A DNA stretch of 64,000 bases, taken from NCBI GenBank assembly GCA_947588905.1, contig CANQBB010000001.1, positions 6,789 through 70,788 of the forward strand. Reading direction: 5' to 3'. How positions within the stretch are numbered: the stretch's first letter is position 1; the number at the start of each line of letters is the position of its first letter. Of the stretch, positions 1 to 64,000 are shown piece by piece. The position numbers and the translations under genes were made by a program. Origin of the DNA: an uncultured Clostridia bacterium. GTDB lineage: Bacteria > Bacillota > Clostridia > TANB77 > UBA1234. The notes below the pieces were generated by a model. It was not told the origin of the DNA. It saw nothing but the letters and a program-made list of their open reading frames with translations, and ran no database searches.

Positions 1-201
1 TAGATCTTCATATTTTTTTATATCTTTTAAATTTAATACCTTATAAACAACAACACCAAAAAGTATACTAGCAAGTATAACTCCCCATAAACCTTCATTT
101 GAAAATCTATTAAAAAAACTAGCTACTTCTTGCCCTGATGCAAAACCAGCACCTATAAAAGTGCCAATTATTATCATTAAACATTTGAATATATTCTTCA
201 T
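1..201 (-). CDS. 5' part of a membrane protein gene (MKNIFKCLMIIIGTFIGAGFASGQEV...) that continues beyond the window start
   Basis: ATG at 199-201 on the minus strand with an AGGAGA Shine-Dalgarno upstream. The reading frame is hydrophobic and open to position 1. It was missed by the ORF track because it has no stop inside the window. Confidence 0.4.
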   Translation of the reverse strand, partial: MKNIFKCLMIIIGTFIGAGFASGQEVASFFNRFSNEGLWGVILASILFGVVVYKVLNLKDIKKYEDL

Positions 202-372
202 ACACTTCTCCTTGAAAAATAAGTGTATAACAATTCTTGTAAATTATTATACCATATAAAAATTTAATCTACCACTATTTCAAGAAAACATCTCATTTTT
301 ATCTTTATATTAGTTATATTTTGTTTCTTTACATTTTTATTCATTTTTATAAATATAATTACAAAAAAAATT

Positions 373-404
373 AATCGGATGCCTATAAAAGACATCCGAT
401 TTTT
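373..404 (-). terminator. Bidirectional rho-independent terminator hairpin (aatcggatg...catccgatt) with flanking T-runs
   Basis: Perfect 9-bp inverted repeat followed by T-runs on both strands. It lies immediately downstream of the SLH gene that ends at 482. Confidence 0.45.
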
Positions 405-481
405 ATCTTTTGCGATTTAAGTATTTTTTACTTTTGTATCTCGCATATTATCTCATTTGTTTTTTAAAACTCTTTCGTACC

Positions 482-1222
482 TTAATAAATTCTTATTAAA
501 GCTCTAGCAGTTTCTCCTCTAGTTATATTTTTATGTGGCTCAAATTTTTTCATAGAACTATCGCCACTTGAAGAAGCATCTTTCATTCCTTCTAACAAAT
601 CATAGCTAGCTGCATGCAATAATAAGTCTTTCTCTTCTTCTGTAAGATCATCTATATCAGTAAAGATTAGATGCCCAAGTTGATTTTGTTCAATACCTTT
701 CATCTTAAGTTGAACTTTTGCAAGCATACATACAACTTCAAGCCTTGTAATAGGTTCTTCTAATTCTTCATCTGTATACTTACCTTTTTCAATAATTCCT
801 TGCATTTCCGCAAGTGATACATAGTGCCTAGCCCAGCTAGTATATGATGTAGGTATTGACGAAAAATTAAATGTTCTATTTGTTGCAAGTCCCATAAGCA
901 TTTTTATAAACTCAGCTCTTGTTATAGGATTATCAGGTTTAAAAGTTCCATCTTCATATCCATTGATTATTCCAATCCTTGCAGCCATCAATATTTCTCT
1001 TTTGTTTTCAACATCAAATGTTTCATACTCTCTTTTTTGTTTGTTATAAACCTGATATGTAAGGTCAGGAAAATTAGCATTAAGATTTATCTCATAAGAA
1101 CCTGCTGTAGAAACAACATTCTGTGGCATTTCGCCTGATGATACTTCAGTAGCAATTACATTAAAACTACAAATAATTAAAACTGAAACTACAACAAGTG
1201 TTATAATTCTTGCTTTTTTCAT
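482..1222 (-). CDS. SLH (S-layer homology) domain protein, secreted
   Basis: N-terminal signal peptide. SLH-type motifs FKPDNPITRAEFIKMLMGLA and NITRGETARALIRIY. Confidence 0.55.
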   Translation of the reverse strand: MKKARIITLVVVSVLIICSFNVIATEVSSGEMPQNVVSTAGSYEINLNANFPDLTYQVYNKQKREYETFDVENKREILMAARIGIINGYEDGTFKPDNPITRAEFIKMLMGLATNRTFNFSSIPTSYTSWARHYVSLAEMQGIIEKGKYTDEELEEPITRLEVVCMLAKVQLKMKGIEQNQLGHLIFTDIDDLTEEEKDLLLHAASYDLLEGMKDASSSGDSSMKKFEPHKNITRGETARALIRIY

Positions 1223-1315
1223 GTTTTCCCTCCTCTATCGACATTTTATTATTACATATAGATTTCTTCAAGGCTTGTAACAGCATTGTAATTTTTTTTT
1301 AATATTACTGTAATA

Positions 1316-4300
1316 TTAGTGTGTTCCCACAGATGTAGTGTTATCCATTATGCTTATTCCAACTTGATAAATAATTACTGGTGCATACCCTTCTAAATTG
1401 TCAATTATTACTTGCTTATTTGCATCATTTTCTTTTAGTTTAGGTAAATCTATAACTTTATTTAAATTTTCTCTTTGCCATTGAGTTTTGCTCTTTGGTA
1501 ATTCATAAGATAAGTATCCATTTCCTGCTTCATCTAGTGAAATTATTTTGAAAAGAACTATTAAATATCCATTTTCATATTTTGGGCTGTTTACTGGTGC
1601 ACCTTTATCTACTATTTTAGCTGATGCGGGTACACTAAATTTTCCATACCAATGAGTAGCATAAGTTAATAATTCATTTTCTGTCTTTTTTGATGCTGTT
1701 ATTGCATTAGGTCCATATATTTCTTTAAATTCATTTATATAATTTAAATATGGTAAACTTAAATATTTACTAATAATTGTATTAGAATATTTTCCAATAC
1801 TTCTTGTTGTTGTAGTGCTAAAATTGTATCTATCATTTATTTCACTAAGAAGTCTTGCTCTTGTAAGTTCTTGTATTACTGATGTTTTTAAAATATTACT
1901 ATCTCTTAATTTCATTCTTATATCAGTTAAATCGCTACTCAAAATATTAACCATCTTACCATTATTATTAACATATATATCTACTTCTTTAGATGTTTTA
2001 CCATCTTCACTAACATATATAAATTTTGGTACTATAGAAATTGCATTGTTTTTTAATCCTTTAGTGTTAATGTTGTAGAAAAATGATGTTCCAAGTTTTA
2101 CCCCATAATTATATTTATCTGGTTGATTTTTAGATTGTCCTACTGGAATGCTATTTGCCTTATATTCTTTATCTTCACTTGCAAATAAGCTTTCTCCCCA
2201 TTTTTCATCTCCAGTTACTTTTGAATCATCTATATTTATTATTGTGAAATCATATAATCTTCCAATAATTTCAACATCATCCGCTTTATTAGCAGACACA
2301 ATTCCGAAGCCTTCTACATTAGCTTCGATTGTAGCATCTAAAATATATTCTTTTTCAGTAACCCATATAGGAACAATCAAATTATCTGCAACAATAATCT
2401 CAGACAAATCATTAACGTTCAAATTATTTATAGTTCCAGCTGATACAAAGTTTCCATTCATATAAGTATCAAAAGGAATTCTTAACTTAATAGTGTATCC
2501 TAAAATATTTAATCCCTCTGCTCCAGTAACTTTAACTTTCAATACAACTTTTCCCGCTCTATCTAATACCCAATAATCTTCATTTTCTTTTTGATTGATA
2601 TATTGATTCTCTAAATCGTTTACTTTCATTTCTATATCAATTTCAAATTTAAGTTCAATTTTCTTATATACAAAAGCTATATGTCTTCTTTGATTTCCTT
2701 GTGTAAATTTTGTAGTTACTTCATCTTCAGTTCCTTTTAATTGGATAGGAATTTTTATATTTGAAAATTCATCTACAGAATCTTCATATACATATCCTTT
2801 ATACATATACATATCTTGTTTTAAGTCTAATGCCTTTTTCAATATATCTTTATCAACAGATTCTTCTGTAATAACTGGAGGTTTATCTGGTATAGCATTT
2901 CCATTTTCATCAACATAAGAAACTTTTATTTGTGGTATGGAAGGTTTTGGTTCGTCTGTATTAGTTGGCATATAACCTAAAATAATATGAACCTTATTTT
3001 CACCAATATCCTTCAAATTAAATAAATCTCCACTAGAAGGATTTAGCTCTTCTCCTAAATATGATAAAAAGTATTCTGGATTTGTTTTTATAATATTTCC
3101 TACATAGTTATAATCAGCTAAATTTAAATTTAACATGTTTTCAACATCATTTGTATTAACTATGTGTCCTGTTGCATCATCATAAGGTACTTCTTTTTGA
3201 TATTTTAAGTCTCCTGTTTTATTATATATTTTTATAGTTACTTTTTTCTCTGTCTCATCTATTAAATATTTTCCTGTATATAACATATTATTTTGTCCAT
3301 CTTTTATTTTATAAACTGATAATCTTGCTTCTTTATCAAAATTATCTTTTTCCTTTTCATATACAAATATAATTTGTTTTTTAGCACCTTTTGAAACATC
3401 TGCTGCTGTTATATTGATAGTAGTGTCTTTATTTTCACTTTCAACTTTTATTGGTAATGAAGGTGTTTTTAAATCATTTTTAGCTATAAGTCCAACATAT
3501 TTATAACCTTCAATATTCCAAGCAGTTTTAGGATAATTTCCTTCTCCTACATTTTTAAATTCACTATATGGAATATCATTTAGTTTTATAATATTTCCTG
3601 TATCTTTATCTACAGCTACTACTAATGTTGCAGCTAAATTGTTTGTAATATAATCCCAACCTTCATAAATTATAGCCTTATGAGGATCATTAGTTACAAC
3701 TCCTAAATAATTTCCATAGTTTGTCCAAGTTTCTGTTGTAACACTATCACTATATTTAACTCTTTTATATACTTTTAATGTTACATTTTTTCCACTTGCC
3801 TTAACTTTATAATTATATGTTTTTCCTCCAGTAACATATAATGTCTCTCCATTCCACTTTACTGGTATTCCACATCTTCCAGGTGGATAATACCTATACA
3901 TTCTATTACTTCCATTTGAAGACCTTTTATTCATATTCAAGTAAAATATTTTATTTGAACTCCAAGGTTCTTTTGCATATGTAAGTTTCCAAGAACCTCC
4001 GGCCCTCTTGTATAAGTCGCACGAACATTGATATACTCCATTTACAAAAACATACTCTTCATCTTTTTCAAAAAGCGCACATGCTACTTTATCCATCCAT
4101 TCCATTTTATCTATCAAACCCATATTATATTTATTACTTGCACTAGAAATTGCATATGTTGCAGATTTAAATTCATTATAAGTAAAATAATCTTTAATCC
4201 AAGTACTGCTACTATTACTCTTTCCACGATGCTCATAATAAGAAAATTTATAATCTTCTATAGAGCCTTTTCCTGGAACTCTTATATTAGTTCTTTTAAT

Positions 4301-4909
4301 TTGCTTACTTTCAGAGTTATGTGGCTTTAATAAAAATAGAATTTCTGCTCTAACATCATATGCAACAACTCCATCTATTACATCTTGCATATTCTTTGCC
4401 ACAGTATTATTCCCATTTTTAACTGCTGCTTCTTTTATTATTTCAGCTAATAAATTTATATCATTTTTAGTAACACCAAAATTTTTAACTTTATTATTGT
4501 CAAACCATTTTATTATATGTGAATATGTATTATCTGTAAAAATAGTTTTTCCACTTCTAACATAATCATGTTTTGCATTTGTAGTATTAGTTTTATCAAC
4601 TCCTAAATACATATATTGCATTTTAGTATCAGTTGTTCCATTGCTATTTGTTTTATAAATATGATTTATATAATATTCTTTTGGAACAGCTACATATTTT
4701 TCTGAATTCCAGTCATATACTCTTATAACGTATCTTGTTCCTGTTACATCAAATTTTGCCCAGTACTTCCATCTTCTATCAGCGCCTTCACCTCCAGAAC
4801 TACCTCCTCCACTTGTTCCTCCAACAATATTAGTATCGAACCCATCTGCCTGTACTATCGGTACAAAGATAAATAAAAACGAAAAAATAACTGCTAAAAA
4901 TTTCTTCAT
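1316..4909 (-). CDS. Large secreted protein (1197 aa) of unknown function with a Gly/Ser-rich linker after the signal peptide
   Basis: Long ORF with signal peptide MKKFLAVIFSFLFIFVPIVQA followed by GGTSGGGSSGGEG. I recognise no catalytic motif. It is flanked by SLH-protein genes. Confidence 0.55.
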   Translation of the reverse strand: MKKFLAVIFSFLFIFVPIVQADGFDTNIVGGTSGGGSSGGEGADRRWKYWAKFDVTGTRYVIRVYDWNSEKYVAVPKEYYINHIYKTNSNGTTDTKMQYMYLGVDKTNTTNAKHDYVRSGKTIFTDNTYSHIIKWFDNNKVKNFGVTKNDINLLAEIIKEAAVKNGNNTVAKNMQDVIDGVVAYDVRAEILFLLKPHNSESKQIKRTNIRVPGKGSIEDYKFSYYEHRGKSNSSSTWIKDYFTYNEFKSATYAISSASNKYNMGLIDKMEWMDKVACALFEKDEEYVFVNGVYQCSCDLYKRAGGSWKLTYAKEPWSSNKIFYLNMNKRSSNGSNRMYRYYPPGRCGIPVKWNGETLYVTGGKTYNYKVKASGKNVTLKVYKRVKYSDSVTTETWTNYGNYLGVVTNDPHKAIIYEGWDYITNNLAATLVVAVDKDTGNIIKLNDIPYSEFKNVGEGNYPKTAWNIEGYKYVGLIAKNDLKTPSLPIKVESENKDTTINITAADVSKGAKKQIIFVYEKEKDNFDKEARLSVYKIKDGQNNMLYTGKYLIDETEKKVTIKIYNKTGDLKYQKEVPYDDATGHIVNTNDVENMLNLNLADYNYVGNIIKTNPEYFLSYLGEELNPSSGDLFNLKDIGENKVHIILGYMPTNTDEPKPSIPQIKVSYVDENGNAIPDKPPVITEESVDKDILKKALDLKQDMYMYKGYVYEDSVDEFSNIKIPIQLKGTEDEVTTKFTQGNQRRHIAFVYKKIELKFEIDIEMKVNDLENQYINQKENEDYWVLDRAGKVVLKVKVTGAEGLNILGYTIKLRIPFDTYMNGNFVSAGTINNLNVNDLSEIIVADNLIVPIWVTEKEYILDATIEANVEGFGIVSANKADDVEIIGRLYDFTIINIDDSKVTGDEKWGESLFASEDKEYKANSIPVGQSKNQPDKYNYGVKLGTSFFYNINTKGLKNNAISIVPKFIYVSEDGKTSKEVDIYVNNNGKMVNILSSDLTDIRMKLRDSNILKTSVIQELTRARLLSEINDRYNFSTTTTRSIGKYSNTIISKYLSLPYLNYINEFKEIYGPNAITASKKTENELLTYATHWYGKFSVPASAKIVDKGAPVNSPKYENGYLIVLFKIISLDEAGNGYLSYELPKSKTQWQRENLNKVIDLPKLKENDANKQVIIDNLEGYAPVIIYQVGISIMDNTTSVGTH

Positions 4910-4921
4910 AGAAATCCCCTC

Positions 4922-5566
4922 CTAACTGTTAATAAACAGATAAATAATATTTGCTATGTCGGCTCGTGTCATATTTATATTAGGATTAAAAGTTCTTTCA
5001 TTATTTAATAAAATAAATCCTCTTTCAACAGAATGTCCAATCAATGTTTGTCCTATTTCATCAACACCTTTTAAATCTGAAAAATTTACGTTCGTAAAAA
5101 CTTGATTTTGATTCTTAATTTTTAAATCTGCTTTTGCTAAGAGTATAGCTACATCTTTTTTCGTTATTAAATCATCAATATTTATTTCTGATACTTTTAA
5201 TACATTGTTTTTTTCAAGTAATTCTGCATATTTTAAATAATCATCTCCTGAAATATCTTTATAGTTTGCGCTACTTAGTGATGCTTTAGCAAGTATTTTT
5301 ATAAATTCTCCATTTGTTACTTTGTTATCTGGATAAAACTTTTCATCTCCACTGACACTCATAATATCTCTTTGCACGAGAAAATCAATTGCTGTACTTG
5401 CTTCATTAGAAATAGGAACATCATTGAATAACATTTCTATATCATCTTCTTCTGGTATTTCTATTACTTCATCTCTTGATTTAAAATAATTAAAAGCAAA
5501 AAAGCCTCCAATTGTAAAAATAATTAGTATACTAATTATAATTATTACAATATATTTTTTCTTCAT
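4922..5566 (-). CDS. Membrane-anchored protein with SLH-like repeats
   Basis: The ATG at 5564-5566 is preceded by a GGAGGTG RBS, whereas the ORF-track start at 5581 is GTG. There is one N-terminal TM helix. Motifs KFYPDNKVTNGEFIKILAKA and NINMTRADIANIIY resemble SLH. Confidence 0.45.
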   Translation of the reverse strand: MKKKYIVIIIISILIIFTIGGFFAFNYFKSRDEVIEIPEEDDIEMLFNDVPISNEASTAIDFLVQRDIMSVSGDEKFYPDNKVTNGEFIKILAKASLSSANYKDISGDDYLKYAELLEKNNVLKVSEINIDDLITKKDVAILLAKADLKIKNQNQVFTNVNFSDLKGVDEIGQTLIGHSVERGFILLNNERTFNPNINMTRADIANIIYLFINS

Positions 5567-5694
5567 AGAATGCACCTCCACTTAACATAATTATATCATG
5601 TTAATGGGGGTTATTTACATGGTAATTGTTGGCAAGAAAAAAAGTAGATCTAACAATACTAATTGTTAAATCTACTCATATGTTTTTAATAATT

Positions 5695-6336
5695 TTATTT
5701 TGCTGTATCTATTACTGGTAATGTGAACATGAAAGTTTGTGCATCTGAATTTATTCCTGCTTTCTCCATGATAGCATTCATAACATTTTGTTTGTCTTTA
5801 CTTTCAACAACAATAAAAATCATTTCTTTTTCTGCACCAACTGTTGTTCCAAAAAATCTTTCTGCTTCTTCTTCTCCTGTTCCTCTTGCATGAATAACAG
5901 TTCCTCCTCTTGCTCCTGCAGCTCTTGCAACTGTCATAACATTATCTGTATATCCTCTATTTGCCACAGCAATAATAAGTTCATTTTCAAATTTTATAGC
6001 CACATTACTCACCTCATCTTCATTACTTTTTCCTTTTAAATAATTCAATACTGAAATACCTCCAACACTTATAATTGGAATAGTAAATGCAACTCCTCCA
6101 TGTCCACAATCACTTAATAAATCCGTCATAATTTTTTTTGAAATTCCATATGGCATTGTACTAAACAAAACACACTTTTCTCTATCTGGTACAAAAATTT
6201 TTCCAATATCACTAGTTGCTGTTCCCCTTCCATATCTTCCAAGTGTAAGCGATATACCACGTTTATTTAAAAAACTGATTGCACTCTCACTTAAATCTCT
6301 TCTTAAAATTGAAACCATCATAACTAGATTATTCAC
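5695..6336 (-). CDS. Tandem P-II-like (GlnB-fold) signal-transduction protein, the usual partner of a DUF1538 transporter
   Basis: Two roughly 100-aa halves. The second half carries P-II-like motifs (GGTVIHARGTGEE, EKEMIFIVVESKD). It overlaps the 3' end of the DUF1538 gene. Confidence 0.45.
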   Translation of the reverse strand: MNNLVMMVSILRRDLSESAISFLNKRGISLTLGRYGRGTATSDIGKIFVPDREKCVLFSTMPYGISKKIMTDLLSDCGHGGVAFTIPIISVGGISVLNYLKGKSNEDEVSNVAIKFENELIIAVANRGYTDNVMTVARAAGARGGTVIHARGTGEEEAERFFGTTVGAEKEMIFIVVESKDKQNVMNAIMEKAGINSDAQTFMFTLPVIDTAK

Positions 6337-7852
6337 TTTCCCACATCCAATCTATTTCAATAATTTCTTCTTTGCCGTGAACATCAAATATTTCTTTTCT
6401 ATCTCTCAATTTATATTTATATAGTAAGCCAACTAACTGTATGCAAACAACTGGAATTGCAGCTGCAACCGCAACTATTCCAAATGCATCTGTTAACACA
6501 TCTCCGCCAACTATATTGCAAACACCAATAGAAAATGGAATTAGAAATACAGCTGTCATTGTTCCTGATGCAACTCCACCAGAGTCAAAAGCAATTGCAG
6601 TAAAAATTTCTGGTGTAAAAAATGAAAGTATGAATGCAAGTACATAACACGGAATTAAAATCCATAAAATAGATACTCCTGTTATAATTCTAAGCATAGA
6701 AAGTCCAATAGCAAGTGCAATTCCAATTTCTTGTGAAAACATCATAAGTTTTTCTGGAATTGCTCCATCTGTAATATCACTAATTTGTCTAACTAACACA
6801 ACAACCGCCGGCTCTGCTTTTACCATAAAATATCCAAGAATCATTCCAATAGGAATAATAATCCAATTATTAGGTGCACTTGCAACCGCTTCTCCAATGA
6901 AACTTCCTGCAGGCATAAAACCGACTTTCGTTCCAGTTGAAAATAATACAAGACCGACATAAACGTAGAAAGCACCAACAATAATTTTATACATTTCCTT
7001 CTTGCTTACTTTAAATGCAAATAATCTAAATAAAATAAATAAAATCAAAATTGGAAGCAATGACATTGCTACTTCTTTCATGTAAATTGGAATTTTACTA
7101 CTAAACAATTCCCACAATTCTTTTGAGCTTCCAATTTCATGTACAAAATCTAAATTATAACTAACCTCTGTAACATTATAAAATAATCCTAATATTAAAA
7201 CTGCTAAAACTGGTCCAACAGAACAAATTGCAAGTAATCCGAAACTATCATTTTCTGCATTTTTGTCGCTTCTCATAGCTGCCGCTCCGGCACCAATTGC
7301 AACAATAAATGGAACGGATACAGCTCCAGTAGTTACACCTCCACTATCAAAAGCTACTGCCCAAAATTCTTTTGGACAAAATATAACTAAAAGAAAAACT
7401 ATTGCATATAAAATCATTAAAATATATTTTAATTTCATTCCAAACTTAATTCTAAAAAATGCAATTGCTAAAAGTAATCCGCTTCCTATTGCAACTGTTA
7501 AAACAAGTAATAATGATGGTATTTCATGAATTTGATTAGCATAAACAGATAAATCTGGTTCTGACATTATAACAATAATACCTATAATTACTATCAAAAG
7601 AATGCTAACAAATATTTTTTTATGAGTTGATATATATGCACCAATTCTTTCACCAATAACAGTCATTGACATTTCAGCACCAAGTGTGAATAATGCAATT
7701 CCTGCAACTAACATTATTGCTCCAACTATAAATAAAATAAATACATCTATGCTAACAGGAGCAATTCCAAAACATAATATTGCAACCGCAATAGATATTG
7801 GAAGAATTGCAGATAGTGCTTCTTTAAATTTATTCTTTATATTTTCTTTCAT
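6329..7852 (-). CDS. DUF1538-family polytopic membrane protein (internal duplication, two AFDSGGV motifs)
   Basis: 507 aa with about 12 TM helices. AFDSGGVTTGAVSVPF and AFDSGGVASGTMTAVF are repeated. ATG start with RBS. Confidence 0.55.
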   Translation of the reverse strand: MKENIKNKFKEALSAILPISIAVAILCFGIAPVSIDVFILFIVGAIMLVAGIALFTLGAEMSMTVIGERIGAYISTHKKIFVSILLIVIIGIIVIMSEPDLSVYANQIHEIPSLLLVLTVAIGSGLLLAIAFFRIKFGMKLKYILMILYAIVFLLVIFCPKEFWAVAFDSGGVTTGAVSVPFIVAIGAGAAAMRSDKNAENDSFGLLAICSVGPVLAVLILGLFYNVTEVSYNLDFVHEIGSSKELWELFSSKIPIYMKEVAMSLLPILILFILFRLFAFKVSKKEMYKIIVGAFYVYVGLVLFSTGTKVGFMPAGSFIGEAVASAPNNWIIIPIGMILGYFMVKAEPAVVVLVRQISDITDGAIPEKLMMFSQEIGIALAIGLSMLRIITGVSILWILIPCYVLAFILSFFTPEIFTAIAFDSGGVASGTMTAVFLIPFSIGVCNIVGGDVLTDAFGIVAVAAAIPVVCIQLVGLLYKYKLRDRKEIFDVHGKEEIIEIDWMWESE

Positions 7853-7986
7853 GCTAAATTCTTCACCCCTTATTAGTTCAATTTAATTATACAATAAAAA
7901 TAACAATAGGACAAACATTATTTAATTAAAAAACAAGACAGTATAAGTATCCATATACCTATACTGTCTCGTTTTTATAGGGGAAT

Positions 7987-8337
7987 CTATTTCAATTTAT
8001 TGATAATATCTTCTTTATTCAATCCAAATTTATATAATTCATTAAATTCTTTTTGAATATTTTGAATTTTATTTTCAATAGTATTATTTGTAATTTGTTT
8101 TGTATCGTCTGCAATAAATGTTCCTTTTGTAGATATAGTAATTATTGCCCCTCTATTTTCAAGTTCTTCATAAGCTTTCTTAACTGTATTTGGATTTATT
8201 CCAAGATTAGTTGCAAGCTCTCTTATAGACCAAATTTGTTCTTTTGGTTTTAAAACTCCTAATGCAATAAGCCTTTCAAATTGATTTACAATCTGCTCAT
8301 AAATAGGAGTTCTATTTTGATAATCTAAAACAATCAT
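7987..8337 (-). CDS. GntR-family (YtrA-like) transcriptional regulator
   Basis: wHTH motif IWSIRELATNLGINPNTVKKAYEELENRG. 116 aa. It lies directly downstream of the ABC ATPase and permease genes. Confidence 0.7.
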   Translation of the reverse strand: MIVLDYQNRTPIYEQIVNQFERLIALGVLKPKEQIWSIRELATNLGINPNTVKKAYEELENRGAIITISTKGTFIADDTKQITNNTIENKIQNIQKEFNELYKFGLNKEDIINKLK

Positions 8338-8349
8338 CTTTATAACCTC

Positions 8350-10314
8350 CTATTCTAATATTTCGCCACTTGATGCAATAGTTTCAGTAATTGGAATATC
8401 AATGGTTTCAGTGATAGGCATACCTGTTGGGTAATCATAATAATATTTTTCATCATTTCCATAATAATCTTTTATTTCTTCTGGATGTTCATTATAAATT
8501 TTTAATAAAACATCTATTAATCCTTGAGTATTATTTGTATAAAAGTTTAATACACTACCTCCAGTTATATAAGCATATTCTTTTGTATTAGTAACTTCTG
8601 CTTCATAATTTTGTCTAATAAAATCACAAATCTCACGTCTTCCAACATATTCTAATGCACCTATATTATTTTTTATAATATCTGGCACAGACATATTGTA
8701 GAAAAGTATTGTATTTATCCATCGCATATCTTCATATTCTATAGATTCAAAAGCTCTCTCATTAAATTTTTTTGCTGATAGTTTAAATATATTTTCGCTT
8801 AAATTTATTGGATATTCAGCAATTTTTAATTCATGTTTTCTATATTCATAAACAATAATTTTTCTATATCCATAATTATCTTGATTAGATAAATTTTTTA
8901 ATTCATCATAAGTAGTTTCTTTTAATACTCTATTAAGTTCATTTTTTAATTCTTTTTCTTCTTCTTTAGAAAATTCTATTCCACTATATCTAGACCCTAA
9001 AATGATTTTAGCACTATCACTAATAGTTGTTTTATTGATAATTACATCTGTTAGCTCATTTAGCTTTTCATTTCTCATATGAACATAAGACTTGTAAGAT
9101 GAACCATTGAATCTAATTATTCTTATTTTAACTCCTGTTCTATCATTTCTTGAATCATAATTATATTCTGATGACATACTTCCTAATAATTCTTTAATTT
9201 CTTTACTATCCTTTGTTTCAAAATTAAATAATCCATTTGAATCTTCAACCCTTAATTCAGCAATTGAATCACTATCAAAATTTTTACTTATTCCATCATC
9301 AATAGATATGAATAGCATGTATGCACCATATATCGCAATTACTGAGAAAATTAATCCAACTATGTTATCTCTAATTTTCATTCTCTTATTTGTAATTAAA
9401 TCATATAAGAAATAATAAATAGTTATAATTGCAAGAACAATCATGATAATACTAAAATCAGAATCCATTCCAATTCCAACTAAATATGCAACAAATGGTA
9501 CTAGAGTTAATCCTTTTACAACAAAATGAACTATTTTATTTTCAAAAGATTCTCCTGCAACTTCCATTTTTCTCTTATTAAATGCTATTAATCCAATTAT
9601 AAAATATATAATTGAAAGTCCTATCATCTTATACATTGATATTTCATTAAATTCATATTTACCATCATTAGCAACTAAAAATGGTGCCGTATAATTTAAA
9701 CTTTCATCAACTTCTATTACTCTTGAACCGTTTACTAAAACATCATAATCATTACTGCTATTATACAATAATACAAAGAAATGTGTAAAAGGAACTATAA
9801 ATGTTATAAGTAAAGTAAGTGCAATTTGTGTTAAAACATTTCCAGATAAACTCATTGCTAAATTAGCTATTGTAAAAACAAAAATATATGCAATAGTCTG
9901 GAAAATTAAAATATCTAATGCCATACTAACAAAAATCGTACATTCGGTTATCATTCCTAACAGTATTGACAAAAGAAATGTTACTAATTGAAGTAAAACA
10001 ATTAAAACAATTCCACCAATTGTATTAGTGATGAAAATACACTTTCTACTAATCGGCATTGAACCCATAAAATCTACACTTGTTTTCTTAAATACATATC
10101 CAAATAAACAAAATGAAAAAATAAATGGAATTATATATAATCCAAAAATATTAATTAATCCTAGTTCTGCAAACTCAAATACTTCTTGCCCTGCTGATAT
10201 TATCATTAAACTTGTAAAAAGAGGAACTATTATAAAAAATAATATAAGTGCCATTTTAGACTTTTTAAAATTTTGAAGCAAATACTTAAAATTAAACAAT
10301 TTCGTTAAACTCAT
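8350..10314 (-). CDS. ABC-2-type permease with a large extracytoplasmic C-terminal domain
   Basis: Six TM helices in the N-terminal half, then a roughly 330-aa soluble domain. The exact start is uncertain: the ORF-track start at 10353 overlaps the ATPase gene, and a start at MSLTKL (10314) is more plausible. Confidence 0.5.
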   Translation of the reverse strand: MSLTKLFNFKYLLQNFKKSKMALILFFIIVPLFTSLMIISAGQEVFEFAELGLINIFGLYIIPFIFSFCLFGYVFKKTSVDFMGSMPISRKCIFITNTIGGIVLIVLLQLVTFLLSILLGMITECTIFVSMALDILIFQTIAYIFVFTIANLAMSLSGNVLTQIALTLLITFIVPFTHFFVLLYNSSNDYDVLVNGSRVIEVDESLNYTAPFLVANDGKYEFNEISMYKMIGLSIIYFIIGLIAFNKRKMEVAGESFENKIVHFVVKGLTLVPFVAYLVGIGMDSDFSIIMIVLAIITIYYFLYDLITNKRMKIRDNIVGLIFSVIAIYGAYMLFISIDDGISKNFDSDSIAELRVEDSNGLFNFETKDSKEIKELLGSMSSEYNYDSRNDRTGVKIRIIRFNGSSYKSYVHMRNEKLNELTDVIINKTTISDSAKIILGSRYSGIEFSKEEEKELKNELNRVLKETTYDELKNLSNQDNYGYRKIIVYEYRKHELKIAEYPINLSENIFKLSAKKFNERAFESIEYEDMRWINTILFYNMSVPDIIKNNIGALEYVGRREICDFIRQNYEAEVTNTKEYAYITGGSVLNFYTNNTQGLIDVLLKIYNEHPEEIKDYYGNDEKYYYDYPTGMPITETIDIPITETIASSGEILE

Positions 10315-11188
10315 ATCCAAGCACCTCCATCTCATAGATAAATATTTCTTCAAGAGTCAATGGTAAAAAGTCTAAAATAACAGGATTCATTTCTTGCAAT
10401 ACTTTTTCATAGCCTTCTCTTTCGCCTTTCATAATTACAGTTGCAACACTTCCTGTTTTCTTAAAACTCATAACATTAAAGTTTTGAAAATCTTTTTCAG
10501 AGAAATCTCTTCCAAGTGATATTTGAATTTTAAACATATTTGTTTTTAATGAATCTATATCGCTTTCAAATAAAATACCACCTTTATGAAGTAATCCTAA
10601 ATTATCACAAATATCTTCAAGTTCTCTTAGATTATGGCTAGTCATAATAATTGTAGTTTCTTTTTTCTCCATTTGTTCAGCAATAATTTTTTTCATAAAG
10701 TTTCTTATAACAGGATCTATACCATCAAATGTTTCATCAAAGAACATATAATCTGCATTTGTCGCAATTGCACATATCAATGCCGTTTGACGTTTCATAC
10801 CTTTTGAAAAAGTTTGTATTTTTTGTTTTCTATCCAATTTTAATTTGTCAAATAGTTTAAATGCAAATTCTTTATCAAAAGTTTTATACATATTGTTATA
10901 AAAATTAACCATATCATTGATTGTATATCCTTTGAAAAAGAATAAATCATCTGGCACATAAACTAATTTTTGTTTAAACTCTTCGTCATCAGAAATTTCT
11001 TTTCCGTCAATCTCTATGCTCCCTTCATTTTTTTGAAAGATGCCCATTATAATCCTAAGTAGGGTAGATTTTCCTGCTCCATTGGCACCAATTAAACCAT
11101 AAATCGAACCTGTTTTTATGGTACAATTCAATCCTTCTAGCACTTTTTTATCGCCATAGGATTTACTTAGATTAGTGATTTTAATCAT
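10292..11188 (-). CDS. ABC transporter ATP-binding protein
   Basis: Walker A GANGAGKST, Q-loop, and a signature-like motif. ATG at 11186-11188 is preceded by AGGAGGGAG. The ORF-track start at 11218 is less likely. Confidence 0.75.
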   Translation of the reverse strand: MIKITNLSKSYGDKKVLEGLNCTIKTGSIYGLIGANGAGKSTLLRIIMGIFQKNEGSIEIDGKEISDDEEFKQKLVYVPDDLFFFKGYTINDMVNFYNNMYKTFDKEFAFKLFDKLKLDRKQKIQTFSKGMKRQTALICAIATNADYMFFDETFDGIDPVIRNFMKKIIAEQMEKKETTIIMTSHNLRELEDICDNLGLLHKGGILFESDIDSLKTNMFKIQISLGRDFSEKDFQNFNVMSFKKTGSVATVIMKGEREGYEKVLQEMNPVILDFLPLTLEEIFIYEMEVLGYEFNEIV

Positions 11189-11290
11189 ATCTCTCCCTCC
11201 TAATCCGTATTGTATCATCTGTACTAGTACAATGTCAATACAAAAATTAAAAAAAGTGGGCTATAATATTTTTATAGCCCCATTTTTATT

Positions 11291-13303
11291 TTAAAATTTA
11301 AATGAATCAATTTCTTCTGTTGTTTCCATGCTCCATGATTTAATCATTTTACTTGAAACAGTATAATATTTATCATCTATATAAATTATACGTTTCACAT
11401 TATCATTTTTATCATGAGATAATTTACCTTTTAAATTAAAACCATTTTCTATGCTAAAATCATAAACTAAAGCTCCATTGAAAATTACATCTCCATACAT
11501 TGGTGTTCCGTCATTATATTTTCCAGCATCTTCAGTAACTGTAGCAGGAAATGCTATTATACCTTTTTCTACATCTATCAATAATGCTTTATGATTATAT
11601 AATAGTTCTGAGTAACTTCCTCTTGCTCCAATTTTAATTGTGTGTATTTCTTTTGGATTTCTAAAATCTGAAACATCAAATATTGACATTTTAAGTCCAT
11701 TTGAATAAGCAACAACTTCCATTTCGCCTTCCCAATTTAGATAAGATTTTTCTACTGAATCTTCTCCAAAGCCAAGTATATATTTATCTGATAAAGGATG
11801 TAAATAACTGCTATATCCAGGTATTTTTAGCTCTCCTAAAACTTCTGGTTTTTTAGGATTACTTAAATCAATTACAAATAAAGGATCTACTGTTTTATAT
11901 GTTACAACATAAGCTTTATCTCCCATAAATCTTGTAGAGTATATCCTTTCTCCACTAGCTAGTCCTTCTAATTTTCCAATTTTATTTAAGCTTTCATCTA
12001 ATACATAAATATTATTTCCACTCTCGCCATCTGTAGTTGTTATTCTAAAATATCCATCATATTCTCCCATAGAAAATTGATTTAATAAACTACCTGGAAC
12101 TTTTCCAGTTGCAATATATTTAATGTTTCCATCTTCAATTTTAAATTTATGAATACTAGTATTTATTTCATAATTAGATGGTTCATAGCTAATCATAACA
12201 CCGCCAATTGCTTCTTCGCCACTAATTGTTGGTCCTATATATTTAGATACTGTTTTAGTAACATATAAATTTTCTGTTGAACAATAAATCTCGTTTCCAG
12301 CTCCTAAGTATGAATTGATGTTTACATCGCTTTTCATATCATCCAAGTTAAATGATGTAATAATCATATAATTACATTCAGAATCTTCTGCAAAATTAGC
12401 AAAACATCTTACTTTAGAAATTGGTAATTCTAAATAATCTCCACTAATGTTTGAGTCTTTATATATTGGCAAAACATTATTTTCATCAAAATCATAAAAA
12501 GAAATATATTTATTAGTTACAAGATATATACTACTTCCTATTTTTCTAGAAGAAACAATATTTCCTTCTGTTTCAACTTTTCTTAATAGTTCATAAGAAT
12601 TTATATCATAAATTAGCACATTAGTAATATTAGTATAAACTTCATAATTAAATTTATCACTATTTAATGTTTTTTGATTAATCATACTACTTCCTACTAC
12701 AATAATATATTTATCATCCAAATATAATTCTCTGCCATAAAAATCTTCTTCAAAATGAATTTCTTTCACTAAATTGATTTTATCTTCTTTATCTTCAAAA
12801 ATATATAAAATACGTTTTGACTGGTTTAAATAATAAATATATTTACCATTTGTTTTTATAATATCTGATTCATCGACATTTTCTTCTTGAATATTCGTTT
12901 TTGAATATTGTTTATTTTCCGCACCAGAAAAGTCGCTTTCCGGTGCCTTCATTACACTATTAATTGTTGCTGAATCTTCCGCTATAACTGCTTCATCAAA
13001 ATCAAAATAGTTGCCCTGTATATTATTATATTTTTCAGCAGTATCTTTTAAAACTTGTATAAGCTCTTCTTTTGAGTTAAATGCAATTAAATTTTCTTCT
13101 GCTTTCTCATCTTCAGTTTCGACAGTATCATTTTCCATTATCAAAAAATTATCACTATTTTTGTGCATAACCTTATTTCCTACAAGGACAATAGCACAGA
13201 TACATATTGCCATTGTTATAGATGAAATAATTTGCAATCTTTGATGTTTGTATTTTTTAGCTTTTTCTAAAATACTTTGCACTCTTTCATCATTATTCTT
13301 CAT
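11291..13303 (-). CDS. Putative anti-sigma factor: short cytoplasmic N-terminus, one TM helix, and an extracellular beta-propeller-like domain
   Basis: Overlaps the upstream ECF sigma gene by 11 bp. TM helix SSITMAICICAIVLVG. The roughly 600-aa ectodomain has repetitive beta-strand blocks. GGAGGG RBS. Confidence 0.45.
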   Translation of the reverse strand: MKNNDERVQSILEKAKKYKHQRLQIISSITMAICICAIVLVGNKVMHKNSDNFLIMENDTVETEDEKAEENLIAFNSKEELIQVLKDTAEKYNNIQGNYFDFDEAVIAEDSATINSVMKAPESDFSGAENKQYSKTNIQEENVDESDIIKTNGKYIYYLNQSKRILYIFEDKEDKINLVKEIHFEEDFYGRELYLDDKYIIVVGSSMINQKTLNSDKFNYEVYTNITNVLIYDINSYELLRKVETEGNIVSSRKIGSSIYLVTNKYISFYDFDENNVLPIYKDSNISGDYLELPISKVRCFANFAEDSECNYMIITSFNLDDMKSDVNINSYLGAGNEIYCSTENLYVTKTVSKYIGPTISGEEAIGGVMISYEPSNYEINTSIHKFKIEDGNIKYIATGKVPGSLLNQFSMGEYDGYFRITTTDGESGNNIYVLDESLNKIGKLEGLASGERIYSTRFMGDKAYVVTYKTVDPLFVIDLSNPKKPEVLGELKIPGYSSYLHPLSDKYILGFGEDSVEKSYLNWEGEMEVVAYSNGLKMSIFDVSDFRNPKEIHTIKIGARGSYSELLYNHKALLIDVEKGIIAFPATVTEDAGKYNDGTPMYGDVIFNGALVYDFSIENGFNLKGKLSHDKNDNVKRIIYIDDKYYTVSSKMIKSWSMETTEEIDSFKF

Positions 13304-13832
13304 AAGAGAATCCCTCCTTTTCTAAAACTTCTTTAAGAGAGTTTCTTGCTCTATATGCTAAATTTTTAATTTGTTTATTACTTTTTTTCATTACTTTGCC
13401 TATCTCTTCATAAGACATACCTTCAAAATATAACAAATGAATTACAGTCGCATAATCATCTTTAATCTTTTTCATGGCATCTCTTATATGTCTATTTTTA
13501 TCTGTTTTAATAATTAAATCTTCTAGCTTTTCTGTATCTTCAATTTCAGTCTCTAAAGATACAAACACTTTCTCTCTTTTTAAAGCATTAAGTGCTTTAT
13601 TTCTCCCTATTTTAAATAGATATGTTTTAAAAGATGAATCTCCTCTAAAGAAATGCTTATGTACAATCAATTCCATAAATGTATCTTCCATAAGATCTTC
13701 AGCTAAAGTAATGTTTTTTACAAAACCATTGATAAAATACATTAGATTATTTCCATACATATCTACTATTTCATTTAAACCACTCTTATCGCCATCAAGG
13801 AAACGGCGGTAGCTACTTGCACCGTTATCCAT
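13293..13832 (-). CDS. ECF-type sigma-70 family RNA polymerase sigma factor
   Basis: Region 2 (DLMEDTFMELIVHKHFFRGDSSFKTYLFKIGRNKALNALKRE) and region 4 (SYEEIGKVMKKSNKQIKNLAYRARNSLK). 179 aa. AGGAGG RBS. Confidence 0.75.
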   Translation of the reverse strand: MDNGASSYRRFLDGDKSGLNEIVDMYGNNLMYFINGFVKNITLAEDLMEDTFMELIVHKHFFRGDSSFKTYLFKIGRNKALNALKREKVFVSLETEIEDTEKLEDLIIKTDKNRHIRDAMKKIKDDYATVIHLLYFEGMSYEEIGKVMKKSNKQIKNLAYRARNSLKEVLEKEGFSYEE

Positions 13833-13976
13833 AATTGCCTCCTTTCCTTTAGAAGAATATTCTAAAAATTAGACAATCGAAAGACCTCAAAGTCTCATTT
13901 ATAATCATATAATTTGCAATTATTCTAGTTTTCTCGGGCGATTACTAATCGCCCCTACAGGTTTGAGATAAAAATA

Positions 13977-14012
13977 AAAACTCTAGCAAACCTTGATTTT
14001 GCTAGAGTTTCC
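13977..14012 (-). terminator. Rho-independent terminator downstream of tRNA-Gly (aaactctagcaaa ... tttgctagagttt)
   Basis: 13-bp perfect inverted repeat plus a T-run. A near-identical element follows tRNA-Arg at 43016-43050. Confidence 0.5.
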
Positions 14013-14025
14013 TTTAATTTCAATA

Positions 14026-14101
14026 TGGAGCGGGAAACGGGGCTCAAACCCGCGACCTTCGCCTTGGCAAGGCGACGCTCTATCAACTGAGCTATTCCCG
14101 C
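14026..14101 (-). tRNA. tRNA-Gly (anticodon GCC)
   Basis: The reverse complement gives GCGGGAATAGCTCAGTTGATAGAGCGTCGCCTTGCCAAGGCGAAGGTCGCGGGTTTGAGCCCCGTTTCCCGCTCCA. Cloverleaf with anticodon loop TTGCCAA. CCA is encoded. Confidence 0.85.
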
Positions 14102-14317
14102 ATGAACAGTTATTATATTACAATAAAAATCTCAAATAGTCAATACTTATAGCAAATTTTTTTGGTAAAGCATAGATTCATCAAAAAATTATGGCATAAA
14201 ATTGTTGAAGAATTAGGCTTTTAAGTATAAAATTAAATTATAGATAATTACTTAATAAAGCAATAACAGGAGAATGTACAGTTGATTTTTATTACAAAAC
14301 ATATTGGAGATGATAGC

Positions 14318-15616
14318 ATGAAAATTAGTTGTAAGTCTTGTGGTGCAAATCTAAAATTTATTCCAAGCAAACAAATTGCTTGTTGTGAACATTGCGGAAA
14401 TACATATAAACCAGAAGAAATTGAATATGATGACAATATATTTGATAATTATAAAGAATATACTTGTAGTTCATGTGGAGCTAAATTGATTTCATCTGAA
14501 AAGACTGGTATTACTAGTTGTGTATATTGTCAAGGAAAAGAATTTGTAGTAGGAAAAATAAATAAAGATTATATTTTAACAGGTATTATTCCTTTTAGAC
14601 TAGATAAAGAACAGTTTATCAAAAATTATAAAGAGCAAATAGAAAAATTAGATAATGTTAAAAATGATTTTAAGGAAAGTTTAAAAAAAGCTAAAATTCA
14701 AGGAATGTATGTGCCTTATTCTTTTGCTAATAGTTTTTATAGAAAGCAATATGGCGAAGTACTTTTTACTTTATTGGAAGAAATTATACCTTATAATTTC
14801 GAAGATGTGAAAGACTTTAATCCTATATACTTGGATGGCCTAATGGCAGATACAATAGCAGTTAAAAAAGAGGAAAATTTTATAAAAACAAATGATAGCT
14901 CGTTTTATTGGGTACCAGTATGGGTAGCAGAAATAGAATACAAAAATGATATTTATTATATAGTTGCAAATGGGCAAACTTGGGAATTAGCAGGAATGTA
15001 TAAATCTACTGTAAAGAATTTTTTTCTCACTCAAAAGCAAGTAACATTTCAAGAAAAATTATCTTCTATTCATGCAAGAGAATCAATAAAAAGACAGAAA
15101 ATTAAAGAAATAAATAAAAATGCTTTAAAAAATTTAGATACACTGTCAAGTAATGAAGTGTTAAAAATAGAAAGAGAAAAAGAAAAAGAAAGATTGAAAT
15201 ATTTATGTATGAAAGAAGAAGCAGAAAATGCTAAGAAAAAAAATATATACTTATGTCTTAGATGGTTATTTTTTATATTATATATACTAGCACTTCTTGT
15301 ATTTTTTTTATCAAAGCCGGAAGACGAAAATATTCCTGGTTTTATTCTTATTGCTACTTTTGTGTATTTATTATTAAATGCTCTTTTTACATTTCATAAA
15401 GAAAATGAAGATAATACGTATTACGAAAAATTTTTAAGAGCAAATAATGAAATAAAAAATAATGAATATGAAGAAATGAGTAGAGCAGAAAATTCAGATA
15501 TTATCGATAAAATACTACAATTGCCAGAAGATAAAGTATATGAAAATGAAAGAAGTATATATCTTTTTACTAAAAAATATTCTTGGAAAGATAAAAATAA
15601 TAGTATGAAGTCATAA
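14318..15616 (+). CDS. Double zinc-ribbon protein (two CxxC...CxxC pairs), K/E-rich coiled-coil middle, two C-terminal TM helices; function unknown
   Basis: The ATG at 14318 is preceded by a GGAGA RBS, whereas the ORF-track start at 14282 is TTG. Motifs CKSCG..CCEHCG and CSSCG..CVYCQG. TM segments near residues 320-360. Terminator hairpin at 15627-15652. Confidence 0.55.
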   Translation: MKISCKSCGANLKFIPSKQIACCEHCGNTYKPEEIEYDDNIFDNYKEYTCSSCGAKLISSEKTGITSCVYCQGKEFVVGKINKDYILTGIIPFRLDKEQFIKNYKEQIEKLDNVKNDFKESLKKAKIQGMYVPYSFANSFYRKQYGEVLFTLLEEIIPYNFEDVKDFNPIYLDGLMADTIAVKKEENFIKTNDSSFYWVPVWVAEIEYKNDIYYIVANGQTWELAGMYKSTVKNFFLTQKQVTFQEKLSSIHARESIKRQKIKEINKNALKNLDTLSSNEVLKIEREKEKERLKYLCMKEEAENAKKKNIYLCLRWLFFILYILALLVFFLSKPEDENIPGFILIATFVYLLLNALFTFHKENEDNTYYEKFLRANNEIKNNEYEEMSRAENSDIIDKILQLPEDKVYENERSIYLFTKKYSWKDKNNSMKS

Positions 15617-15626
15617 GAAAATAAAA

Positions 15627-15652
15627 AACAGTATCGAAATACTGTTTTTTTG
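15627..15652 (+). terminator. Rho-independent terminator (aacagtatcgaaatactgtt plus a T-run)
   Basis: Perfect 8-bp stem and a T7 run immediately after the stop codon at 15616. Confidence 0.55.
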
Positions 15653-15725
15653 TTTTGTGGGTTACTAATTAATTTTTTTCGAAATTAATCTCCTATCAAA
15701 TTTTCTAATATTTAACTTTTTAGTA

Positions 15726-16097
15726 TTAGCCATTTAGTTCTTTTAAAGCTTTTGAAAATCTTACTATATCTGAAGGAAGCCATATCATAACAATTAAGCC
15801 AATAAAATCTACGCTAGCTATACCAAAAAAAGATAATACCAAAAGTATTAACATATAAATTTCAAATAACCAAGCTGCACTTATTCCATATCTTTTTCTT
15901 TTTGTTATCCCTAGTACCATACCAAAAAGTAAAGATAGTAGTGCTACATATAATACAAAATTAATTGGGTCTAATAATGTTGATATATTTATGAAAGCAA
16001 TTATTATTTCAATGACTAAATAAAAAAATCCTATTCCAACTATATTATTACCATATTTTTTTACTCTCTCTTCTACTGTTAAATTTTTCTTACTCAT
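15726..16097 (-). CDS. Small integral membrane protein (123 aa, 3-4 TM helices)
   Basis: ATG with GGGGGA RBS. Hydrophobic throughout. Confidence 0.4.
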   Translation of the reverse strand: MSKKNLTVEERVKKYGNNIVGIGFFYLVIEIIIAFINISTLLDPINFVLYVALLSLLFGMVLGITKRKRYGISAAWLFEIYMLILLVLSFFGIASVDFIGLIVMIWLPSDIVRFSKALKELNG

Positions 16098-16565
16098 AGT
16101 AAATTTTCCCCCTTAACTTATATAATATAAGTTGATTATATATATAATACATTAAATTTTCAATATTACTCAAATAAAATACTTAATAATAAAATACTCC
16201 TAAATTATTAAACAAAATGTTCAAATGATTTAGGAGTTTTTTTATAGCACATATGAATTAGCCTAGTCTATATTTTTCTAAATTAGAAAGTTGCCAATTT
16301 GTACAAATCTGAGCAGAATGATTTTTTGCAGTTTCAGCCTTGATAGTAGCTTCTATTTTGCCAATTTCTTTTTCATCCATCACACCCAATTTTGTCTTAT
16401 TATATAAAAGCGAAGTAGTTTTGATTCGTACTTTTCTAATTGCCATTTTCTTTCATAACCTCCTCAACAATTGTTTTCGAGATAGGAAACATATACCAAC
16501 ATCGCTACTATAACATAGAATACTTGTTTTTTCAAGCATTTCTTAGTAAGTATAACTAGCAAAAC

Positions 16566-16608
16566 AAAAAACAGTATCTTCGATACTGCTTTTTATTTTG
16601 GCTGGGCT
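16566..16608. repeat. Left copy of a 43-bp direct repeat: terminator hairpin plus the last 11 nt of tRNA-Gln
   Basis: aaaaaacagtatcttcgatactgCtttttattttggctgggct matches 19209-19251 in 42 of 43 positions. Confidence 0.6.
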
Positions 16609-16708
16609 AAATTATTTTTTTCTCTTAAAATTCGTCCATATCAATACTTCTAACATTTTTCTTTTTTGTAACTATAGTTCCAGAAATATTTATTCTTTCG
16701 ACTTTCTA

Positions 16709-16900
16709 TTATTTATGTGATTTACGCAATTCGATTTCATAAAGAAGCATTGTATTTATTTTATGTAATAGATTAAAATCTAACTTACTTAAATCTTTAA
16801 ATTTTTTATTTTTAATCTGATTATATATTTTAAAAAATTCATCTTTCTCCATTTTAACAATATAACTCCTTTTATTAAAAATCAATTTCATTTGAATCAT
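16709..16900 (-). CDS. Small protein (63 aa), translationally coupled downstream of the 456-aa gene
   Basis: ORF starts 2 nt after the upstream stop. K-rich. No recognised domain. Confidence 0.3.
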   Translation of the reverse strand: MIQMKLIFNKRSYIVKMEKDEFFKIYNQIKNKKFKDLSKLDFNLLHKINTMLLYEIELRKSHK

Positions 16901-16902
16901 TT

Positions 16903-18273
16903 TTATCTGGATTCTTTTTCATCTTTTGTAGTATCTTTAGATTCAACTAACCCTTGAAAACTTTCTACATTTTGTTCAATTCCCTCAATCAATTGTTCTT
17001 TAGAAAACAAAACTTGTTCTTTTTGACTTATAACATCCAAACAATTTGTATCAAATATTGCCAATGAAGGTAACTCCAGTCCACAATCAATATATGATTT
17101 ATTTATCATTCCACTAAAATATGAAGTAATATTATATGAAATTCTATTCATTCTATCTTCCACACTTGAAACTTCTCCTTTAATTTTCTCTTCACTATAC
17201 AATTTTAAAAATTCCATTCCTGATAGTTCATAAGATGCTCTTTGAGGCCAACTTTCTTCAGTAAAAATAGTAAGATCATCAATTAATATGTTATTTTGTC
17301 TTACTTTATCAACAAATTCAGAAAAATCTTTAAGTAACTCATTTTTCATAAGCGAGAAAAATATTTCATTTTCAAATACATCTCTTATATTTTTGGATTC
17401 ATCATATAAAGATAATAATTTTTCTTTTTCCTCATTAGATGCTTCAACATGTTCTAAAATATGCATAACACTTTCTTTTGAGGAATACTTTTTTAAATTT
17501 ATATATGGTAAAGATTTAATATGTGGATACATTCTTGAGGCATCTATATTTTTATCTGAACAATGATAAAGTTTCATTAATATAGGATTTAACATTCGTA
17601 CATCGATAGGATTTAATTTGCCTTCTTCCAAATTATCTGAACCACACAAGCACTCTGTAATTAATTTTGTAAATTTTTCATATTCGTGCAGTTGATTTTC
17701 CCAAACTTGCGAATTGTGAGGATTCAAATAATAGAAAGATCCATATTCTTGAAATTTTTGAGCAATATTTGAAATAGTAGGAAAAGCATATGGATTAAAA
17801 TTGTTATTAGCAAAAAGTTCAGGGTAAAATAATTTAAAAATCGATTCAAGTCCATCATCAACATCTAAAATTACACCCTTCGCATCTGGCATATTAAATT
17901 TCTTTTTTACTTCTTCTAATAATTTATCTCTTCCTTCTTTTTCTGAGCTTTCCCACTTCATTTCCATTTCATGTTTAACAGGTTCAAACACACTCATAAT
18001 TTCATTTGGTTTTACAATTATAATATCTTTTAATTTTGCAGAAATAACATTCGTAGTTCCATCTTCTTTACAAAATTTTGAAATTAAGTCTGGTGCTCTT
18101 TCTACTAAAAACCTATGCCATCCACAAGTCATTCCATCTGAACTTTCAGGTAAACTAAACCACATTGCATTCTTTGGCTTAAAAAATATATGTCCTTTAT
18201 ATTGATATTCACAATTTTCAAATTCTTTAGTAGATAAACAAACGAATTCTGTTTTATCATCAATTCTTGGCAT
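16903..18273 (-). CDS. Uncharacterised 456-aa cytoplasmic protein; sole sizeable cargo of the tRNA-Gln-associated islet
   Basis: ATG with GGAGG RBS. No TM helix or signal peptide. Cys/His-containing N-terminus (CLSTKEFENCEY...CGWHRF). I recognise no family. Confidence 0.55.
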   Translation of the reverse strand: MPRIDDKTEFVCLSTKEFENCEYQYKGHIFFKPKNAMWFSLPESSDGMTCGWHRFLVERAPDLISKFCKEDGTTNVISAKLKDIIIVKPNEIMSVFEPVKHEMEMKWESSEKEGRDKLLEEVKKKFNMPDAKGVILDVDDGLESIFKLFYPELFANNNFNPYAFPTISNIAQKFQEYGSFYYLNPHNSQVWENQLHEYEKFTKLITECLCGSDNLEEGKLNPIDVRMLNPILMKLYHCSDKNIDASRMYPHIKSLPYINLKKYSSKESVMHILEHVEASNEEKEKLLSLYDESKNIRDVFENEIFFSLMKNELLKDFSEFVDKVRQNNILIDDLTIFTEESWPQRASYELSGMEFLKLYSEEKIKGEVSSVEDRMNRISYNITSYFSGMINKSYIDCGLELPSLAIFDTNCLDVISQKEQVLFSKEQLIEGIEQNVESFQGLVESKDTTKDEKESR

Positions 18274-18559
18274 ATACTACCTCCTATTATATTTTTAATT
18301 ATATAATAAAGCTTACTTGTAAATTTTATTATTTAAAAAATGTATATGTAAAACTACAATTTTTTTCAATTTTTCTCTTTTATTCTATATAATAATAAAT
18401 TTGTTTGATGTGTAAGCAAATGTTTAGGTATCAAAAAGTTATAAGAAATTATGTATTAACAATAAAACTTAATTTCTTCTATATCATCAATATGATAATA
18501 TTCTTTCCATTTAGTAGTAATTAAAAAATAATGTCTTGCAATTACGTTTAATAATTTAC

Positions 18560-18778
18560 TTAATTCATCTTCTGGTATTCTACTATTTCACTATAGTTGC
18601 CTTCCCATACGGTTACTTTATATGTTGGTAATTGTATTCTAACAGAATCAAATCCATTTTTAGTAGGTCTTTCAAAATGAACATCAATACACTCTGTATC
18701 ATTTTCTATATATACATTTGAAAAAACGACTTCTGTTTCATCTTCATATTTAACATATGGATACATCATTTTTTTCAC
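18560..18778 (-). CDS. Small hypothetical protein (72 aa)
   Basis: ORF only. Lies inside the islet. Confidence 0.25.
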   Translation of the reverse strand: MKKMMYPYVKYEDETEVVFSNVYIENDTECIDVHFERPTKNGFDSVRIQLPTYKVTVWEGNYSEIVEYQKMN

Positions 18779-19085
18779 GCTCCTATCAATAATTTTATTT
18801 ATATTATAACATCTATAGAAGGAAATTACTACTATATTTTTCTTTCAATAACCTAACTATAATGGCAAAAATGAAAAATATGCAATAAATAAGTAAATGA
18901 TATTAAGTGATAAGCGAGTAATTAGTAAGTAACTAAGTTAGTGGTAAACGAGTAATAAGTGAAAAATAATAAGTTTGACGAATATATTGTCGCAAGCCTT
19001 TGATTTTGAATGGTTAGAACAATAATCAAGCTGAATTTGTTTTACATTTGACAAAATAAGCGACTTTCAATTTCTTGAAAGTCGC

Positions 19086-19115
19086 TTGGTTGTTGGCTGG
19101 GCTGGGAGGATTCGC
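19086..19115 (-). repeat. Degenerate third copy of the tRNA-Gln 3' end (ttggctgggctgggaggattcg...), preceded by a hairpin
   Basis: 22 nt identical to the tRNA-Gln 3' end at 19241-19262. Upstream hairpin aagcgactttcaa..ttgaaagtcgctt at 19057-19086. Confidence 0.45.
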
Positions 19116-19208
19116 CCTCCGGGCCGCGTCCTAAAAAAGGTCCACTGGACCTTTTTTGCCTCTCTTCTTTCGGCACGTCCTTTTCGAATCCTCTATTTCT
19201 TGCAAAAT

Positions 19209-19251
19209 AAAAAACAGTATCTTCGATACTGTTTTTTATTTTGGCTGGGCT
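19209..19251. repeat. Right copy of the 43-bp direct repeat (terminator plus tRNA-Gln 3' end)
   Basis: See 16566-16608. Confidence 0.6.
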
Positions 19252-19317
19252 GGGAGGATTCGAACCGCCGAAATGCCAGAGTCAAAGTCTGGTGCCTTAC
19301 CACTTGGCTACAGCCCA
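19242..19317 (-). tRNA. tRNA-Gln (anticodon TTG)
   Basis: The reverse complement gives TGGGCTGTAGCCAAGTGGTAAGGCACCAGACTTTGACTCTGGCATTTCGGCGGTTCGAATCCTCCCAGCCCAGCCA. Anticodon loop CTTTGAC. CCA is encoded. Confidence 0.8.
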
Positions 19318-19330
19318 ATATTTATATACA

Positions 19331-19408
19331 TGGGGTGAAAGATGGGACTCGAACCCACGACCTCCAGGGCCACAACCTGGCGCTCTAACCAACTGAGCTA
19401 CATCCACC
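19331..19408 (-). tRNA. tRNA-His (anticodon GTG) with G-1
   Basis: The reverse complement gives GGTGGATGTAGCTCAGTTGGTTAGAGCGCCAGGTTGTGGCCCTGGAGGTCGTGGGTTCGAGTCCCATCTTTCACCCCA. Anticodon loop TTGTGGC. The extra 5' G pairs with C73. Confidence 0.75.
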
Positions 19409-19594
19409 ATCTTTGTTACATGCAAGTTATATTTTAGCCTATTTTTAGCACATTGTCAAGAAAAATATACCTATCAAAAGAAAAAGTTTTGTGAAAAATA
19501 GTGTAAATGCAAGCAATTAGTGATACAATTATTTAATCATATCATGTATATGAGATATAAAACAAGGTAAATTATAATATAAAAGGAGTCTTAT

Positions 19595-20326
19595 ATGTTA
19601 GAATTTATAAATGTTACTAAACAATTCGATACTGTTACAGCCGTAAAAAATGTGTCTTTTAGCTTAGATGCTAGTAAAGTTCTTGGCATCGTTGGCAGAA
19701 ATGGAGCTGGAAAATCTACTATATTTAGAATGATTTTGAACCTTATAGAACCAACATCTGGTGAAATTAAATTTAATGGTGAAAAAATCAGCAATGATGT
19801 ATTAAATCAATTTGGCTATTTACCTGAAGAAGGTAGCATAATGCCTCAATATACAGTTTTAGATATATGTGAATATTATGGAGCATTAAAACTAATGACT
19901 AAAGATGAGGTATATAATAATTTAACTGCTTGGCTTAATGAATTTAATATTTTAGAATATCTTAATGTTAAAGTAAAAAAGCTTTCTAAAGGGAATAGAC
20001 AAAAAGTACAATTTATTGTATCAGTATTGCATAATCCAGATTTTATTATACTAGATGAACCATTTTCTGGTTTAGATCCTATAAGTGTCGAAGAGCTTGA
20101 GAAAGCAATCTTAAAATTAAAAGAGCAAGGTAAGACAATCATATTTTCTTCTCATATTATGAGTCATGTAGAAAATATTTGTGATGAAATTTTAATGATA
20201 AATAAAGGCGAATCTTTGTTGCAAGGCAATTTAAAAGATATAATTTCAAATTATAAAATAAACGAAAAGCCTGCTAATTCTTTAAATGATATTTTTATAG
20301 ATAAGGTGGGTGAAATTGATGAATAA
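19595..20326 (+). CDS. ABC transporter ATP-binding protein
   Basis: Walker A GRNGAGKST, signature LSKGNRQK, Walker B ILDEP. AAGGAG RBS. Confidence 0.8.
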   Translation: MLEFINVTKQFDTVTAVKNVSFSLDASKVLGIVGRNGAGKSTIFRMILNLIEPTSGEIKFNGEKISNDVLNQFGYLPEEGSIMPQYTVLDICEYYGALKLMTKDEVYNNLTAWLNEFNILEYLNVKVKKLSKGNRQKVQFIVSVLHNPDFIILDEPFSGLDPISVEELEKAILKLKEQGKTIIFSSHIMSHVENICDEILMINKGESLLQGNLKDIISNYKINEKPANSLNDIFIDKVGEIDE

Positions 20327-22514
20327 TGATAAGGTTAAAGAAATAATAAAATTTTCTTTTATTAAAAATATACAAAACAAATGGTTTATTATTTTTAATA
20401 TTTTAACTTTAATTAGTATAGTTCTAATGGTAAATTGGAGTTCTATATCTAATTTATTCAAACCTAAAGATGAATTAAAAGTATTTGATATAGTTTTGAT
20501 AGATAATAGTAATCTAGTTTATGATAGTTTTGTCGAAAAATTTTCTGATGATAAAAATTATAAGCTAACTAAATCTACAGAAAATACTTATACAGCAGAA
20601 AATATACCTGATGATTTAGTTATTTTAGAAGTCACACCTGATGAAGAAAAAATGTTCACCACATCAGTTATTTCAAAAGAAGGTATCGAAACAACAAAAT
20701 ATAATCCTATCAAAGACACTCTTTTAGATGTTAGAAATAAACTATTTGCAGAAAAATATAATGTTACTGATGAAGAATTAGATATATTTCAAAGTGATTT
20801 AGAAATAAATAGAATTATGCTTTCTGTCAATGCAGAAAATTCTACCACGAAAGAATTTATAAAATTATTTTCATCTGCTTTCACTTATATAATTACAGTT
20901 TTTATATTTTCTAAAATGGCAAATGAAATTGCTAGCGAAAAGCAATCGAAATCAACTGAATATATTTTAACAACCGTATCATCAAAAGAATATTTATTTG
21001 CAAAAATATTTAGTAACATCGCTATTTTGCTTGTTCAAGGTCTTTTCTTAATTGTATATTATTATATTGCTGCAATTATTTTTAATTTAATAAATATTGC
21101 TTCAACTGATTTAAGCCTTTCAACTGTAACATTTTCAAGCATATTAAGTAAAGATATTGTATATTATATTTTAGCTTTGATTATTTATAATGTATTAAAT
21201 TTAATATTACTTTGCATTATTCAAGCAACCGTTTCTTCAAAAGTTAATTCAACTACTGAAGCAGGTAATACTGTATCTTTACTCATATTTGTAATATTAC
21301 TTGCATATGTTGCAACTGTTTATATTATAACACCATATACAAAAATGAATTTATGGGTATATATTGTGTCTTGCATCCCAGTATTATCAGCATATTTTGT
21401 ACCAGCCATGATGGTCATTGGTCAGGCTACAATATGGCAAATTATAATATCTTTAGCTATATTGATTGCATCAATACCTATATTATTTCATTATAGTGCT
21501 AAAACATTTAAAAATGGAATTTTAGATTATACTAAAGTCAAAATCAAAAATAAGAAAGAAAAAACTTTAGAAGAACAACAGAAAATATATTTAACAAAAC
21601 GAAAAATGCAAAATGTAGGTTTTGTTATAGGCATTGCAATAATAATTTATTTTGGTTTACAAACAGTTTTAACATTATTGTGTGGAATAGTACTACCAAC
21701 CTTATTTAGCAATTTATCTGAAACAGATATAACTTTAATAATGCAAATTATTTTACAAGTAATCTCATTAGGAGTATCTGCATTTTGGATATTATCTTAT
21801 GTTGAAAATAAAAAAGAAAAACGCAAAAAAGTAAATTTGAAAAATAAAATCTGTATAATTTTAATTGCTTTATTACTAATATTTGGTTTGCAATATTTAC
21901 TTAACTATCTTCTTTATCCTGCCATAGGTTTAGATTATTCTACCACTGATGTATTTGATATAAGTTCAAATTCAAGTTTACTAAGTAAAATTATATTCAT
22001 ATTAGCCATTAGTGTAACACCTGCAATATTCGAAGAATTATTCTTTAGAAAAGCTGTTATATCATTTACAAAACAATATGGAACTACCTTTGCTTTAATC
22101 TTTTCAGCCTTATTATTTGGAATGCTTCATATGAATTTATCACAATTTTTATTTGCTTTCATAATAGGAATTGTTTTTGGAATGATTTACTTGTACACAA
22201 ACGATATAAAAATTACAATGTTTATTCACTTTATAAACAACGGTCTTGCCGCCATTGAATTGATATTACCAGAATCATATGGAATTATAATAGTTCTTAT
22301 ACTATTAGTATGTTTAGTACTAGGACTTGCTTTAGCTCTAATTATGCTATCTAAGAAAAGATATGGAGAAAAGTTCAAAAATATTTGTCTTAAAAAAGTT
22401 TCTTTATCATCTTTTAACTCAAAATATAAATATATATTTACTGATTATACATTTGATATTTCAATGATTTTAGTTGTTCTTATGAGCATACTAACTGAAA
22501 ATATGTTAAGATAA
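20319..22514 (+). CDS. ABC-2-type permease fused to a C-terminal CPBP (CAAX protease / Abi) intramembrane domain
   Basis: The ATG at 20319 follows an AAGGTGGG RBS and overlaps the ATPase stop. The N-terminal permease half has about 6 TM helices. The C-terminal half carries CPBP motifs FEELFFRKAV, FGMLH and HFINN. Confidence 0.6.
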   Translation: MNNDKVKEIIKFSFIKNIQNKWFIIFNILTLISIVLMVNWSSISNLFKPKDELKVFDIVLIDNSNLVYDSFVEKFSDDKNYKLTKSTENTYTAENIPDDLVILEVTPDEEKMFTTSVISKEGIETTKYNPIKDTLLDVRNKLFAEKYNVTDEELDIFQSDLEINRIMLSVNAENSTTKEFIKLFSSAFTYIITVFIFSKMANEIASEKQSKSTEYILTTVSSKEYLFAKIFSNIAILLVQGLFLIVYYYIAAIIFNLINIASTDLSLSTVTFSSILSKDIVYYILALIIYNVLNLILLCIIQATVSSKVNSTTEAGNTVSLLIFVILLAYVATVYIITPYTKMNLWVYIVSCIPVLSAYFVPAMMVIGQATIWQIIISLAILIASIPILFHYSAKTFKNGILDYTKVKIKNKKEKTLEEQQKIYLTKRKMQNVGFVIGIAIIIYFGLQTVLTLLCGIVLPTLFSNLSETDITLIMQIILQVISLGVSAFWILSYVENKKEKRKKVNLKNKICIILIALLLIFGLQYLLNYLLYPAIGLDYSTTDVFDISSNSSLLSKIIFILAISVTPAIFEELFFRKAVISFTKQYGTTFALIFSALLFGMLHMNLSQFLFAFIIGIVFGMIYLYTNDIKITMFIHFINNGLAAIELILPESYGIIIVLILLVCLVLGLALALIMLSKKRYGEKFKNICLKKVSLSSFNSKYKYIFTDYTFDISMILVVLMSILTENMLR

Positions 22515-22563
22515 AAAATACAGCATTAAAATAGCTATGTTAAAACTATTTTAATGCTGTTTC

Positions 22564-23823
22564 TTATATTTCTTTTATAACATCTTCCAATCCTTTAATC
22601 AAATTTTTCCCTGTACTAATATCATTTTGATAATGTTCCATTAAATATGGCTCTATATTATATTTTATTGTCATCTTTATATCTTGATTGGTCATTGGTT
22701 TGCAAAAATAAGAATGCCCTATTTTTGCATTATCTTCTAGATTTTTGTTTATACCCACTATTTCATTTATTACTTTAGTCATAGAATCATTTTTTAAATA
22801 AAATTGTTTAAATTTTTCGTTTTCAAACATTGGTAATATTGTGTAAAAACAAAATCTTCTTCTAAATGCATAATCTTTTTCAAAGCCACTATCAAAATTA
22901 TTCATTGTACCTATTATATAAATATTTTCAGGAACATAAAATCTCTCTCTTGAACATGCTAGTTCTATATAATTTTCTTTTCCTCTTTTATCTAACTCTA
23001 TTAAAGAAAATGCCTCTCCAAAAATTTTAGAAATATTTCCCCTATTTATTTCATCAATAATTACAAAATACTTATTTTCAGGGTCATTTCTAGCCTTATT
23101 ACATATTCTCTTGAAGCAACCTCTTTTATATTTATATATACCTATATCATCAGGTCTATACCCTTCCATAAATTCATCACTAGAGTACGTTTCATGAAAT
23201 TGTACACAAAGCATTTTTTCTTCATCTTTTTGTCCTAAAATAGAATATGCCATTCTTTTAGCAATATATGTTTTACCAACACCTGGTACACCTTGTAATA
23301 TAACATTTTTTCTAGTTAATATTAGAGAGCGAAGTTCATCATAATCTTCTTCTTTAAAGAAAACTTCTTCTAAAAACTTTTCTTTATCATAACTTTCATA
23401 ATATCTATATTGCTTTTGAGGATTTAATTCTCTTATCATGCTATATATTACTTCATATTCTCTTTGAGATAATTTAAATAAAGTTCCTTGAGTATATCTA
23501 AAAACTTCTAAATTTGCTAGTTCTATGTGACGTTCTATATTATATCTACTTACAGTATCAGTAACTCCCTCTACTTTTTCAAACATAACTTTGTTATTAT
23601 TTATTTCTTCAACAACCTTACATAATCCTATAATTTCATTACTTGGTTCCAGTTCATAAGCTATAACTAAAGAATCTTTCTTTATTTCTGCAAAATTTTT
23701 ATATAATGTTCTTGGAGTACCATCTTCATTTAATGCTGTATAATAAAATCTATCTCCTACATCTAAATCTCTAAATCGTATCATTTTAGGGTTTATGCTA
23801 AGCCACCAATAATTATTTATCAT
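22564..23823 (-). CDS. McrB-family AAA+ GTPase with an N-terminal EVE/PUA-like domain; no McrC partner
   Basis: P-loop LQGVPGVGKTYIAKRMA, FHETYSSDEF, DEINRGNISK, GTMNNFDSG, FRRRF. The N-terminal 140 aa (YWWLSINPKMIRF...) is EVE-like. It is flanked by a + strand gene, with a terminator upstream. Confidence 0.65.
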   Translation of the reverse strand: MINNYWWLSINPKMIRFRDLDVGDRFYYTALNEDGTPRTLYKNFAEIKKDSLVIAYELEPSNEIIGLCKVVEEINNNKVMFEKVEGVTDTVSRYNIERHIELANLEVFRYTQGTLFKLSQREYEVIYSMIRELNPQKQYRYYESYDKEKFLEEVFFKEEDYDELRSLILTRKNVILQGVPGVGKTYIAKRMAYSILGQKDEEKMLCVQFHETYSSDEFMEGYRPDDIGIYKYKRGCFKRICNKARNDPENKYFVIIDEINRGNISKIFGEAFSLIELDKRGKENYIELACSRERFYVPENIYIIGTMNNFDSGFEKDYAFRRRFCFYTILPMFENEKFKQFYLKNDSMTKVINEIVGINKNLEDNAKIGHSYFCKPMTNQDIKMTIKYNIEPYLMEHYQNDISTGKNLIKGLEDVIKEI

Positions 23824-23849
23824 ATAAATTCCTTCTTTTCTTTAAGTGG

Positions 23850-23878
23850 ATAATATCACGAAATACTACAATTTTCAA
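23850..23878 (-). promoter_or_regulatory. Sigma-A-type promoter for the McrB-like gene (TTGAAA, 17-bp spacer, TATTAT)
   Basis: Minus-strand reading ttgaaaattgtagtatttcgtgatattat, about 25 bp upstream of the RBS and ATG at 23823. Confidence 0.4.
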
Positions 23879-23891
23879 TGATTTTTAATTC

Positions 23892-23929
23892 AAAAATGAG
23901 GTTGTATTATTTTACAACCTCATTTTTTA
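23892..23929 (-). terminator. Rho-independent terminator (atgaggttgta...tacaacctcat) after the pilin-like gene
   Basis: 11-bp perfect stem and a T-run in the minus direction. It separates the pilin-like gene from the McrB-like gene. Confidence 0.55.
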
Positions 23930-23947
23930 ACTTATTTTATTATCTAA

Positions 23948-24883
23948 TTATTGATTAAAACTAGCTTCATATTTACTAACCCATATTCCAGTCAAATCTA
24001 ATACATTATCTCCAGTACCATATTGGAATGAACTTGGAAGGGTATATGTATCTCCATTAGCACTTGTCGTATCATTAGTTAAATTACTAAAAATTATTTT
24101 TGCACCAGTAGTTCCAACACTTGAAGTTGTATATCTAGGTATCCAAACATATGCACTACCCTCGGTAGTAACTTTTTTACCTACTAATTCTGAAAGTGAT
24201 GCTTTTCTAACTGCAGCATTATCAAATCCTTCAACTGCTAAATCATCTTTAAGCATAACATTTGCCCAAGCCATTTGCTCTTGTGAATAATCATACCAAT
24301 CAGTATCATCTGCACTTGTAACAACCCATTCACTTCCACTTAATTTAACAGGTACCATACCATCACTTAAAACTGGTTTATTAACTTTTTTAGCATCATC
24401 ATATTCAACATCTGATAGCACGTCTTTTCCTCCCCCCATATCTTTCTTTAAGTCATTTAGGGAATAATACACTTTATCTTGATACAATACACCGCTTATA
24501 GATACAACATTACCTTGCTCATAGTTTATAAGATAAGCTGCATTTACATTGTCTAGGCCTAATTGATCAAAATCACTTTCGTTGTCTAATAAATACCAAC
24601 CATCTGCACCAGAATATGTTTGCTTAGTACTTCCAACTCCTACTTCCATTGGTTCGTAGTCTAATCTACCAACATATGCATAAAAATCAGGGTTAATTTT
24701 ATGTACTAATGTCCTATTTACTACAGCATCGATAATTTCATGAACTTCATATGCAGTTTTAGTTTCCATAGCAACATCAGTATTTCTATTTAAACCATAA
24801 TATATTGTTACCGCTGCAAGTATAATAATAACTATTATTGTTATAATTAAAGCAACAATCGTTATACCTTTTTTATTTTCCAT
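23948..24883 (-). CDS. Degenerate type-IV-pilin-like protein (pilin-type N-terminal helix lacking Phe1 and Glu5) with a roughly 270-aa extracellular domain
   Basis: N-terminus MENKKGITIVALIITIIVIIILAAV follows the prepilin pattern KKGFTLVELL..I.I.GILAA, but with F changed to I and E changed to A. AGGAGG RBS. Confidence 0.45.
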   Translation of the reverse strand: MENKKGITIVALIITIIVIIILAAVTIYYGLNRNTDVAMETKTAYEVHEIIDAVVNRTLVHKINPDFYAYVGRLDYEPMEVGVGSTKQTYSGADGWYLLDNESDFDQLGLDNVNAAYLINYEQGNVVSISGVLYQDKVYYSLNDLKKDMGGGKDVLSDVEYDDAKKVNKPVLSDGMVPVKLSGSEWVVTSADDTDWYDYSQEQMAWANVMLKDDLAVEGFDNAAVRKASLSELVGKKVTTEGSAYVWIPRYTTSSVGTTGAKIIFSNLTNDTTSANGDTYTLPSSFQYGTGDNVLDLTGIWVSKYEASFNQ

Positions 24884-24941
24884 ATTATCCTCCTATACTT
24901 ACTATTCTTTAATTGCATTTTACTATAATCATTTTAAAAAA

Positions 24942-26690
24942 TCAATATTTAATGTTAAAATAATCATACTTAATTGCTAAATCATCTAATATTATTTTTT
25001 CTCTATCTGAGCAAGTAGCTATAATTATTTGCCTATTAGTATCCTTTAGGCAAGAAAGTATGTTTTTCAGTCTTACATCATCAAAATAAGCAAAACATTC
25101 ATCTAAAATAATAGGCAATTCTCCCAAATTTTTAGAGATTCCAAATCTAAATCCTAAATAAAATTGATCAATTGTACCAATACTTAATTTACTAACAGGG
25201 ACTAATTCCCCAAGTGAATTTTCTGCTAAGATTCCAGCTTCATTGTTATAATAAATTTTTTCATATCTATTATTTGTTGTTTCTTTTATTGATTGTTTAA
25301 TATTTTCTTCCATTTTGGGAATTACATCTTGTTTTAGTTCTTCATATGCTTCACTTAATTTATCAATAGCAATATTTATAACTTTTCTTCTAGTACTTAG
25401 CACATTCTTTTTTTCTTCAAGAGATGCTAATTGTTCTTCAACTTCTGATAATCTATCTATATTTTCTCTTAAACTTCCCTCTTCTATTTTTATTTTATGT
25501 CCATCCAAAATTAAATCATTCTTCTTTTTTTCTAATCCACTTATTAAAGATTTTAATTCTGATATCTTTCGTTCTATCAATGTTTCTTTTATTCCTTTTT
25601 GAATTAGCTTATCTAATTCTTTTTGTTCTTTTTTATTAACTTCTTCTTTTATAACTGTAAAATCTAAAACATGATTATCTTTTGAATCAATTTTATTACT
25701 ACATTTTAAAATTATAATTGCCAAAATAGCAAATACTATTTCTAAAATAATCCAATAATAATTTTTATAGTAGCACAATATTCCAGCAGTCAAAATTGCA
25801 AATAAAGAAATTATACTTAAAAATATTTTGAATTGTTTTTTTGATTTAGAAATTTTTTCTTGTTTTTCTTTTTCATTCACTTTTAAAGTTAATTCATATG
25901 TTTTTTCTTTTTCATTCAACAAATCGCTATATTTTTCTTTTATTTCTAAGATTTCCTTTATCTCTTCCATATCAGAATTTATCTTTTTTAATTGTTCTTC
26001 TATTCCCTTAGAACTTTCATCTAAAATATCTTTTTTATCTCTATTGTTTAGAAGGTTTAATCTTTGCTGTTTCTTTTCTAATATTTCTCTATCAATTAAA
26101 TTGATTGGCTTATTTTGAGATCTGTCAGTTCCTATCTCATCTAAAACCTTTTTTTGAAGTTTAGTTTTAATCTTCTCAAAAGATATATTTTCTTGACCAC
26201 TTTGAAGTATATTAGAAAGTTTTTGAACTATATTTTTTTGCGATTGCATATCAACAGAAATTTCTTTTTGATTTATAAGCAAGGTATTAACAAATGTTTC
26301 TTCATCAATACCCAAATGAGTCATTCCAAGCTCTACACCTCTTGTTTTATCTTTATTAAAGGTGTTTGTTATATCGTTTCCATTACTGTCATAAACTTTA
26401 CAATTATTTCTATTAAAATCTCTAAAAGCAGTATATGTTTTTCCATCAATTTCATAATCTATTTTTCCGCTAAAATCAATATCTTTCCATGGTTTAAATC
26501 TTTCAAATTCAGAAAATTCATTACCTGCTTTATTTCTATTTATACCATAAAAAATGCATTTAATAAAATTTATAATTGTTGATTTACCAGACTCATTTTC
26601 TCCATATAATAAGTTAAGTCCATTATTAAATTCTATAGTTTTATTTTCTAAATTACCAAAGCCATTGATTTGTATTTTTTTTATAATCAT
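24942..26690 (-). CDS. YhaN-like SbcC/Rad50-family ATPase with a coiled coil interrupted by a two-helix membrane hairpin
   Basis: N-terminal P-loop LLYGENESGKST. Long coiled coil. TM pair FKIFLSIISLFAILTAGILCYY / WIILEIVFAILAIIIL in the middle. C-terminal signature and D-loop region (ILDECFAYFDD). Its start overlaps the yhaO-like stop. Confidence 0.6.
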   Translation of the reverse strand: MIIKKIQINGFGNLENKTIEFNNGLNLLYGENESGKSTIINFIKCIFYGINRNKAGNEFSEFERFKPWKDIDFSGKIDYEIDGKTYTAFRDFNRNNCKVYDSNGNDITNTFNKDKTRGVELGMTHLGIDEETFVNTLLINQKEISVDMQSQKNIVQKLSNILQSGQENISFEKIKTKLQKKVLDEIGTDRSQNKPINLIDREILEKKQQRLNLLNNRDKKDILDESSKGIEEQLKKINSDMEEIKEILEIKEKYSDLLNEKEKTYELTLKVNEKEKQEKISKSKKQFKIFLSIISLFAILTAGILCYYKNYYWIILEIVFAILAIIILKCSNKIDSKDNHVLDFTVIKEEVNKKEQKELDKLIQKGIKETLIERKISELKSLISGLEKKKNDLILDGHKIKIEEGSLRENIDRLSEVEEQLASLEEKKNVLSTRRKVINIAIDKLSEAYEELKQDVIPKMEENIKQSIKETTNNRYEKIYYNNEAGILAENSLGELVPVSKLSIGTIDQFYLGFRFGISKNLGELPIILDECFAYFDDVRLKNILSCLKDTNRQIIIATCSDREKIILDDLAIKYDYFNIKY

Positions 26691-26699
26691 ATAGCACCT

Positions 26700-27746
26700 C
26701 TATTTCATCATTTGATATATTAAATCAACCGTTTTCATTGTTTCTTGCTTTTCTAATTCAGACATATTTTCCATTTCATCCAAAATCTTTTTTGTAAATA
26801 ATCCTTTTAGATTTTTCATTTGCTTTATATTTTCAAAATCATATGGCAATGTTGTACAATCTTTTATTTCACAAATATTTTTATTTTCTTCAGTTATACA
26901 CTCTATCAATTCATCTATATTAAAATTTCTAGTTCCACAAATTTCAATTTTATAAAATTTATTATCTTCAATCTTTAAACTTTCCATTACCTCATGTATG
27001 TTTGAATAATTAGAAATATCTAATTTTATTTTTTCAAATTCTTTATAGTCAAGAGGAACAAATTCTAAATCACATTTTTCCTTCGTTATCTCTCCTTTTA
27101 CGAAACCATGTTTTCCTTCTTCATCAAATCCACAAGATATTAAACTTCCAGGATAAATTATTCTAGAATCGTCAACATTTTTTTCATGTATATGTCCAAG
27201 TGCTACGTAGTCAAATTTATTTAAATCTTTTTCTTTAATGTCATGATACTTTCCATCTGCACCATTTAAAGTGCCATGTGTTACAAGAATATTTATTTTA
27301 TCTTCATTTTCAATTTTTATATTTGCTATTTCATTTGAAGAAAATTCATAATCATTAAATCCAATACCATAAATATCTACATCATCAAAACTAATCATTC
27401 CATATTCACTATTAAAAATAGTTACATTACTTGGCCAATCAAATGTGCTATATGGAGAATTTTTTATAAGTGGATCATGATTTCCTGGTGCAATAAAAAT
27501 ATTAGTATCACTAATCAATCCAAAATTAGAAATAATATATTCAATTGTACTTTTTTCAACATACTTTTGCTCAAATAAATCTCCCGAAATAAACAAAAAC
27601 TCAACTTTTTCTTTTTTTACAAATTGAATAACATCTCTAAATGCTTGCTTTTGTTCTATTCTTCTTTTCTTTATTAGTTCTCTATTTCCTTTAAATGAAA
27701 GCATTGGCATATCAAAATGCACATCGGCTATGTGTACAAACTTCAT
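26700..27746 (-). CDS. YhaO-like SbcD/Mre11-family metallophosphoesterase (nuclease subunit)
   Basis: Motifs MKFVHIADVHFD, GDLFE, GNHD, GHIH. 348 aa. AGGAGGA RBS. Confidence 0.7.
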   Translation of the reverse strand: MKFVHIADVHFDMPMLSFKGNRELIKKRRIEQKQAFRDVIQFVKKEKVEFLFISGDLFEQKYVEKSTIEYIISNFGLISDTNIFIAPGNHDPLIKNSPYSTFDWPSNVTIFNSEYGMISFDDVDIYGIGFNDYEFSSNEIANIKIENEDKINILVTHGTLNGADGKYHDIKEKDLNKFDYVALGHIHEKNVDDSRIIYPGSLISCGFDEEGKHGFVKGEITKEKCDLEFVPLDYKEFEKIKLDISNYSNIHEVMESLKIEDNKFYKIEICGTRNFNIDELIECITEENKNICEIKDCTTLPYDFENIKQMKNLKGLFTKKILDEMENMSELEKQETMKTVDLIYQMMK

Positions 27747-27827
27747 TATATCCTCCTAGTTTCTTTTTAAGTATAATAGTCATTTCAAACAAATTTTTAT
27801 TTCGTTCAAAATGACTATTATTAAACA

Positions 27828-37518: not shown

Positions 37519-38292
37519 TTATTTACCTCCCAAAAAATTTTCTACAATTAAATTATATTTTGCTGAAGAATCTAAGTAAGAAAAATGACCAGCATTTTCT
37601 AAAATAACAAGACCACTATCTGCAATTTCTTTTTCCATTATTTTAGCCATATAAACTGGCGTTTCTGTATCATTTTCTCCCCAAATAAGCAATGTTGGTC
37701 TTTTTATAAGTTTTAGTTTGTCTGTTAAATCTAAGTTTATAACTTTATTAAAAGTTTCCCTCATCACATCTGATTGTATCATTGAATAGTCACTAGAGCC
37801 ATACTTTTTTCTTAACTTATCTAATTTTTTCTCATATTGTTGCTTTGAAGAAAATATTTTCAATAAAACTTTGCCTAATTTATAACTTCTTATTTTAATC
37901 CATTTTTTTAATGAAGTTTTCTTTTTAATTCCAGCAGCATCTGTTAAAATAATTTTATCAAATAAATCTTGATATTTTGATGCTAAATAAATTATAACCC
38001 TTCCACCAAATGAATGTCCTATAACATCAGGTTTTGATATATTTAATTTTTCCATAAACTCTTTAACCATCTCTGAATATTCTGGTACTCCCCAAGCAGA
38101 AGTAAGCATTCCACTTTTTCCGCCCTGTCCAGGAAAATCTAAAACTATAACTTTTTTATATTTCATAAAATATTGCCATATTGGAGCCATAGCAGGAATA
38201 GAACCCATCCAACCATGTAATATTAAAAGAGGTTTTTCTCCATCTCCAAAAATTTCATAATTTATGTCAATATCTTTAATATTTATAACCAT
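37519..38292 (-). CDS. Alpha/beta-hydrolase fold protein
   Basis: GHSFGG nucleophile elbow, HGW, C-terminal AGH. 257 aa. Its stop abuts the MurF-like start. Confidence 0.6.
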   Translation of the reverse strand: MVINIKDIDINYEIFGDGEKPLLILHGWMGSIPAMAPIWQYFMKYKKVIVLDFPGQGGKSGMLTSAWGVPEYSEMVKEFMEKLNISKPDVIGHSFGGRVIIYLASKYQDLFDKIILTDAAGIKKKTSLKKWIKIRSYKLGKVLLKIFSSKQQYEKKLDKLRKKYGSSDYSMIQSDVMRETFNKVINLDLTDKLKLIKRPTLLIWGENDTETPVYMAKIMEKEIADSGLVILENAGHFSYLDSSAKYNLIVENFLGGK

Positions 38293-38588
38293 ACTTCCTC
38301 CATAATAATATAAGTATGCTTATATTTTATTCTTAATACTCATAAAAAGCAAATAAATTCCAACAAAAAAACTGCCAATCTTAAAAAAGATTTGCAGTAG
38401 TCCGTAAAATCGGATTATAAACTCTTTACTACTTGTCATAAAAGTAGATAACCAAGAAAAAAGAGAAATATCCAGTAATATGTTAAGTTTTAAGTTAATC
38501 TTTTAAATATGTAATATAGTTACTGCTTTCTTCTGTAAAAGTTTCTAAAACCTTTCCATTTTTTATTGCTTTGTGAGTTACAACGAGC

Positions 38589-38942
38589 TTATATGTGTAG
38601 CCAGCAGGCACCACTTGATCTGTCGAGTATCCGGCAAATAGCCTCTCCTTGATCTTCATAATGCATAATTTCTTTCCATTTACCACTATTTAATTGTTGA
38701 AGACTAATATATACATAAGCATCTATGCCTCTTGGTGTTGTTGTAGTGCCACCAATAGATATCATATATTCAATATCTGTTTTTTGAAATAAAAGACCAC
38801 ATGTATTTAAATATGACCAATTAGGTCTGGCTACACCAATACCAGGATTTGGGGCTGCAGCAAATGAAGTTACACCAAAAGATATAACTACTACATTTAA
38901 AACTACAACTGTTATAATTCTAAGTAATGTATTTTTCTTCAT
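38589..38942 (-). CDS. Small secreted protein (117 aa), possibly frameshifted with the overlapping ORF 38495-38686
   Basis: Signal peptide MKKNTLLRIITVVVLNVVVISFGVTSFAA. A second overlapping ORF continues in another frame. Confidence 0.3.
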   Translation of the reverse strand: MKKNTLLRIITVVVLNVVVISFGVTSFAAAPNPGIGVARPNWSYLNTCGLLFQKTDIEYMISIGGTTTTPRGIDAYVYISLQQLNSGKWKEIMHYEDQGEAICRILDRSSGACWLHI

Positions 38943-39005
38943 TTGTTTCTCCGCTGTAACTACTTGGTTACAATATGATAACTTTTAATCATCACATTGT
39001 GGGAC

Positions 39006-39735
39006 TTATTCTTCTTTAATTTCTATTTTTTTTGCCATTTCTAACATATCTTCTTTATTTCCATTTGTTGATAAAATTTGAAAAAAATTATTTTCTTGCC
39101 AATATAAAAGTTTAACAGAATCATTTTCTGAATAAATCATATCTTTATCACCTTCTATATACTCTGTAAATTCTCCACTTTCTGAATTCATCGAATGTTC
39201 CCATCCTTTTGTATTAATTTCAAAACTTATATAACATTCTGGTTCCTCAATTGAATAAAAAAATATCAGTTCTTTATCTTTCAATTTTATTGAATTTGCA
39301 AACCTAAACTCTTGTGGTATATAGCCAAAATATATATTATCAACTAAACATGTTTTATCTTCATCAATTTTATTGTAAATTATTTTACTATATTCATCTT
39401 TTATACTTAAAAAACAATTTATAATACTATCTCTAAATGCTCCGACATGTTGTAAACGCAACACCAGAAACTAAAATTACTGCAACAGCAACCACCGCAA
39501 CTCTTTTCATAATTCTATATCTATTAGGTTTATTTTCTGCTCGTCTTGCTTTTGAAAAAATCTCTTCCATTTTTTTATTATGTTCTTCTGAAAATTCAAC
39601 TTCTGGAGCTTCTTCAACCTTCTCATTTACAATGTCCTTTATTATCTGAGGTTTTGCCTCATCTATCAAATCATCTATTATTTTTTCGAACATCTTTTTT
39701 TCCATCATCTTGCACTTCCTTTCCCAATGCTCCAA
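39006..39735 (-). CDS. Anti-sigma factor, apparently split by a frameshift: cytoplasmic N-terminus plus TM (39433-39735) and an extracytoplasmic domain (39006-39464)
   Basis: The 100-aa ORF ends in the TM helix VAVVAVAVILVSGVAF. The 152-aa ORF overlaps it by 32 nt in another frame. It sits directly downstream of the ECF sigma gene. Confidence 0.35.
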
Positions 39736-40252
39736 GTAATTTATTTTTTGCTCTTGTCATTCTCTTTTTTAAAGTTTCATAATTTACATTTAATAAAGCC
39801 ATCGTCTGCTCTCTAGAATATCCATAAATTCTTTCAAGTAATATAATGTCTCTATAAATTTCAGGTAAATTATTTATTTCATTTGCAATTTTATTTGATG
39901 ATTCCTTATCTATAACAATATCTGTGACTTCTTTGTTTGATACATTAGGTGTATCATCTGTTTCAAATATTTCAAAAATATCTTCTTGATTATTTAAATA
40001 TAATCTCTTTTTATAAATATCTTTCGCAACATTTCTTACAACTATTTTTAAAAACTTACATGTCATTGCAGGCTCTTCATCTACAATTTTGTCTACAAAT
40101 CCTGTTATTCTAGTAAAAGCCTGTTGCACTGCATCTTCTGCCTCCTGAGTATCATGTAAAATATTATAAGCCTCGTTGTACATAATATTTTTATAACTCC
40201 AATATAATTTTTCAAGTTTAGATAAATCTTTTTTGTCTTTGGACTTAAACAC
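39671..40252 (-). CDS. ECF-type sigma-70 family sigma factor
   Basis: Region 2 (AEDAVQQAFTRI...) and region 4 (SREQTMALLNVNYETLKKRMTRAKNKL). Confidence 0.65.
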   Translation of the reverse strand: MFKSKDKKDLSKLEKLYWSYKNIMYNEAYNILHDTQEAEDAVQQAFTRITGFVDKIVDEEPAMTCKFLKIVVRNVAKDIYKKRLYLNNQEDIFEIFETDDTPNVSNKEVTDIVIDKESSNKIANEINNLPEIYRDIILLERIYGYSREQTMALLNVNYETLKKRMTRAKNKLLGALGKEVQDDGKKDVRKNNR

Positions 40253-40391
40253 AACTATTCCTCCATCTCATACTACATTTTAATTGTGATTAACACGTTT
40301 CCAAATTATTTACTTAAAGTTAAATAAATTATAACAATTAGTTTAGCATTATGCATATCCATTTTCAAGTAATGAATTTGCAATACGCACT

Positions 40392-41000
40392 TTATTTATG
40401 CTTAACTACTTTGCTTCTTTGACCTTTCTTTGATTTTTTAGATTTTTCATTTTTCTTATTTACAGCTTTATTATTTTTAGATGTTTTCTTATCATCACTA
40501 TTTTTCTTATTTTTACCCCAACTAAAAAAGTGATGTTTTTTCTCTTGTTTGGTAGCAATTTGAATTCTTTGTTCAATTTCTTCAAGTTCAGATTTCCTGC
40601 TTGATACCCTTTCTTCTAATACAACAATTTCCTTTTCTAAAGCAATTCTTTTCATATCTAATTCTTCAAGTTTAATAAGAAAAGCCTCAGACATATTATC
40701 AAAATACTGTCTTCTATCAGTAAATTCTTCATATAATCTCTCGTAATCTCTTTTATTTCTTTCATCATATTCCGCTTGCATTTTATCCATTTTTTCTTGT
40801 AACTCTGAAATATTTTTTCTAAGTTCTTTCTTTTTCTCTCTTTCTTTTCTTCTATATAAATTTTCTAATTCAGCTAAATCGAACTTTAACTCTTGTCTTT
40901 TTCTATATGTATTTCTCAAAAAATTTCTGTAAGCATTATCATTTAATGCCGTATTTATATACCTAACAAAGAATTTCTTTAGGTAAACTATTATCTTCAT
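40392..41000 (-). CDS. Coiled-coil protein with a highly basic Lys-rich C-terminal tail
   Basis: ATG at 41000 with GGAGTGG RBS. Heptad-like E/K/R repeats. C-terminal KKNEKSKKSKKGQRSK. Confidence 0.4.
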   Translation of the reverse strand: MKIIVYLKKFFVRYINTALNDNAYRNFLRNTYRKRQELKFDLAELENLYRRKEREKKKELRKNISELQEKMDKMQAEYDERNKRDYERLYEEFTDRRQYFDNMSEAFLIKLEELDMKRIALEKEIVVLEERVSSRKSELEEIEQRIQIATKQEKKHHFFSWGKNKKNSDDKKTSKNNKAVNKKNEKSKKSKKGQRSKVVKHK

Positions 41001-41172
41001 TTCTACCACTCCAATCAATTTTTAGATGCGACAACATCATAATATAAACTTTAAAATTTGATTTTTAGGGACATAAAGATAATATTTATATAAAAAAGAC
41101 TTTTATGAAATACTGCTAAGTGTTAGATTTTTCTAGCCTTTTTAGCTTCATTCATAAAAGTCTTTATATAAT

Positions 41173-41367
41173 TTATTCAAATTCCGAAAATAAATATTCT
41201 ACCGTATTATTCAATTTTCTAGAAATAATTATAGCTTCTTTTACAGTTGTTGCAACTTTTCCAATTTCTTTTTTATAATAAGTTGCAGGAGTCTTAGAAA
41301 TTAAAATAGACATATCATTTATCGTTAACCCAGCAATTTTTCGCACCAGTTCTAAATTTTTATACAT
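41173..41367 (-). CDS. Cro-like small HTH protein
   Basis: ATG at 41367 with GGAGGTG RBS. Roughly 65 aa. Divergent from the cI-like gene. Confidence 0.4.
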   Translation of the reverse strand: MYKNLELVRKIAGLTINDMSILISKTPATYYKKEIGKVATTVKEAIIISRKLNNTVEYLFSEFE

Positions 41368-41509
41368 AAAAATCACCTCCAATTGTAAATTATTTTATTT
41401 CATAAAATGAAACGTGTCAATATATTTTTAAAATATAAGCACATAATATGAAAAAAGTATGTTTCTTTCATCATATGAAAGTTATAATAGGTTTAAGGAG
41501 GGTCATACC

Positions 41510-41851
41510 ATGGATAGTAAAAGTATTTTAAGTCAAAGGATGAAAAAACTTAGAAAAGAATTAGGATATACACAAGAATATGTTGCAAAGAAATTAAATA
41601 TTTCAATAGCTGCTTTATCTCGCTATGAAACTGGAGCATTTGAACCTAAGTCAGTTGATTTAATAGTTGACTTAGCTTTACTTTATAAAGTTTCAACTGA
41701 TTATTTGCTTGGAAAAACAGATGCAAGAAATCCAGAAATGGATTTTGATAAATTAGATATTGGTTTGTCTAGTAAAACATATGATTCTTTAACAGAATCT
41801 CAAAAAAATAAAATTAGAAAAATTATAGCCATACTAGTTGCAGAAGAATAA
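41510..41851 (+). CDS. XRE-family (cI-like) HTH transcriptional repressor
   Basis: AAGGAGGG RBS. HTH LGYTQEYVAKKLNISIAALSRYETG. Confidence 0.7.
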   Translation: MDSKSILSQRMKKLRKELGYTQEYVAKKLNISIAALSRYETGAFEPKSVDLIVDLALLYKVSTDYLLGKTDARNPEMDFDKLDIGLSSKTYDSLTESQKNKIRKIIAILVAEE

Positions 41852-42004
41852 AACAATATTAAATAGATTTTCAAGAGTTGCTCCTCTTTTTAGCAGTTTT
41901 TTACAAAAATTTATTATTTTTTAATAAGCTTGATATCATCATGCAAATATTATATATTAAGAAAAATAAAGTGGGTCAAATATTTGAATAACAAGGAGAA
42001 AATA

Positions 42005-42944
42005 ATGGAAGAAAATAAAAATGAAATTATAATTTTTGAAAATCAAAATGTAAAACTAGAAGTTAATATGAAAGATGAAACCGTTTGGCTTACTCAAGAA
42101 CAGATGTCTGAATTATTCGATAGAGACCAATCAGTTATATCAAGACATATAAAAAATATATTTAAAGAAAATGAATTAGATGAAAAAAGCAATATGCAAA
42201 AAATGCAAATTCCAAATTCTGACAAATTAGTTGCACTTTATACTCTTGATGTAATCATTTCTGTTGGCTATCGTGTTAAATCACAAAATGGTGTTATTTT
42301 TAGAAAATGGGCTACTTCTATTTTAAAAGATTATATGTTAAAAGGTTATGCTGCTAACCAAAAACGTTTAGCTTATCTTGAAAAAACAATTAAACTAATT
42401 GATATTGCAAACAGAATAGATGATCGTCTGCAAAGCGAAGATGCAAAAGAAATATTAAAAGTAATAGGTACATATTCAAAGGCTTTAAACTTATTAGATG
42501 CCTATGACCATGGCACATTAAATAAATTAAATGGCAATTTAAATGATAAAATGATAACTTATGAAGAATGTATTGATATAATTAAAAAACTTCGATTTAG
42601 TCAAGAAAGTACACTATTTGCTATTGAAAGAGATTTTGGATTACAATCAATCATAAATGACATTTATCAATCTTTTAATCGGTGAATATCTATATAAAAG
42701 TGTAGAAGAAAAAGGAGCAAACTTTTTATATTTAATTGTAAAAAATCATGTATTTGCAGATGGAAATAAACGTATTGCAGCTACTTTATTTATTTTCTTT
42801 TTAAACTTTTATAATATTCTATATAAAAATAACAAACAAGTAATTGATAGCAATACATTAGTAGCATTAACACTTCTAATTGCAGAATCTAAACCACAAG
42901 AAAAAGATGTAATAATAGATTTAATCATGAACTTTTTAATTTAA
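42005..42944 (+). pseudogene. RhuM-family virulence protein with a C-terminal Fic/Doc domain, split by a frameshift near 42657-42685
   Basis: RhuM-like N-terminus (ENQNVKLEVNMKDETVWLTQEQMSELFDRDQSVISRHIKNIF). Fic motif HVFADGNKR lies in the overlapping +1-frame ORF 42657-42944. Confidence 0.5.
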
Positions 42945-43015
42945 CAACTTTTTATTATAAAAAGATAACGTATCAACTTGGTGGAAGGCACGTTATCTCC
43001 TTATAAACAAAAATA

Positions 43016-43050
43016 AAACTCTAGCAACTTATTGATATTGCTAGAGTTTC
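43016..43050 (-). terminator. Rho-independent terminator after tRNA-Arg (aaactctagcaa...ttgctagagttt)
   Basis: 12-bp perfect inverted repeat plus a T-run. Same family as the 13977-14012 hairpin. Confidence 0.5.
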
Positions 43051-43063
43051 TTTATTTTTGTAT

Positions 43064-43140
<77 letters not shown>

Positions 43141-43275
43141 ATGCCGATAACACAAAATATAATACCATCATTTAAACTAATTGTCAATATTATTCCAAAC
43201 ATTTCTTACTAAATAAAATCTGTCTCTTCTTTATATAAAATATACTAAAAAAGAGTGGCAAAAGCCACTCTTTTT

Positions 43276-43989
43276 TTATCCTGCAGCAAGTGCAGTCCAT
43301 GGGATACATCCCACATATTCGCTCTTAGCAGCAATGAAACACGAGGCCCACGGTTTGCTGTTTGTATCAAACATATAACACCATACATCAAATGTGTCGC
43401 CCTTATGTGCAACACCAATTTGTGCTGAATCTTTACTTGCTTCGTCAAATATTGCAACCTCATCAGCAGTAACAACAACTCGTCCAGTCAATTTAGGTAG
43501 TTTGTTTGAATTCTTTATATCTCTAATAGAAATATATCCAATCTCAAAAGCTCCATCTTTTTGATACATGATTTCTGCCCAAAGTTCGCCATCATCAGAC
43601 GGATAAAGTCCCATTACTTTAATCTGTTTTCCTGCTGGAATTTCGCTAACGATTTCCGAATCGGACAATGCAAACATTCTAACCTTTGCATCGTTTTCTA
43701 TGGTTACTGTAATCGTTGCAAGAACCCAATCTGATGGATCATCAAAATCCCACACAGAAGCATCATCTTCAAACTCAGGCTCAAACTCATCCATCCAGTC
43801 AAAGCCTTCATCCCAACCACCAGATTCGCCAGTCCAATCTACTTCTCCATTCCAGATAGCCTCTTCAATGACCATGCCTTCTCCGTTCCATGAAAGGTCA
43901 TCTGTGAAAAACCCTTCTGCCAAGCAGGAAACCGAAAGAACGACCATGAGCACGACAGTCATGAGCACAGTTGCCAGCTTCTTAATCAT
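43276..43989 (-). CDS. Secreted protein with an acidic Trp-rich region and SH3b-like domains, within the high-GC insert
   Basis: Signal peptide MIKKLATVLMTVVLMVVLSVSCLA. W/D/E-rich repeats. SH3b-like GELWAEIMYQKDGAFEIGYISIRDI. GGGAGGG RBS. Confidence 0.55.
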   Translation of the reverse strand: MIKKLATVLMTVVLMVVLSVSCLAEGFFTDDLSWNGEGMVIEEAIWNGEVDWTGESGGWDEGFDWMDEFEPEFEDDASVWDFDDPSDWVLATITVTIENDAKVRMFALSDSEIVSEIPAGKQIKVMGLYPSDDGELWAEIMYQKDGAFEIGYISIRDIKNSNKLPKLTGRVVVTADEVAIFDEASKDSAQIGVAHKGDTFDVWCYMFDTNSKPWASCFIAAKSEYVGCIPWTALAAG

Positions 43990-44138
43990 GAAACTAACCC
44001 TCCCAATTTTTTATTGCCAAATTATTGTATCATAGTTGTTTTGTTATGTCAACTGTATTTTGATAAGCTCTACCTCAAAAAAATAATTTTCTAACTATAC
44101 AAAAAAGAGGGGGCGGTTTTCTCACCGCCCCCAAGAAA

Positions 44139-44879
44139 CTAGTCTACTTTCTCAAGATACAGGCACGAGACGAACCCATGCGTATCCCAGCCACTTTCGA
44201 CGTAGCCCCAGAGCCTTCCATCAGAGCTAAAGTAGTAGCCACTAATGGTAAGCTCCGTGCCATTTACGATAGTGCCAATGTCACGCGAGGTTATAAGAGG
44301 CTCCTCGCGCAAGTTCAAACGGCCTCCAATCACCCGCATATGGACTCCAATTTCAGGCAGAGCATAGTTGAAGTCCAGGTTCTGGAGATACTTCATGGAC
44401 ACATATCCATGAGCATAGTTGCAGTCAATTTCTGCCCAAATGCGTCCATCGGTCGTCGGATAGAAACCCAGCACATCAATGTTCGTACCGTTCTCCAGCA
44501 CGAACATCACGTCACTCTCAATGTCGGGTTTCTGCCTTACATTAACGTCACCACCAGTTACCTGCATGGGAACGACTACGGTTTGTACATCTTCGTCAGC
44601 ATACTCTGACTCGAAAGCCAGGTATTTGTCGGAGATGTACCCTTTCTGACCGCAGAAATCAATCCGCGCCCAAGCACGTCCATCCCAGGTGTACATGAAG
44701 TCTTCCACGTACACTTCGGTATCCGGAGGCAGGGTTCCAATCACTTCCGCATTGATAGCGGAATCCGACCTAACATTAACGTTGCCCGTTGTCCAGGCAA
44801 CTTCAGCGAAAGCCGTCAATCCCATCATCAAAATCGCACACACCACTGCAAGCACCATCGTCATCCGAAGCTTTTTCAT
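44139..44879 (-). CDS. Secreted protein with three bacterial SH3 (SH3b) repeats, within the high-GC insert
   Basis: ATG at 44879 with GGAGG RBS. Signal peptide. Three repeats of ...NVR...G..V.V...W..I...G..GY(I/V)S.KYL. Flanked by GC-rich terminator hairpins at 44101-44140 and 43246-43275. Confidence 0.55.
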   Translation of the reverse strand: MKKLRMTMVLAVVCAILMMGLTAFAEVAWTTGNVNVRSDSAINAEVIGTLPPDTEVYVEDFMYTWDGRAWARIDFCGQKGYISDKYLAFESEYADEDVQTVVVPMQVTGGDVNVRQKPDIESDVMFVLENGTNIDVLGFYPTTDGRIWAEIDCNYAHGYVSMKYLQNLDFNYALPEIGVHMRVIGGRLNLREEPLITSRDIGTIVNGTELTISGYYFSSDGRLWGYVESGWDTHGFVSCLYLEKVD

Positions 44880-44954
44880 TATAAAACCTCCTTTAATCGT
44901 CACTCTTAGTTTCCCAAATATTATTATACCACATTTTGTAAACTAGCTCAACTA

Positions 44955-46283
44955 CTAATCAATAATATCCAATATTTCTTTATAGTTTTCTACTTGGGTT
45001 TTTGAAAATTTATAAGAGTTTCTCAAATACTCAACCTGCATAAGTCCTTTAGTCTCATCATTCGAATAAATATACATTATAGGCTCTCCAGATTTAACTT
45101 CATCGCCAATCTTTTTTACTACTTCAATTCCTACATCATAGTCAACTGTATCATCTTTTTTCAACCTACCTCCACCAAGATTAACAACTGCTTGACCTAT
45201 ATTTTTTGCTTCTATTTCTGATACAAATCCATCTACTACACTATTTACAGGAATTTTATATTTTGCTTTTACTAATATATCTGGGTCATCAACAACTCTT
45301 GATTCTCCCCATTGCCTACTAATAAGTTCCTTAAATTTGGCTAATCCTTCTCTATTATCAATTTGATTTTGAATTAACTTTATATTCGTAACTATATTTT
45401 CGCCTTTGCCTGCTAATTTAAGCATATATGCACCAAGTAAGCCACATACATTTACAACATCTTTCTCTCCTTTTCCCGAAAGAATATCAATTGCTTCTTT
45501 TGTTTCCAGTGCATTACCACAAAATCTTCCTAAAGGTTGATTCATATTAGTTATTACTGCAATCGTCTCTTTACCTGCCATTTTACCTATGCTGACCATA
45601 GTTTGTGCCAATTTTCTTGCTCTAATTTCATTTTCCATAAAGGCACCACTTCCACAAGTAACTTCAAGTAAAATCTTATCTGCTCCGGCAGCAAGTTTTT
45701 TACTCATAATACTAGATGCTATAAGTGGTATGCTTTCAACTGTTCCAGTTACATCTCTAAGTGCATAAAGTTTTTTATCTGCGACTGCAATATTTTCTGA
45801 TTGCCCCATCAGCGCAATACCAATTCTTTTTACATTTCTAATAAACTCATCCATTTCTAAGTTCGTTCTAAAACCTGGAATTGAATCAAGTTTATCTACT
45901 GTTCCTTGCGTATATCCAAGCCCTCTACCTGACATCTTTGCGACAGGAACTCCTAAGCTTGCAACTAAAGGCATTACAACCATTGTAACTTTATCTCCAA
46001 TTCCACCTGTGCTATGTTTATCAACTTTTATTCCTGGTATCTCAGATAAATCAACAATTTCTCCCGAGCGAGCCATTGCAAGAGTTAAGTTAAGAATTTC
46101 CGCCTCAGACATACCATTTAAATATATTGCCATAAGCAAACTAGATGCTTGATAGTCTGGGATATTGCCTTTTGAATATTCCTCAACAAAAAAGTTAATT
46201 TCTTGTTCTGTAAGTTCCTTACAGTCCCTTTTAGCTTTAATAATCTCATTTATATTCATAACTTCACTCCTTCCTACAATCAA
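44955..46283 (-). CDS. pdp: Pyrimidine-nucleoside (thymidine) phosphorylase
   Basis: KHSTGGIGDKVT motif, GRGLGYTQGT, C-terminal PYNP domain. 442 aa. Confidence 0.8.
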   Translation of the reverse strand: MIVGRSEVMNINEIIKAKRDCKELTEQEINFFVEEYSKGNIPDYQASSLLMAIYLNGMSEAEILNLTLAMARSGEIVDLSEIPGIKVDKHSTGGIGDKVTMVVMPLVASLGVPVAKMSGRGLGYTQGTVDKLDSIPGFRTNLEMDEFIRNVKRIGIALMGQSENIAVADKKLYALRDVTGTVESIPLIASSIMSKKLAAGADKILLEVTCGSGAFMENEIRARKLAQTMVSIGKMAGKETIAVITNMNQPLGRFCGNALETKEAIDILSGKGEKDVVNVCGLLGAYMLKLAGKGENIVTNIKLIQNQIDNREGLAKFKELISRQWGESRVVDDPDILVKAKYKIPVNSVVDGFVSEIEAKNIGQAVVNLGGGRLKKDDTVDYDVGIEVVKKIGDEVKSGEPIMYIYSNDETKGLMQVEYLRNSYKFSKTQVENYKEILDIID

Positions 46284-46807
46284 GTAGTTATATATTCTTT
46301 AATTTTATTGAATTTACTTTCCCCTATACCTGATACATTCATTATATCTTCAACACTATTAAAATATCCATTTTCTTCTCTGTAGTCAATAATCTTTTGT
46401 GCTGTACTTTCTCCAACTCCATTTAAAGACATCAGCTTTTCTTTTGAAGCAGTATTGATATTAACGAGCCCACTTTCTTCATTATCTTCAGCTTCTTCTT
46501 CAAATTCTATTTTAGCTGGAATTACGATTTTTTGTTCATCACTAACAATTGTAGCTAAATTCACTCTCGAAAGATCTGCTTCATAAGTTTCTCCACCAGC
46601 CTCTTCAATGACTTCATAAATCCTAGTTCCATATTTTACTTTAATAAGACCTGGCTCATTGACACACCCTTCCACATGAACATATATGTAATCTTCTATT
46701 TCCTTATCTTCTACAACAACTTCATTTTTAGGAAATAGAACATAGCCCAGAATAGTTAAAATAATAAAGATAATTAGTGCTAATGCACATTTAACTTTAT
46801 TATTCAT
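46280..46807 (-). CDS. comEA: ComEA-family competence protein (SLBB plus helix-hairpin-helix DNA-binding domain)
   Basis: TM anchor. C-terminal VNINTASKEKLMSLNGVGESTAQKIIDYREENGYFNSVEDIMNVSGIG. Confidence 0.75.
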   Translation of the reverse strand: MNNKVKCALALIIFIILTILGYVLFPKNEVVVEDKEIEDYIYVHVEGCVNEPGLIKVKYGTRIYEVIEEAGGETYEADLSRVNLATIVSDEQKIVIPAKIEFEEEAEDNEESGLVNINTASKEKLMSLNGVGESTAQKIIDYREENGYFNSVEDIMNVSGIGESKFNKIKEYITT

Positions 46808-46966
46808 AATTATTCCTCCTCGCCCTCATTATATAAAAAATTCCCTCAAAAAGCAATTATATTTTACTTAGTATAATTACTTAAATTTACTAATTTTTCA
46901 CATTTTAATTCACATATAACTTGCATATTTGTATATATTTATATAAAATGTCTTTGGGAGGAATAT

Positions 46967-48259
46967 ATGAAACGAATTATATTTTTTATATCTATTTTAA
47001 TATTAGTGATTTTGCCTTCAAATATATTTGCAGTTGAACTTACATGTCCAAATGCAATTTTAATAGAATTAGATTCTGGGAAAGTATTGTATGAAAAAGA
47101 TGCAGATACTCCTATTTATCCCGCATCAACCACAAAAATATTAACAACAATTTTAGCTATCGAAAATTGCGATATGGATGATGAGGTCACAGCAAGCTAT
47201 AATGCAATTATGAGTGTACCATGGGATGGTACTACTGCTGCTATTCAAGTAGGAGAAACATGGACAGTTGAACAGCTAATAGATGCTATGATGGTGTGCA
47301 GTGCGAATGAAGCCGCAAACATGATAGCAGAGCATATTGGTGGAAGTATTGAAAGTTTTGCAAGTATAATGAATGCAAGAGCAAAAGAGTTAGGAGCAAC
47401 ATCATCAAATTTTGTTAATCCTAATGGACTTCATGATGATAATCATTATACTACTGTTAGAGATATGGCTAAGATTGCTAGATATGGAATGTTAAACTTA
47501 CCAGAATTTAGAAAAGCTGCTAAATTAACAAGTTTTTCATTACCACAAACAAGTATTTATCCAAAAACCGATAGAAGTTTTGTTAATACAAATAGAATGA
47601 TTCTAGAAAATTCAACATATTATTATCCATATGCAACTGGAATAAAAACAGGATATACAAGTAAATCTTTGAACTGTATTATAGCCAGTGCTGAAAAAGA
47701 TGGTGTTGAGCTTATTGCTTTAGTTTTTGGAGCAGTAGGTGCTCAAAATAGAACTAATGATACTATTGCTTTATTTGAATATGGCTTTGAGCAAATGAAA
47801 TCAGAAACATTTGTTACAAGAGATTCAATTATAGATAATGTAAAAATAAATGGTGCTGTGCCTAATGCAAATATGATAGGTTTAACAGTTAATAAAGATA
47901 TTGCATTTACAATACCACAAGATAAATCTTCTGGTGAATATGCACCAACTATCACATTAAAAGACAATTTAAAAGCACCTATAGAATCTGGAGAAACTGT
48001 AGGCACTATTTCATATGACATAGAGGGTGTTACACATAGTTATGATTTAATTTCAAACACTAAAGTAGAAGGAATGCTTAATAATGTGGCTGCTGCAGTT
48101 ACTACCACAGCAAAAGTTATAGGAATTATAATATTCTGGGCAGTAATTGCAATTGTATGTTTGTTTGTATTACTAATACTTATACGTGCAGCAATATTAA
48201 CAAAAAAGCAAAAAACACGTAGAAGGAGAATGATGATTTATAATTCAAGATTTAGATAA
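46967..48259 (+). CDS. D-alanyl-D-alanine carboxypeptidase (serine-type PBP5 family) with a C-terminal membrane anchor
   Basis: Signal peptide. SxxK (PASTTKILT), SAN-like CSANEAA, KTG (GIKTGYT). C-terminal TM helix. Confidence 0.75.
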   Translation: MKRIIFFISILILVILPSNIFAVELTCPNAILIELDSGKVLYEKDADTPIYPASTTKILTTILAIENCDMDDEVTASYNAIMSVPWDGTTAAIQVGETWTVEQLIDAMMVCSANEAANMIAEHIGGSIESFASIMNARAKELGATSSNFVNPNGLHDDNHYTTVRDMAKIARYGMLNLPEFRKAAKLTSFSLPQTSIYPKTDRSFVNTNRMILENSTYYYPYATGIKTGYTSKSLNCIIASAEKDGVELIALVFGAVGAQNRTNDTIALFEYGFEQMKSETFVTRDSIIDNVKINGAVPNANMIGLTVNKDIAFTIPQDKSSGEYAPTITLKDNLKAPIESGETVGTISYDIEGVTHSYDLISNTKVEGMLNNVAAAVTTTAKVIGIIIFWAVIAIVCLFVLLILIRAAILTKKQKTRRRRMMIYNSRFR

Positions 48260-48568
48260 AATGCGTTCTTGAATTTCTTGGATTACATTTTCTTTTTCCT
48301 CTACAGGAATTTTTGAACTTTTTAAATATAACGAAAATATATCATTTATTTTTCCACTTGTTATACCTTTAGGATTTAATATATGGTCTAAACTTATATC
48401 AAAGTAATTGGCTATAATTACAGCATCGCTAATTGATAAGTCTCTTCTGCCAATTTCCCAGCTTGATACTTTGGATCTACTCATACCTAATGCTTTACCA
48501 AGTTCAGCCTGAGTTAGACCTTTTTTTGCTCTTAACTCAGCTAAAAATATTGAAATACTTTTATTCAT
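48245..48568 (-). CDS. XRE-family HTH transcriptional regulator
   Basis: ATG at 48568 with AGAGGTG RBS. HTH LTQAELGKALGMSRSKVSSWEIG. Confidence 0.6.
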   Translation of the reverse strand: MNKSISIFLAELRAKKGLTQAELGKALGMSRSKVSSWEIGRRDLSISDAVIIANYFDISLDHILNPKGITSGKINDIFSLYLKSSKIPVEEKENVIQEIQERILSKS

Positions 48569-48621
48569 AAGGACACCTCTTTCAGTACTAATACTGATAT
48601 TGTCCATAAAATGGGGACAAT

Positions 48622-50037
48622 TTATATTGCAAAAGTTCCACCTGGTGTGTCAAGAAGCATAAAAATCTTTTCTTCCACACCAGTTTCAATATTTATATAT
48701 ACTATAAATTCTTTATCTTCCATTTTCCCTCTGAACTCATACGCAGTTAATTCAGTTTTCCAATCTGTTGGTATAACAGTAACTTCTCTCGATATAATTT
48801 CAAGTTTAGAATTTATTTTACTTTCAACATCCTGCATAGACATACTAGCAACTGGTATATCTCGCTCATGATGAGAATTCAAATAGCTCTGAGCTTCTAT
48901 TCCTAACACTTCTCCATTATCTAAAGCTACTTTCACTTTTATTAAATCTGGATAACATATTACTCCGCTTTGATTATACGCATAATTTATTGTTAAAATT
49001 CCATTCTGATTTGTAAAATATGTCTCTTTCATATTTTTAAAACCGTGATTATATAAATATTCATTTCCAATATTATTTGCTTGCTCTTTTGAAATATTGT
49101 CTTTACTAACTTCTCTGTTTATATCCATCCATAAAACTTGTCCACCTTGTTCAGTAATATTTATATATCCTTTACTATTATTTTCCAAAGTAAATTCAAA
49201 GCCAAAAGCTTTTATATTTCCATTAACAAAACCATTACTTTTTAAATCTTTTATCCTGTTTTTATCAACATATTCATAAACTTTTTCTTTTGCCTCAGCT
49301 TCATTATAAACTTTTTCTCCCAATCCCAAAGGATTGCTACTTGTCATATGTTCAGAAAAAGGTCCATCATAAATTAGCCCTTCATAATCTTGCATATCTT
49401 CTTCAATCTTAGAAAAACTGTCTTTAGAAATATTAGCAACTTCTTGTGCTAAAAAAGCCGTATTTTCTTCTTCAACAAGTTCTTCCCATGAAATACTATT
49501 ACTTGAAAAATCATCCGCCAAATTTTGAAGTGTAGCACTTAAAGTTTGACACGTTTTATAATAGCTATTTAAGTTATCAAAATCTTTTTCTTCCAAGCTT
49601 TTTCCATCAATAAGCTTATTGCATAAGCTATAAGAATAATCACTTAATTGATTAAAAAATTTCACAGCATTTGACAAAACATTGTTATCTGTAGGAATTT
49701 GTGAAAGAGAAGATTGGGCTAAATCTGCTTTTCGCCACAAATTACTCAATGTTTTAGCAGAGTAAGCTTGCGTGCTAGAAATTTGTGCCTTAGCAAGAAG
49801 TACTTCAACATTATCTACATATTCAACTAATTCATAAAAAGATTTATTATATGAATTAGCAATAGTTTGATGTGCCTTTCTATTTTCTAATCCAAAATAA
49901 ACTGATATAAAGAAAAAAATAATCGCTAAAATAAATGTCATTCTCAATCCGCCATTTAAACCAAGCTTCTTATTCCAAAATTTATTCAACCATACCACCT
50001 CAATGTTATTTTTTTCTAAAAAAGCAATAATATACAC
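48622..50037 (-). CDS. YpeB-like sporulation/germination protein (N-terminal TM helix plus PepSY-like domains)
   Basis: TM helix MTFILAIIFFFISVYFGL. C-terminal PepSY-like repeats. The ORF-track start at 50037 is GTG. The true start is uncertain and no sleB is adjacent. Confidence 0.4.
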   Translation of the reverse strand: MYIIAFLEKNNIEVVWLNKFWNKKLGLNGGLRMTFILAIIFFFISVYFGLENRKAHQTIANSYNKSFYELVEYVDNVEVLLAKAQISSTQAYSAKTLSNLWRKADLAQSSLSQIPTDNNVLSNAVKFFNQLSDYSYSLCNKLIDGKSLEEKDFDNLNSYYKTCQTLSATLQNLADDFSSNSISWEELVEEENTAFLAQEVANISKDSFSKIEEDMQDYEGLIYDGPFSEHMTSSNPLGLGEKVYNEAEAKEKVYEYVDKNRIKDLKSNGFVNGNIKAFGFEFTLENNSKGYINITEQGGQVLWMDINREVSKDNISKEQANNIGNEYLYNHGFKNMKETYFTNQNGILTINYAYNQSGVICYPDLIKVKVALDNGEVLGIEAQSYLNSHHERDIPVASMSMQDVESKINSKLEIISREVTVIPTDWKTELTAYEFRGKMEDKEFIVYINIETGVEEKIFMLLDTPGGTFAI

Positions 50038-50211
50038 AAAATAGAAGATTTTTAACTTAAACGTTAATAAAAAAGGTGAGCATAGGCGAAAAGGTGAAAA
50101 TATAATGTTCTATTCTCTTGGAACAATATAACCTTGACGATAGCAATATAAAAATATATACTAATGCTATCCTTTTACAAGGAAATCTTGTGGAAAGGAG
50201 GGTACATAATT

Positions 50212-50289
50212 TTGAAAATTCATATAATTTTCAAAGTACTAATAATTGCTTTTATAATGCTATTTGTATTTGAAAAGGTAGTTTATTAG
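50212..50289 (+). CDS. Candidate 25-aa hydrophobic micro-protein (MKIHIIFKVLIIAFIMLFVFEKVVY) with a strong RBS and downstream hairpin
   Basis: GGAAAGGAGGG RBS 8 nt before the TTG start. A perfect 9-bp inverted repeat (agactaggt..acctagtct) at 50299-50326 follows the stop. Confidence 0.3.
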   Translation: MKIHIIFKVLIIAFIMLFVFEKVVY

Positions 50290-50523
50290 TAAAGAAAAAG
50301 ACTAGGTCTAGCCACCTAGTCTTCTTTGATACATAATTGAAAATTCATATTCGCTTTAAAGCTTTAAATAGATTATAGCACGGAAATATAATAAAGTCAA
50401 ATTTAATTTTTTGTTCTTAGATATGTAATTAAACAATCTTACTCGATTATAGTATTTCACTTATATTTACATTTTTATCAATTTTATGGTAAAATGCTAT
50501 TAGAAATATTGGGAGGTAATAAA

Positions 50524-51648
50524 ATGAATAAAAAGATTGTTATTTTATATGCATCTGTTGGCGGAGGACATTTCAAAGCAGCAGAAGCAATAAAAAATTA
50601 TATAACTGAAAATTATCCAGAAACAGAAACAGATATGCTTGATGCTTTAAAATATACAAACAAAGCAATAGATAAAATCGTAGTAAAATCATATGTAAAT
50701 ATGGCTCGTTATTCTCCTGAATTATGGGGAGACATATATAAGCTAAGTGCTAAACAATATTCTGTAGCAAACTTTTGTAATGCTGTTCAAAAATTATTAT
50801 CAAGAAAATTATTTAAATATTTTAAAGAACAAAAACCAGACATAATAATCTCTACACATCCATTTATAACAGAAATGTGTGCTATTATAAAAAAGAAAGG
50901 AAAAATAGATGCAAAATTAAATGTAATTTTAACAGACTATGCATCACATAGATTTTGGGAACTAGAACCAGAGTATGTAGATAATTATTTCGTTGCAAAT
51001 GAAGAAATGAAACATTCTATGAATTATAACGGAATACCTGAAACAAAAATACATGTAACCGGTATCCCAGTATCTCCAGCATTTTTAAAAGAATATGATA
51101 AGTCACAAATATATAATGAATTTGGATTATCCGAAAACAAAAAGACTGTTTTAATCTTTGGCGGTGGCGAATATGGTTTATCAAATATTAAGAATTTCTA
51201 CAAAGGTCTTTTAGAAGTAAACGAAGATATTCAAATAGTAACTATTGCAGGTAAAAGAATAAAATCACAAAGAATGTTTAATGAACTTGCTGAAACTTCT
51301 AATAAAAAAGTTGTTGTGTTAGGATATACAAATAAAATTCCAGAACTAATGCAAATAGCAGATTTAGTAATATCGAAACCAGGCGGTTTAACAACAACTG
51401 AAATATTAACCAGTCATATACCTTTTGTAATAATAAATCCTATACCAGGTCAAGAAGAAGAAAATGCTGAATATTTATTAAATAATGGAGTAGCCGTTAG
51501 AATCTTTAATAGTAATAAAACTAAACCATTTTTAGATAATTTATTATCTGATGAATATAGATTATCTACATTAAAGTCTGTGCAAGAACATATTGCAAAA
51601 CCATATTCTACAAAAAATATAGTCGAAAAAATATTATGCACTGATTAA
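50524..51648 (+). CDS. UgtP/MGDG-synthase-like diacylglycerol glycosyltransferase (GT28 family)
   Basis: The ATG at 50524 follows a GGGAGGT RBS, whereas the ORF-track start at 50494 is earlier. N-terminus MNKKIVILYASVGGGHFKAAEAI. C-terminal glycosyltransferase domain. Confidence 0.65.
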   Translation: MNKKIVILYASVGGGHFKAAEAIKNYITENYPETETDMLDALKYTNKAIDKIVVKSYVNMARYSPELWGDIYKLSAKQYSVANFCNAVQKLLSRKLFKYFKEQKPDIIISTHPFITEMCAIIKKKGKIDAKLNVILTDYASHRFWELEPEYVDNYFVANEEMKHSMNYNGIPETKIHVTGIPVSPAFLKEYDKSQIYNEFGLSENKKTVLIFGGGEYGLSNIKNFYKGLLEVNEDIQIVTIAGKRIKSQRMFNELAETSNKKVVVLGYTNKIPELMQIADLVISKPGGLTTTEILTSHIPFVIINPIPGQEEENAEYLLNNGVAVRIFNSNKTKPFLDNLLSDEYRLSTLKSVQEHIAKPYSTKNIVEKILCTD

Positions 51649-51689
51649 AAATATTTTTTCTTATTTCATTTAGAAAGTTAAACAACTAA

Positions 51690-51720
51690 AAAACCGCACT
51701 TAAAAGTGCGGCTCTTTTTT
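51690..51720. terminator. Bidirectional rho-independent terminator (ccgcactt..aagtgcgg)
   Basis: 8-bp GC-rich stem flanked by an A-run and a T-run, between convergent genes. Confidence 0.55.
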
Positions 51721-54542
51721 TAATTTGCATAAGCATTTTTAATTTCATATGTCATTTTATTATCATTAACAGTTATAATAATATAATTTGTATCTTTAAT
51801 ATTTTCAACAGAAGGTTCTACATATTCTTCAGTTGCGATGCTTAAATATTTTATTCCTCTATTCATAGAGTAATCTGTATTATCTCCTTTTTGAAGAACC
51901 CAAATATTTTTACCTGTACTTCTCATTAAATCACAAAGCACATCAATGAAAAGTTTTTTCTCAGCAGTATCTTTAAAATCATTTATATTACCATTTAAAA
52001 CAATCAAAATATTTTTATTACCATTTCTAATATCTGATTGCAAACTTAGCCATTGATTACTATCCGTTAATCTAATTCCACCAGCATAAATATCTATTGA
52101 AATAATCGTTGCACTCTTAAAGTTTTTAACTCCATATCCATTTACAAAAATCTTTTCTTTTGAAACCCCATCTGTTAAAGTAATATTTGATTGTGTTGGG
52201 AAAACTGTAATGTCAGCATTTTGATTTATTACACCTTCTATAGTTTTATTTTTAAAACGGTCAAGTAATAATTTTTCATCTGAAAATTCTGGAGATACTA
52301 TAAGTCTAAAAGCATTTGCTGATTCTAAATCAGAATATACATTTAATTCATCTGCTCCTTTAATATCTGCTGGTAACATTCCATCTGCATCCACCTTACT
52401 ATTTTCATAAATTATTTTCAAATCATCAAAATATACACTACCTTTTGTTAATGCATTTGCATCATCTTGTGCAACATAAATATCTACTAATTTAGCAGGT
52501 AAAGCAACATTAGCCAAGCTTAAAGTTAATTCTTGCCATCCATTTGATTCTAATCCTTTACTTAATAATAAATATTGCGTCTCGCCATTTGCATCTGTAA
52601 GTTTCATTTTTATTTGGTCACTTGTTGATTCTGTTGCATAAACCATTACAGAAACTCCACGTGCATCACTGTCTAATAGTACACTTTCATCAAATCTTAA
52701 ATAAGCAGCTCTTGTTACATTAGTCTTTGTAAAATCATATGTTAATTTAGCACTTTTCTTGCCACTATAAACTTCTTCATCATCTAAAGAAACTTTACCT
52801 TTTATATCTGTTGGATAAGATTTAAAATAAAAATTAGTTTCTTCAAAATCGTTAATCAATTTAGCATTATTTTCATTAACTCTAATTAAAGCATACGAAG
52901 TTGCATTACCAGATGATACAGATATTACAGTATCTCCAACGCCATCACTTTTGAAAACTCCATCTTCGATACTACCTTCTCCTTCAACAATTTCCCATTC
53001 AAGATTATCATTCTTTAATGAAGCACCATAACCATTTTTATTTTGACCGCTAACTTCAAATGTAACATCTTCTCCATCAATAATACTTACTTTTTTAGGT
53101 GAAATTGTAAGTTCATTAGGAGCACTTAATACATCTATATTTATTGTTCCAGTAGCTTTTCCTATCTTAGCTTTAACTGTAGCAGTACCAGCTGTATCTC
53201 CAGCTTTTAAAACATTTCCTTCAACAGAAACATCAACACCTGTAGAAGACCATTTTATATCATCAGTGTCAATTGAAACAGGGTTATAATATTTATCATA
53301 TCCTTTTACTATAAGTTCTCTTTCATCTCCAACAAAAACATTAACTTCTTTAACCTCAATAACTAGCTCACTTAATGAACCTGTTTTATCTGTATTGAAA
53401 ACACCAACTGAATCAGCAACATTTCTAAGGCCTCCATCACTTGGCTTATTTACTAAAGTTGAATCTTCTTCTCCTAATCTTCTTACTGCCATAGTTGTTG
53501 AACCACCACCGTCTAAATTAAGAGCATTATAAATTCCTTTTTCAATAAGAAGTTCTGCAAATTCTGTTTGAGTTAATCCAATACTTGAAGATTGTCTACC
53601 ATCAACTGTTATTAGATAAAGTGTATTGCCATCTTTAGAAACACCAATAGAAGTTCTTGGATTTGAACCCATCAAGTTATGTGTAAAGTTTGCGACTTGA
53701 CCTTCTTTTACTAAAAGTGTACCTCCTGAAACTGCCATTTTAATTTTGTTTACATCAGCTTGCATTTCAATATCTATACTAACTCTATCTCCAACTCTTA
53801 ATATATCTTTCTTTGCTGTAGCATTTTCTCCAAACGCAGTTAAAACATATCCACCTTCTGGTATTTCAACAGGTTCTTCATTAGTTCTAACTTCAACAAC
53901 TTTATCATTATCAATAACAAATTCTGTTGTAATCAAATCTGGAGTTGAACCGATAGAAGTCTCTGCCCATTTATCTGAGTATAAAACTAAAAAGTCATAA
54001 TTTATTGGAAGTTTATTCATATCTCCAACACTAATTGCTTCGCCTGTTCGATAATTATTTACAGTAATCTTATTAGAAAAATATCCAAACCAAGTATCGT
54101 TATTTTCATCAATTAGCATACTTCCAAAAACATCTTTAGAAGCATTTTCATAATATGTAGAAGTTAGCATTTCTCCATCATTTACACTCATTCCAATAAT
54201 ATTACCATTATTAGTTTTTCCATTAAAGAAATCTGCATTAACAGCTGCAATACATCTCTTTTGATTTTCAAGCATTCTTTTTACATTTTGAAAAGTATTT
54301 AAACCATTTTCAGAAGTTAATACTTTGATTGATGTATTTTCATCATCTAAATCAATATCTACAATGTTAATTGAAAGCCATCCTTTATCTGTTAATCTTG
54401 TATATTTTGTTAAATTAGTTCCCGAATTAAGTACTTCCTTTTGAGAGGTTTCATATAATTTAGTTAATGCAAAAGCATTACTATTTAAACAAACACATAA
54501 AAATGATATTAAAAAAATAATTCCAATCTTCTTCATAATCAA
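51720..54542 (-). CDS. Secreted phosphodiester glycosidase-family protein with Big_2 (bacterial Ig-like) domains
   Basis: Signal peptide. Phosphodiester-glycosidase-like core (AVNADFFN...GMSVNDGEM...LNLDGGGSTTMAV). Ig-like repeats in the middle. C-terminal putative esterase or anchoring region. Confidence 0.55.
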   Translation of the reverse strand: MIMKKIGIIFLISFLCVCLNSNAFALTKLYETSQKEVLNSGTNLTKYTRLTDKGWLSINIVDIDLDDENTSIKVLTSENGLNTFQNVKRMLENQKRCIAAVNADFFNGKTNNGNIIGMSVNDGEMLTSTYYENASKDVFGSMLIDENNDTWFGYFSNKITVNNYRTGEAISVGDMNKLPINYDFLVLYSDKWAETSIGSTPDLITTEFVIDNDKVVEVRTNEEPVEIPEGGYVLTAFGENATAKKDILRVGDRVSIDIEMQADVNKIKMAVSGGTLLVKEGQVANFTHNLMGSNPRTSIGVSKDGNTLYLITVDGRQSSSIGLTQTEFAELLIEKGIYNALNLDGGGSTTMAVRRLGEEDSTLVNKPSDGGLRNVADSVGVFNTDKTGSLSELVIEVKEVNVFVGDERELIVKGYDKYYNPVSIDTDDIKWSSTGVDVSVEGNVLKAGDTAGTATVKAKIGKATGTINIDVLSAPNELTISPKKVSIIDGEDVTFEVSGQNKNGYGASLKNDNLEWEIVEGEGSIEDGVFKSDGVGDTVISVSSGNATSYALIRVNENNAKLINDFEETNFYFKSYPTDIKGKVSLDDEEVYSGKKSAKLTYDFTKTNVTRAAYLRFDESVLLDSDARGVSVMVYATESTSDQIKMKLTDANGETQYLLLSKGLESNGWQELTLSLANVALPAKLVDIYVAQDDANALTKGSVYFDDLKIIYENSKVDADGMLPADIKGADELNVYSDLESANAFRLIVSPEFSDEKLLLDRFKNKTIEGVINQNADITVFPTQSNITLTDGVSKEKIFVNGYGVKNFKSATIISIDIYAGGIRLTDSNQWLSLQSDIRNGNKNILIVLNGNINDFKDTAEKKLFIDVLCDLMRSTGKNIWVLQKGDNTDYSMNRGIKYLSIATEEYVEPSVENIKDTNYIIITVNDNKMTYEIKNAYAN

Positions 54543-54724
54543 TCCTCCTTGTTTAACAATTATTTATAATAAAGTTTCAAACCTTTTATTTCCCTAAGAC
54601 AAATTTAAGTATATCATACTGATTAAAAAAAAGAAAGGAAATCAAAAAAATAATATATGTAAAATTTTCCAATAAAAATAGGAGACTGTAATTTTACAAT
54701 CTCCTATTTAAGTTTTAAATTATT

Positions 54725-57700
54725 TTACTGTAGTCTTCTTATTACCAATTCATTATCCTCATTATACTCTGCTCTAAATATTAGCTCGCTTGATTCTGAG
54801 AATAATTTTCCTGCTCCTGTTGTTTCCTCTAATCTAGTCTTTGCATAATATGTTGTATTTGGTATTAAGCCATTATATGTATCAGTTGTTTGCCATGCTC
54901 TATAAGTTGCTTCATTTTCTGCTCGTATTGCATATTTAATGCTTACGCTTTCTGCTCCTGAATATTTTTGATTACATACTAATCTCAATTCAAATGTTGC
55001 TAATAATTCTATATCATCTGAAGCAACACTACTAATATTACCAGCTTCATCTTTTAACCATACATATACTGTCTTATTTCCATTTTCTACTATCAACTCA
55101 TGCTTTGAATATTCTTTATATGGCTTCCATTCACTGTATAGAGGTTCTCTCTTTTGATTGCTAATATACATATATTTTACATCATCAACATTGCTCTTAA
55201 TATGTACTACTACTTCTTCATCATTTGTTTTAGCAGCATTATCATTTATTTCAATTATAGCTATGCCTGGTGCTGATTTATCTATAATTATATGTTTTGT
55301 AACAATCGTATAATTTCCAGCAGCATCTGTAACTTTGAAATATACTGTTCTATCCATTGTTGTATCAAGTATTGTAAATCCTTTTCTATATGCTTGATTT
55401 TGTTCCAAATTGTTTGGAGTCCAATCAGTAGCTTTAGAACCCTCTTCAAGTTTTATATTCTTTATGTACATAGAACCTTCTTCTTGTAGCTTATGACCAT
55501 ATAAGTATAATTCTGTTACTTTTCTTTCATCAAGTTCATCAGCAGTTGTGAAAGTATAACTCTTTCTTACCCAATGTCCAACTTCTTCATCTGCTACTAT
55601 TAAGTTTTTAGAGCCGTTCTGGAAATCACTATTTTTTCCTCCAACTAAATAATATTTCAATCCAGTTGTTATTCCACACTCTGCTGTATCAGCATATATA
55701 TCAAATGATAATGTATATGTTGTTCCTCCTGTGATAACTCCAGCATCAATGTTTTGTTTTGCATATAACTCTCTGTTTTCCAAATCAAACTCAGAGTTTT
55801 TATTTATCAAAGCAAATACATTTGAACTAAATCTATTCTTATCTATATGTCCATGATATCCTAGAGTTGGCGATTTTACACTAGAATTATATCCTAACCA
55901 ATCGTTTGCCATTTCTCTACCGTTTAATAATGTATTCCAGTTATAATCTCTTTCTGATAATTTATAGAAATCTCCATTTTTCAATAAGTTATTATTATTT
56001 GTAGTTATTATTGATTCCCAATCCTTATTGTTCAAAGAATATTCTATATTTGTTACTCCAGAAAGTGTATCAATTCCAGTTACTACTATACTTACATCAT
56101 CACCTGTTCTTGTGCCTTCAACATAACCACTTAAGTCTACATCTACTATAGGCTTATCTAAATCGATTGTATTTACTCTTATTGTTCTTATTCTTTCAAC
56201 CCCATTTGTAGACCTTACATATACAGTATATAATCCATTTGCATTTACATTAAATGTTCTTCCTGTAAATATTGTTCCATCTTCTCTGAAGTAATCTACA
56301 GTCTTCACACCAGAAGCATACTTTGTTACTTCAATATCATTTCTAATTTCTCCTTCATTTGAGAATACAAACCATTGTAGTCCATCAATTTCCATATTTC
56401 CAGCTTCAGATGAGTATCCCCAATCAGGCATTGCACTTTCAAATTTAGCATTGTCTGTAATATCTTCATTTAATTTTATTAAGTAATAAACATGGTGTTC
56501 ATTATTATCATCAGATATACTTAATTCTTTTCCAACCATAGATATGCTATATTCTTTTGTATGACTTTCGTTATATAGTTTTGGATTTTCAAATACTTTC
56601 ATTCCTGCACTATTACTACTTCTATAGTTAGATGATACTAATATATATGTTCCTGATTTTAATCCTTTCAAGAAAGCTTTACCATCTTGCATTCCATGTA
56701 ATGTTTCATTATTCTCACTCGCAATCTTTTCCATTCTCCATGCTTTTGAACCATGGTAAGCAGATAAGATTTCTGACATAGTTCCTTCACTAGTAGTAAC
56801 ACTATTATCAGCTTTAGAACGAGTGATTATACTTGGGTCTGAATCATCGTAAATGCTTCCTTTATCGTAAGCAATAGCATTAACTGTAGTTTCTTGAGCT
56901 AATGACACTCCAGCATTACTTAATTCCAATTCTACATTATCCACAATTATTGGGTCAGTTCTGTTAAGAATGCTTGTTCCATCTGTATTAGTAACATATG
57001 TCCATAGATAATATGTACCTTTTGAACCATATTTTGGCCAAACTATCTCATCATTTTCTGCCTCTTCTGTTATGTCTTTCTCAGTTATTCCAGAATCTTT
57101 TGTTGTTAATAGATATTTAATTTTATCTACACTACCTTCATGTGTAGTTACTGAAACTCTTATTCCAGTATAAATATCATTCATGTTACAAGCAAAATAT
57201 AATTTATCAATCTTAATTGGAGCACCAGATAATTCTTCATTCCAACTAATTTTTACTTTAACATATTCAACATTTAATCCTGAACCATCATATCCATTCC
57301 AATTTGTATAAGTCCAACCTTCTTCTGCAGCAGATATACTTAATGTATCCATTGTATGACCATTGTCTGCTTCAACTGAAATAAAGTTTTTATCATAATA
57401 TTCAGCATCCACACTAAAGTCTCTCATTTCATCATCACCTGATGCCATGTAATTTAATCCCATTGACCATTCTGTACCTGCTACAATGAACCATTTTTCT
57501 GCATATTGTTCTAGACCTGTTAAATTCAATGCTCCTGTTTCGTCAATAGTTGCTCCACCATATAATTTCCAGCCACTCCATTTAGCATTACTTGTTGATA
57601 TTTCTGTTGTTACCACATTTATATTTTCCTCTACACTTATAGTTCTAGTTACTGTCATAACAACATTTCCATATCTATCTTTTAATGTATATACAACAAG

Positions 57701-64000: not shown

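Follow-up and report, generated by a model that had tools for sequence, protein, structure and literature searches.

The window analyzed here, a 64-kb stretch of DNA from an uncultured Clostridia bacterium, harbors a tRNA-His/tRNA-Gln operon on the minus strand, with a promoter-like site at 19459–19431. The first gene of the operon encodes tRNA-His(gtg) (19331–19407; ARAGORN, Rfam) and is followed by tRNA-Gln(ttg) (19242–19317; ARAGORN; Rfam tRNA, 59.8 bits). The tRNA-Gln gene is intact and represents the target of a repeat-bounded segment, islet B, which starts past the repeat, at 19193, directly 3′ of the gene. The unique part of islet B (16609–19193, minus strand) is 2,585 bp long, or 2,643 bp with one repeat copy. 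A second segment of 0.9 kb, islet A (15666–16550, minus strand), lies beyond it.

The terminator repeats

A repeat search revealed that islet B is bounded by a direct repeat of 58 nt (16551–16608 and 19194–19251) with 91% identity. The preliminary description of this locus, made without database searches, had noted a 43-nt core at 16566–16608 and 19209–19251 with one mismatch (C/T) and had placed the true tRNA-Gln 3′ end in the second copy; both observations were borne out, as the final 10 nt of tRNA-Gln (19242–19251) lie within this copy. The repeat is made up of these 10 nt and a 41-nt palindromic terminator (T1), such that 10 nt are located inside the tRNA and 48 nt downstream. In a genome of 28% GC, a 58-nt repeat that takes in 10 GC-rich nucleotides of a tRNA cannot have arisen by chance. 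The tRNA-proximal, attL-like copy DR2 (19194–19251) comprises the last 10 nt of tRNA-Gln, the terminator T1a (19203–19243), and 9 nt; T1a is a perfect palindrome with 19-bp arms, and its hairpin has a folding energy of −20.8 kcal/mol (z = −10). The distal, attR-like copy DR1 (16551–16608) comprises AGCCCAGCCA and the terminator T1b (16560–16600), which is probably also the terminator of the operon coding for the 456-aa and 47-aa proteins described below. Both substitutions in DR1 keep G·U pairing in the minus-strand RNA. The longest exact block common to the two repeats is 23 nt.

A degenerate third terminator copy, T1c (15618–15655), was detected by repeat searches in direct and inverted orientation. 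One of its arms is identical (18/18) and its loop is 1 nt shorter; a tRNA-like tail at 15656–15665 is doubtful. Decay of the copies was found to grow with distance from the tRNA, from a perfect palindrome through two substitutions to a degenerate copy. Tandem accretion predicts such a distance-graded decay of repeats (PMC5704250, section 2.3), and the pattern thus supports accretion at this locus. The T1 hairpin motif was found in the 64-kb window at the DR1 and DR2 sites only, with 0.01 expected from shuffles; the raw count is four, as both strands were searched and the palindrome is counted twice, with the degenerate T1c being extra. T1 as a genome-wide repeat family was therefore rejected for the window, and the widespread terminator family that had been named beforehand as the observation speaking against insertion was not seen there. 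Exact-pattern scans of metagenome and viral collections gave zero matches to the repeat junction.

Islet A, positioned between DR1 and T1c, contains a 62-aa ORF (16258–16446, minus strand) and the gene of a 123-aa membrane protein (15726–16097, minus strand), which showed a weak PHROG match and no match by tblastn against phages and plasmids. T1c is common to the 123-aa gene and a convergent 444-aa gene. Islet A was found in all same-species contigs, including the empty-site contig described below, and is probably older. The earlier suggestion of possibly repeated insertion is supported by T1c, which bounds this second segment, and by an exact 22-nt tRNA end inside islet B.

Mosaic content and cargo of islet B

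Islet B is a mosaic of a two-gene operon, a remnant of a 90-aa/DUF4160 gene pair, a 22-nt tRNA-Gln end, and a GC-rich piece X. Its GC content (26.1% vs. 28.3% for the window) is not distinctive and counts against a foreign insertion. The whole locus found no match by blastn against phages and plasmids.

The 22-nt segment, revealed by repeat and pattern searches at 19093–19114, is a second tRNA-Gln 3′ end extending from the T-loop to CCA+1. Such an extra copy had been described before, at 19086–19108 and as degenerate; its existence was confirmed, while its position was revised and the match proved exact (22/22). A terminator with a 13-bp stem, T′ (19058–19087, minus strand), is present directly downstream of it. 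Piece X (19115–19193; 79 nt, 54% GC) has a bidirectional hairpin in its interior and ends in an inverted copy of the tRNA-Gln T-loop segment. Exact-pattern scans of metagenome and viral collections gave zero matches to piece X, and a search of Rfam at a permissive threshold gave nothing credible. Folded by itself, it was only marginally more stable than shuffles (z = −1.9), and the assignment of piece X as a structured RNA was dropped.

Nucleotide and protein matches identified 18451–18834 (minus strand) as the decayed remains of a mobile gene pair coding for a 90-aa and a DUF4160 protein, with 80–88% nucleotide identity in two blocks to six related loci (L023–L028). About 235 nt have been lost from the pair, and the 72-aa ORF (18560–18778), which had been listed among the uncharacterised cargo, is not an intact gene but the resulting fusion of the 90-aa gene and its DUF4160 neighbor. 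Related copies of the pair adjoin Mob_Pre, Bro-N, and PIF1 genes, and one of them is positioned downstream of another tRNA-His/tRNA-Gln pair. The 90-aa protein had no relatives in a scan of IMG/VR.

The cargo had been described as an operon of a 456-aa and a 63-aa protein. The first gene (16903–18273, minus strand) was confirmed, with an AGGAGG ribosome-binding site and a promoter-like site at 18352–18323; the conserved partner ORF, however, is 47 aa long (16709–16852, minus strand) and starts at Met17 of the 63-aa ORF. The 47-aa ORF is 70% identical to the partners in two other loci (L003 and L010), with 30 of the 47 positions invariant, and showed no family match. The 456-aa protein belongs to an undescribed family, for which a search of 1.8 billion sequences yielded 18 representatives at E ≤ 0.001. 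The conserved core of the family consists of residues 1–155 and roughly 355–440, with a variable helical insert in between. Residues S14, K32, W38, S40, and R115 do not vary within the family, and an FDT motif is present. Distant relatives of the protein are chromosomal singletons with no partner. Neither the protein nor its family profiles had a sequence match in Pfam, NCBIfam, or PDB, the PDB searches with three profiles being empty. The islet proteins as a group gave nothing usable in Pfam, NCBIfam, PHROGs, and PADLOC; the 456-aa protein had no match by tblastn against phages and plasmids, and the 456/47 module had no relatives in the IMG/VR scan.

Structural modeling of the 456-aa protein with AF2 was too poor with a 4-sequence alignment (pLDDT 52) and usable with a 15-sequence alignment (pLDDT 78.7). 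Foldseek comparison of the model with PDB and BFVD returned nothing significant, and there was only a weak ADP-ribosyltransferase-like fold signal. As a best guess of low confidence, the protein could be an enzyme whose NAD-binding core resembles those of ADP-ribosyltransferases and RES proteins. It differs from RES toxins (Xre-RES, ParST, and MbcTA) and ART-fold enzymes in the absence of any RES/ART Pfam or PDB chain match, in the empty Foldseek search, and in a core whose two parts are separated by a helical insert of ∼200 aa. Unlike in Xre-RES, ParST, and MbcTA, no Xre/ParS/MbcA-type antitoxin is present upstream; the partner is located downstream, is 47 aa long, and is not Xre-like. The earlier expectation that the islet carries a defence or toxin gene found no direct backing in view of this weak fold signal and the PADLOC-DB 2.0 search, in which none of the six locus proteins had a match at E ≤ 0.1. 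If the ADP-ribosyltransferase-like fold is true, the family would represent a divergent branch of the NAD-utilising toxin/effector superfamily; otherwise, the locus is an ordinary decayed islet.

Empty site and related loci

The preliminary description had named an empty site in a related genome as a test of insertion. Such a site was found in L032, a metagenome contig of the same species (sample ERZ27249236), in which the tRNA-Gln 3′ end leads directly into a single T1 copy and on to the 62-aa gene, islet B being absent. The sequence order is CGAATCCTCCCAGCCCAGCCA, T1, and the 62-aa flank; over 1,258 nt, this flank deviates from the window by a single mismatch and a 30-nt deletion and is otherwise identical. 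The empty site is represented by this single contig, with a coverage of ∼2× and a start 21 nt into the tRNA. The occupied junction was observed in four other same-species contigs from other samples (L014, L029, L030, and L031). The repeat in L032 is a hybrid, with the proximal polymorphic site of the DR2 type and the distal sites of the DR1 type, and the switch takes place within the exactly common 23-nt block. Such a hybrid is the expected product of recombination between the copies; the 2,643-bp segment is thus a discrete repeat-bounded insertion/deletion unit.

In a sister species, whose ABC ATPase and sigma factor are 76 and 82% identical to those of the window, tRNA-Gln is followed by a terminator and genes of 454 and 52 aa in the same orientation, with no comparable repeat. 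Since this module is placed straight after tRNA-Gln without a repeat, the module could be old at the locus. The 456-aa protein, however, shares just 50% identity with its sister-species counterpart, as against 76–82% for the flanking genes, and that counterpart is more similar (72%) to a copy located beside Tn4451-like genes in another organism, which indicates that horizontal transfer occurred. On the sister-species contig L006, a prophage/ICE-like element abuts precisely CCAGCCCAGCCAA, which comprises the final 12 nt of tRNA-Gln and one base. This lineage thus makes use of the tRNA end for attachment.

Four contigs (L010–L012 and L016) carry a 456/47 operon of 50% identity directly after a TnpV-like gene and beside a 652-aa Resolvase+Recombinase protein and a Mob_Pre protein; the homologue encoded there is P0003, with serine recombinase and relaxase neighbors. 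This copy in Tn4451-like surroundings shows that the operon travels as cargo. A scan of genome contigs recovered one species only, again in a Tn4451-like context. A 15/18 match to the tRNA end, located inside a 95-aa ORF of L003, was weak and was judged compatible with chance.

Origin of the islet and comparison with known elements

The reported absence of an integrase was confirmed: the window has 38 ORFs of 150 aa or longer, and not one of them codes for a recombinase domain. No integrase, relaxase, or T4SS gene is present between DR1 and DR2. Exact-match scans of public collections for the junction motif were empty, and neither a cognate integrase nor a circular junction or an attP was found in any collection. 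The unique part of islet B (16609–19193) with one 58-bp copy is probably a decayed, integrase-less, CIME-like islet at a hotspot formed by the tRNA-Gln 3′ end and its terminator. An ancestral element with an attP ∼91% identical to the last 10 nt of tRNA-Gln plus T1 would have recombined with the chromosomal junction, doubling the 58-bp site into the attL-like DR2 at the tRNA and the attR-like DR1 at the distal end. If both repeat polymorphisms predate the event, the crossover would have occurred within the 23-bp hairpin core CAGTATCGAAGATACTGTTTTTT; a palindromic hairpin of this kind could plausibly serve a tyrosine recombinase as its core site. The recombinase would since have been lost from the islet and from the whole 64-kb window, and present mobility would hence need either a helper integrase in trans, e.g., from a tRNA-Gln-targeting prophage/ICE, or homologous recombination of the two repeats with each other. 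The locus has probably accreted at least twice, islet A lying between DR1 and T1c, and the internal 22-nt tRNA end and piece X would be relics of a further event. The terminator copies appear to have been put to use, with T1a ending the tRNA operon, T1b the 456/47 operon, and T1c the 123-aa and the convergent 444-aa genes. The 456/47 pair is a self-contained operon with its own putative promoter and moves between platforms.

Site-specific insertion at the tRNA, as proposed earlier, is supported by the empty site in L032; the sequence alone cannot separate it from homologous recombination between the repeats, and a deletion by homologous recombination or slippage would give the same empty-site sequence, such that gain and loss of the islet are both compatible with it. 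It is possible, although unlikely, that no site-specific event took place and that extra copies of the terminator and a few tRNA-end bases arose by local duplication or homologous exchange and were retained for operon termination, L032 being a RecA or slippage deletion. The absence of an integrase and the position of all three terminator copies where they are needed would suit such a duplication, the G·U pairs retained in DR1 suggest selection for terminator function, and a deletion would equally give the hybrid repeat. However, the start of the unit inside the tRNA, near the prophage junction of the sister species (10 vs. 12 nt), and the enclosed mosaic of mobile-element genes would be left unexplained, and an exact block of 23 nt is short for efficient homologous recombination.

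Less probable still, the 456/47 operon is an old, fast-evolving resident orthologous to the sister-species copy, with only T1a and piece X (19115–19241) inserted later and separating the gene from its original end, represented by the 22-nt copy, and from T′, and with a secondary loss of the block in L032. The repeat-free arrangement in the sister species fits this history, and the order of the 22-nt tRNA end, T′, and genes in the window mimics it. The low identity to the sister-species copy and the closer relationship of the latter to the Tn4451-context copy speak against it; moreover, the 10 nt of tRNA end in DR1, on the far side of the operon, would need a separate explanation, and the DNA between T′ and the operon includes the foreign DUF4160 remnant. 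An assembly artefact, in which L032 is a chimeric join through the common repeat and the repeats are uninformative on mobility, would fit the low coverage, the start within the tRNA, and the switch of type in the common block but is very improbable, as all 33-mers and 55-mers spanning both polymorphic sites of L032 are absent from the occupied arrangement, a de Bruijn join would, judging from assembler behaviour, be possible only at k = 21, where the graph should branch and not merge, and the private 30-nt deletion marks L032 as a distinct strain.

Classical tRNA-linked islands and prophages (P4-type and similar) carry tyrosine integrases. The CIME-like islet resembles them in its site at a tRNA 3′ end, direct repeats containing that end, an intact tRNA, and an empty site in another strain. 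It differs in that no integrase is found at the tRNA-proximal end or within 64 kb, and in that its identity block reaches past the tRNA; for tRNA-targeting integrases this block normally lies inside the gene, and the 10-nt share observed here is atypical.

CIMEs and tandem accretion at att sites in tRNA genes or at the 3′ ends of genes are described in section 2.3 of PMC5704250 for the ICESt1/ICESt3-related CIMEs of Streptococcus thermophilus and the tRNA-Lys arrays of S. agalactiae. As in these, direct att-like repeats bound the islet at the 3′ end of the target gene, tandem segments are parted by repeat copies that decay with distance from that gene, remnants of mobile-element genes have decayed, presence varies among strains, and attL/attR are kept with integration and transfer genes absent. 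Unlike in CIMEs, the repeat owes 48 of its 58 nt to the terminator hairpin that follows the tRNA, the islet, at 2.6 kb, is very small, and no related intact ICE/IME with a matching integrase was found, such that derivation from one is inferred. The deletion-fused remnant in the islet corresponds to a gene pair found elsewhere next to Mob_Pre and Bro-N, and no intact parent was found. A putative mobilization in cis by an incoming element of equal att specificity has indirect support only, from the prophage/ICE-like element at the tRNA-Gln end of the sister species. Overall, islet B is real and probably a fairly ordinary decayed mobile islet, and a clean small example of a tRNA-linked hotspot gathering and losing cassettes. 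Since occupied and empty alleles are present in near-identical strains and the repeat lies mostly in a terminator hairpin, recombinase specificity and trans-mobilization are directly testable.

The unusual part of the islet is its cargo alone, a rare two-gene module. The Tn4451/Tn4453 integrative mobilizable elements of Clostridia, as described in PMC5704250, encode the large serine recombinase TnpX, TnpV, and a Mob_Pre relaxase. This family is linked to the islet by the 50%-identical 456/47 copy neighboring its gene types. In contrast, the window is devoid of a large serine recombinase, TnpV, and a MobV-type relaxase, and Tn4451-type elements leave 2-bp repeats, whereas those of the islet are 58 bp long. 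A bolder and rather unlikely proposal is that 456/47 represents a novel pair of genes centred on a split ADP-ribosyltransferase/RES-like core, which could act as a toxin paired with a small neutraliser, in defence, or in drug modification, and which is carried as cargo across unrelated platforms such as tRNA-Gln islets and serine-recombinase IMEs, and that the islet is still mobile in trans via a helper integrase recognising the terminator hairpin and the tRNA end. The occurrence of the rare 456-aa family on three different genomic platforms suggests that it is probably selected, whether as a useful or as a selfish trait.

Terminator-Containing Repeat at tRNA-Gln

The 43-nt direct repeat of the preliminary description was confirmed and had been correctly located. 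A repeat search extended it to 58 nt, with the distal copy DR1 (16551–16608) and the copy at tRNA-Gln, DR2 (19194–19251), showing 91% identity overall and one mismatch in the 43-nt core. The tRNA-Gln(ttg) gene (19242–19317, minus strand) lies downstream of tRNA-His (19331–19407), and its last 10 nt fall within DR2. The remaining bases of the repeat form a palindromic hairpin, T1, with A and T tracts on either side, which is predicted to be a bidirectional intrinsic terminator; 48 of the 58 bases are hence the terminator downstream of tRNA-Gln. The arms of T1 in DR2 are perfect over 19 bp, and the two substitutions in DR1 remain G·U pairs in minus-strand RNA, the direction of the operon carried between the repeats. 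The repeat copies probably double as terminators. The hairpin motif was found only at DR1 and DR2 in the 64-kb window (0.01 matches expected from shuffled sequences), and the repeat does not therefore represent a terminator family widespread in it. A third, more degenerate copy of T1, T1c (15618–15655), has one arm identical and a loop one base shorter.

Unoccupied Site and Organization of the Locus

Look-up of the 62-aa protein encoded just outside DR1 yielded five contigs of the same species from different samples. Three of these (L029, L030, and L031) carry DR1 with its flank on the islet side; in L030 and L031, the 3′ part of the 456-aa gene, the 47-aa gene, DR1, and the 62-aa gene follow one another with 99.9–100% identity to the window. 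The same arrangement was observed in L014, while L033, starting distal to DR1, gives no information on occupancy. The first 21 nt of L032 (ERZ27249236), CGAATCCTCCCAGCCCAGCCA, belong to the tRNA-Gln 3′ end, and the contig then proceeds through a single T1 copy directly into the 62-aa flank. Outside the repeat, its sole difference from the window is that the 123-aa gene has lost 30 nt in frame; over the 1,258 aligned bases, a single mismatch was seen, at the proximal polymorphic site within T1. This membrane-protein gene (15726–16097 in the window) encodes 113 aa in L032.

The T1 copy of L032 is a hybrid, its tRNA-proximal polymorphic base being of the DR2 type (AAAAAACAG) and its distal polymorphic bases of the DR1 type (TTTTTTGTTTTGCTAGTTATA). 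Such a hybrid is precisely what an unoccupied site should carry, and equally what recombination between DR1 and DR2 inside their 23-nt stretch of perfect identity would yield. L032 could hence be either an ancestral, never-occupied site or a derivative formed after loss of the islet. An assembly chimera is unlikely, judging from the behavior of de Bruijn assemblers, although the coverage of L032 is only ∼2×: none of its 33-mers or 55-mers that cover both polymorphic sites occurs in the occupied arrangement, and a chimeric join would be feasible at k = 21 only. The preliminary description had proposed insertion at the tRNA, and this interpretation is supported by the empty site in L032.

The locus is most probably a tandem array that has decayed, built at an attachment site formed by tRNA-Gln and the terminator, in the order tRNA-Gln, DR2, islet B (16609–19193), DR1, islet A (15666–16550, with the 62-aa and 123-aa genes), and degenerate T1c. 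The degeneracy of the repeat copies rises with distance from tRNA-Gln, and such a pattern of accretion and decay has been reported for cis-mobilizable elements (CIMEs; PMC5704250, section 2.3). Islet B would be the youngest segment, its presence being still polymorphic among nearly identical strains. The islet is best classed as a decayed, CIME-like tRNA islet. Its attachment repeat is atypical, as most of it is terminator. Owing to this composition, the attP of the parent element must have had a T1-like hairpin; the crossover appears to fall in the hairpin core, and it is plausible that the palindrome served as the recombinase core site. A Pfam scan of the window's 38 ORFs of 150 aa or more detected no tyrosine or serine recombinase, transposase, or relaxase domain, in agreement with the earlier remark on the lack of an integrase. 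Gain or loss of islet B could have been mediated either by a helper integrase or by homologous recombination.

The Cargo Operon and Its Relatives

Islet B carries a 456-aa gene (16903–18273, minus strand) with a promoter-like site and an AGGAGG ribosome-binding site. After it comes a conserved 47-aa ORF (16709–16852, minus strand) that is invariant at 30 of 47 positions and shares 70% identity with its counterparts. Among 5.8 billion clusters, only four close relatives of the 456-aa protein were found. An exhaustive profile search among 1.8 billion retrieved 18 representatives (E ≤ 0.001), which define an undescribed family of three parts: a conserved N-terminal domain (motifs LS.K.F, KP..GMWFS, SEW, and EKR..LLE), an intervening variable helical insert, and a conserved C-terminal segment (motifs FSG and DMPSL..FDT.C). 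The distant members are chromosomal singletons amid housekeeping genes, and the small partner is missing from them. The family gave no match in Foldseek or in any sequence-profile search, and PADLOC returned none for the proteins of the locus; the defense or toxin cargo suggested earlier is neither supported nor excluded. An ADP-ribosyltransferase/RES-like NAD-binding core is a lead rather than a result, with a slightly better than even chance for the fold and a far smaller one for toxin activity.

In a sister species found in human gut metagenomes (ABC ATPase 76% and sigma factor 82% identical to those of the window), a different terminator comes after tRNA-His and tRNA-Gln, and immediately beyond it lies a 454-aa/52-aa operon homologous to that of islet B (50% protein identity); comparable repeats were absent from this locus. 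On a third platform (L010–L012 and L016), a 458-aa/45-aa pair directly follows a TnpV-like gene and adjoins a 652-aa Resolvase+Recombinase protein and a Mob_Pre protein, a Tn4451-like gene set. L016, an uncultured Clostridia MAG, is the sole GTDB genome with a relative. The 458-aa copy shares 72% identity with that of the sister species, and each is ∼50% identical to the 456-aa protein, indicating that the operon moved horizontally at least once. The cargo operon is rare, mobile, and uncharacterized, and is the part of the islet deserving experimental attention.

In one sister-species contig, L006, a prophage/ICE-like element (1–9875) lies upstream, encoding a giant ART-PolyVal/LPD38 protein (>2,400 aa) and collagen-like, NlpC/P60, DUF6275, and Spo0E-like proteins; its integrase end falls outside the fetched locus. 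At the junction, all that is left is CCAGCCCAGCCAA, a 13-nt identity block made up of the final 12 nt of tRNA-Gln and one further base, which indicates that the extreme 3′ end is an attachment site used in this lineage. The cut-off (12 nt) is close to that of DR1 (10 nt). Compared with the window, the ABC block of the sister species is found inverted and on the opposite side of the two tRNA genes; this difference in gene order shows that the neighborhood is plastic. When 13293–23823 is compared with L003, the ABC/ABC2 block of L003 is located between the module and tRNA-Gly, whereas in the window it lies beyond tRNA-His, inverted, and adjoins a McrB-like gene.

Remnants in Islet B and Other Features of the Window

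The 72-aa ORF, listed among the cargo in the preliminary description, is a relic of a 90-aa/DUF4160 gene pair. Positions 18583–18834 (86–88% nucleotide identity) and 18451–18587 (80%) match two separate parts of L023–L028, namely the first 61 codons of the 90-aa protein and the 3′ end of the neighboring DUF4160 gene, with ∼235 nt between them deleted in the window. The 90-aa protein is widespread (171 clusters); elsewhere the pair adjoins PIF1-helicase, Mob_Pre, and Bro-N genes, and in one case it lies downstream of another tRNA-His/tRNA-Gln pair. In another low-GC organism of the same sample series (L024, 402–7170), a mobile-looking insert at such a tRNA pair comprises an unknown 405-aa protein, a Mob_Pre relaxase, the 90-aa gene, and Bro-N genes, followed by mutL; no tRNA-end repeat was detected there.

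Between the relic and tRNA-Gln lies a strong terminator, T′ (19058–19087). The additional copy of the tRNA-Gln 3′ end does exist between T′ and the 79-nt piece X, although it is exact (22/22) rather than degenerate and is placed at 19093–19114, a few bases from the position first reported. X (19115–19193) has 54% GC in surroundings of 26–28%; at one end it repeats the T-loop segment of tRNA-Gln in inverted orientation, and at the other it abuts the 22-nt copy. The bases upstream of this copy fold into a perfect T-arm-like hairpin. Within X, the internal pseudo-copy restores a perfect GGAGG/CCTCC stem, unlike the T-stem of tRNA-Gln, whose C·U mismatch (GGCGG/CCTCC) is kept in both species (19242–19317 in the window; 9811–9886 in L003). 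Two AGGACG(T/C)G(G)CC boxes and a bidirectional hairpin also lie within X, which matched neither Rfam nor any collection searched. Just upstream of T′, an imperfect 23-nt direct repeat (18907–18929 and 18941–18963; 18/23, spacing 34 nt), GTG(A/G)TAA(G/A)CGAGTAAT.AGT.A, could be a protein-binding site (arm-type or iteron-like) or a chance likeness in AT-rich DNA.

A 444-aa protein (14282–15616), bearing CxxC zinc-ribbon-like motifs toward its N terminus and membrane helices toward its C terminus, is convergent on T1c; it had no family match, and none of the related loci fetched encodes a homologue. On the far side of the ABC transporter, the McrB-like AAA_5 gene (22564–23823), an SbcC-like AAA_23 protein (24942–26690), an SbcD-like metallophosphoesterase (26700–27746), and a T4SS coupling protein (27828–29795) may constitute a defense or conjugative-element remnant (22564–29795), in which an unknown 311-aa protein is a possible McrC-like partner. 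A 251-aa RhuM-family protein (41930–42685) adjoining tRNA-Arg(tct) (43064–43140) may mark another small tRNA-associated islet (41930–43140). The window also encodes several SLH-domain proteins (482–1222, 4922–5581, and 31713–34181) and a giant 3,069-aa ORF (54725–63934) with DUF285 and LRR repeats, the product of which is likely a surface protein.

Follow-up and report, generated by a model that had tools for sequence, protein, structure and literature searches.

CPBP proteases are among the commonest poorly understood membrane proteins of bacteria, and the roles assigned to them are immunity, peptide maturation and regulation. In the gene clusters of streptolysin S (SagE with SagGHI) and of the sporulation killing factor of Bacillus subtilis (SkfC with SkfEF), a CPBP intramembrane protease is paired with an ABC-2 exporter, the two being separate polypeptides encoded among precursor and modification genes. 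The role of SagE has been summarised (PMC9298176). MroQ of Staphylococcus aureus, a CPBP glutamic endopeptidase that stands alone without a transporter module, removes the N-terminal leader of AgrD and is encoded apart from agr; in the MroQ/AIP field, the coupling of its cleavage to transport was posed as an open question (PMC9388083).

In PCATs (PCAT1, ComA, LagD) a protease is fused to an ABC exporter, and cleavage and peptide export are coupled. They combine a soluble N-terminal C39 cysteine peptidase with a type IV fold and a fused NBD. ABC exporters are also functionally linked to the intramembrane or alternative cleavage of peptides lodged in the membrane, with the partners as separate proteins: intramembrane proteolysis by RasP, an S2P metalloprotease, needs EcsAB (PMC2996298, PMC7478892), and overexpression of an S. 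aureus ABC transporter (SAUSA300_0351-0353) leads to alternative cleavage of preproteins, bypassing SpsB (PMC5013292). The closest architecture is that of the NCBIfam family NF041647 (ABC_perm_CPBP), for which no experimental function was found in the searchable literature; literature searches for permease-CPBP fusions brought up one incidental domain-match mention of this family.

The stretch of DNA analysed here, 64 kb in length and referred to as the window, carries a chromosomal two-gene operon of an uncultured gut Clostridia bacterium, in which an ABC ATPase gene is followed by a gene for a permease-CPBP fusion (Table 1). Both open reading frames were found where an earlier note on this DNA had placed them, and its reading of them as an ABC ATPase and a permease-CPBP fusion was borne out, both Pfam families of the fusion scoring above their gathering cutoffs. 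Two start codons are available for the second open reading frame, GTG 20310 and ATG 20319. The latter is probably the true start, as the gene called in the databases (P0001) has 731 aa, all homologs start with MNxxK and this start gives an overlap of 8 nt with the ATPase stop codon. The overlap suggests translational coupling of the two genes. Promoter-like sites in the region were not more numerous than expected from shuffled sequence, so that the promoter candidate upstream of the operon is weak evidence, and no riboswitch or leader RNA was found. The palindromic stem of the downstream hairpin also lies directly 3' of the fusion gene stop codon, and the hairpin is likely a bidirectional terminator.

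Table 1. Features of the ATPase-fusion operon and its flanks, in window coordinates (aa, residues of the fusion protein).
Feature	Coordinates	Strand	Basis or remark
Candidate sigma-70-type promoter, ATGAGA-17-TATAAT	19550..19578	+	Upstream of operon; consensus scan, 10/12 matches
RBS, AAAGGAG	5' of ATG 19595	+	Sequence reading
ABC transporter ATP-binding subunit, 243 aa, DrrA/ABC-2 type	19595..20326	+	PF00005, E 1.9e-29
Fusion gene: ABC-2 permease, linker, CPBP intramembrane protease; 731 aa plus stop	20319..22514	+	Pfam, homologs, motifs
N-terminal amphipathic interface helix (aa 3-18) and TM1 (aa 21-47)	20319..20459	+	AF2 secondary structure, hydropathy
Acidic alpha/beta domain between TM1 and TM2, aa 48-178, predicted extracytoplasmic	20460..20852	+
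TM2-TM6 of type V ABC-2 transmembrane domain, aa 179-395	20853..21503	+
Invariant cytoplasmic motif EKxSKSxEY, aa 207-215	20937-20963	+	Within TM2-TM6 segment
Lys-rich linker, aa 396-430, predicted cytoplasmic	21504..21608	+	10 K/R in 33 residues
CPBP/Rce1-like glutamic intramembrane endopeptidase domain, 8 predicted TM helices, aa 431-682	21609..22364	+
CPBP motif 1, EELFFR, aa 572-577 (E572, E573, R577)	22032..22049	+	No variation among 26 close or 24 distant fusions
CPBP motif 2, FGMLH, aa 600-604 (F600, H604)	22116..22130	+	Invariant in alignments
CPBP motif 3, HFINN, aa 637-641 (H637, N641)	22227..22241	+	Invariant in alignments
Conserved C-terminal tail, basic segment then final hydrophobic helix, aa 683-731	22365..22511	+
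17-bp hairpin between convergent fusion gene and McrB-like gene	22520..22560	.	Scored on minus strand

The ATPase has intact motifs (Walker A GRNGAGKS at residue 34, signature LSKGN at 130, Walker B FIILDE at 150) and is without a C-terminal accessory domain. Its best NCBIfam matches were the LptB, GldA, lantibiotic-protection and DrrA ATPases, all below cutoffs. For the fusion protein, Pfam returned two families only: PF12698 (ABC2_membrane_3) at residues 24-393, covering model positions 1-342 of 347 with 59.2 bits against a gathering cutoff of 31.6, and PF02517 (Rce1-like/CPBP) at residues 560-645, with 66.0 bits against 22.4 (E 3.7e-18). In the predicted model, the permease half adopts the fold of a type V TMD, including the interface helix and, between TM1 and TM2, the extracytoplasmic domain, and the CPBP half a multi-pass helical fold like that of Rce1 and SpdC. 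The first part of the linker, aa 396-415, has a pLDDT below 50 (AF2). Searching PDB sequences with the family profile returned nothing but arylphorin noise.

The earlier note had described the permease reading frame as ending in a complete set of CPBP motifs (EELFFR, FxxxH, HxxxN) and had staked this on alignment to PF02517. The alignment was obtained and the motif set is real, but it is not the end of the protein, as one more TM helix and a conserved tail of 50 aa follow. The tail is shared by stand-alone CPBP relatives (for example P0224, which corresponds to profile positions 418-728) and is, by this sequence comparison, a trait of the CPBP subfamily and not of the fusion. Judged by its motifs the CPBP domain is catalytically intact, and it is predicted to be an endopeptidase.

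The occurrence of such fusions in databases, which the earlier note had left to be looked up, is already on record, both as NF041647 and through a dual annotation in IMG, with the window clade lying below the NF041647 cutoff. The window protein has the same two domains in the same order, its residues 241-649 aligning with positions 235-632 of the 636-position model, but it is some 95 aa longer and scores 79.7 bits against an equivalog cutoff of 435, so that it is not a member. Distant fusions tested scored 61-148 bits. By these scores the window protein belongs to a separate lineage with the NF041647 architecture; the architecture is not new, NCBIfam having a family named for exactly that.

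Among the systems described above, MroQ is comparable to the CPBP half. The NCBIfam model of MroQ (NF046050) spans the full eight-TM CPBP half (residues 442-651 against 9-224 of 243, E 1e-12), the catalytic motifs are the same and the fusion gene, like mroQ, is unlinked to any precursor gene. With 48 bits against an equivalog cutoff of 270, however, the fusion is not a member of that family either. The pairing of an intramembrane protease with an ABC-2 exporter is shared with SagE and SkfC, but here the two are fused and stand alone among housekeeping genes instead of being separate proteins in a toxin cluster. The permeases of EcsAB and SAUSA300_0351-0353 belong to other families. With the type V exporters PmtCD, LanFEG, Wzm/Wzt and the ABCG type, the proposed likeness is the lateral handling of substrate from the membrane phase for which they are known, but none of these has a protease domain. 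The likeness to PCATs is one of concept only: in the window system the glutamic protease is intramembrane and C-terminal, the fold is of type V and the NBD is a protein of its own, and the resemblance is to be read as functional analogy, without homology of protease or TMD.

More than 100 independent full-length homologs with both domains were found in gut and rumen Clostridia, and the fusion is therefore not an assembly artefact. All came from gut or rumen samples; at 50% identity they formed clusters with 38 representatives, one of them from Butyrivibrio fibrisolvens. Matches in Streptococcus from a genome scan were rejected as fusions, being plain CPBP proteins of 269 aa beside acc genes. 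No substitution of E572, E573, R577, H604, H637 or N641 was seen among 26 close homologs or among 24 fusions reaching down to 19-20% identity, and conservation along the protein was highest in the CPBP core (0.75, with a column conservation of 0.72 for the interface helix and TM1). This invariance, together with the conservation of the core, argues for selection on catalysis. Pairwise identities of the permease and CPBP halves were correlated with r = 0.82, so the two halves co-evolve, which points to a joint function. The closest stand-alone permease (P0186) and the closest stand-alone CPBP protein (P0224), one of each sampled, had no adjoining partner of the other kind, and gene neighbourhood thus lends the coupling no independent support; a coupling of proteolysis to transport would be read from the fusion itself.

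In 35 loci from diverse members, the ATPase gene was the only constant neighbour, and it directly preceded the fusion gene in 34 of them. No bacteriocin precursor, biosynthetic or modification gene, recurrent regulator or sensor was linked to the fusion in these loci, and when small open reading frames within 2.5 kb were clustered in search of precursor peptides, only translated tRNA genes recurred. RiPP or bacteriocin biosynthetic genes were absent from the window, in which no agr-like locus was seen either; the earlier remark that no bacteriocin precursor gene lies nearby agrees with both results. Of the remaining recurrent neighbours, all to which an annotation could be given were housekeeping genes (queA, tgt, cls, tyrS, smc and tRNAs), with the pair found in the order queA, pair, tgt, cls, and with mini-RNase III, lemA and cspA in its further context. 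The McrB-like gene stood beside the pair in five of the 35 loci only. The divergence of the pair matches that of the genes around it on the chromosome, and the pair appears to be vertically inherited. No fused copies were found on plasmids, phages or viral contigs, phage records giving single-domain partial matches only, and when the region was compared with plasmids and phages at the nucleotide level, the single match was a tRNA. From this context in MAG contigs, we infer that the operon resembles core housekeeping genes in its behaviour.

Two roles suggested by domain names or relatives were rejected. An anti-phage or abortive-infection role, after the old 'Abi' label of PF02517, found no PADLOC match for the fusion, the PADLOC matches of the ATPase reflected generic P-loop similarity, and the scan of viral contigs brought up no relative. 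For a sortase-like role of the myxosortase type, the surface proteins of the window all lacked a C-terminal hydrophobic/basic sorting signal.

The reading favoured here, with a probability of roughly 0.4, is that of a chromosomally inherited, self-contained operon encoding a constitutive machine that cuts peptides embedded in the membrane and drives them out. The complex would consist of two ATPases and two permeases, each permease tethered through the cytoplasmic Lys-rich linker to a CPBP endopeptidase. The CPBP domain would cut a membrane-embedded or amphipathic peptide or protein segment inside the bilayer, after which the ABC-2 module, by ATP hydrolysis, would extract or expel the substrate or product from the membrane, the 1:1 stoichiometry set by the fusion enforcing the coupling of both steps. 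We infer that the stoichiometry is dimeric and the activities coupled, as well as which way transport runs and what kind of substrate is handled. Because the operon resembles a core housekeeping pair without a linked precursor or regulator, an endogenous substrate encoded elsewhere is favoured over a locally encoded bacteriocin. Candidates would be a signal or pheromone-type peptide from an unlinked gene, with AgrD and MroQ as the precedent, or remnants of signal peptides or TM segments, for which EcsAB and RasP provide the parallel. A more specific proposal, tentative and less probable than the general one, is that of an in-membrane processing exporter, a type V counterpart of PCATs in which CPBP would cut a precursor or a toxic peptide lying in the membrane and the product would be passed directly into the ABC-2 translocation path.

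An orphan, constitutive resistance pump against foreign membrane-active peptides (bacteriocins, lantibiotics, host antimicrobial peptides) is a somewhat unlikely alternative, in which CPBP would degrade or disable the inserted peptide, ABC-2 would expel it and the gut or rumen bacterium so protected would itself be a non-producer. The link of CPBP proteins to bacteriocin immunity and processing, from which the earlier note had started, is established knowledge (PMC9298176), CPBP/Abi proteins of several species having been shown to confer such immunity (work of Kjos 2010 and others, reviewed in PMC9298176). In favour of the pump, the ATPase is similar to lantibiotic-protection ATPases (TIGR03740, E 1e-43, below cutoff), the gut and rumen origin of all homologs points to a bacteriocin-rich habitat, and certain ABC-2 resistance pumps are likewise chromosomal and constitutive. 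The pair is nevertheless without the adjoining sensor or regulator of typical inducible peptide-resistance modules. Its housekeeping surroundings and apparently vertical descent also set it apart from immunity genes, which are typically strain-variable and accessory, and it was absent from the plasmids and phages searched.

It is improbable that the system is an ordinary NatB-type ABC-2 efflux pump for small molecules or ions, with a CPBP domain that is unrelated to transport or has a structural or regulatory part as in SpdC and Abx1, non-proteolytic CPBP proteins which scaffold other membrane proteins. The IMG label of the Butyrivibrio member, 'ABC-type Na+ efflux pump permease subunit/membrane protease YdiL', would fit such a pump, as would the closest stand-alone permeases, which function without a nearby CPBP partner. 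Unlike in SpdC, however, all catalytic residues are invariant across the fusion superfamily down to the lowest identities compared, and both the conservation of the CPBP core and the co-evolution of the halves speak against a pump of this kind.

The reading of the earlier note, a self-immunity or maturation exporter for the organism's own bacteriocin, which would be analogous to SagE with SagGHI or SkfC with SkfEF, is very improbable: the permease-CPBP fusion from which it was drawn stands, but the immunity attributed to it found no support. The side-by-side position of a CPBP protease and an ABC-2 transporter in the streptolysin S and Skf clusters speaks for it, as do an AgrC-like kinase and a LytTR regulator 2.3 kb from the distant fusion member of B. 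fibrisolvens. A producer-linked immunity gene is however expected to travel with the producer locus, and with no linked precursor or modification enzyme in any of the 35 loci, tRNA genes as the small-ORF clusters, housekeeping genes as the recurrent neighbours and a window free of RiPP and bacteriocin genes, the context leaves a bacteriocin-immunity function unsupported. A site-1-type protease that cuts an anchored Beta_propel protein beside an ECF sigma factor, as PrsW does with RsiW (PrsW-type proteases are reportedly distant relatives of the CPBP family; Pei et al. 2011), while the ABC module clears the fragments, is scarcely credible, since the ECF sigma gene and its overlapping, N-terminally anchored Beta_propel gene, although directly downstream in L010, L013, L036 and L037 and present 6 kb away in the window (11291-13832), are linked in only five of 35 loci, all from closely related genomes and more likely by shared synteny, are absent from every other clade and lie in the window on the opposite strand, with tRNAs and about 5 kb of unrelated open reading frames between.

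For annotation, a CPBP or 'Abi' domain beside an ABC transporter is not by itself to be taken as bacteriocin immunity. If the proposal of an in-membrane processing exporter is true, the fusion would be the first direct evidence of CPBP intramembrane proteolysis mechanistically coupled to ATP-driven export. It would then offer a natural single-polypeptide model of protease-export coupling, including a version in the cultured B. fibrisolvens. That CPBP and ABC-2 modules occur in a conserved natural fusion, with selection acting on all catalytic residues, is an argument for cooperation of cleavage and extrusion in at least some lineages, and the ATPase-fusion pair is a compact two-gene system in which to study it.

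The ABC ATPase and the permease-protease fusion are encoded by two overlapping plus-strand ORFs, in surroundings where almost all other genes lie on the minus strand (Table). The ATPase carries Walker A (GRNGAGKS), signature (LSKGN) and Walker B (FIILDE) motifs. In the fusion protein, ABC2_membrane_3 (PF12698) was matched at residues 24-393 with 59.2 bits (gathering cutoff 31.6) and Rce1-like/CPBP (PF02517) at residues 560-645 with 66.0 bits (gathering cutoff 22.4, E 3.7e-18), and the motifs EELFFR (572-577), FGMLH (600-604) and HFINN (637-641) are all present. Alignment to PF02517 had been named beforehand as the test of the permease-CPBP fusion described in the earlier note, and since the profile aligned, the fusion is confirmed. 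Its true start is probably the ATG at 20319, giving 731 aa, based on the public-database gene call (P0001), the MNxxK with which all homologs begin, the overlap of 8 nt with the ATPase stop codon and the ribosome-binding site AAGGTGG ahead of it. Neither a riboswitch nor a leader RNA was found at the operon. As read from the sequence, one apparently translationally coupled operon encodes an ATPase with intact motifs, a predicted type V ABC-2 permease and a predicted, intact CPBP glutamic endopeptidase, the latter two in one polypeptide and the ATPase separate.

Features of the operon, the fusion protein and the window
Feature	Position	Strand	Remarks
GntR regulator, unannotated 667-aa protein, second ABC ATPase, Beta_propel protein (PF09826), ECF sigma	7987-13832	-	
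tRNA-Gly	14026-14101		
ORF block	14282-18778		444, 123, 63, 456 and 72 aa; between tRNA-Gly and tRNA-Gln/His
tRNA-Gln, tRNA-His	19242-19407	-	190 nt upstream of the pair, divergent
Promoter-like site	19550-19578		upstream of operon
RBS AAAGGAG			ahead of ATPase gene
ABC ATPase	19595-20326	+	243 aa; PF00005, E 1.9e-29
Fusion gene	20310/20319-22514	+	PF12698 and PF02517
Amphipathic interface helix	residues 3-18		
TM1	residues 21-47		
Acidic alpha/beta domain	residues 48-178		predicted extracytoplasmic
TM2-TM6	residues 179-395		invariant cytoplasmic motif EKxSKSxEY at 207-215
Lys-rich linker	residues 396-430		low-confidence; predicted cytoplasmic
Eight-helix CPBP domain	residues 431-682		pLDDT 80-94
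Conserved basic segment, then last hydrophobic helix	residues 683-731		
17-bp hairpin	22520-22560		between operon and convergent downstream gene
McrB-like AAA_5 protein	22564-23823	-	weak EVE-like N-terminal domain; PADLOC REase_II, E 1e-15
Gene next after McrB-like gene	23948-24883		pilin-like hydrophobic N-terminus at start
SbcC/SbcD-like pair (AAA_23, Metallophos), then VirD4/TraG-type coupling protein	24942-29795	-	coupling protein: PF02534, E 3e-81
SH3_3-domain protein and pyrimidine nucleoside phosphorylase genes	44001-46000		GC peak 0.39 (background ~0.27)
3069-aa giant ORF	54725-63934	-	DUF285 and LRR repeats

The protein layout was derived from hydropathy, the positive-inside rule and an AlphaFold2 model (mean pLDDT 74.4, pTM 0.67). 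The modelled N-terminal half resembles ABCG8 (10.9), Wzm (9.8), PmtD (9.7), KpsM (9.5), NosY (9.5), CcmB (8.7) and TarG (8.2), and the predicted domain between TM1 and TM2 resembles two solved 'ABC-2 transporter domain' fragments, 2p0s_B (7.8) and 3cni_A (6.8). Foldseek with the full chain indicated the same folds, at E-values that were not significant.

The distribution of the architecture had been raised as a check in the earlier note. A word-indexed search returned more than 120 full-length homologs (725-790 aa, 42-68% identity), nearly all annotated with both Pfam domains and the remaining few with PF02517 only; the few that are named bear only the label 'CPBP family intramembrane metalloprotease [Clostridia bacterium]'. 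When 1.84 billion cluster representatives were searched exhaustively with a profile, the best 150 matches included 38 full-length fusion representatives, next to stand-alone ABC-2 permeases (~435 aa, matching profile positions 3-413 only) and stand-alone CPBP proteins (~330-450 aa, positions 415-730 only). The architecture is already catalogued (NCBIfam NF041647) but uncharacterised, and the window protein adds a member. With 79.7 bits against an equivalog cutoff of 435 it represents a separate lineage of the same design, outside that equivalog; distant fusions scored 61-148 bits. The MroQ model (NF046050) aligned across the entire CPBP half with 48 bits (cutoff 270). No experimental study of an ABC-2/CPBP fusion turned up in literature searches.

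Species-representative genomes with the close clade are without exception MAGs of uncultured Clostridia/Eubacteriales from gut or rumen, sampled in roe deer, sheep, rabbit and Hadza humans. A distant fusion (19% identity), labelled 'ABC-type Na+ efflux pump permease subunit/membrane protease YdiL' in IMG, occurs in cultured Butyrivibrio fibrisolvens (GCA_000420985.1). Its locus (L032, 3658-8328) is a heterodimer-style variant in which an ATPase (327 aa, DrrA C-terminal domain) is joined by both a plain ABC-2 permease (456 aa) and a fusion (775 aa). An M15 peptidase is encoded downstream; 2.3 kb upstream are an AgrC-like histidine kinase and a LytTR regulator. As the host is cultured, this variant is a candidate for experiments.

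The window is ordinary chromosome of a low-GC, spore-forming Clostridia-type bacterium, with genes for Ddl, a Mur ligase, DnaJ, SLH-domain proteins, YpeB, a ComEA-like protein, PBP5, MGDG synthase and four tRNAs. Neighbourhoods were clustered for 13 and then for 35 loci. The ATPase was the sole universal neighbour of the fusion gene (34 of 35 loci, the remaining one ending at a contig edge). Other recurrent neighbours were each confined to one lineage, and those annotatable with Pfam were housekeeping genes: tyrosyl-tRNA synthetase, mini-RNase III, LemA, a MYG1-family protein, a thioredoxin-like protein and the genes queA, tgt and cardiolipin synthase. The genes queA and tgt are usually neighbours; in one divergent clade (L050-L053, L062) the pair lies between them on the same strand, followed by cardiolipin synthase. 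A CspA-like cold-shock protein, identified from sequence only, was also recurrent, and SMC and SpoIIE are close to the pair in some loci. tRNA genes adjoin the pair in most loci (the window, L003, L005, L010, L011, L013-L015, L017, L018).

Across L010, L013 and the window, identities were 76-78% for the ATPase, 52-58% for the fusion and 40-88% for adjacent chromosomal genes. The pair diverges in the same range as its neighbours, which fits vertical descent. Screens of 72,556 plasmids and 50,697 phage records gave only single-domain partial matches and no fused copy; a viral-contig scan also yielded none, and no PADLOC model matched the fusion protein.

With the ECF-sigma cluster as reference, the pair and the McrB-like gene are inverted compared with L013. 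The McrB-like gene recurs in the vicinity of the pair (5 of 35 loci) and has no visible McrC-like partner. The ORF block may be a small tRNA-flanked island: its three largest ORFs lack counterparts at the syntenic loci L010, L013, L036 and L037, and the four of its five ORFs that were scanned had no Pfam match above cutoff. The coupling protein stands alone, with no other type IV secretion genes seen nearby. The giant ORF, presumably for a surface protein, lacks a C-terminal sorting signal.

Seven catalytic residues (E572, E573, R577, F600, H604, H637 and N641) were invariant in 26 close homologs, and likewise in 24 fusions with identities as low as 19-20%. Segment conservation is highest in the CPBP core (0.75), and pairwise identities of the permease and CPBP halves correlate (r = 0.82). 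The fusion is thus old and stable, with catalysis under selection, and this conservation points to a joint, catalytic function of both halves.

Type V exporters are dimers whose lipid-linked or amphipathic substrates enter laterally from the membrane (Wzm/Wzt, TarGH, ABCG, PmtCD, LanFEG), and CPBP enzymes such as Rce1 cleave peptide or protein substrates at the membrane or inside it. One of them, MroQ, acts on AgrD (PMC9388083). For a 1:1 fusion that is stable and conserves both activities, the simplest reading is a cleave-and-extrude machine, in which the CPBP domain would cut a membrane-embedded peptide and the ABC-2 exporter would extrude it. We give a probability of roughly 0.4 to such a machine with an endogenous substrate encoded elsewhere, favoured because the operon behaves as a core gene pair without regulator or precursor. 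As a precedent, mroQ is likewise encoded away from the agr locus; further precedents are EcsAB with RasP (PMC2996298, PMC7478892) and a S. aureus transporter permitting alternative preprotein cleavage (PMC5013292). The main rival, orphan constitutive resistance to foreign membrane-active peptides, is conceivable but rather doubtful. An ordinary efflux pump whose CPBP domain plays a scaffold-like part is unlikely, as the invariant catalytic residues speak against it.

Producer-linked self-immunity, the role proposed in the earlier note for a dedicated peptide or bacteriocin immunity exporter, is less likely still. The architecture of that proposal stands; its immunity role found no support in the genomic context. 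Genes of the RiPP, lanthipeptide, radical-SAM, cyclodehydratase or double-glycine transporter kinds are absent from the 64-kb window. When small ORFs (18-110 aa) up to 2.5 kb from the pair on each side were clustered, every conserved cluster proved to be translated tRNA genes and no conserved candidate precursor emerged, in agreement with the precursor-free vicinity noted before. CPBP proteases do stand beside ABC-2 exporters in toxin clusters, as SagE/SagGHI and SkfC/SkfEF, functionally the closest characterised arrangements. There, protease and exporter are separate and clustered with precursor genes, whereas in the window they are fused. SagE has been reviewed (PMC9298176). PCATs are close in concept, but their protease and transporter fold are unrelated to those of the window protein.

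Cleavage of an anti-sigma factor is highly improbable; linkage of the pair to the ECF sigma and Beta_propel genes (5 of 35 loci, 6 kb apart in the window) looks like shared synteny. In a few closely related genomes (L010, L013, L036, L037) the GntR-to-ECF-sigma cluster, with overlapping sigma and membrane-anchored Beta_propel genes, lies directly downstream of the pair.

Whether CPBP proteolysis is coupled to export is stated as an open question in the MroQ literature (PMC9388083). Tentatively, the fusion might offer a natural single-polypeptide model for the coupling of CPBP intramembrane proteolysis to ABC export.

What the first reader, a model, noticed from the sequence alone, without database searches (positions are those of the whole stretch)
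22564..23878. Orphan McrB-family GTPase with N-terminal EVE-like domain, own promoter, no McrC
All McrB GTPase motifs are present (GVPGVGKT, DEINRGN, GTMN..D, RRRF), plus an N-terminal roughly 140-aa YWW..INP EVE/PUA-like module typical of modified-base readers. However, a terminator lies upstream and the downstream gene is on the opposite strand, so no McrC-type PD-(D/E)xK endonuclease is encoded alongside. Either its effector is supplied in trans (perhaps the nearby YhaO/YhaN nuclease), or this is a decayed restriction system.
Basis: partly seen in the sequence, partly recalled or inferred. Interest (0 to 1): 0.6.

Follow-up and report, generated by a model that had tools for sequence, protein, structure and literature searches.

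The report
McrC-free EVE–McrB GTPase lineage
This gene encodes an intact "reader plus motor" half of a McrBC restriction enzyme. It belongs to a whole branch of gut Clostridia that lost the DNA-cutting partner long ago yet keeps the gene under strong selection, so it probably does something other than classical restriction.

Summary

It is not a decayed gene. It belongs to a monophyletic clade of ~418-aa proteins (117 clusters at 90% identity; 27 distinct genomic loci, all gut/rumen Clostridia MAGs). None of these loci has McrC within the flanks held (at most 10 kb each side). All 58 sampled outgroup relatives have McrC directly downstream.

The orphans evolve as slowly as the neighbouring recG (dN/dS ~0.02). 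The one segment that has lost constraint is loop L3, the element McrC contacts: MNTADRSL is invariant in the McrC-linked proteins and degenerate in the orphans.

The neighbouring Mre11/Rad50-like genes do not co-occur with the gene in any relative. Best reading: a McrC-independent modified-base reader and GTPase motor with a non-nucleolytic role. The actual role is unknown. It is a new variant of a known kind; the nearest precedent is S. aureus PcdA.

The parts
22564..23823 (-). CDS of the 419-aa orphan EVE-McrB-like GTPase (stop codon 22564-22566)
   Evidence: ORF list. Identical protein P0001 in the public collection. Pfam AAA_5 2.6e-19. NCBIfam McrB 4.6e-58.
23419..23823 (-). N-terminal EVE (PUA-like) domain, aa 1-135; predicted reader of a modified base
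22588..23403 (-). McrB-type AAA+ GTPase module including the C-terminal lid, aa 141-412
   Evidence: Profile against PDB 6hz4/6ut6 (E. coli McrB): E ~1e-81 over aa 141-412. Foldseek 6ut6 E 1e-22. Precomputed PF28529 McrB_lid.
23269..23292 (-). Walker A, GVPGVGKT (aa 178-185). The following Tyr186 sits at the position of EcMcrB Phe209, which stacks on the guanine base.
   Evidence: The role of the stacking residue is from PMC7680126.
23050..23055 (-). Walker B Asp257-Glu258 (EcMcrB D279/E280). The following N260/R261 (Ec N282/R283) are also conserved.
   Evidence: Invariant in both the orphan and the McrC-linked sets.
22873..22902 (-). Loop L3 / McrB signature loop, aa 308-317 (NNFDSGFEKD). It is equivalent to EcMcrB 333-343 (NTADRSLAVVD), the element contacted and remodelled by McrC. 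Asn308 and Asp311 are kept; the rest is degenerate in this clade.
   Evidence: Alignment and entropy scan. The role of L3 is from PMC6624300 and PMC7680126.
22852..22863 (-). RRRF, aa 321-324: trans-acting sensor-2-like arginine and arginine finger (EcMcrB R348/R349)
   Evidence: Invariant in both sets. Present in 116/117 short forms.
23850..23878 (-). Sigma-70-type promoter-like site, TTGAAA-17 nt-TATTAT with an upstream TG (extended -10). A ribosome-binding site AAGAAGG follows at 23837..23831.
   Evidence: Consensus match only (10/12); function not shown.
23892..23927 (-). Hairpin (15-bp stem) with flanking A/T runs after the upstream 311-aa gene. It is terminator-like in both directions and isolates the gene from upstream transcription.
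22520..22560 (-). Intrinsic-terminator-like hairpin (17-bp stem followed by ATTTTTT) directly after the stop codon, between convergent genes

Best explanation
The gene encodes a functional, McrC-independent member of the McrB GTPase family. It belongs to an old branch, found in gut and rumen Clostridia, that lost the nuclease partner and was kept for another job.

Proposed mechanism:
- The N-terminal EVE domain captures a flipped-out modified base. The closest structural relatives read 5mC/5hmC in DNA; modified RNA is not excluded.
- The McrB AAA+ module assembles into a hexameric ring that binds GTP and hydrolyses it with its own basal machinery: Walker A K184, Walker B D257/E258, N308/D311 of the NxxD element, and R322/R323 acting in trans.
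- No McrC stalk is inserted. Loop L3, which McrC normally grips, is no longer constrained. The arginine equivalent to EcMcrB R337, whose removal raises basal GTPase activity in E. coli, is gone.
- The output is therefore non-nucleolytic: GTP-driven clamping, translocation or remodelling on modified nucleic acid, or recruitment of other factors.

Shown here: domain identity, intact motifs, clade-wide absence of McrC from the neighbourhood, purifying selection, and relaxation specific to L3.

Inferred, not shown: hexamer formation, GTP use, the ligand, and the cellular role.

For: 2. Clade-wide loss of McrC. All 27 distinct short-form loci lack McrC in the flanks held (at most 10 kb each side; some contigs are only 1.5-3 kb). 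All 58 sampled outgroup relatives have a 343-376-aa gene directly downstream. Four of these were confirmed as Pfam McrBC PF10117, and the closest long form, P0118, also has it.

3. Monophyly. The orphan clade is recovered in 100/100 NJ bootstraps and nests among McrC-linked McrBs.

4. Selection. dN/dS is 0.023 in the two least saturated pairs, against 0.03-0.04 for the adjacent recG. In 10 species where the gene sits beside recG, its pairwise identity (76-97%) is on average slightly higher than RecG's (72-94%).

5. Motifs in 117 short forms: Walker A 116, Walker B 117, RRRF 116.

6. Loop L3.
- MNTADRSL is essentially invariant in the McrC-linked proteins. In the orphans only M-N and mostly D remain: 0/113 have TADRS and 4/113 have DR.
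- Entropy over L3 is 1.34 bits in orphans against 0.29 in McrC-linked proteins. The whole GTPase domain shows the opposite trend (0.87 against 1.45).
- The window 308-315 is the top-ranked 8-column window in the domain for orphan-specific relaxation.
- L3 (Ec 333-343) is the McrC contact (PMC6624300). Ec R337A raises basal GTPase about threefold (PMC7680126).

7. The guanine-sandwiching residues are conserved: Y186 (Ec F209) and H370 (Tg H501).

8. The gene is a monocistronic unit with its own promoter and terminators.

9. Precedent. S. aureus PcdA is a McrC-less EVE-McrB protein co-opted for cell-division plane selection (PMC10602043).
Against: - Only the window (64 kb) and limited flanks of the relatives (at most 10 kb each side) were inspected, not whole genomes. 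All relatives are MAGs, so an unlinked McrC or another effector cannot be excluded directly.
- L3 relaxation is indirect evidence. It could also reflect adaptation to a different partner.
- No biochemical property (hexamer formation, GTP versus ATP use, ligand) was tested.
- The full-length AF2 model has low-confidence loops (aa 216-230 and 274-281).
- One sub-branch (L007-L010) carries the gene on an integrase/Rep element, and genomic positions differ between sub-lineages. Both are compatible with a mobile defence gene.
- The tree is distance-based only.
Confidence: 0.6

Rival explanations
1. It is still the specificity and motor subunit of a restriction or defence system, with the nuclease encoded elsewhere. 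Candidates are an unlinked McrC, the nearby Mre11/Rad50-like (YhaO/YhaN-type) pair, or another effector recruited in trans.
For: All catalytic motifs and the EVE pocket are intact, as expected for an active restriction subunit. Nearly all known EVE-McrB proteins act with a nuclease (PMC7641849; PMC11090510). In L007-L010 the gene lies on an integrase/Rep element. Whole genomes were not searched.
Against: No McrC in 64 kb of window or in the flanks of 27 relatives' loci. The Mre11/Rad50-like genes are found next to the gene only in this window. No neighbouring gene family is shared across the clade. The McrC-contact loop L3 has lost its invariant sequence. In 10 species the gene lies beside recG/dnaG/rpmB with RecG-like divergence, unlike a typical defence island.
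Confidence: 0.22
2. It is a domesticated cell-biology factor in the manner of S. aureus PcdA: an EVE-McrB protein that no longer reads nucleic acid but organises a cytoskeletal or chromosome-associated process such as division-site selection.
For: PcdA shows that such co-option of a McrC-less EVE-McrB protein occurs in Firmicutes. The gene sits in housekeeping neighbourhoods: recG, dnaG-sigA, rpmB, smc, thrS, yhbY, purA, thyX. It is under strong purifying selection.
Against: PcdA has two EVE domains, a degraded Walker A, no Walker B glutamate, one arginine finger lost and no lid. This protein has one EVE domain and every one of those elements intact. PcdA is reported only in Staphylococcus-related cocci. 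No division genes are linked here.
Confidence: 0.1
3. It is a decaying remnant of a McrBC operon that has lost McrC and is drifting toward a pseudogene.
For: McrC is absent and the canonical MNxxDR signature is imperfect in this protein (MNNFDS).
Against: dN/dS is ~0.02. The reading frame is full length in the 117 short-form clusters, with only a few listed shorter, and Walker A/B and RRRF are intact in 116-117 of them. The clade is monophyletic and spans down to 48% identity. The gene has its own promoter, ribosome-binding site and terminator.
Confidence: 0.02

Closest known systems
E. coli McrB (GTPase subunit of the McrBC type IV restriction enzyme; PDB 6hz4, 6ut6)
   Same: The GTPase module aligns end to end, lid included (E ~1e-81, ~38% identity). 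Shared elements: Walker A and B; N282/R283, E298 and R348/R349 equivalents; the sensor-1-like Asn and Asp of NxxD; the guanine-stacking aromatic residue and His. The layout, an N-terminal specificity domain before the motor, is the same.
   Different: The N-terminal domain is EVE, not DUF3578. There is no McrC in the operon or the window. Loop L3 (Ec 333-343) is not conserved and lacks R337/S338/L339. The gene is monocistronic.
EVE-McrB fusions of canonical McrBC operons (Bell et al. 2020, PMC7641849; loci L034-L092 and L093 here)
   Same: The same EVE-plus-McrB arrangement. The whole query (aa 4-400) aligns to the C-terminal ~400 residues of many of these proteins at 31-47% identity. The orphan clade nests among them in the tree.
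   Different: Most of those proteins are 600-1100 aa with extra N-terminal domains (for example DUF8426). All keep MNTADRSL and are followed by McrC. The orphan clade is ~418 aa, has one EVE domain, no McrC and a degenerate L3.
S. aureus PcdA (McrB-family protein co-opted for division-plane selection; PMC10602043)
   Same: Derived from EVE-McrB, lacks McrC, chromosomal, found in Firmicutes. It is the precedent for a non-restriction role.
   Different: PcdA has two EVE domains, degraded Walker A and B, one arginine lost, no lid and very weak NTPase activity. The protein here has every catalytic element and the lid intact. The two represent independent McrC losses in different lineages.
Stand-alone EVE / THYN1-type readers and EVE-HNH enzymes (2ar1, 2gbs, 5j3e, VcaM4I 6yex)
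   Different: Sequence identity is only 14-18%. The ligand of this domain is untested.

Membership tests
McrB GTPase family (AAA+, AAA_5 branch) | Sequence and structural homology of the AAA+ module, including the McrB-type lid | tested here: met
   NCBIfam McrB E 4.6e-58 (197 bits, below the equivalog cut-off of 637). PDB profile against 6hz4/6ut6 E ~1e-81 over aa 141-412. Foldseek E 1e-22. PF28529 McrB_lid.
McrB GTPase family (AAA+, AAA_5 branch) | Walker A, Walker B (DE), and the tandem trans-acting arginines (RRRF) that replace sensor 2 and the arginine finger | tested here: met
   GVPGVGKT, IDEIN and RRRF are present and invariant in the clade.
McrB GTPase family (AAA+, AAA_5 branch) | Signature/consensus loop MNxxDR(S) | tested here: not met
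   This protein has MNNFDS: Asn and Asp are kept, Arg and Ser are lost. In the clade 96/113 keep NxxD, 4/113 keep DR and 0/113 keep TADRS. Among McrC-linked relatives, 58/59 or 59/59 keep each of T, D and R, 57/59 keep A and 56/59 keep S.
McrB GTPase family (AAA+, AAA_5 branch) | GTP (not ATP) specificity and hexamer formation | not testable with these tools
   Only indirect evidence. The guanine-stacking positions (Y186, H370) and the linker segment aligned to Ec D176-F178 are conserved.
McrBC type IV restriction system | A McrC subunit (DUF2357 N-terminal domain plus PD-(D/E)xK nuclease) encoded with McrB | tested here: not met
   No hit to a McrC HMM in the 64-kb window or in 27 short-form loci. 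The same HMM finds McrC next to every outgroup relative. Whole genomes were not searched.
EVE / PUA-like modified-base reader superfamily | EVE beta-barrel fold | tested here: met
EVE / PUA-like modified-base reader superfamily | Pfam PF01878 match above the gathering threshold | tested here: inconclusive
   18.7 bits against a cut-off of 23 for this sequence. The homologous segment of long-form relatives scores 26.4-28.6 bits, and two clade members carry a precomputed PF01878 hit.
EVE / PUA-like modified-base reader superfamily | Binding of a modified base in DNA or RNA | not testable with these tools
   Inferred from fold neighbours only (THYN1 with 5mC DNA; VcaM4I).
PcdA (Staphylococcaceae division-plane factor) | Two tandem EVE domains, degenerate Walker A/B, a lost lid, and restriction to Staphylococcus-related cocci | tested here: not met
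   One EVE domain, intact motifs and a lid are present. The hosts are uncultured gut/rumen Clostridia. PcdA features are from PMC10602043.
CoCoNuT / LlaJI-LlaI-BsuMI-type McrBC variants | Coiled-coil insertions with a CnuC/McrC partner and accessory genes, or a three-gene R1/R2/nuclease layout with a methyltransferase | tested here: not met
   No coiled-coil segment in the model. No partner genes: the gene is monocistronic between terminators. Only weak PADLOC hits to the shared AAA+ region.

The most novel reading that the evidence does not exclude
It would act on the cell's own nucleic acid (for example in chromosome maintenance, replication/repair or RNA surveillance), not as an anti-phage nuclease. 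This would be an independent and mechanistically different parallel to PcdA, and a bacterial analogue of eukaryotic epigenetic reader ATPases.
Probability: 0.3. Interest if true: 0.75.

Novelty: new variant of a known kind. Interest (0 to 1): 0.55.

Why it matters
McrB is understood almost entirely as the motor of a nuclease complex whose GTPase is switched on by McrC.

The branch offers a natural 'McrC-independent' McrB for asking what the ring does to nucleic acid without a nuclease. It also suggests that modified-base reading in gut Clostridia may feed into something other than restriction.

Practically, defence-system annotators should not score such solo McrB genes as type IV restriction systems.

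Tried and rejected
- **Plasmid origin.** A megablast of 20-28 kb against PLSDB found no match. The rest of the window is chromosomal: ddl, murF, dnaJ-like, SLH, ypeB, dacB-like.
- **YhaO/YhaN-type partner.** I searched the window's Mre11-like, Rad50-like, 311-aa and VirD4-like proteins against all ORFs of 92 related loci. Only the ABC-transporter pair recurs, in L041 and L023.
- **A hidden conserved partner.** Clustering all genes within 5 kb of the 27 short-form genes gave only sub-lineage synteny blocks and no clade-wide family.
- **Candidate neighbours in sub-lineages,** each confined to its sub-lineage or otherwise rejected:
  - a PF05014 DNPH1-like gene, in 3 close relatives only;
  - a 95-aa YhbY-like gene and a patatin-like gene;
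  - a 531-aa ORF upstream in L007-L010;
  - a 315-aa ORF downstream in L094, which scores 3 bits against the McrC HMM and has no homologues in the other loci.
- **Contaminated McrC HMM.** The first McrC HMM was contaminated by two unrelated downstream ORFs and gave a false hit in L023. I rebuilt it without them.
- **PADLOC.** Only weak hits to generic 'REase_II' models over the AAA+ region; not informative.
- **Literature.** Searches found no description of this McrC-less clade.

Full report
**What is there**

The finding's interval covers one gene on the minus strand, 22564..23823, encoding 419 aa. On the coding strand the order of features is as follows:
- The upstream 311-aa gene ends at 23948.
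- A 15-bp hairpin flanked by A/T runs lies at 23927..23892.
- A promoter-like site follows: TTGAAA at 23878..23873, a 17-nt spacer, then TG-n-TATTAT ending at 23850.
- A ribosome-binding site AAGAAGG lies at 23837..23831, and the ATG at 23823.
- A 17-bp hairpin plus T-run at 22560..22520 follows the stop codon.
- The next gene, an ABC permease/CPBP fusion, is convergent.

The promoter and terminators are consensus matches only, not demonstrated signals.

**Domain identity**

The C-terminal two-thirds is a McrB GTPase:
- Pfam AAA_5, E 2.6e-19.
- NCBIfam McrB, E 4.6e-58 over aa 120-394. This is below that model's equivalog cut-off.
- A profile of the family matches E. coli McrB structures 6hz4/6ut6 with E ~1e-81 over aa 141-412, that is, through the lid.
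- The AlphaFold2 model (pLDDT 80.6) hits 6ut6 with Foldseek E 1e-22.

Walker A (GVPGVGKT), Walker B (IDEIN) and the N282/R283, E298 and R348/R349 equivalents are all present. So are the two residues that sandwich the guanine base: Y186, equivalent to Ec F209, and H370, equivalent to Tg H501 (roles from PMC7680126).

**The gene belongs to a clade that lacks McrC as a whole**

A protein search returned 117 clusters (at 90% identity) of ~418-aa proteins at 48-79% identity, followed by an abrupt switch to 600-670-aa proteins at 47% identity or less. A scan of one genome per GTDB species gave 80 loci. Other look-ups added more.

The short forms come only from uncultured gut and rumen Clostridia MAGs. 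In all 27 distinct short-form loci there is no McrC in the flanks held, which reach at most 10 kb each side (some contigs are only 1.5-3 kb).

In all 58 sampled outgroup relatives a 343-376-aa gene starts within a few bases of the McrB stop codon, or slightly further. Most of these relatives are 600-1100 aa with extra N-terminal domains. They come from many phyla. Four of the downstream genes were confirmed as Pfam McrBC PF10117, as was the one next to the closest long form, P0118. An HMM built from 49 of them recovers every outgroup locus and nothing in the short-form loci or in the 64-kb window.

On the GTPase domain the short forms are monophyletic in 100/100 NJ bootstraps and nest among McrC-linked proteins. 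McrC, together with the extra N-terminal domains, was therefore lost once, at the base of this clade.

**It is not decaying**

- In 10 species the gene lies between recG and rpmB, next to dnaG-sigA. There its pairwise identity (76-97%) is on average slightly higher than that of the adjacent RecG (72-94%).
- dN/dS is 0.023 in the two least saturated pairs, against 0.03-0.04 for recG.
- Of 117 short forms, 116 keep Walker A, 117 keep Walker B and 116 keep RRRF.
- The EVE core residues W6, W7, N11, P12, Y28, E57, K83, E106 and F116 are invariant.

**The one thing that has decayed is the McrC docking loop**

I compared the 27 orphans with the 58 McrC-linked proteins column by column. The orphans are the less variable set over the GTPase domain as a whole (mean entropy 0.87 against 1.45 bits), as expected for a narrower clade.

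Over aa 308-317 the relation is reversed (1.34 against 0.29 bits). An unbiased sliding-window scan ranks 308-315 first in the whole domain for orphan-specific relaxation.

This segment is EcMcrB 333-343 (NTADRSLAVVD), loop L3. Nirwan et al. show that the McrC helix bundle contacts and remodels it (PMC6624300). Niu et al. show that McrC's Arg/Lys finger repositions the Asn and Asp of this loop to stimulate hydrolysis (PMC7680126).

The McrC-linked proteins keep MNTADRSL almost without exception. In the orphans:
- the Asn is invariant and the Asp is mostly kept; both are needed for basal hydrolysis in TgMcrB;
- T, A, R, S and L are free to vary;
- 0 of 113 have TADRS and only 4 of 113 have DR.

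In E. coli, R337A raises basal GTPase activity about threefold.

Further orphan-specific relaxations lie at aa 212, 215 and 265 and in the lid (362-371, 394-400). I could not map these onto the McrC interface.

This pattern is what one expects if the basal GTPase is still used but McrC no longer binds. It argues against an unlinked McrC.

**No substitute partner is visible**

These, the 311-aa membrane protein and the VirD4-like gene have no homologues in any related locus.

Clustering all genes within 5 kb of the 27 orphans finds only sub-lineage synteny blocks:
- recG/dnaG/rpmB;
- thioredoxin/DsbD with purA and thyX;
- patatin-like with yhbY-like;
- a DNPH1-like gene in the three closest relatives.

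No family is shared clade-wide. One sub-branch (L007-L010) carries the gene on an integrase/Rep element.

**Interpretation**

The best-supported reading is a McrC-independent EVE-McrB protein: a modified-base reader fused to a self-sufficient GTPase ring, with a non-nucleolytic output.

Which output is not known. The candidates are clamping or translocation on modified foreign DNA as a nuclease-free defence, and a host function on the cell's own modified DNA or RNA. I rate these about equally.

The closest precedent is S. aureus PcdA, a McrC-less EVE-EVE-McrB protein co-opted for division-plane choice (PMC10602043). PcdA has eroded Walker motifs and no lid, whereas this clade is catalytically intact. 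It is therefore an independent and different outcome of McrC loss.

The McrBC census and the EVE survey deal with paired systems and do not describe this clade. Literature searches found nothing else.

**Limits**

- All relatives are MAGs and only limited flanks were seen; whole-genome absence of McrC is untested.
- The tree is distance-based.
- The structures are predictions.
- No biochemical property was measured.

**Verdict**

I class this as a new variant of a known kind, of moderate interest.

Noticed in passing
window 23948-29795 (-): Four co-directional genes: a VirD4/TraG-type coupling protein (655 aa), a Mre11/SbcD-like phosphoesterase (348 aa), a Rad50/SbcC-like ATPase with a central transmembrane hairpin (582 aa) and a membrane-anchored 311-aa protein. 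The setting is otherwise chromosomal and no other type IV secretion genes were recognised. The block is absent from all relatives' loci.
   Followed up: partly
window 19595-22514 (+): An ABC ATPase plus a fused ABC-2 permease/CPBP (Rce1-like) intramembrane protease. The same pair lies near the orphan mcrB-like gene in relatives L041 and L023, but in a different orientation.
   Followed up: partly
L012:6610-7092, L013:9341-9844, L041:9437-9853: In the three closest relatives a PF05014 nucleoside 2-deoxyribosyltransferase/DNPH1-like gene lies divergently just upstream of the orphan gene. It is missing from the window.
   Followed up: partly
L007:6385-10046 (also L008-L010): In one sub-branch the orphan gene sits on an element with a tyrosine integrase and a Rep protein. 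A 531-aa lipoprotein-like ORF lies 20 bp upstream and a 200-aa membrane ORF lies downstream; neither has a Pfam hit.
   Followed up: no
window 43000-45000: G+C rises to 0.40-0.45 against ~0.27 elsewhere. The stretch covers two SH3_3-domain proteins next to tRNA-Arg(tct).
   Followed up: no
window 54725-63934 (-): A giant 3069-aa ORF with DUF285 and LRR repeats, presumably a surface protein.
   Followed up: no
window 1316-4909, 8350-10353, 14282-15616, 16903-18273: Four large ORFs (1197, 667, 444 and 456 aa) with no Pfam match at the thresholds used.
   Followed up: no
L062:292-1245, L081:6575-7549: In the NJ tree, the nearest outgroup to the orphan clade consists of two ~320-aa McrB proteins that appear to lack any N-terminal reader domain, yet keep MNTADR and a downstream McrC.
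   Followed up: no

Follow-up and report, generated by a model that had tools for sequence, protein, structure and literature searches.

The window, that is, the whole 64-kb stretch of DNA analysed here, carries on its minus strand a pair of genes for proteins with SH3b repeats, named here SH3x3 (246 aa) and the second gene (237 aa). The neighbours of the pair are Xre, RhuM, a Fic fragment, pdp and ComEA, none of them an integrase or transposase, and a tRNA-Arg gene lies next to it, as the original prediction had stated. The features of the locus are the following:

44923..44951, minus strand: SH3x3 promoter, TTGAGC, 17 nt, TATAAT plus TG extension (consensus scan, 10 of 12 matches with TG)
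44887..44893, minus strand: SH3x3 Shine-Dalgarno sequence AAGGAGG, 7 nt upstream of the ATG at 44879 (from sequence)
44139..44879, minus strand: SH3x3 coding sequence, 246 aa, GC 0.50, GC3 0.58 (Pfam SH3_3, AlphaFold, codon table)
44109..44132, minus strand: SH3x3 intrinsic terminator, 9-bp stem (8 G-C pairs) followed by a T-run (terminator scan)
44024..44052, minus strand: second-gene promoter, TTGACA, 17 nt, TACAAT plus TG extension (consensus scan, 11 of 12 matches with TG)
43998..44004, minus strand: second-gene Shine-Dalgarno sequence GGGAGGG (from sequence)
43276..43989, minus strand: second-gene coding sequence, 237 aa, GC 0.42, GC3 0.34 (paralogy to SH3x3)
43247..43276, minus strand: second-gene intrinsic terminator, 13-bp stem followed by a T-run (terminator scan and inverted repeat I15, 100% complementary)
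43064-43140, minus strand: tRNA-Arg(TCT), with its own promoter (43187-43159) and its own terminator (43050-43015) (ARAGORN, Rfam; promoter and terminator scan)

The SH3x3 promoter begins 4 nt past the pdp stop codon, and the true start of the gene is the ATG at 44879 behind AAGGAGG, the GTG at 44903 being a wrong start. In the second gene, the stop codon is at the same time the start of the terminator. Both hairpins had been described as terminators, and the scans agree with this, the minus-strand sites 44132-44109 and 43276-43247 being similar to intrinsic terminators; the SH3x3 terminator is also found in L001, where the hairpin region differs by a 2-nt gap and one substitution. With a near-consensus sigma-A-type promoter carrying the TG extension, a strong ribosome-binding site and an intrinsic terminator for each gene, the pair constitutes two independent single-gene transcription units, and the best reading of the promoters and ribosome-binding sites is that both genes are autonomous and strongly expressed. 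The Rfam 15 covariance models run over the region matched the tRNA only, other models scoring far below their gathering scores, and a hidden non-coding RNA was thus ruled out.

Signal peptides were read by eye in both proteins from Lys-rich n-regions, hydrophobic cores and AxA-type cleavage motifs. In the 246-aa protein the signal peptide would span about aa 1-25 (cleavage between AFA and E) and is followed by SH3b modules at about aa 28-90, 105-167 and 180-244; in the 237-aa protein it would span about aa 1-24 (cleavage between CLA and E), followed by an acidic Trp-rich region (about aa 25-92) and two diverged SH3b repeats (about aa 93-158 and 168-236). Pfam SH3_3 (PF08239) matches three stretches of the 246-aa protein with 80 bits, above the gathering score of 27 bits. 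The 237-aa protein reaches 22.9 bits, under the same cut-off, and its two C-terminal repeats are paralogous to repeats 2-3 of SH3x3 (BLASTP 2e-13); because the profile score is sub-threshold, its membership in SH3_3 is assigned by this paralogy. AlphaFold predicts the 246-aa protein (pLDDT 82) as three all-beta modules, in agreement with the small beta-barrel of the SH3-like fold. Foldseek searches with this model gave YrvJ, the wall-binding domain of the phiSM101 endolysin and SlpA (top matches 9a7d, 4krt, 8alu and 7qfg), the probability against SH3b domains being 1.0 and the single-domain rmsd 1.7 A to 9ovi and 2kt8. For the 237-aa protein the model was of too little confidence to be searched for its fold (pLDDT 50, below 50 in the N-terminal region).

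The description of the products as two exported SH3b-repeat proteins, one of them with an acidic Trp-rich region, is correct. Searches with Pfam, NCBIfam and PHROGs for a catalytic domain (amidase, peptidase or muramidase) matched only the SH3 part of either protein, which agrees with the absence of such a domain claimed beforehand. Related to this, the three modeled SH3b modules fill the mature 246-aa protein, so that it does not correspond to a lysin-type enzyme. Both products are most likely Sec-exported, non-enzymatic proteins that bind peptidoglycan or another wall polymer non-covalently, with a presumed ligand in the cell wall.

Regarding base composition, the GC content in 300-nt windows goes up from 0.22-0.28 and is 0.37-0.51 in the stretch from about 43100 to 44900 and about 0.31 thereafter, in a window with a background of 28% GC in which none of the remaining 1-kb bins exceeds 0.34. 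The other genes of the window have GC3 values mostly of 0.10-0.19 (0.12-0.19 in the genes next to the pair), and against a background set of 42 ORFs (mean 0.15, SD 0.064, one spurious GC-rich ORF over tRNA genes included) the GC3 z-scores are 6.5 for SH3x3 and 2.9 for the second gene. The codon usage of SH3x3 is extreme for the host: AGA and TTA are absent, and CTG, ACG, ACC and GTG are frequent, although within their amino-acid families CTG amounts to 1.1%, CGG to 0.4% and ACC+ACG to 7.7% in the host. Sliding-window GC and codon usage thus confirmed the compositional jump that had been claimed. However, it had been presented as a 1.7-kb high-GC insert of 48-55%, and a continuous block does not exist: once the terminator stems are removed, the intergenic DNA beside SH3x3 and the second gene has a GC content of 0.22-0.29, the richness in GC is confined to both coding sequences, and only SH3x3 is about 50% GC. 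Amino-acid composition was ruled out as the source of the excess, which sits at third positions, and so was translational selection for host-optimal codons, given that the CTG, GTG, ACG and CGG codons used are the rarest of the host. An assembly chimera was also ruled out, because L001, an independent ENA assembly, has the same GC-rich gene in the same context and the ortholog is present in four metagenome assemblies.

The loci of relatives were located by means of a pdp scan of GTDB species representatives; scanned with an SH3 profile, those representatives gave no relative. A 14-sequence profile proved too diverse to find the locus. A 4-sequence profile matched only strains of the L010 species among metagenomes and only generic SH3 sequences among viral contigs, and exact-sequence look-ups with both window proteins gave no match. 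SH3x3 orthologs lie immediately after pdp in five other species (L002, L005, L008, L009 and L010, together with four further strains of L010), so that, with the window species, six of the seven closest species-level lineages carry the gene at this site, as does every strain seen. The pdp-SH3 junction is kept in position across the orthologs, promoter layout and position are kept in L001, L002, L005 and L010, a spacer motif AGTTTAC..GTGGTA is common to the window, L002 and L009b, and every ortholog has an equivalent of the strong ribosome-binding site. The ranking of SH3 identities roughly follows that of pdp identities. At the four-fold sites of the pdp and SH3 genes, matches between species are not above chance, i.e. 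these sites are saturated, and GC3 must consequently mirror the pressure acting in each lineage. Nevertheless, GC3 is raised in nine of the ten family genes examined (0.58, 0.60, 0.545, 0.43, 0.42, 0.39, 0.37, 0.30 and 0.24, versus backgrounds of 0.13-0.25): most same-site orthologs show 0.24-0.55 over backgrounds of 0.15-0.25, members at other loci 0.43 and 0.60, and the second-gene family 0.34 and 0.24. As the gene is syntenic across species with saturated synonymous sites, something actively keeps the SH3x3 codons GC-rich.

Within species, the divergence of SH3 exceeds that of the adjacent pdp by a factor of 3 to 25 (7% versus 2.2% between the window and L001; 1.83% versus 0.07% between L023 and L024). 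Most of the differences are synonymous, and they cluster in short tracts, of which one holds 16 synonymous changes in 18 codons. The lower conservation of the C-terminal part of pdp appears in all pairs, and a mosaic pdp, as the mark of a recombination breakpoint, was ruled out. L018, a sister species and the closest species representative, lacks a 3.1-kb block with SH3x3, the second gene, the tRNA, Fic and RhuM, both sides being syntenic; loss or gain does therefore occur at this site. The second gene is patchily distributed, having been seen in this species and one other lineage only, and has a 56% identical homolog (P0006) at another locus.

The predicted minimum free energy of the mRNA, compared with 20-60 shuffles in each case, sets SH3x3 apart. 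Its transcript reaches -323.6 kcal/mol versus -258 +/- 6 for dinucleotide shuffles (z -10.3), and the L001 allele, about 7% diverged, gives z -8.2. Against synonymous-codon shuffles the z-scores are -5.1, -7.2 and -6.2 (-5.9 with local 40-codon shuffles), and synonymous shuffles that preserve codon usage lose 44-53 kcal/mol. L009b (z -7.0) and the L035 member (z -6.3), the other two most GC-rich genes of the family, are likewise over-folded by synonymous shuffle, whereas the less GC-rich members range from -3.2 to +0.06; over the family, GC3 and folding z are correlated (Spearman rho -0.77, p 0.016, n = 9). In the controls, 34 other genes of the window gave z -0.31 +/- 1.14 (minimum -3.2) and 28 E. 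coli genes of similar GC3 gave -0.91 +/- 1.26 (minimum -2.6), E. coli K-12 having replaced viral contigs as the source of mid-GC controls because these contigs are AT-rich. Some phage genes show folding z-scores of -4 to -5.7. In two of the three genes tested the excess belongs mostly to the sense strand; in L009b the antisense strand is over-folded to almost the same degree (z -5.9). No excess folding is present in the first 120 nt of the coding sequence, which agrees with the open initiation region required for translation start (PMC2816680).

The second gene folds no better than its synonymous shuffles (z -0.2 and -0.35), and L002 and L008 have a raised GC3 (0.42 and 0.39) with little excess; folding cannot therefore account for all of the GC excess. 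A conserved specific RNA fold was not supported: of the base pairs changed between the window and L001, 13 still pair and 15 no longer do, and RNAalifold on three orthologs gave a weak consensus (-95 kcal/mol, covariation term +4.7). Consequently, only a general foldedness, and not a defined structure, could be the object of selection.

An atypical GC content is routinely taken as a sign of horizontal transfer, and the original prediction had explained the locus as a recent acquisition from a higher-GC donor. According to this reading, a foreign block from a donor of about 50% GC would have been inserted beside tRNA-Arg and would not yet be ameliorated. As in genomic islands at tRNA genes, GC and codon usage are atypical (GC3 of 0.58 and 0.34 versus 0.15, with no AGA or TTA and many CTG, ACG, ACC and GTG codons in SH3x3), a tRNA gene is adjacent and the genes are absent from one sister species, L018 lacking the entire block despite synteny on both sides; besides, the region downstream of pdp is variable among relatives, with other GC-rich orphan ORFs, and the second gene is sporadic. 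Unlike such islands, the locus has no integrase, and no convincing flanking direct repeats, attachment sites or duplication of the tRNA 3' end were found, only short repeats at chance level; the tRNA itself is located elsewhere in relatives (on the other side of the PBP5 gene in L010 and L011, and absent from the other loci scanned), and the DNA between the genes has host composition. For SH3x3 the sporadic distribution of an island is also lacking, as same-position orthologs with a conserved promoter exist in five other species with saturated synonymous divergence, and so is an identifiable donor of matching composition. The search for a donor lineage that had been proposed was run: phage and plasmid collections contained no match by blastn or tblastn, viral contigs gave generic SH3 similarity only, and among about 15 billion proteins the nearest homolog is the syntenic ortholog (42-44% identity) of an AT-rich relative. 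All 10 genomic contexts examined are AT-rich, and the family of SH3b proteins of 240-270 aa was found in AT-rich uncultured Clostridia only, the contexts of the P0011-P0023 representatives lying outside the examined set. Moreover, genes native to a 50% GC genome (E. coli) do not have such excess folding. The absence from relatives that a recent insertion predicts was thus seen for the sporadic second gene, but for SH3x3 in L018 only; for this gene, presence across the clade with atypical GC, the pattern named in advance as contrary to transfer, is largely what was observed. Transfer is accordingly an improbable explanation, already largely refuted for SH3x3, and both GC-rich SH3b genes are probably not a recent foreign insert; some room is retained for gain or loss by the L018 absence and by the restriction of the second gene to two lineages.

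A less improbable, though still unlikely, explanation is a recombination hot spot, in which alleles of a surface protein are often exchanged or converted among strains and species, GC-biased conversion or import from somewhat GC-richer relatives lifts the GC content and folding is a side effect. It would fit the excess of SH3 over pdp divergence within species and the short tracts of mostly synonymous differences, and in many bacteria recombining genes have a higher GC3 (PMC4450053). However, biased conversion should also lift GC between the genes, where it stays at 0.22-0.29, and a roughly two-fold higher synonymous divergence is, by estimate, expected anyway for a GC-rich gene under AT-biased mutation. 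The shift caused by GC-biased conversion in bacteria is usually of a few percent, compared with 40 points here, and it is left unexplained why the excess folding is specific to the sense strand and increases with GC3. It could also be proposed that GC-ending codons slow translation or make it depend on the supply of minor tRNAs, so as to gate expression or to pace the co-translational export and folding of beta-rich SH3 modules, as most of the codons used are rare in the host and the trait recurs across the SH3 family. Nevertheless, this is about as doubtful as transfer, because control by rare codons does not predict pairing beyond codon usage, yet this pairing is lost in the shuffles that preserve it, and because promoters and ribosome-binding sites of this strength point to a high level of expression and not to a restricted one. 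A mutational process creating local hairpins, instead of selection on foldedness, would be a further alternative.

The best explanation combines three elements, and jointly they have about an even chance of being correct: the genes are autonomous wall-binder genes, SH3x3 is a long-term resident, and its GC-rich codons are kept by selection for mRNA folding. SH3x3 would be an old, fast-evolving gene of this subclade of gut Clostridia with AT-rich genomes, settled directly behind pdp, whose coding sequence, selected for an extensively base-paired mRNA, would be held GC-rich and far from mutational equilibrium. The pay-off would probably be a long-lived or translation-tuned transcript. We infer both folding selection as the cause of the GC-richness and mRNA stability as its benefit. 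A wider proposal is more tentative, and perhaps somewhat less probable than its opposite: that strong selection for global mRNA foldedness acts on some vertically inherited genes of the clade, carrying GC3 from about 0.15 to about 0.6 and producing transfer-like islands. The L035 methyltransferase may be a second example.

The usual equation of atypical GC with transfer seems to fail here for the most atypical gene of the window, and the link with folding offers a testable alternative cause of GC heterogeneity within genomes. If this is true, composition-based island calling in AT-rich genomes calls for caution, and transfer-like islands could be a signature of selection at the RNA level, e.g. 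for RNase-resistant, long-lived transcripts. The literature consulted contains no report of this SH3b gene family or of such GC-rich, over-folded genes. The proteins form a small family of stand-alone, putative wall binders, found so far only in this clade of uncultured Clostridia from animal guts, and scaffold, shield against lysins and adhesin are candidate roles.

As regards known wall-binding systems, YrvJ from B. subtilis, Psm (the endolysin of the Clostridium perfringens phage phiSM101) and the teichoic-acid-binding domain of Lactobacillus SlpA share the domain family and its tandem, beads-on-a-string arrangement. The window proteins are, like these systems, exported and encoded in a cell-envelope gene neighbourhood, but they have no catalytic or S-layer domain. 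The EntA, EntB, EntC, EntD and EntFM proteins of the Bacillus cereus group are also secreted and have N-terminal SH3_3 repeats. Their C-terminal domain is absent here, and membership in this Ent/EntFM family (NF040670 and related) was ruled out, as the NCBIfam scores are at most 35.6 bits, obtained via the SH3 part only, versus cut-offs of 560-780 bits.

At the RNA level, the genome-wide weak selection for local mRNA structure in bacterial coding sequences is similar in that folding exceeds that of codon shuffles and is looser at the start codon (PMC2816680). However, the excess in SH3x3 is much larger (z -5 to -7, about 0.06 kcal/mol per nt, versus -0.3 to -0.9 and at most 0.03 per nt in typical genes), and folding is here tied to a 40-point shift of GC3 in one gene family. 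The genes for rRNA and tRNA are GC-rich in AT-rich genomes by the logic of base pairing, and SH3x3 shares with these structural RNA genes a locally raised GC content together with a presumed need to base-pair.

The GC content along the window (28% GC) rises from 0.22-0.28 to 0.37-0.51 at about 43100-44900 and is about 0.31 beyond (300-nt windows), and all other 1-kb bins are at or below 0.34. The peak consists of two minus-strand genes: SH3x3 (the name is also used for its orthologs), which encodes a protein of three SH3b modules, and a second gene, whose product carries an acidic Trp-rich region and two SH3b modules. Since the DNA between them has host composition (0.22-0.29 GC, terminator stems excluded), the GC-rich parts are two separate coding sequences, and the 1.7-kb high-GC insert of the original prediction stands as a jump in GC and not as a continuous block. 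SH3x3 has a GC of 0.50 (GC1/GC2/GC3 of 0.54/0.38/0.58) and the second gene a GC of 0.42 and a GC3 of 0.34; the adjoining genes have GC3 values of 0.12-0.19. The GC3 of SH3x3 lies 6.5 SD from the background of 42 ORFs of the window (mean 0.15, SD 0.064). AGA and TTA, which represent 81% of the Arg codons and 57% of the Leu codons of the host, respectively, are absent from SH3x3, third-position A amounts to just 13%, and its main codons (CTG, GTG, ACC, ACG and CGG) are the rarest in the host, so that the jump was confirmed by both sliding-window GC and codon usage.

Features of the two genes and the neighbouring tRNA
44139-44879, minus strand: SH3x3 coding sequence, 246 aa, ATG at 44879 after AAGGAGG
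beginning 4 nt past the stop of pdp, minus strand: SH3x3 promoter, TTGAGC-17-TATAAT with TG extension
44132-44109, minus strand: SH3x3 intrinsic terminator, GC-rich hairpin
43276-43989, minus strand: second gene coding sequence, 237 aa
minus strand: second-gene promoter, TTGACA-17-TACAAT with TG
minus strand: second-gene ribosome-binding site, GGGAGGG
43276-43247, minus strand: second-gene intrinsic terminator, 13-bp stem
43064-43140: tRNA-Arg(TCT)

The start of SH3x3 is the ATG and not a GTG further upstream, and its ribosome-binding site is of consensus type. Judged by these signals, each gene is predicted to be its own transcription unit; the GC-rich hairpins already noted are their minus-strand terminators. 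The surrounding genes are chromosomal and centred on the cell envelope (Ddl, Mur ligase, SLH protein, PBP5-type carboxypeptidase, YpeB), and ComEA and the pyrimidine-nucleoside phosphorylase gene (pdp), just upstream of SH3x3, are also found in the neighbourhood. Besides, a RhuM-family ORF (41930-42685, plus strand) overlaps a 95-aa ORF (42657-42944) that matches the Fic/DOC profile at its C-terminal end only; the two look like one gene broken by a frameshift (41930-42944), and together with Xre (41459-41851) they form a small accessory module. A 3069-aa ORF with DUF285 (Mycoplasma-type) repeats, a putative giant surface protein, occupies 54725-63934 (minus strand).

Judged by eye from the sequence, both proteins begin with typical Sec signal peptides, and profile searches detected no catalytic domain in either, so that the description of two exported SH3b-repeat proteins, one of them with an acidic Trp-rich region and neither with an attached catalytic domain, holds. 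The SH3x3 protein contains three Pfam SH3_3 domains (80 bits), and its AlphaFold model (pLDDT 82) has three all-beta modules with flexible linkers between them. In Foldseek this model best matches SH3b wall-binding modules, those of B. subtilis YrvJ and the endolysin of C. perfringens phage phiSM101 as well as the teichoic-acid-binding domain of Lactobacillus SlpA and N-terminal domains of NlpC/P60 enzymes. The second protein has the acidic, Trp-rich region of about 68 residues, modelled with low confidence, in place of the first module; the two modules that it retains share 27% identity with modules 2-3 of SH3x3 (E 2e-13). Some orthologs have Cys-rich, lipobox-like N-termini (L010 11374-12138, …TLACEECGNYY…; L008 11456-12028, …FACECECTCSNCTC…), which, unlike the window protein, may serve for lipid anchoring, metal binding or disulfides; the L008 ortholog has two SH3b modules only.

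The family of small SH3b proteins has few members: among 5.8 billion proteins, word-indexed searches yielded four homologs of SH3x3 and two of the second protein. When 1.84 billion representatives were searched exhaustively with a profile, many long multi-SH3b proteins emerged and about a dozen small ones of the same architecture, the closest at ≤44% identity to SH3x3. Where contexts were available, the homolog lies directly 3' of pdp. The related contigs with this arrangement are L002, L005, L008, L009 (where the homolog comes second of two SH3 genes) and L010, and it recurs in another four strains of the L010 species. These relatives are uncultured animal-gut Clostridia of 28-35% GC, whose pdp proteins are 83-86% identical to that of the window; in relatives with pdp at ≤79%, other genes follow it. 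The junction is kept (pdp stop, -35 box, 17-nt spacer, TG-extended -10, strong RBS, ATG), with a spacer motif AGTTTAC..GTGGTA common to the window, L002 and the second L009 gene (L009b), and the ranking of the SH3 protein identities (28-53%) roughly follows that of pdp. L001, an independent contig of the window's species from ENA (pdp protein 99.7% identical), likewise has this GC-rich gene, together with the beginning of the second one. Elsewhere, the second gene has only a 56%-identical homolog, which a short contig carries beside an SH3-VanW gene. L018, the closest species representative, has downstream synteny in common with the window (Xre, 208-aa, sigma-factor) and is without the entire 3.1-kb block of SH3x3, second gene, tRNA-Arg, Fic fragment and RhuM. 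In L018 (9959-11309) pdp is in two ORFs (apparent frameshift), 144 bp from the Xre homolog.

Recent acquisition from a higher-GC donor had been proposed. This would fit the codon usage of SH3x3 and the absence of the block from L018, which lost it or never had it; the gene is not lacking in L002, L005 or L008-L010, and synteny contradicts such an origin. Four-fold degenerate sites of pdp and the SH3 genes match between species at chance level (window versus L002: 51/122 observed and 45 expected in pdp, 10/38 and 10.3 in SH3). Synonymous sites are therefore saturated, and a composition left behind by a single ancient transfer ought to have faded; raised GC3 nevertheless recurs in the family across species and at two loci, on backgrounds of 0.13-0.25. 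All homolog contexts examined are AT-rich, and the donor search found no GC-richer genome, phage or plasmid carrying a homolog. No integrase or flanking repeats were found around the SH3 genes, tRNA-Arg sits elsewhere in relatives, and three of the four tests that define a tRNA-linked genomic island were negative. Recent transfer is thus quite improbable, and SH3x3 is not supported as a recent foreign insert. Presence across the clade with equally atypical GC, named in the original prediction as the mark of an ancient pair, is largely what SH3x3 displays: it is present, and not equally atypical everywhere.

GC3 and folding z under synonymous-codon shuffling (protein and codon usage kept; negative, more folded)
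Window SH3x3: GC3 0.58; z -5.1, -7.2, -6.2 (three runs)
L035 member: GC3 0.60; z -6.3
L009b: GC3 0.545; z -7.0
L034 member: GC3 0.43; z -2.9
L002: GC3 0.42; z -1.2
L008: GC3 0.39; z -0.3
L010 species: GC3 0.37; z -3.2
L009a (other SH3 gene of L009): GC3 0.30; z -1.3
L005: GC3 0.24; z +0.06
34 other window genes: z -0.31 +/- 1.14, minimum -3.2
28 E. coli K-12 genes: GC3 0.5-0.65; z -0.91 +/- 1.26, minimum -2.6

For the SH3x3 transcript, 811 nt long, the predicted energy is -323.6 kcal/mol versus -258 +/- 6 for dinucleotide-preserving shuffles (z = -10.3; -8.2 for the L001 allele, about 7% diverged); all folding results are predicted energies from 20-60 shuffles. The native CDS is 44 kcal/mol more stable than synonymous-codon shuffles, and z is -5.9 when shuffling is confined to 40-codon blocks. 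From the E. coli values, an ordinary gene of a 50% GC genome would not look like SH3x3. Folding z follows GC3 in the family (Spearman rho -0.77, p 0.016, n=9 with the window gene). The excess is distributed along the CDS with none in the first 120 nt, in agreement with the requirement, common to genes in general, that the initiation region be open (PMC2816680). Antisense folding is much weaker in the window (-2.1) and L035 (-1.6) genes and not weaker in L009b (-5.9); the former values would point mainly to an RNA-level effect, where G-U pairs count. No defined conserved fold emerged between window and L001 (13 changed pairs kept, 15 broken), the consensus fold of three orthologs was weak, without positive covariation, and the second gene had no excess folding by the synonymous-shuffle test. 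In predicted folds of the window and L001 alleles, the predicted transcript 5' end (44907-44915, GGGAAACUA) pairs with the stop-codon sequence (44133-44141, UAGUUUCUU; minus strand), enclosing the whole coding region in one domain.

Selection for mRNA structure is known as a weak, genome-wide effect; the literature searched contained no syntenic family in which a GC3 shift of 40 points goes together with z of -5 to -7. Strong excess folding is not unique to SH3 genes, because one gene of the related viral contigs L026-L033 (about 8174-9556) has synonymous-shuffle z values of -3.9 to -5.7. A GC-rich methyltransferase gene of L035 has z -5.2, and more GC-rich ORFs (GC3 0.42-0.67), most without Pfam match, are dispersed in AT-rich relatives, often near SH3 genes:
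L035 6449-7309, 4854-5336, 1096-1752
L002 5962-6498; L010 12432-12722; L034 1284-1643

Between window and L001, SH3x3 diverges by 7% and pdp by 2.2%; within the L010 species the values are up to 1.8-2.9% and 0.07-0.67%. Fast synonymous divergence is partly expected, since AT-biased mutation acting on a GC-rich gene should give, by our estimate, about twice the synonymous rate. Changed codons are mostly synonymous (35:9 in one comparison, 10:2 in the other), which indicates that the SH3 protein is under purifying selection. The window-L001 synonymous changes are concentrated where each SH3b repeat begins, at homologous positions (44283-44343, 44498-44568, 44758-44778), one cluster having 16 in 18 codons with those amino acids unchanged, and codon variants of repeats 1 and 2 co-occur per strain (GTT/AGG versus GTG/CGG); these clusters may reflect recombination or conversion over short tracts. 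The L001 allele of SH3x3 carries a frameshifting deletion of 41 bp at 1464 (window 44442-44482), which, on a contig of 1.9x coverage, may mean either a pseudogene or faulty assembly.

A recombination hot spot with GC-biased conversion would account for this fast, clustered divergence and is consistent with published work (PMC4450053), but it is unlikely in view of the host-like DNA between the genes, the magnitude of the GC shift and the sense-specific folding. Gating of translation by rare codons gives no reason to expect folding in excess of codon usage and is improbable. The reading preferred here, held at about even odds, is that both genes are autonomous and strongly expressed, their exported, non-catalytic products being putative wall-binders, and that SH3x3 is an old occupant of the site downstream of pdp, the GC-rich codons of which would persist owing to an advantage of extensive base pairing in the mRNA. 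GC-richness would be a consequence of the pairing need, as it is for the genes of rRNA and tRNA where a genome is AT-rich. The data bear out the first two of these points, the nature of the genes and the long residence of SH3x3; we infer both this causal link and its benefit, most plausibly RNase resistance and long mRNA life, or translation tuning, computationally from metagenome-assembled genomes.

The original observation is thus confirmed and its interpretation partly supported, recent transfer being the unsupported part; what deserves interest is a compositional island that behaves as a gene inherited vertically and constrained at the RNA level. The SH3b proteins in themselves are ordinary. 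They are members of the SH3_3 domain family, similar to the parts with which lysins and S-layer proteins bind the wall. However, they are not lysins, because these have a catalytic domain, and they do not belong to the B. cereus Ent family, since their scores are far below its cut-offs.
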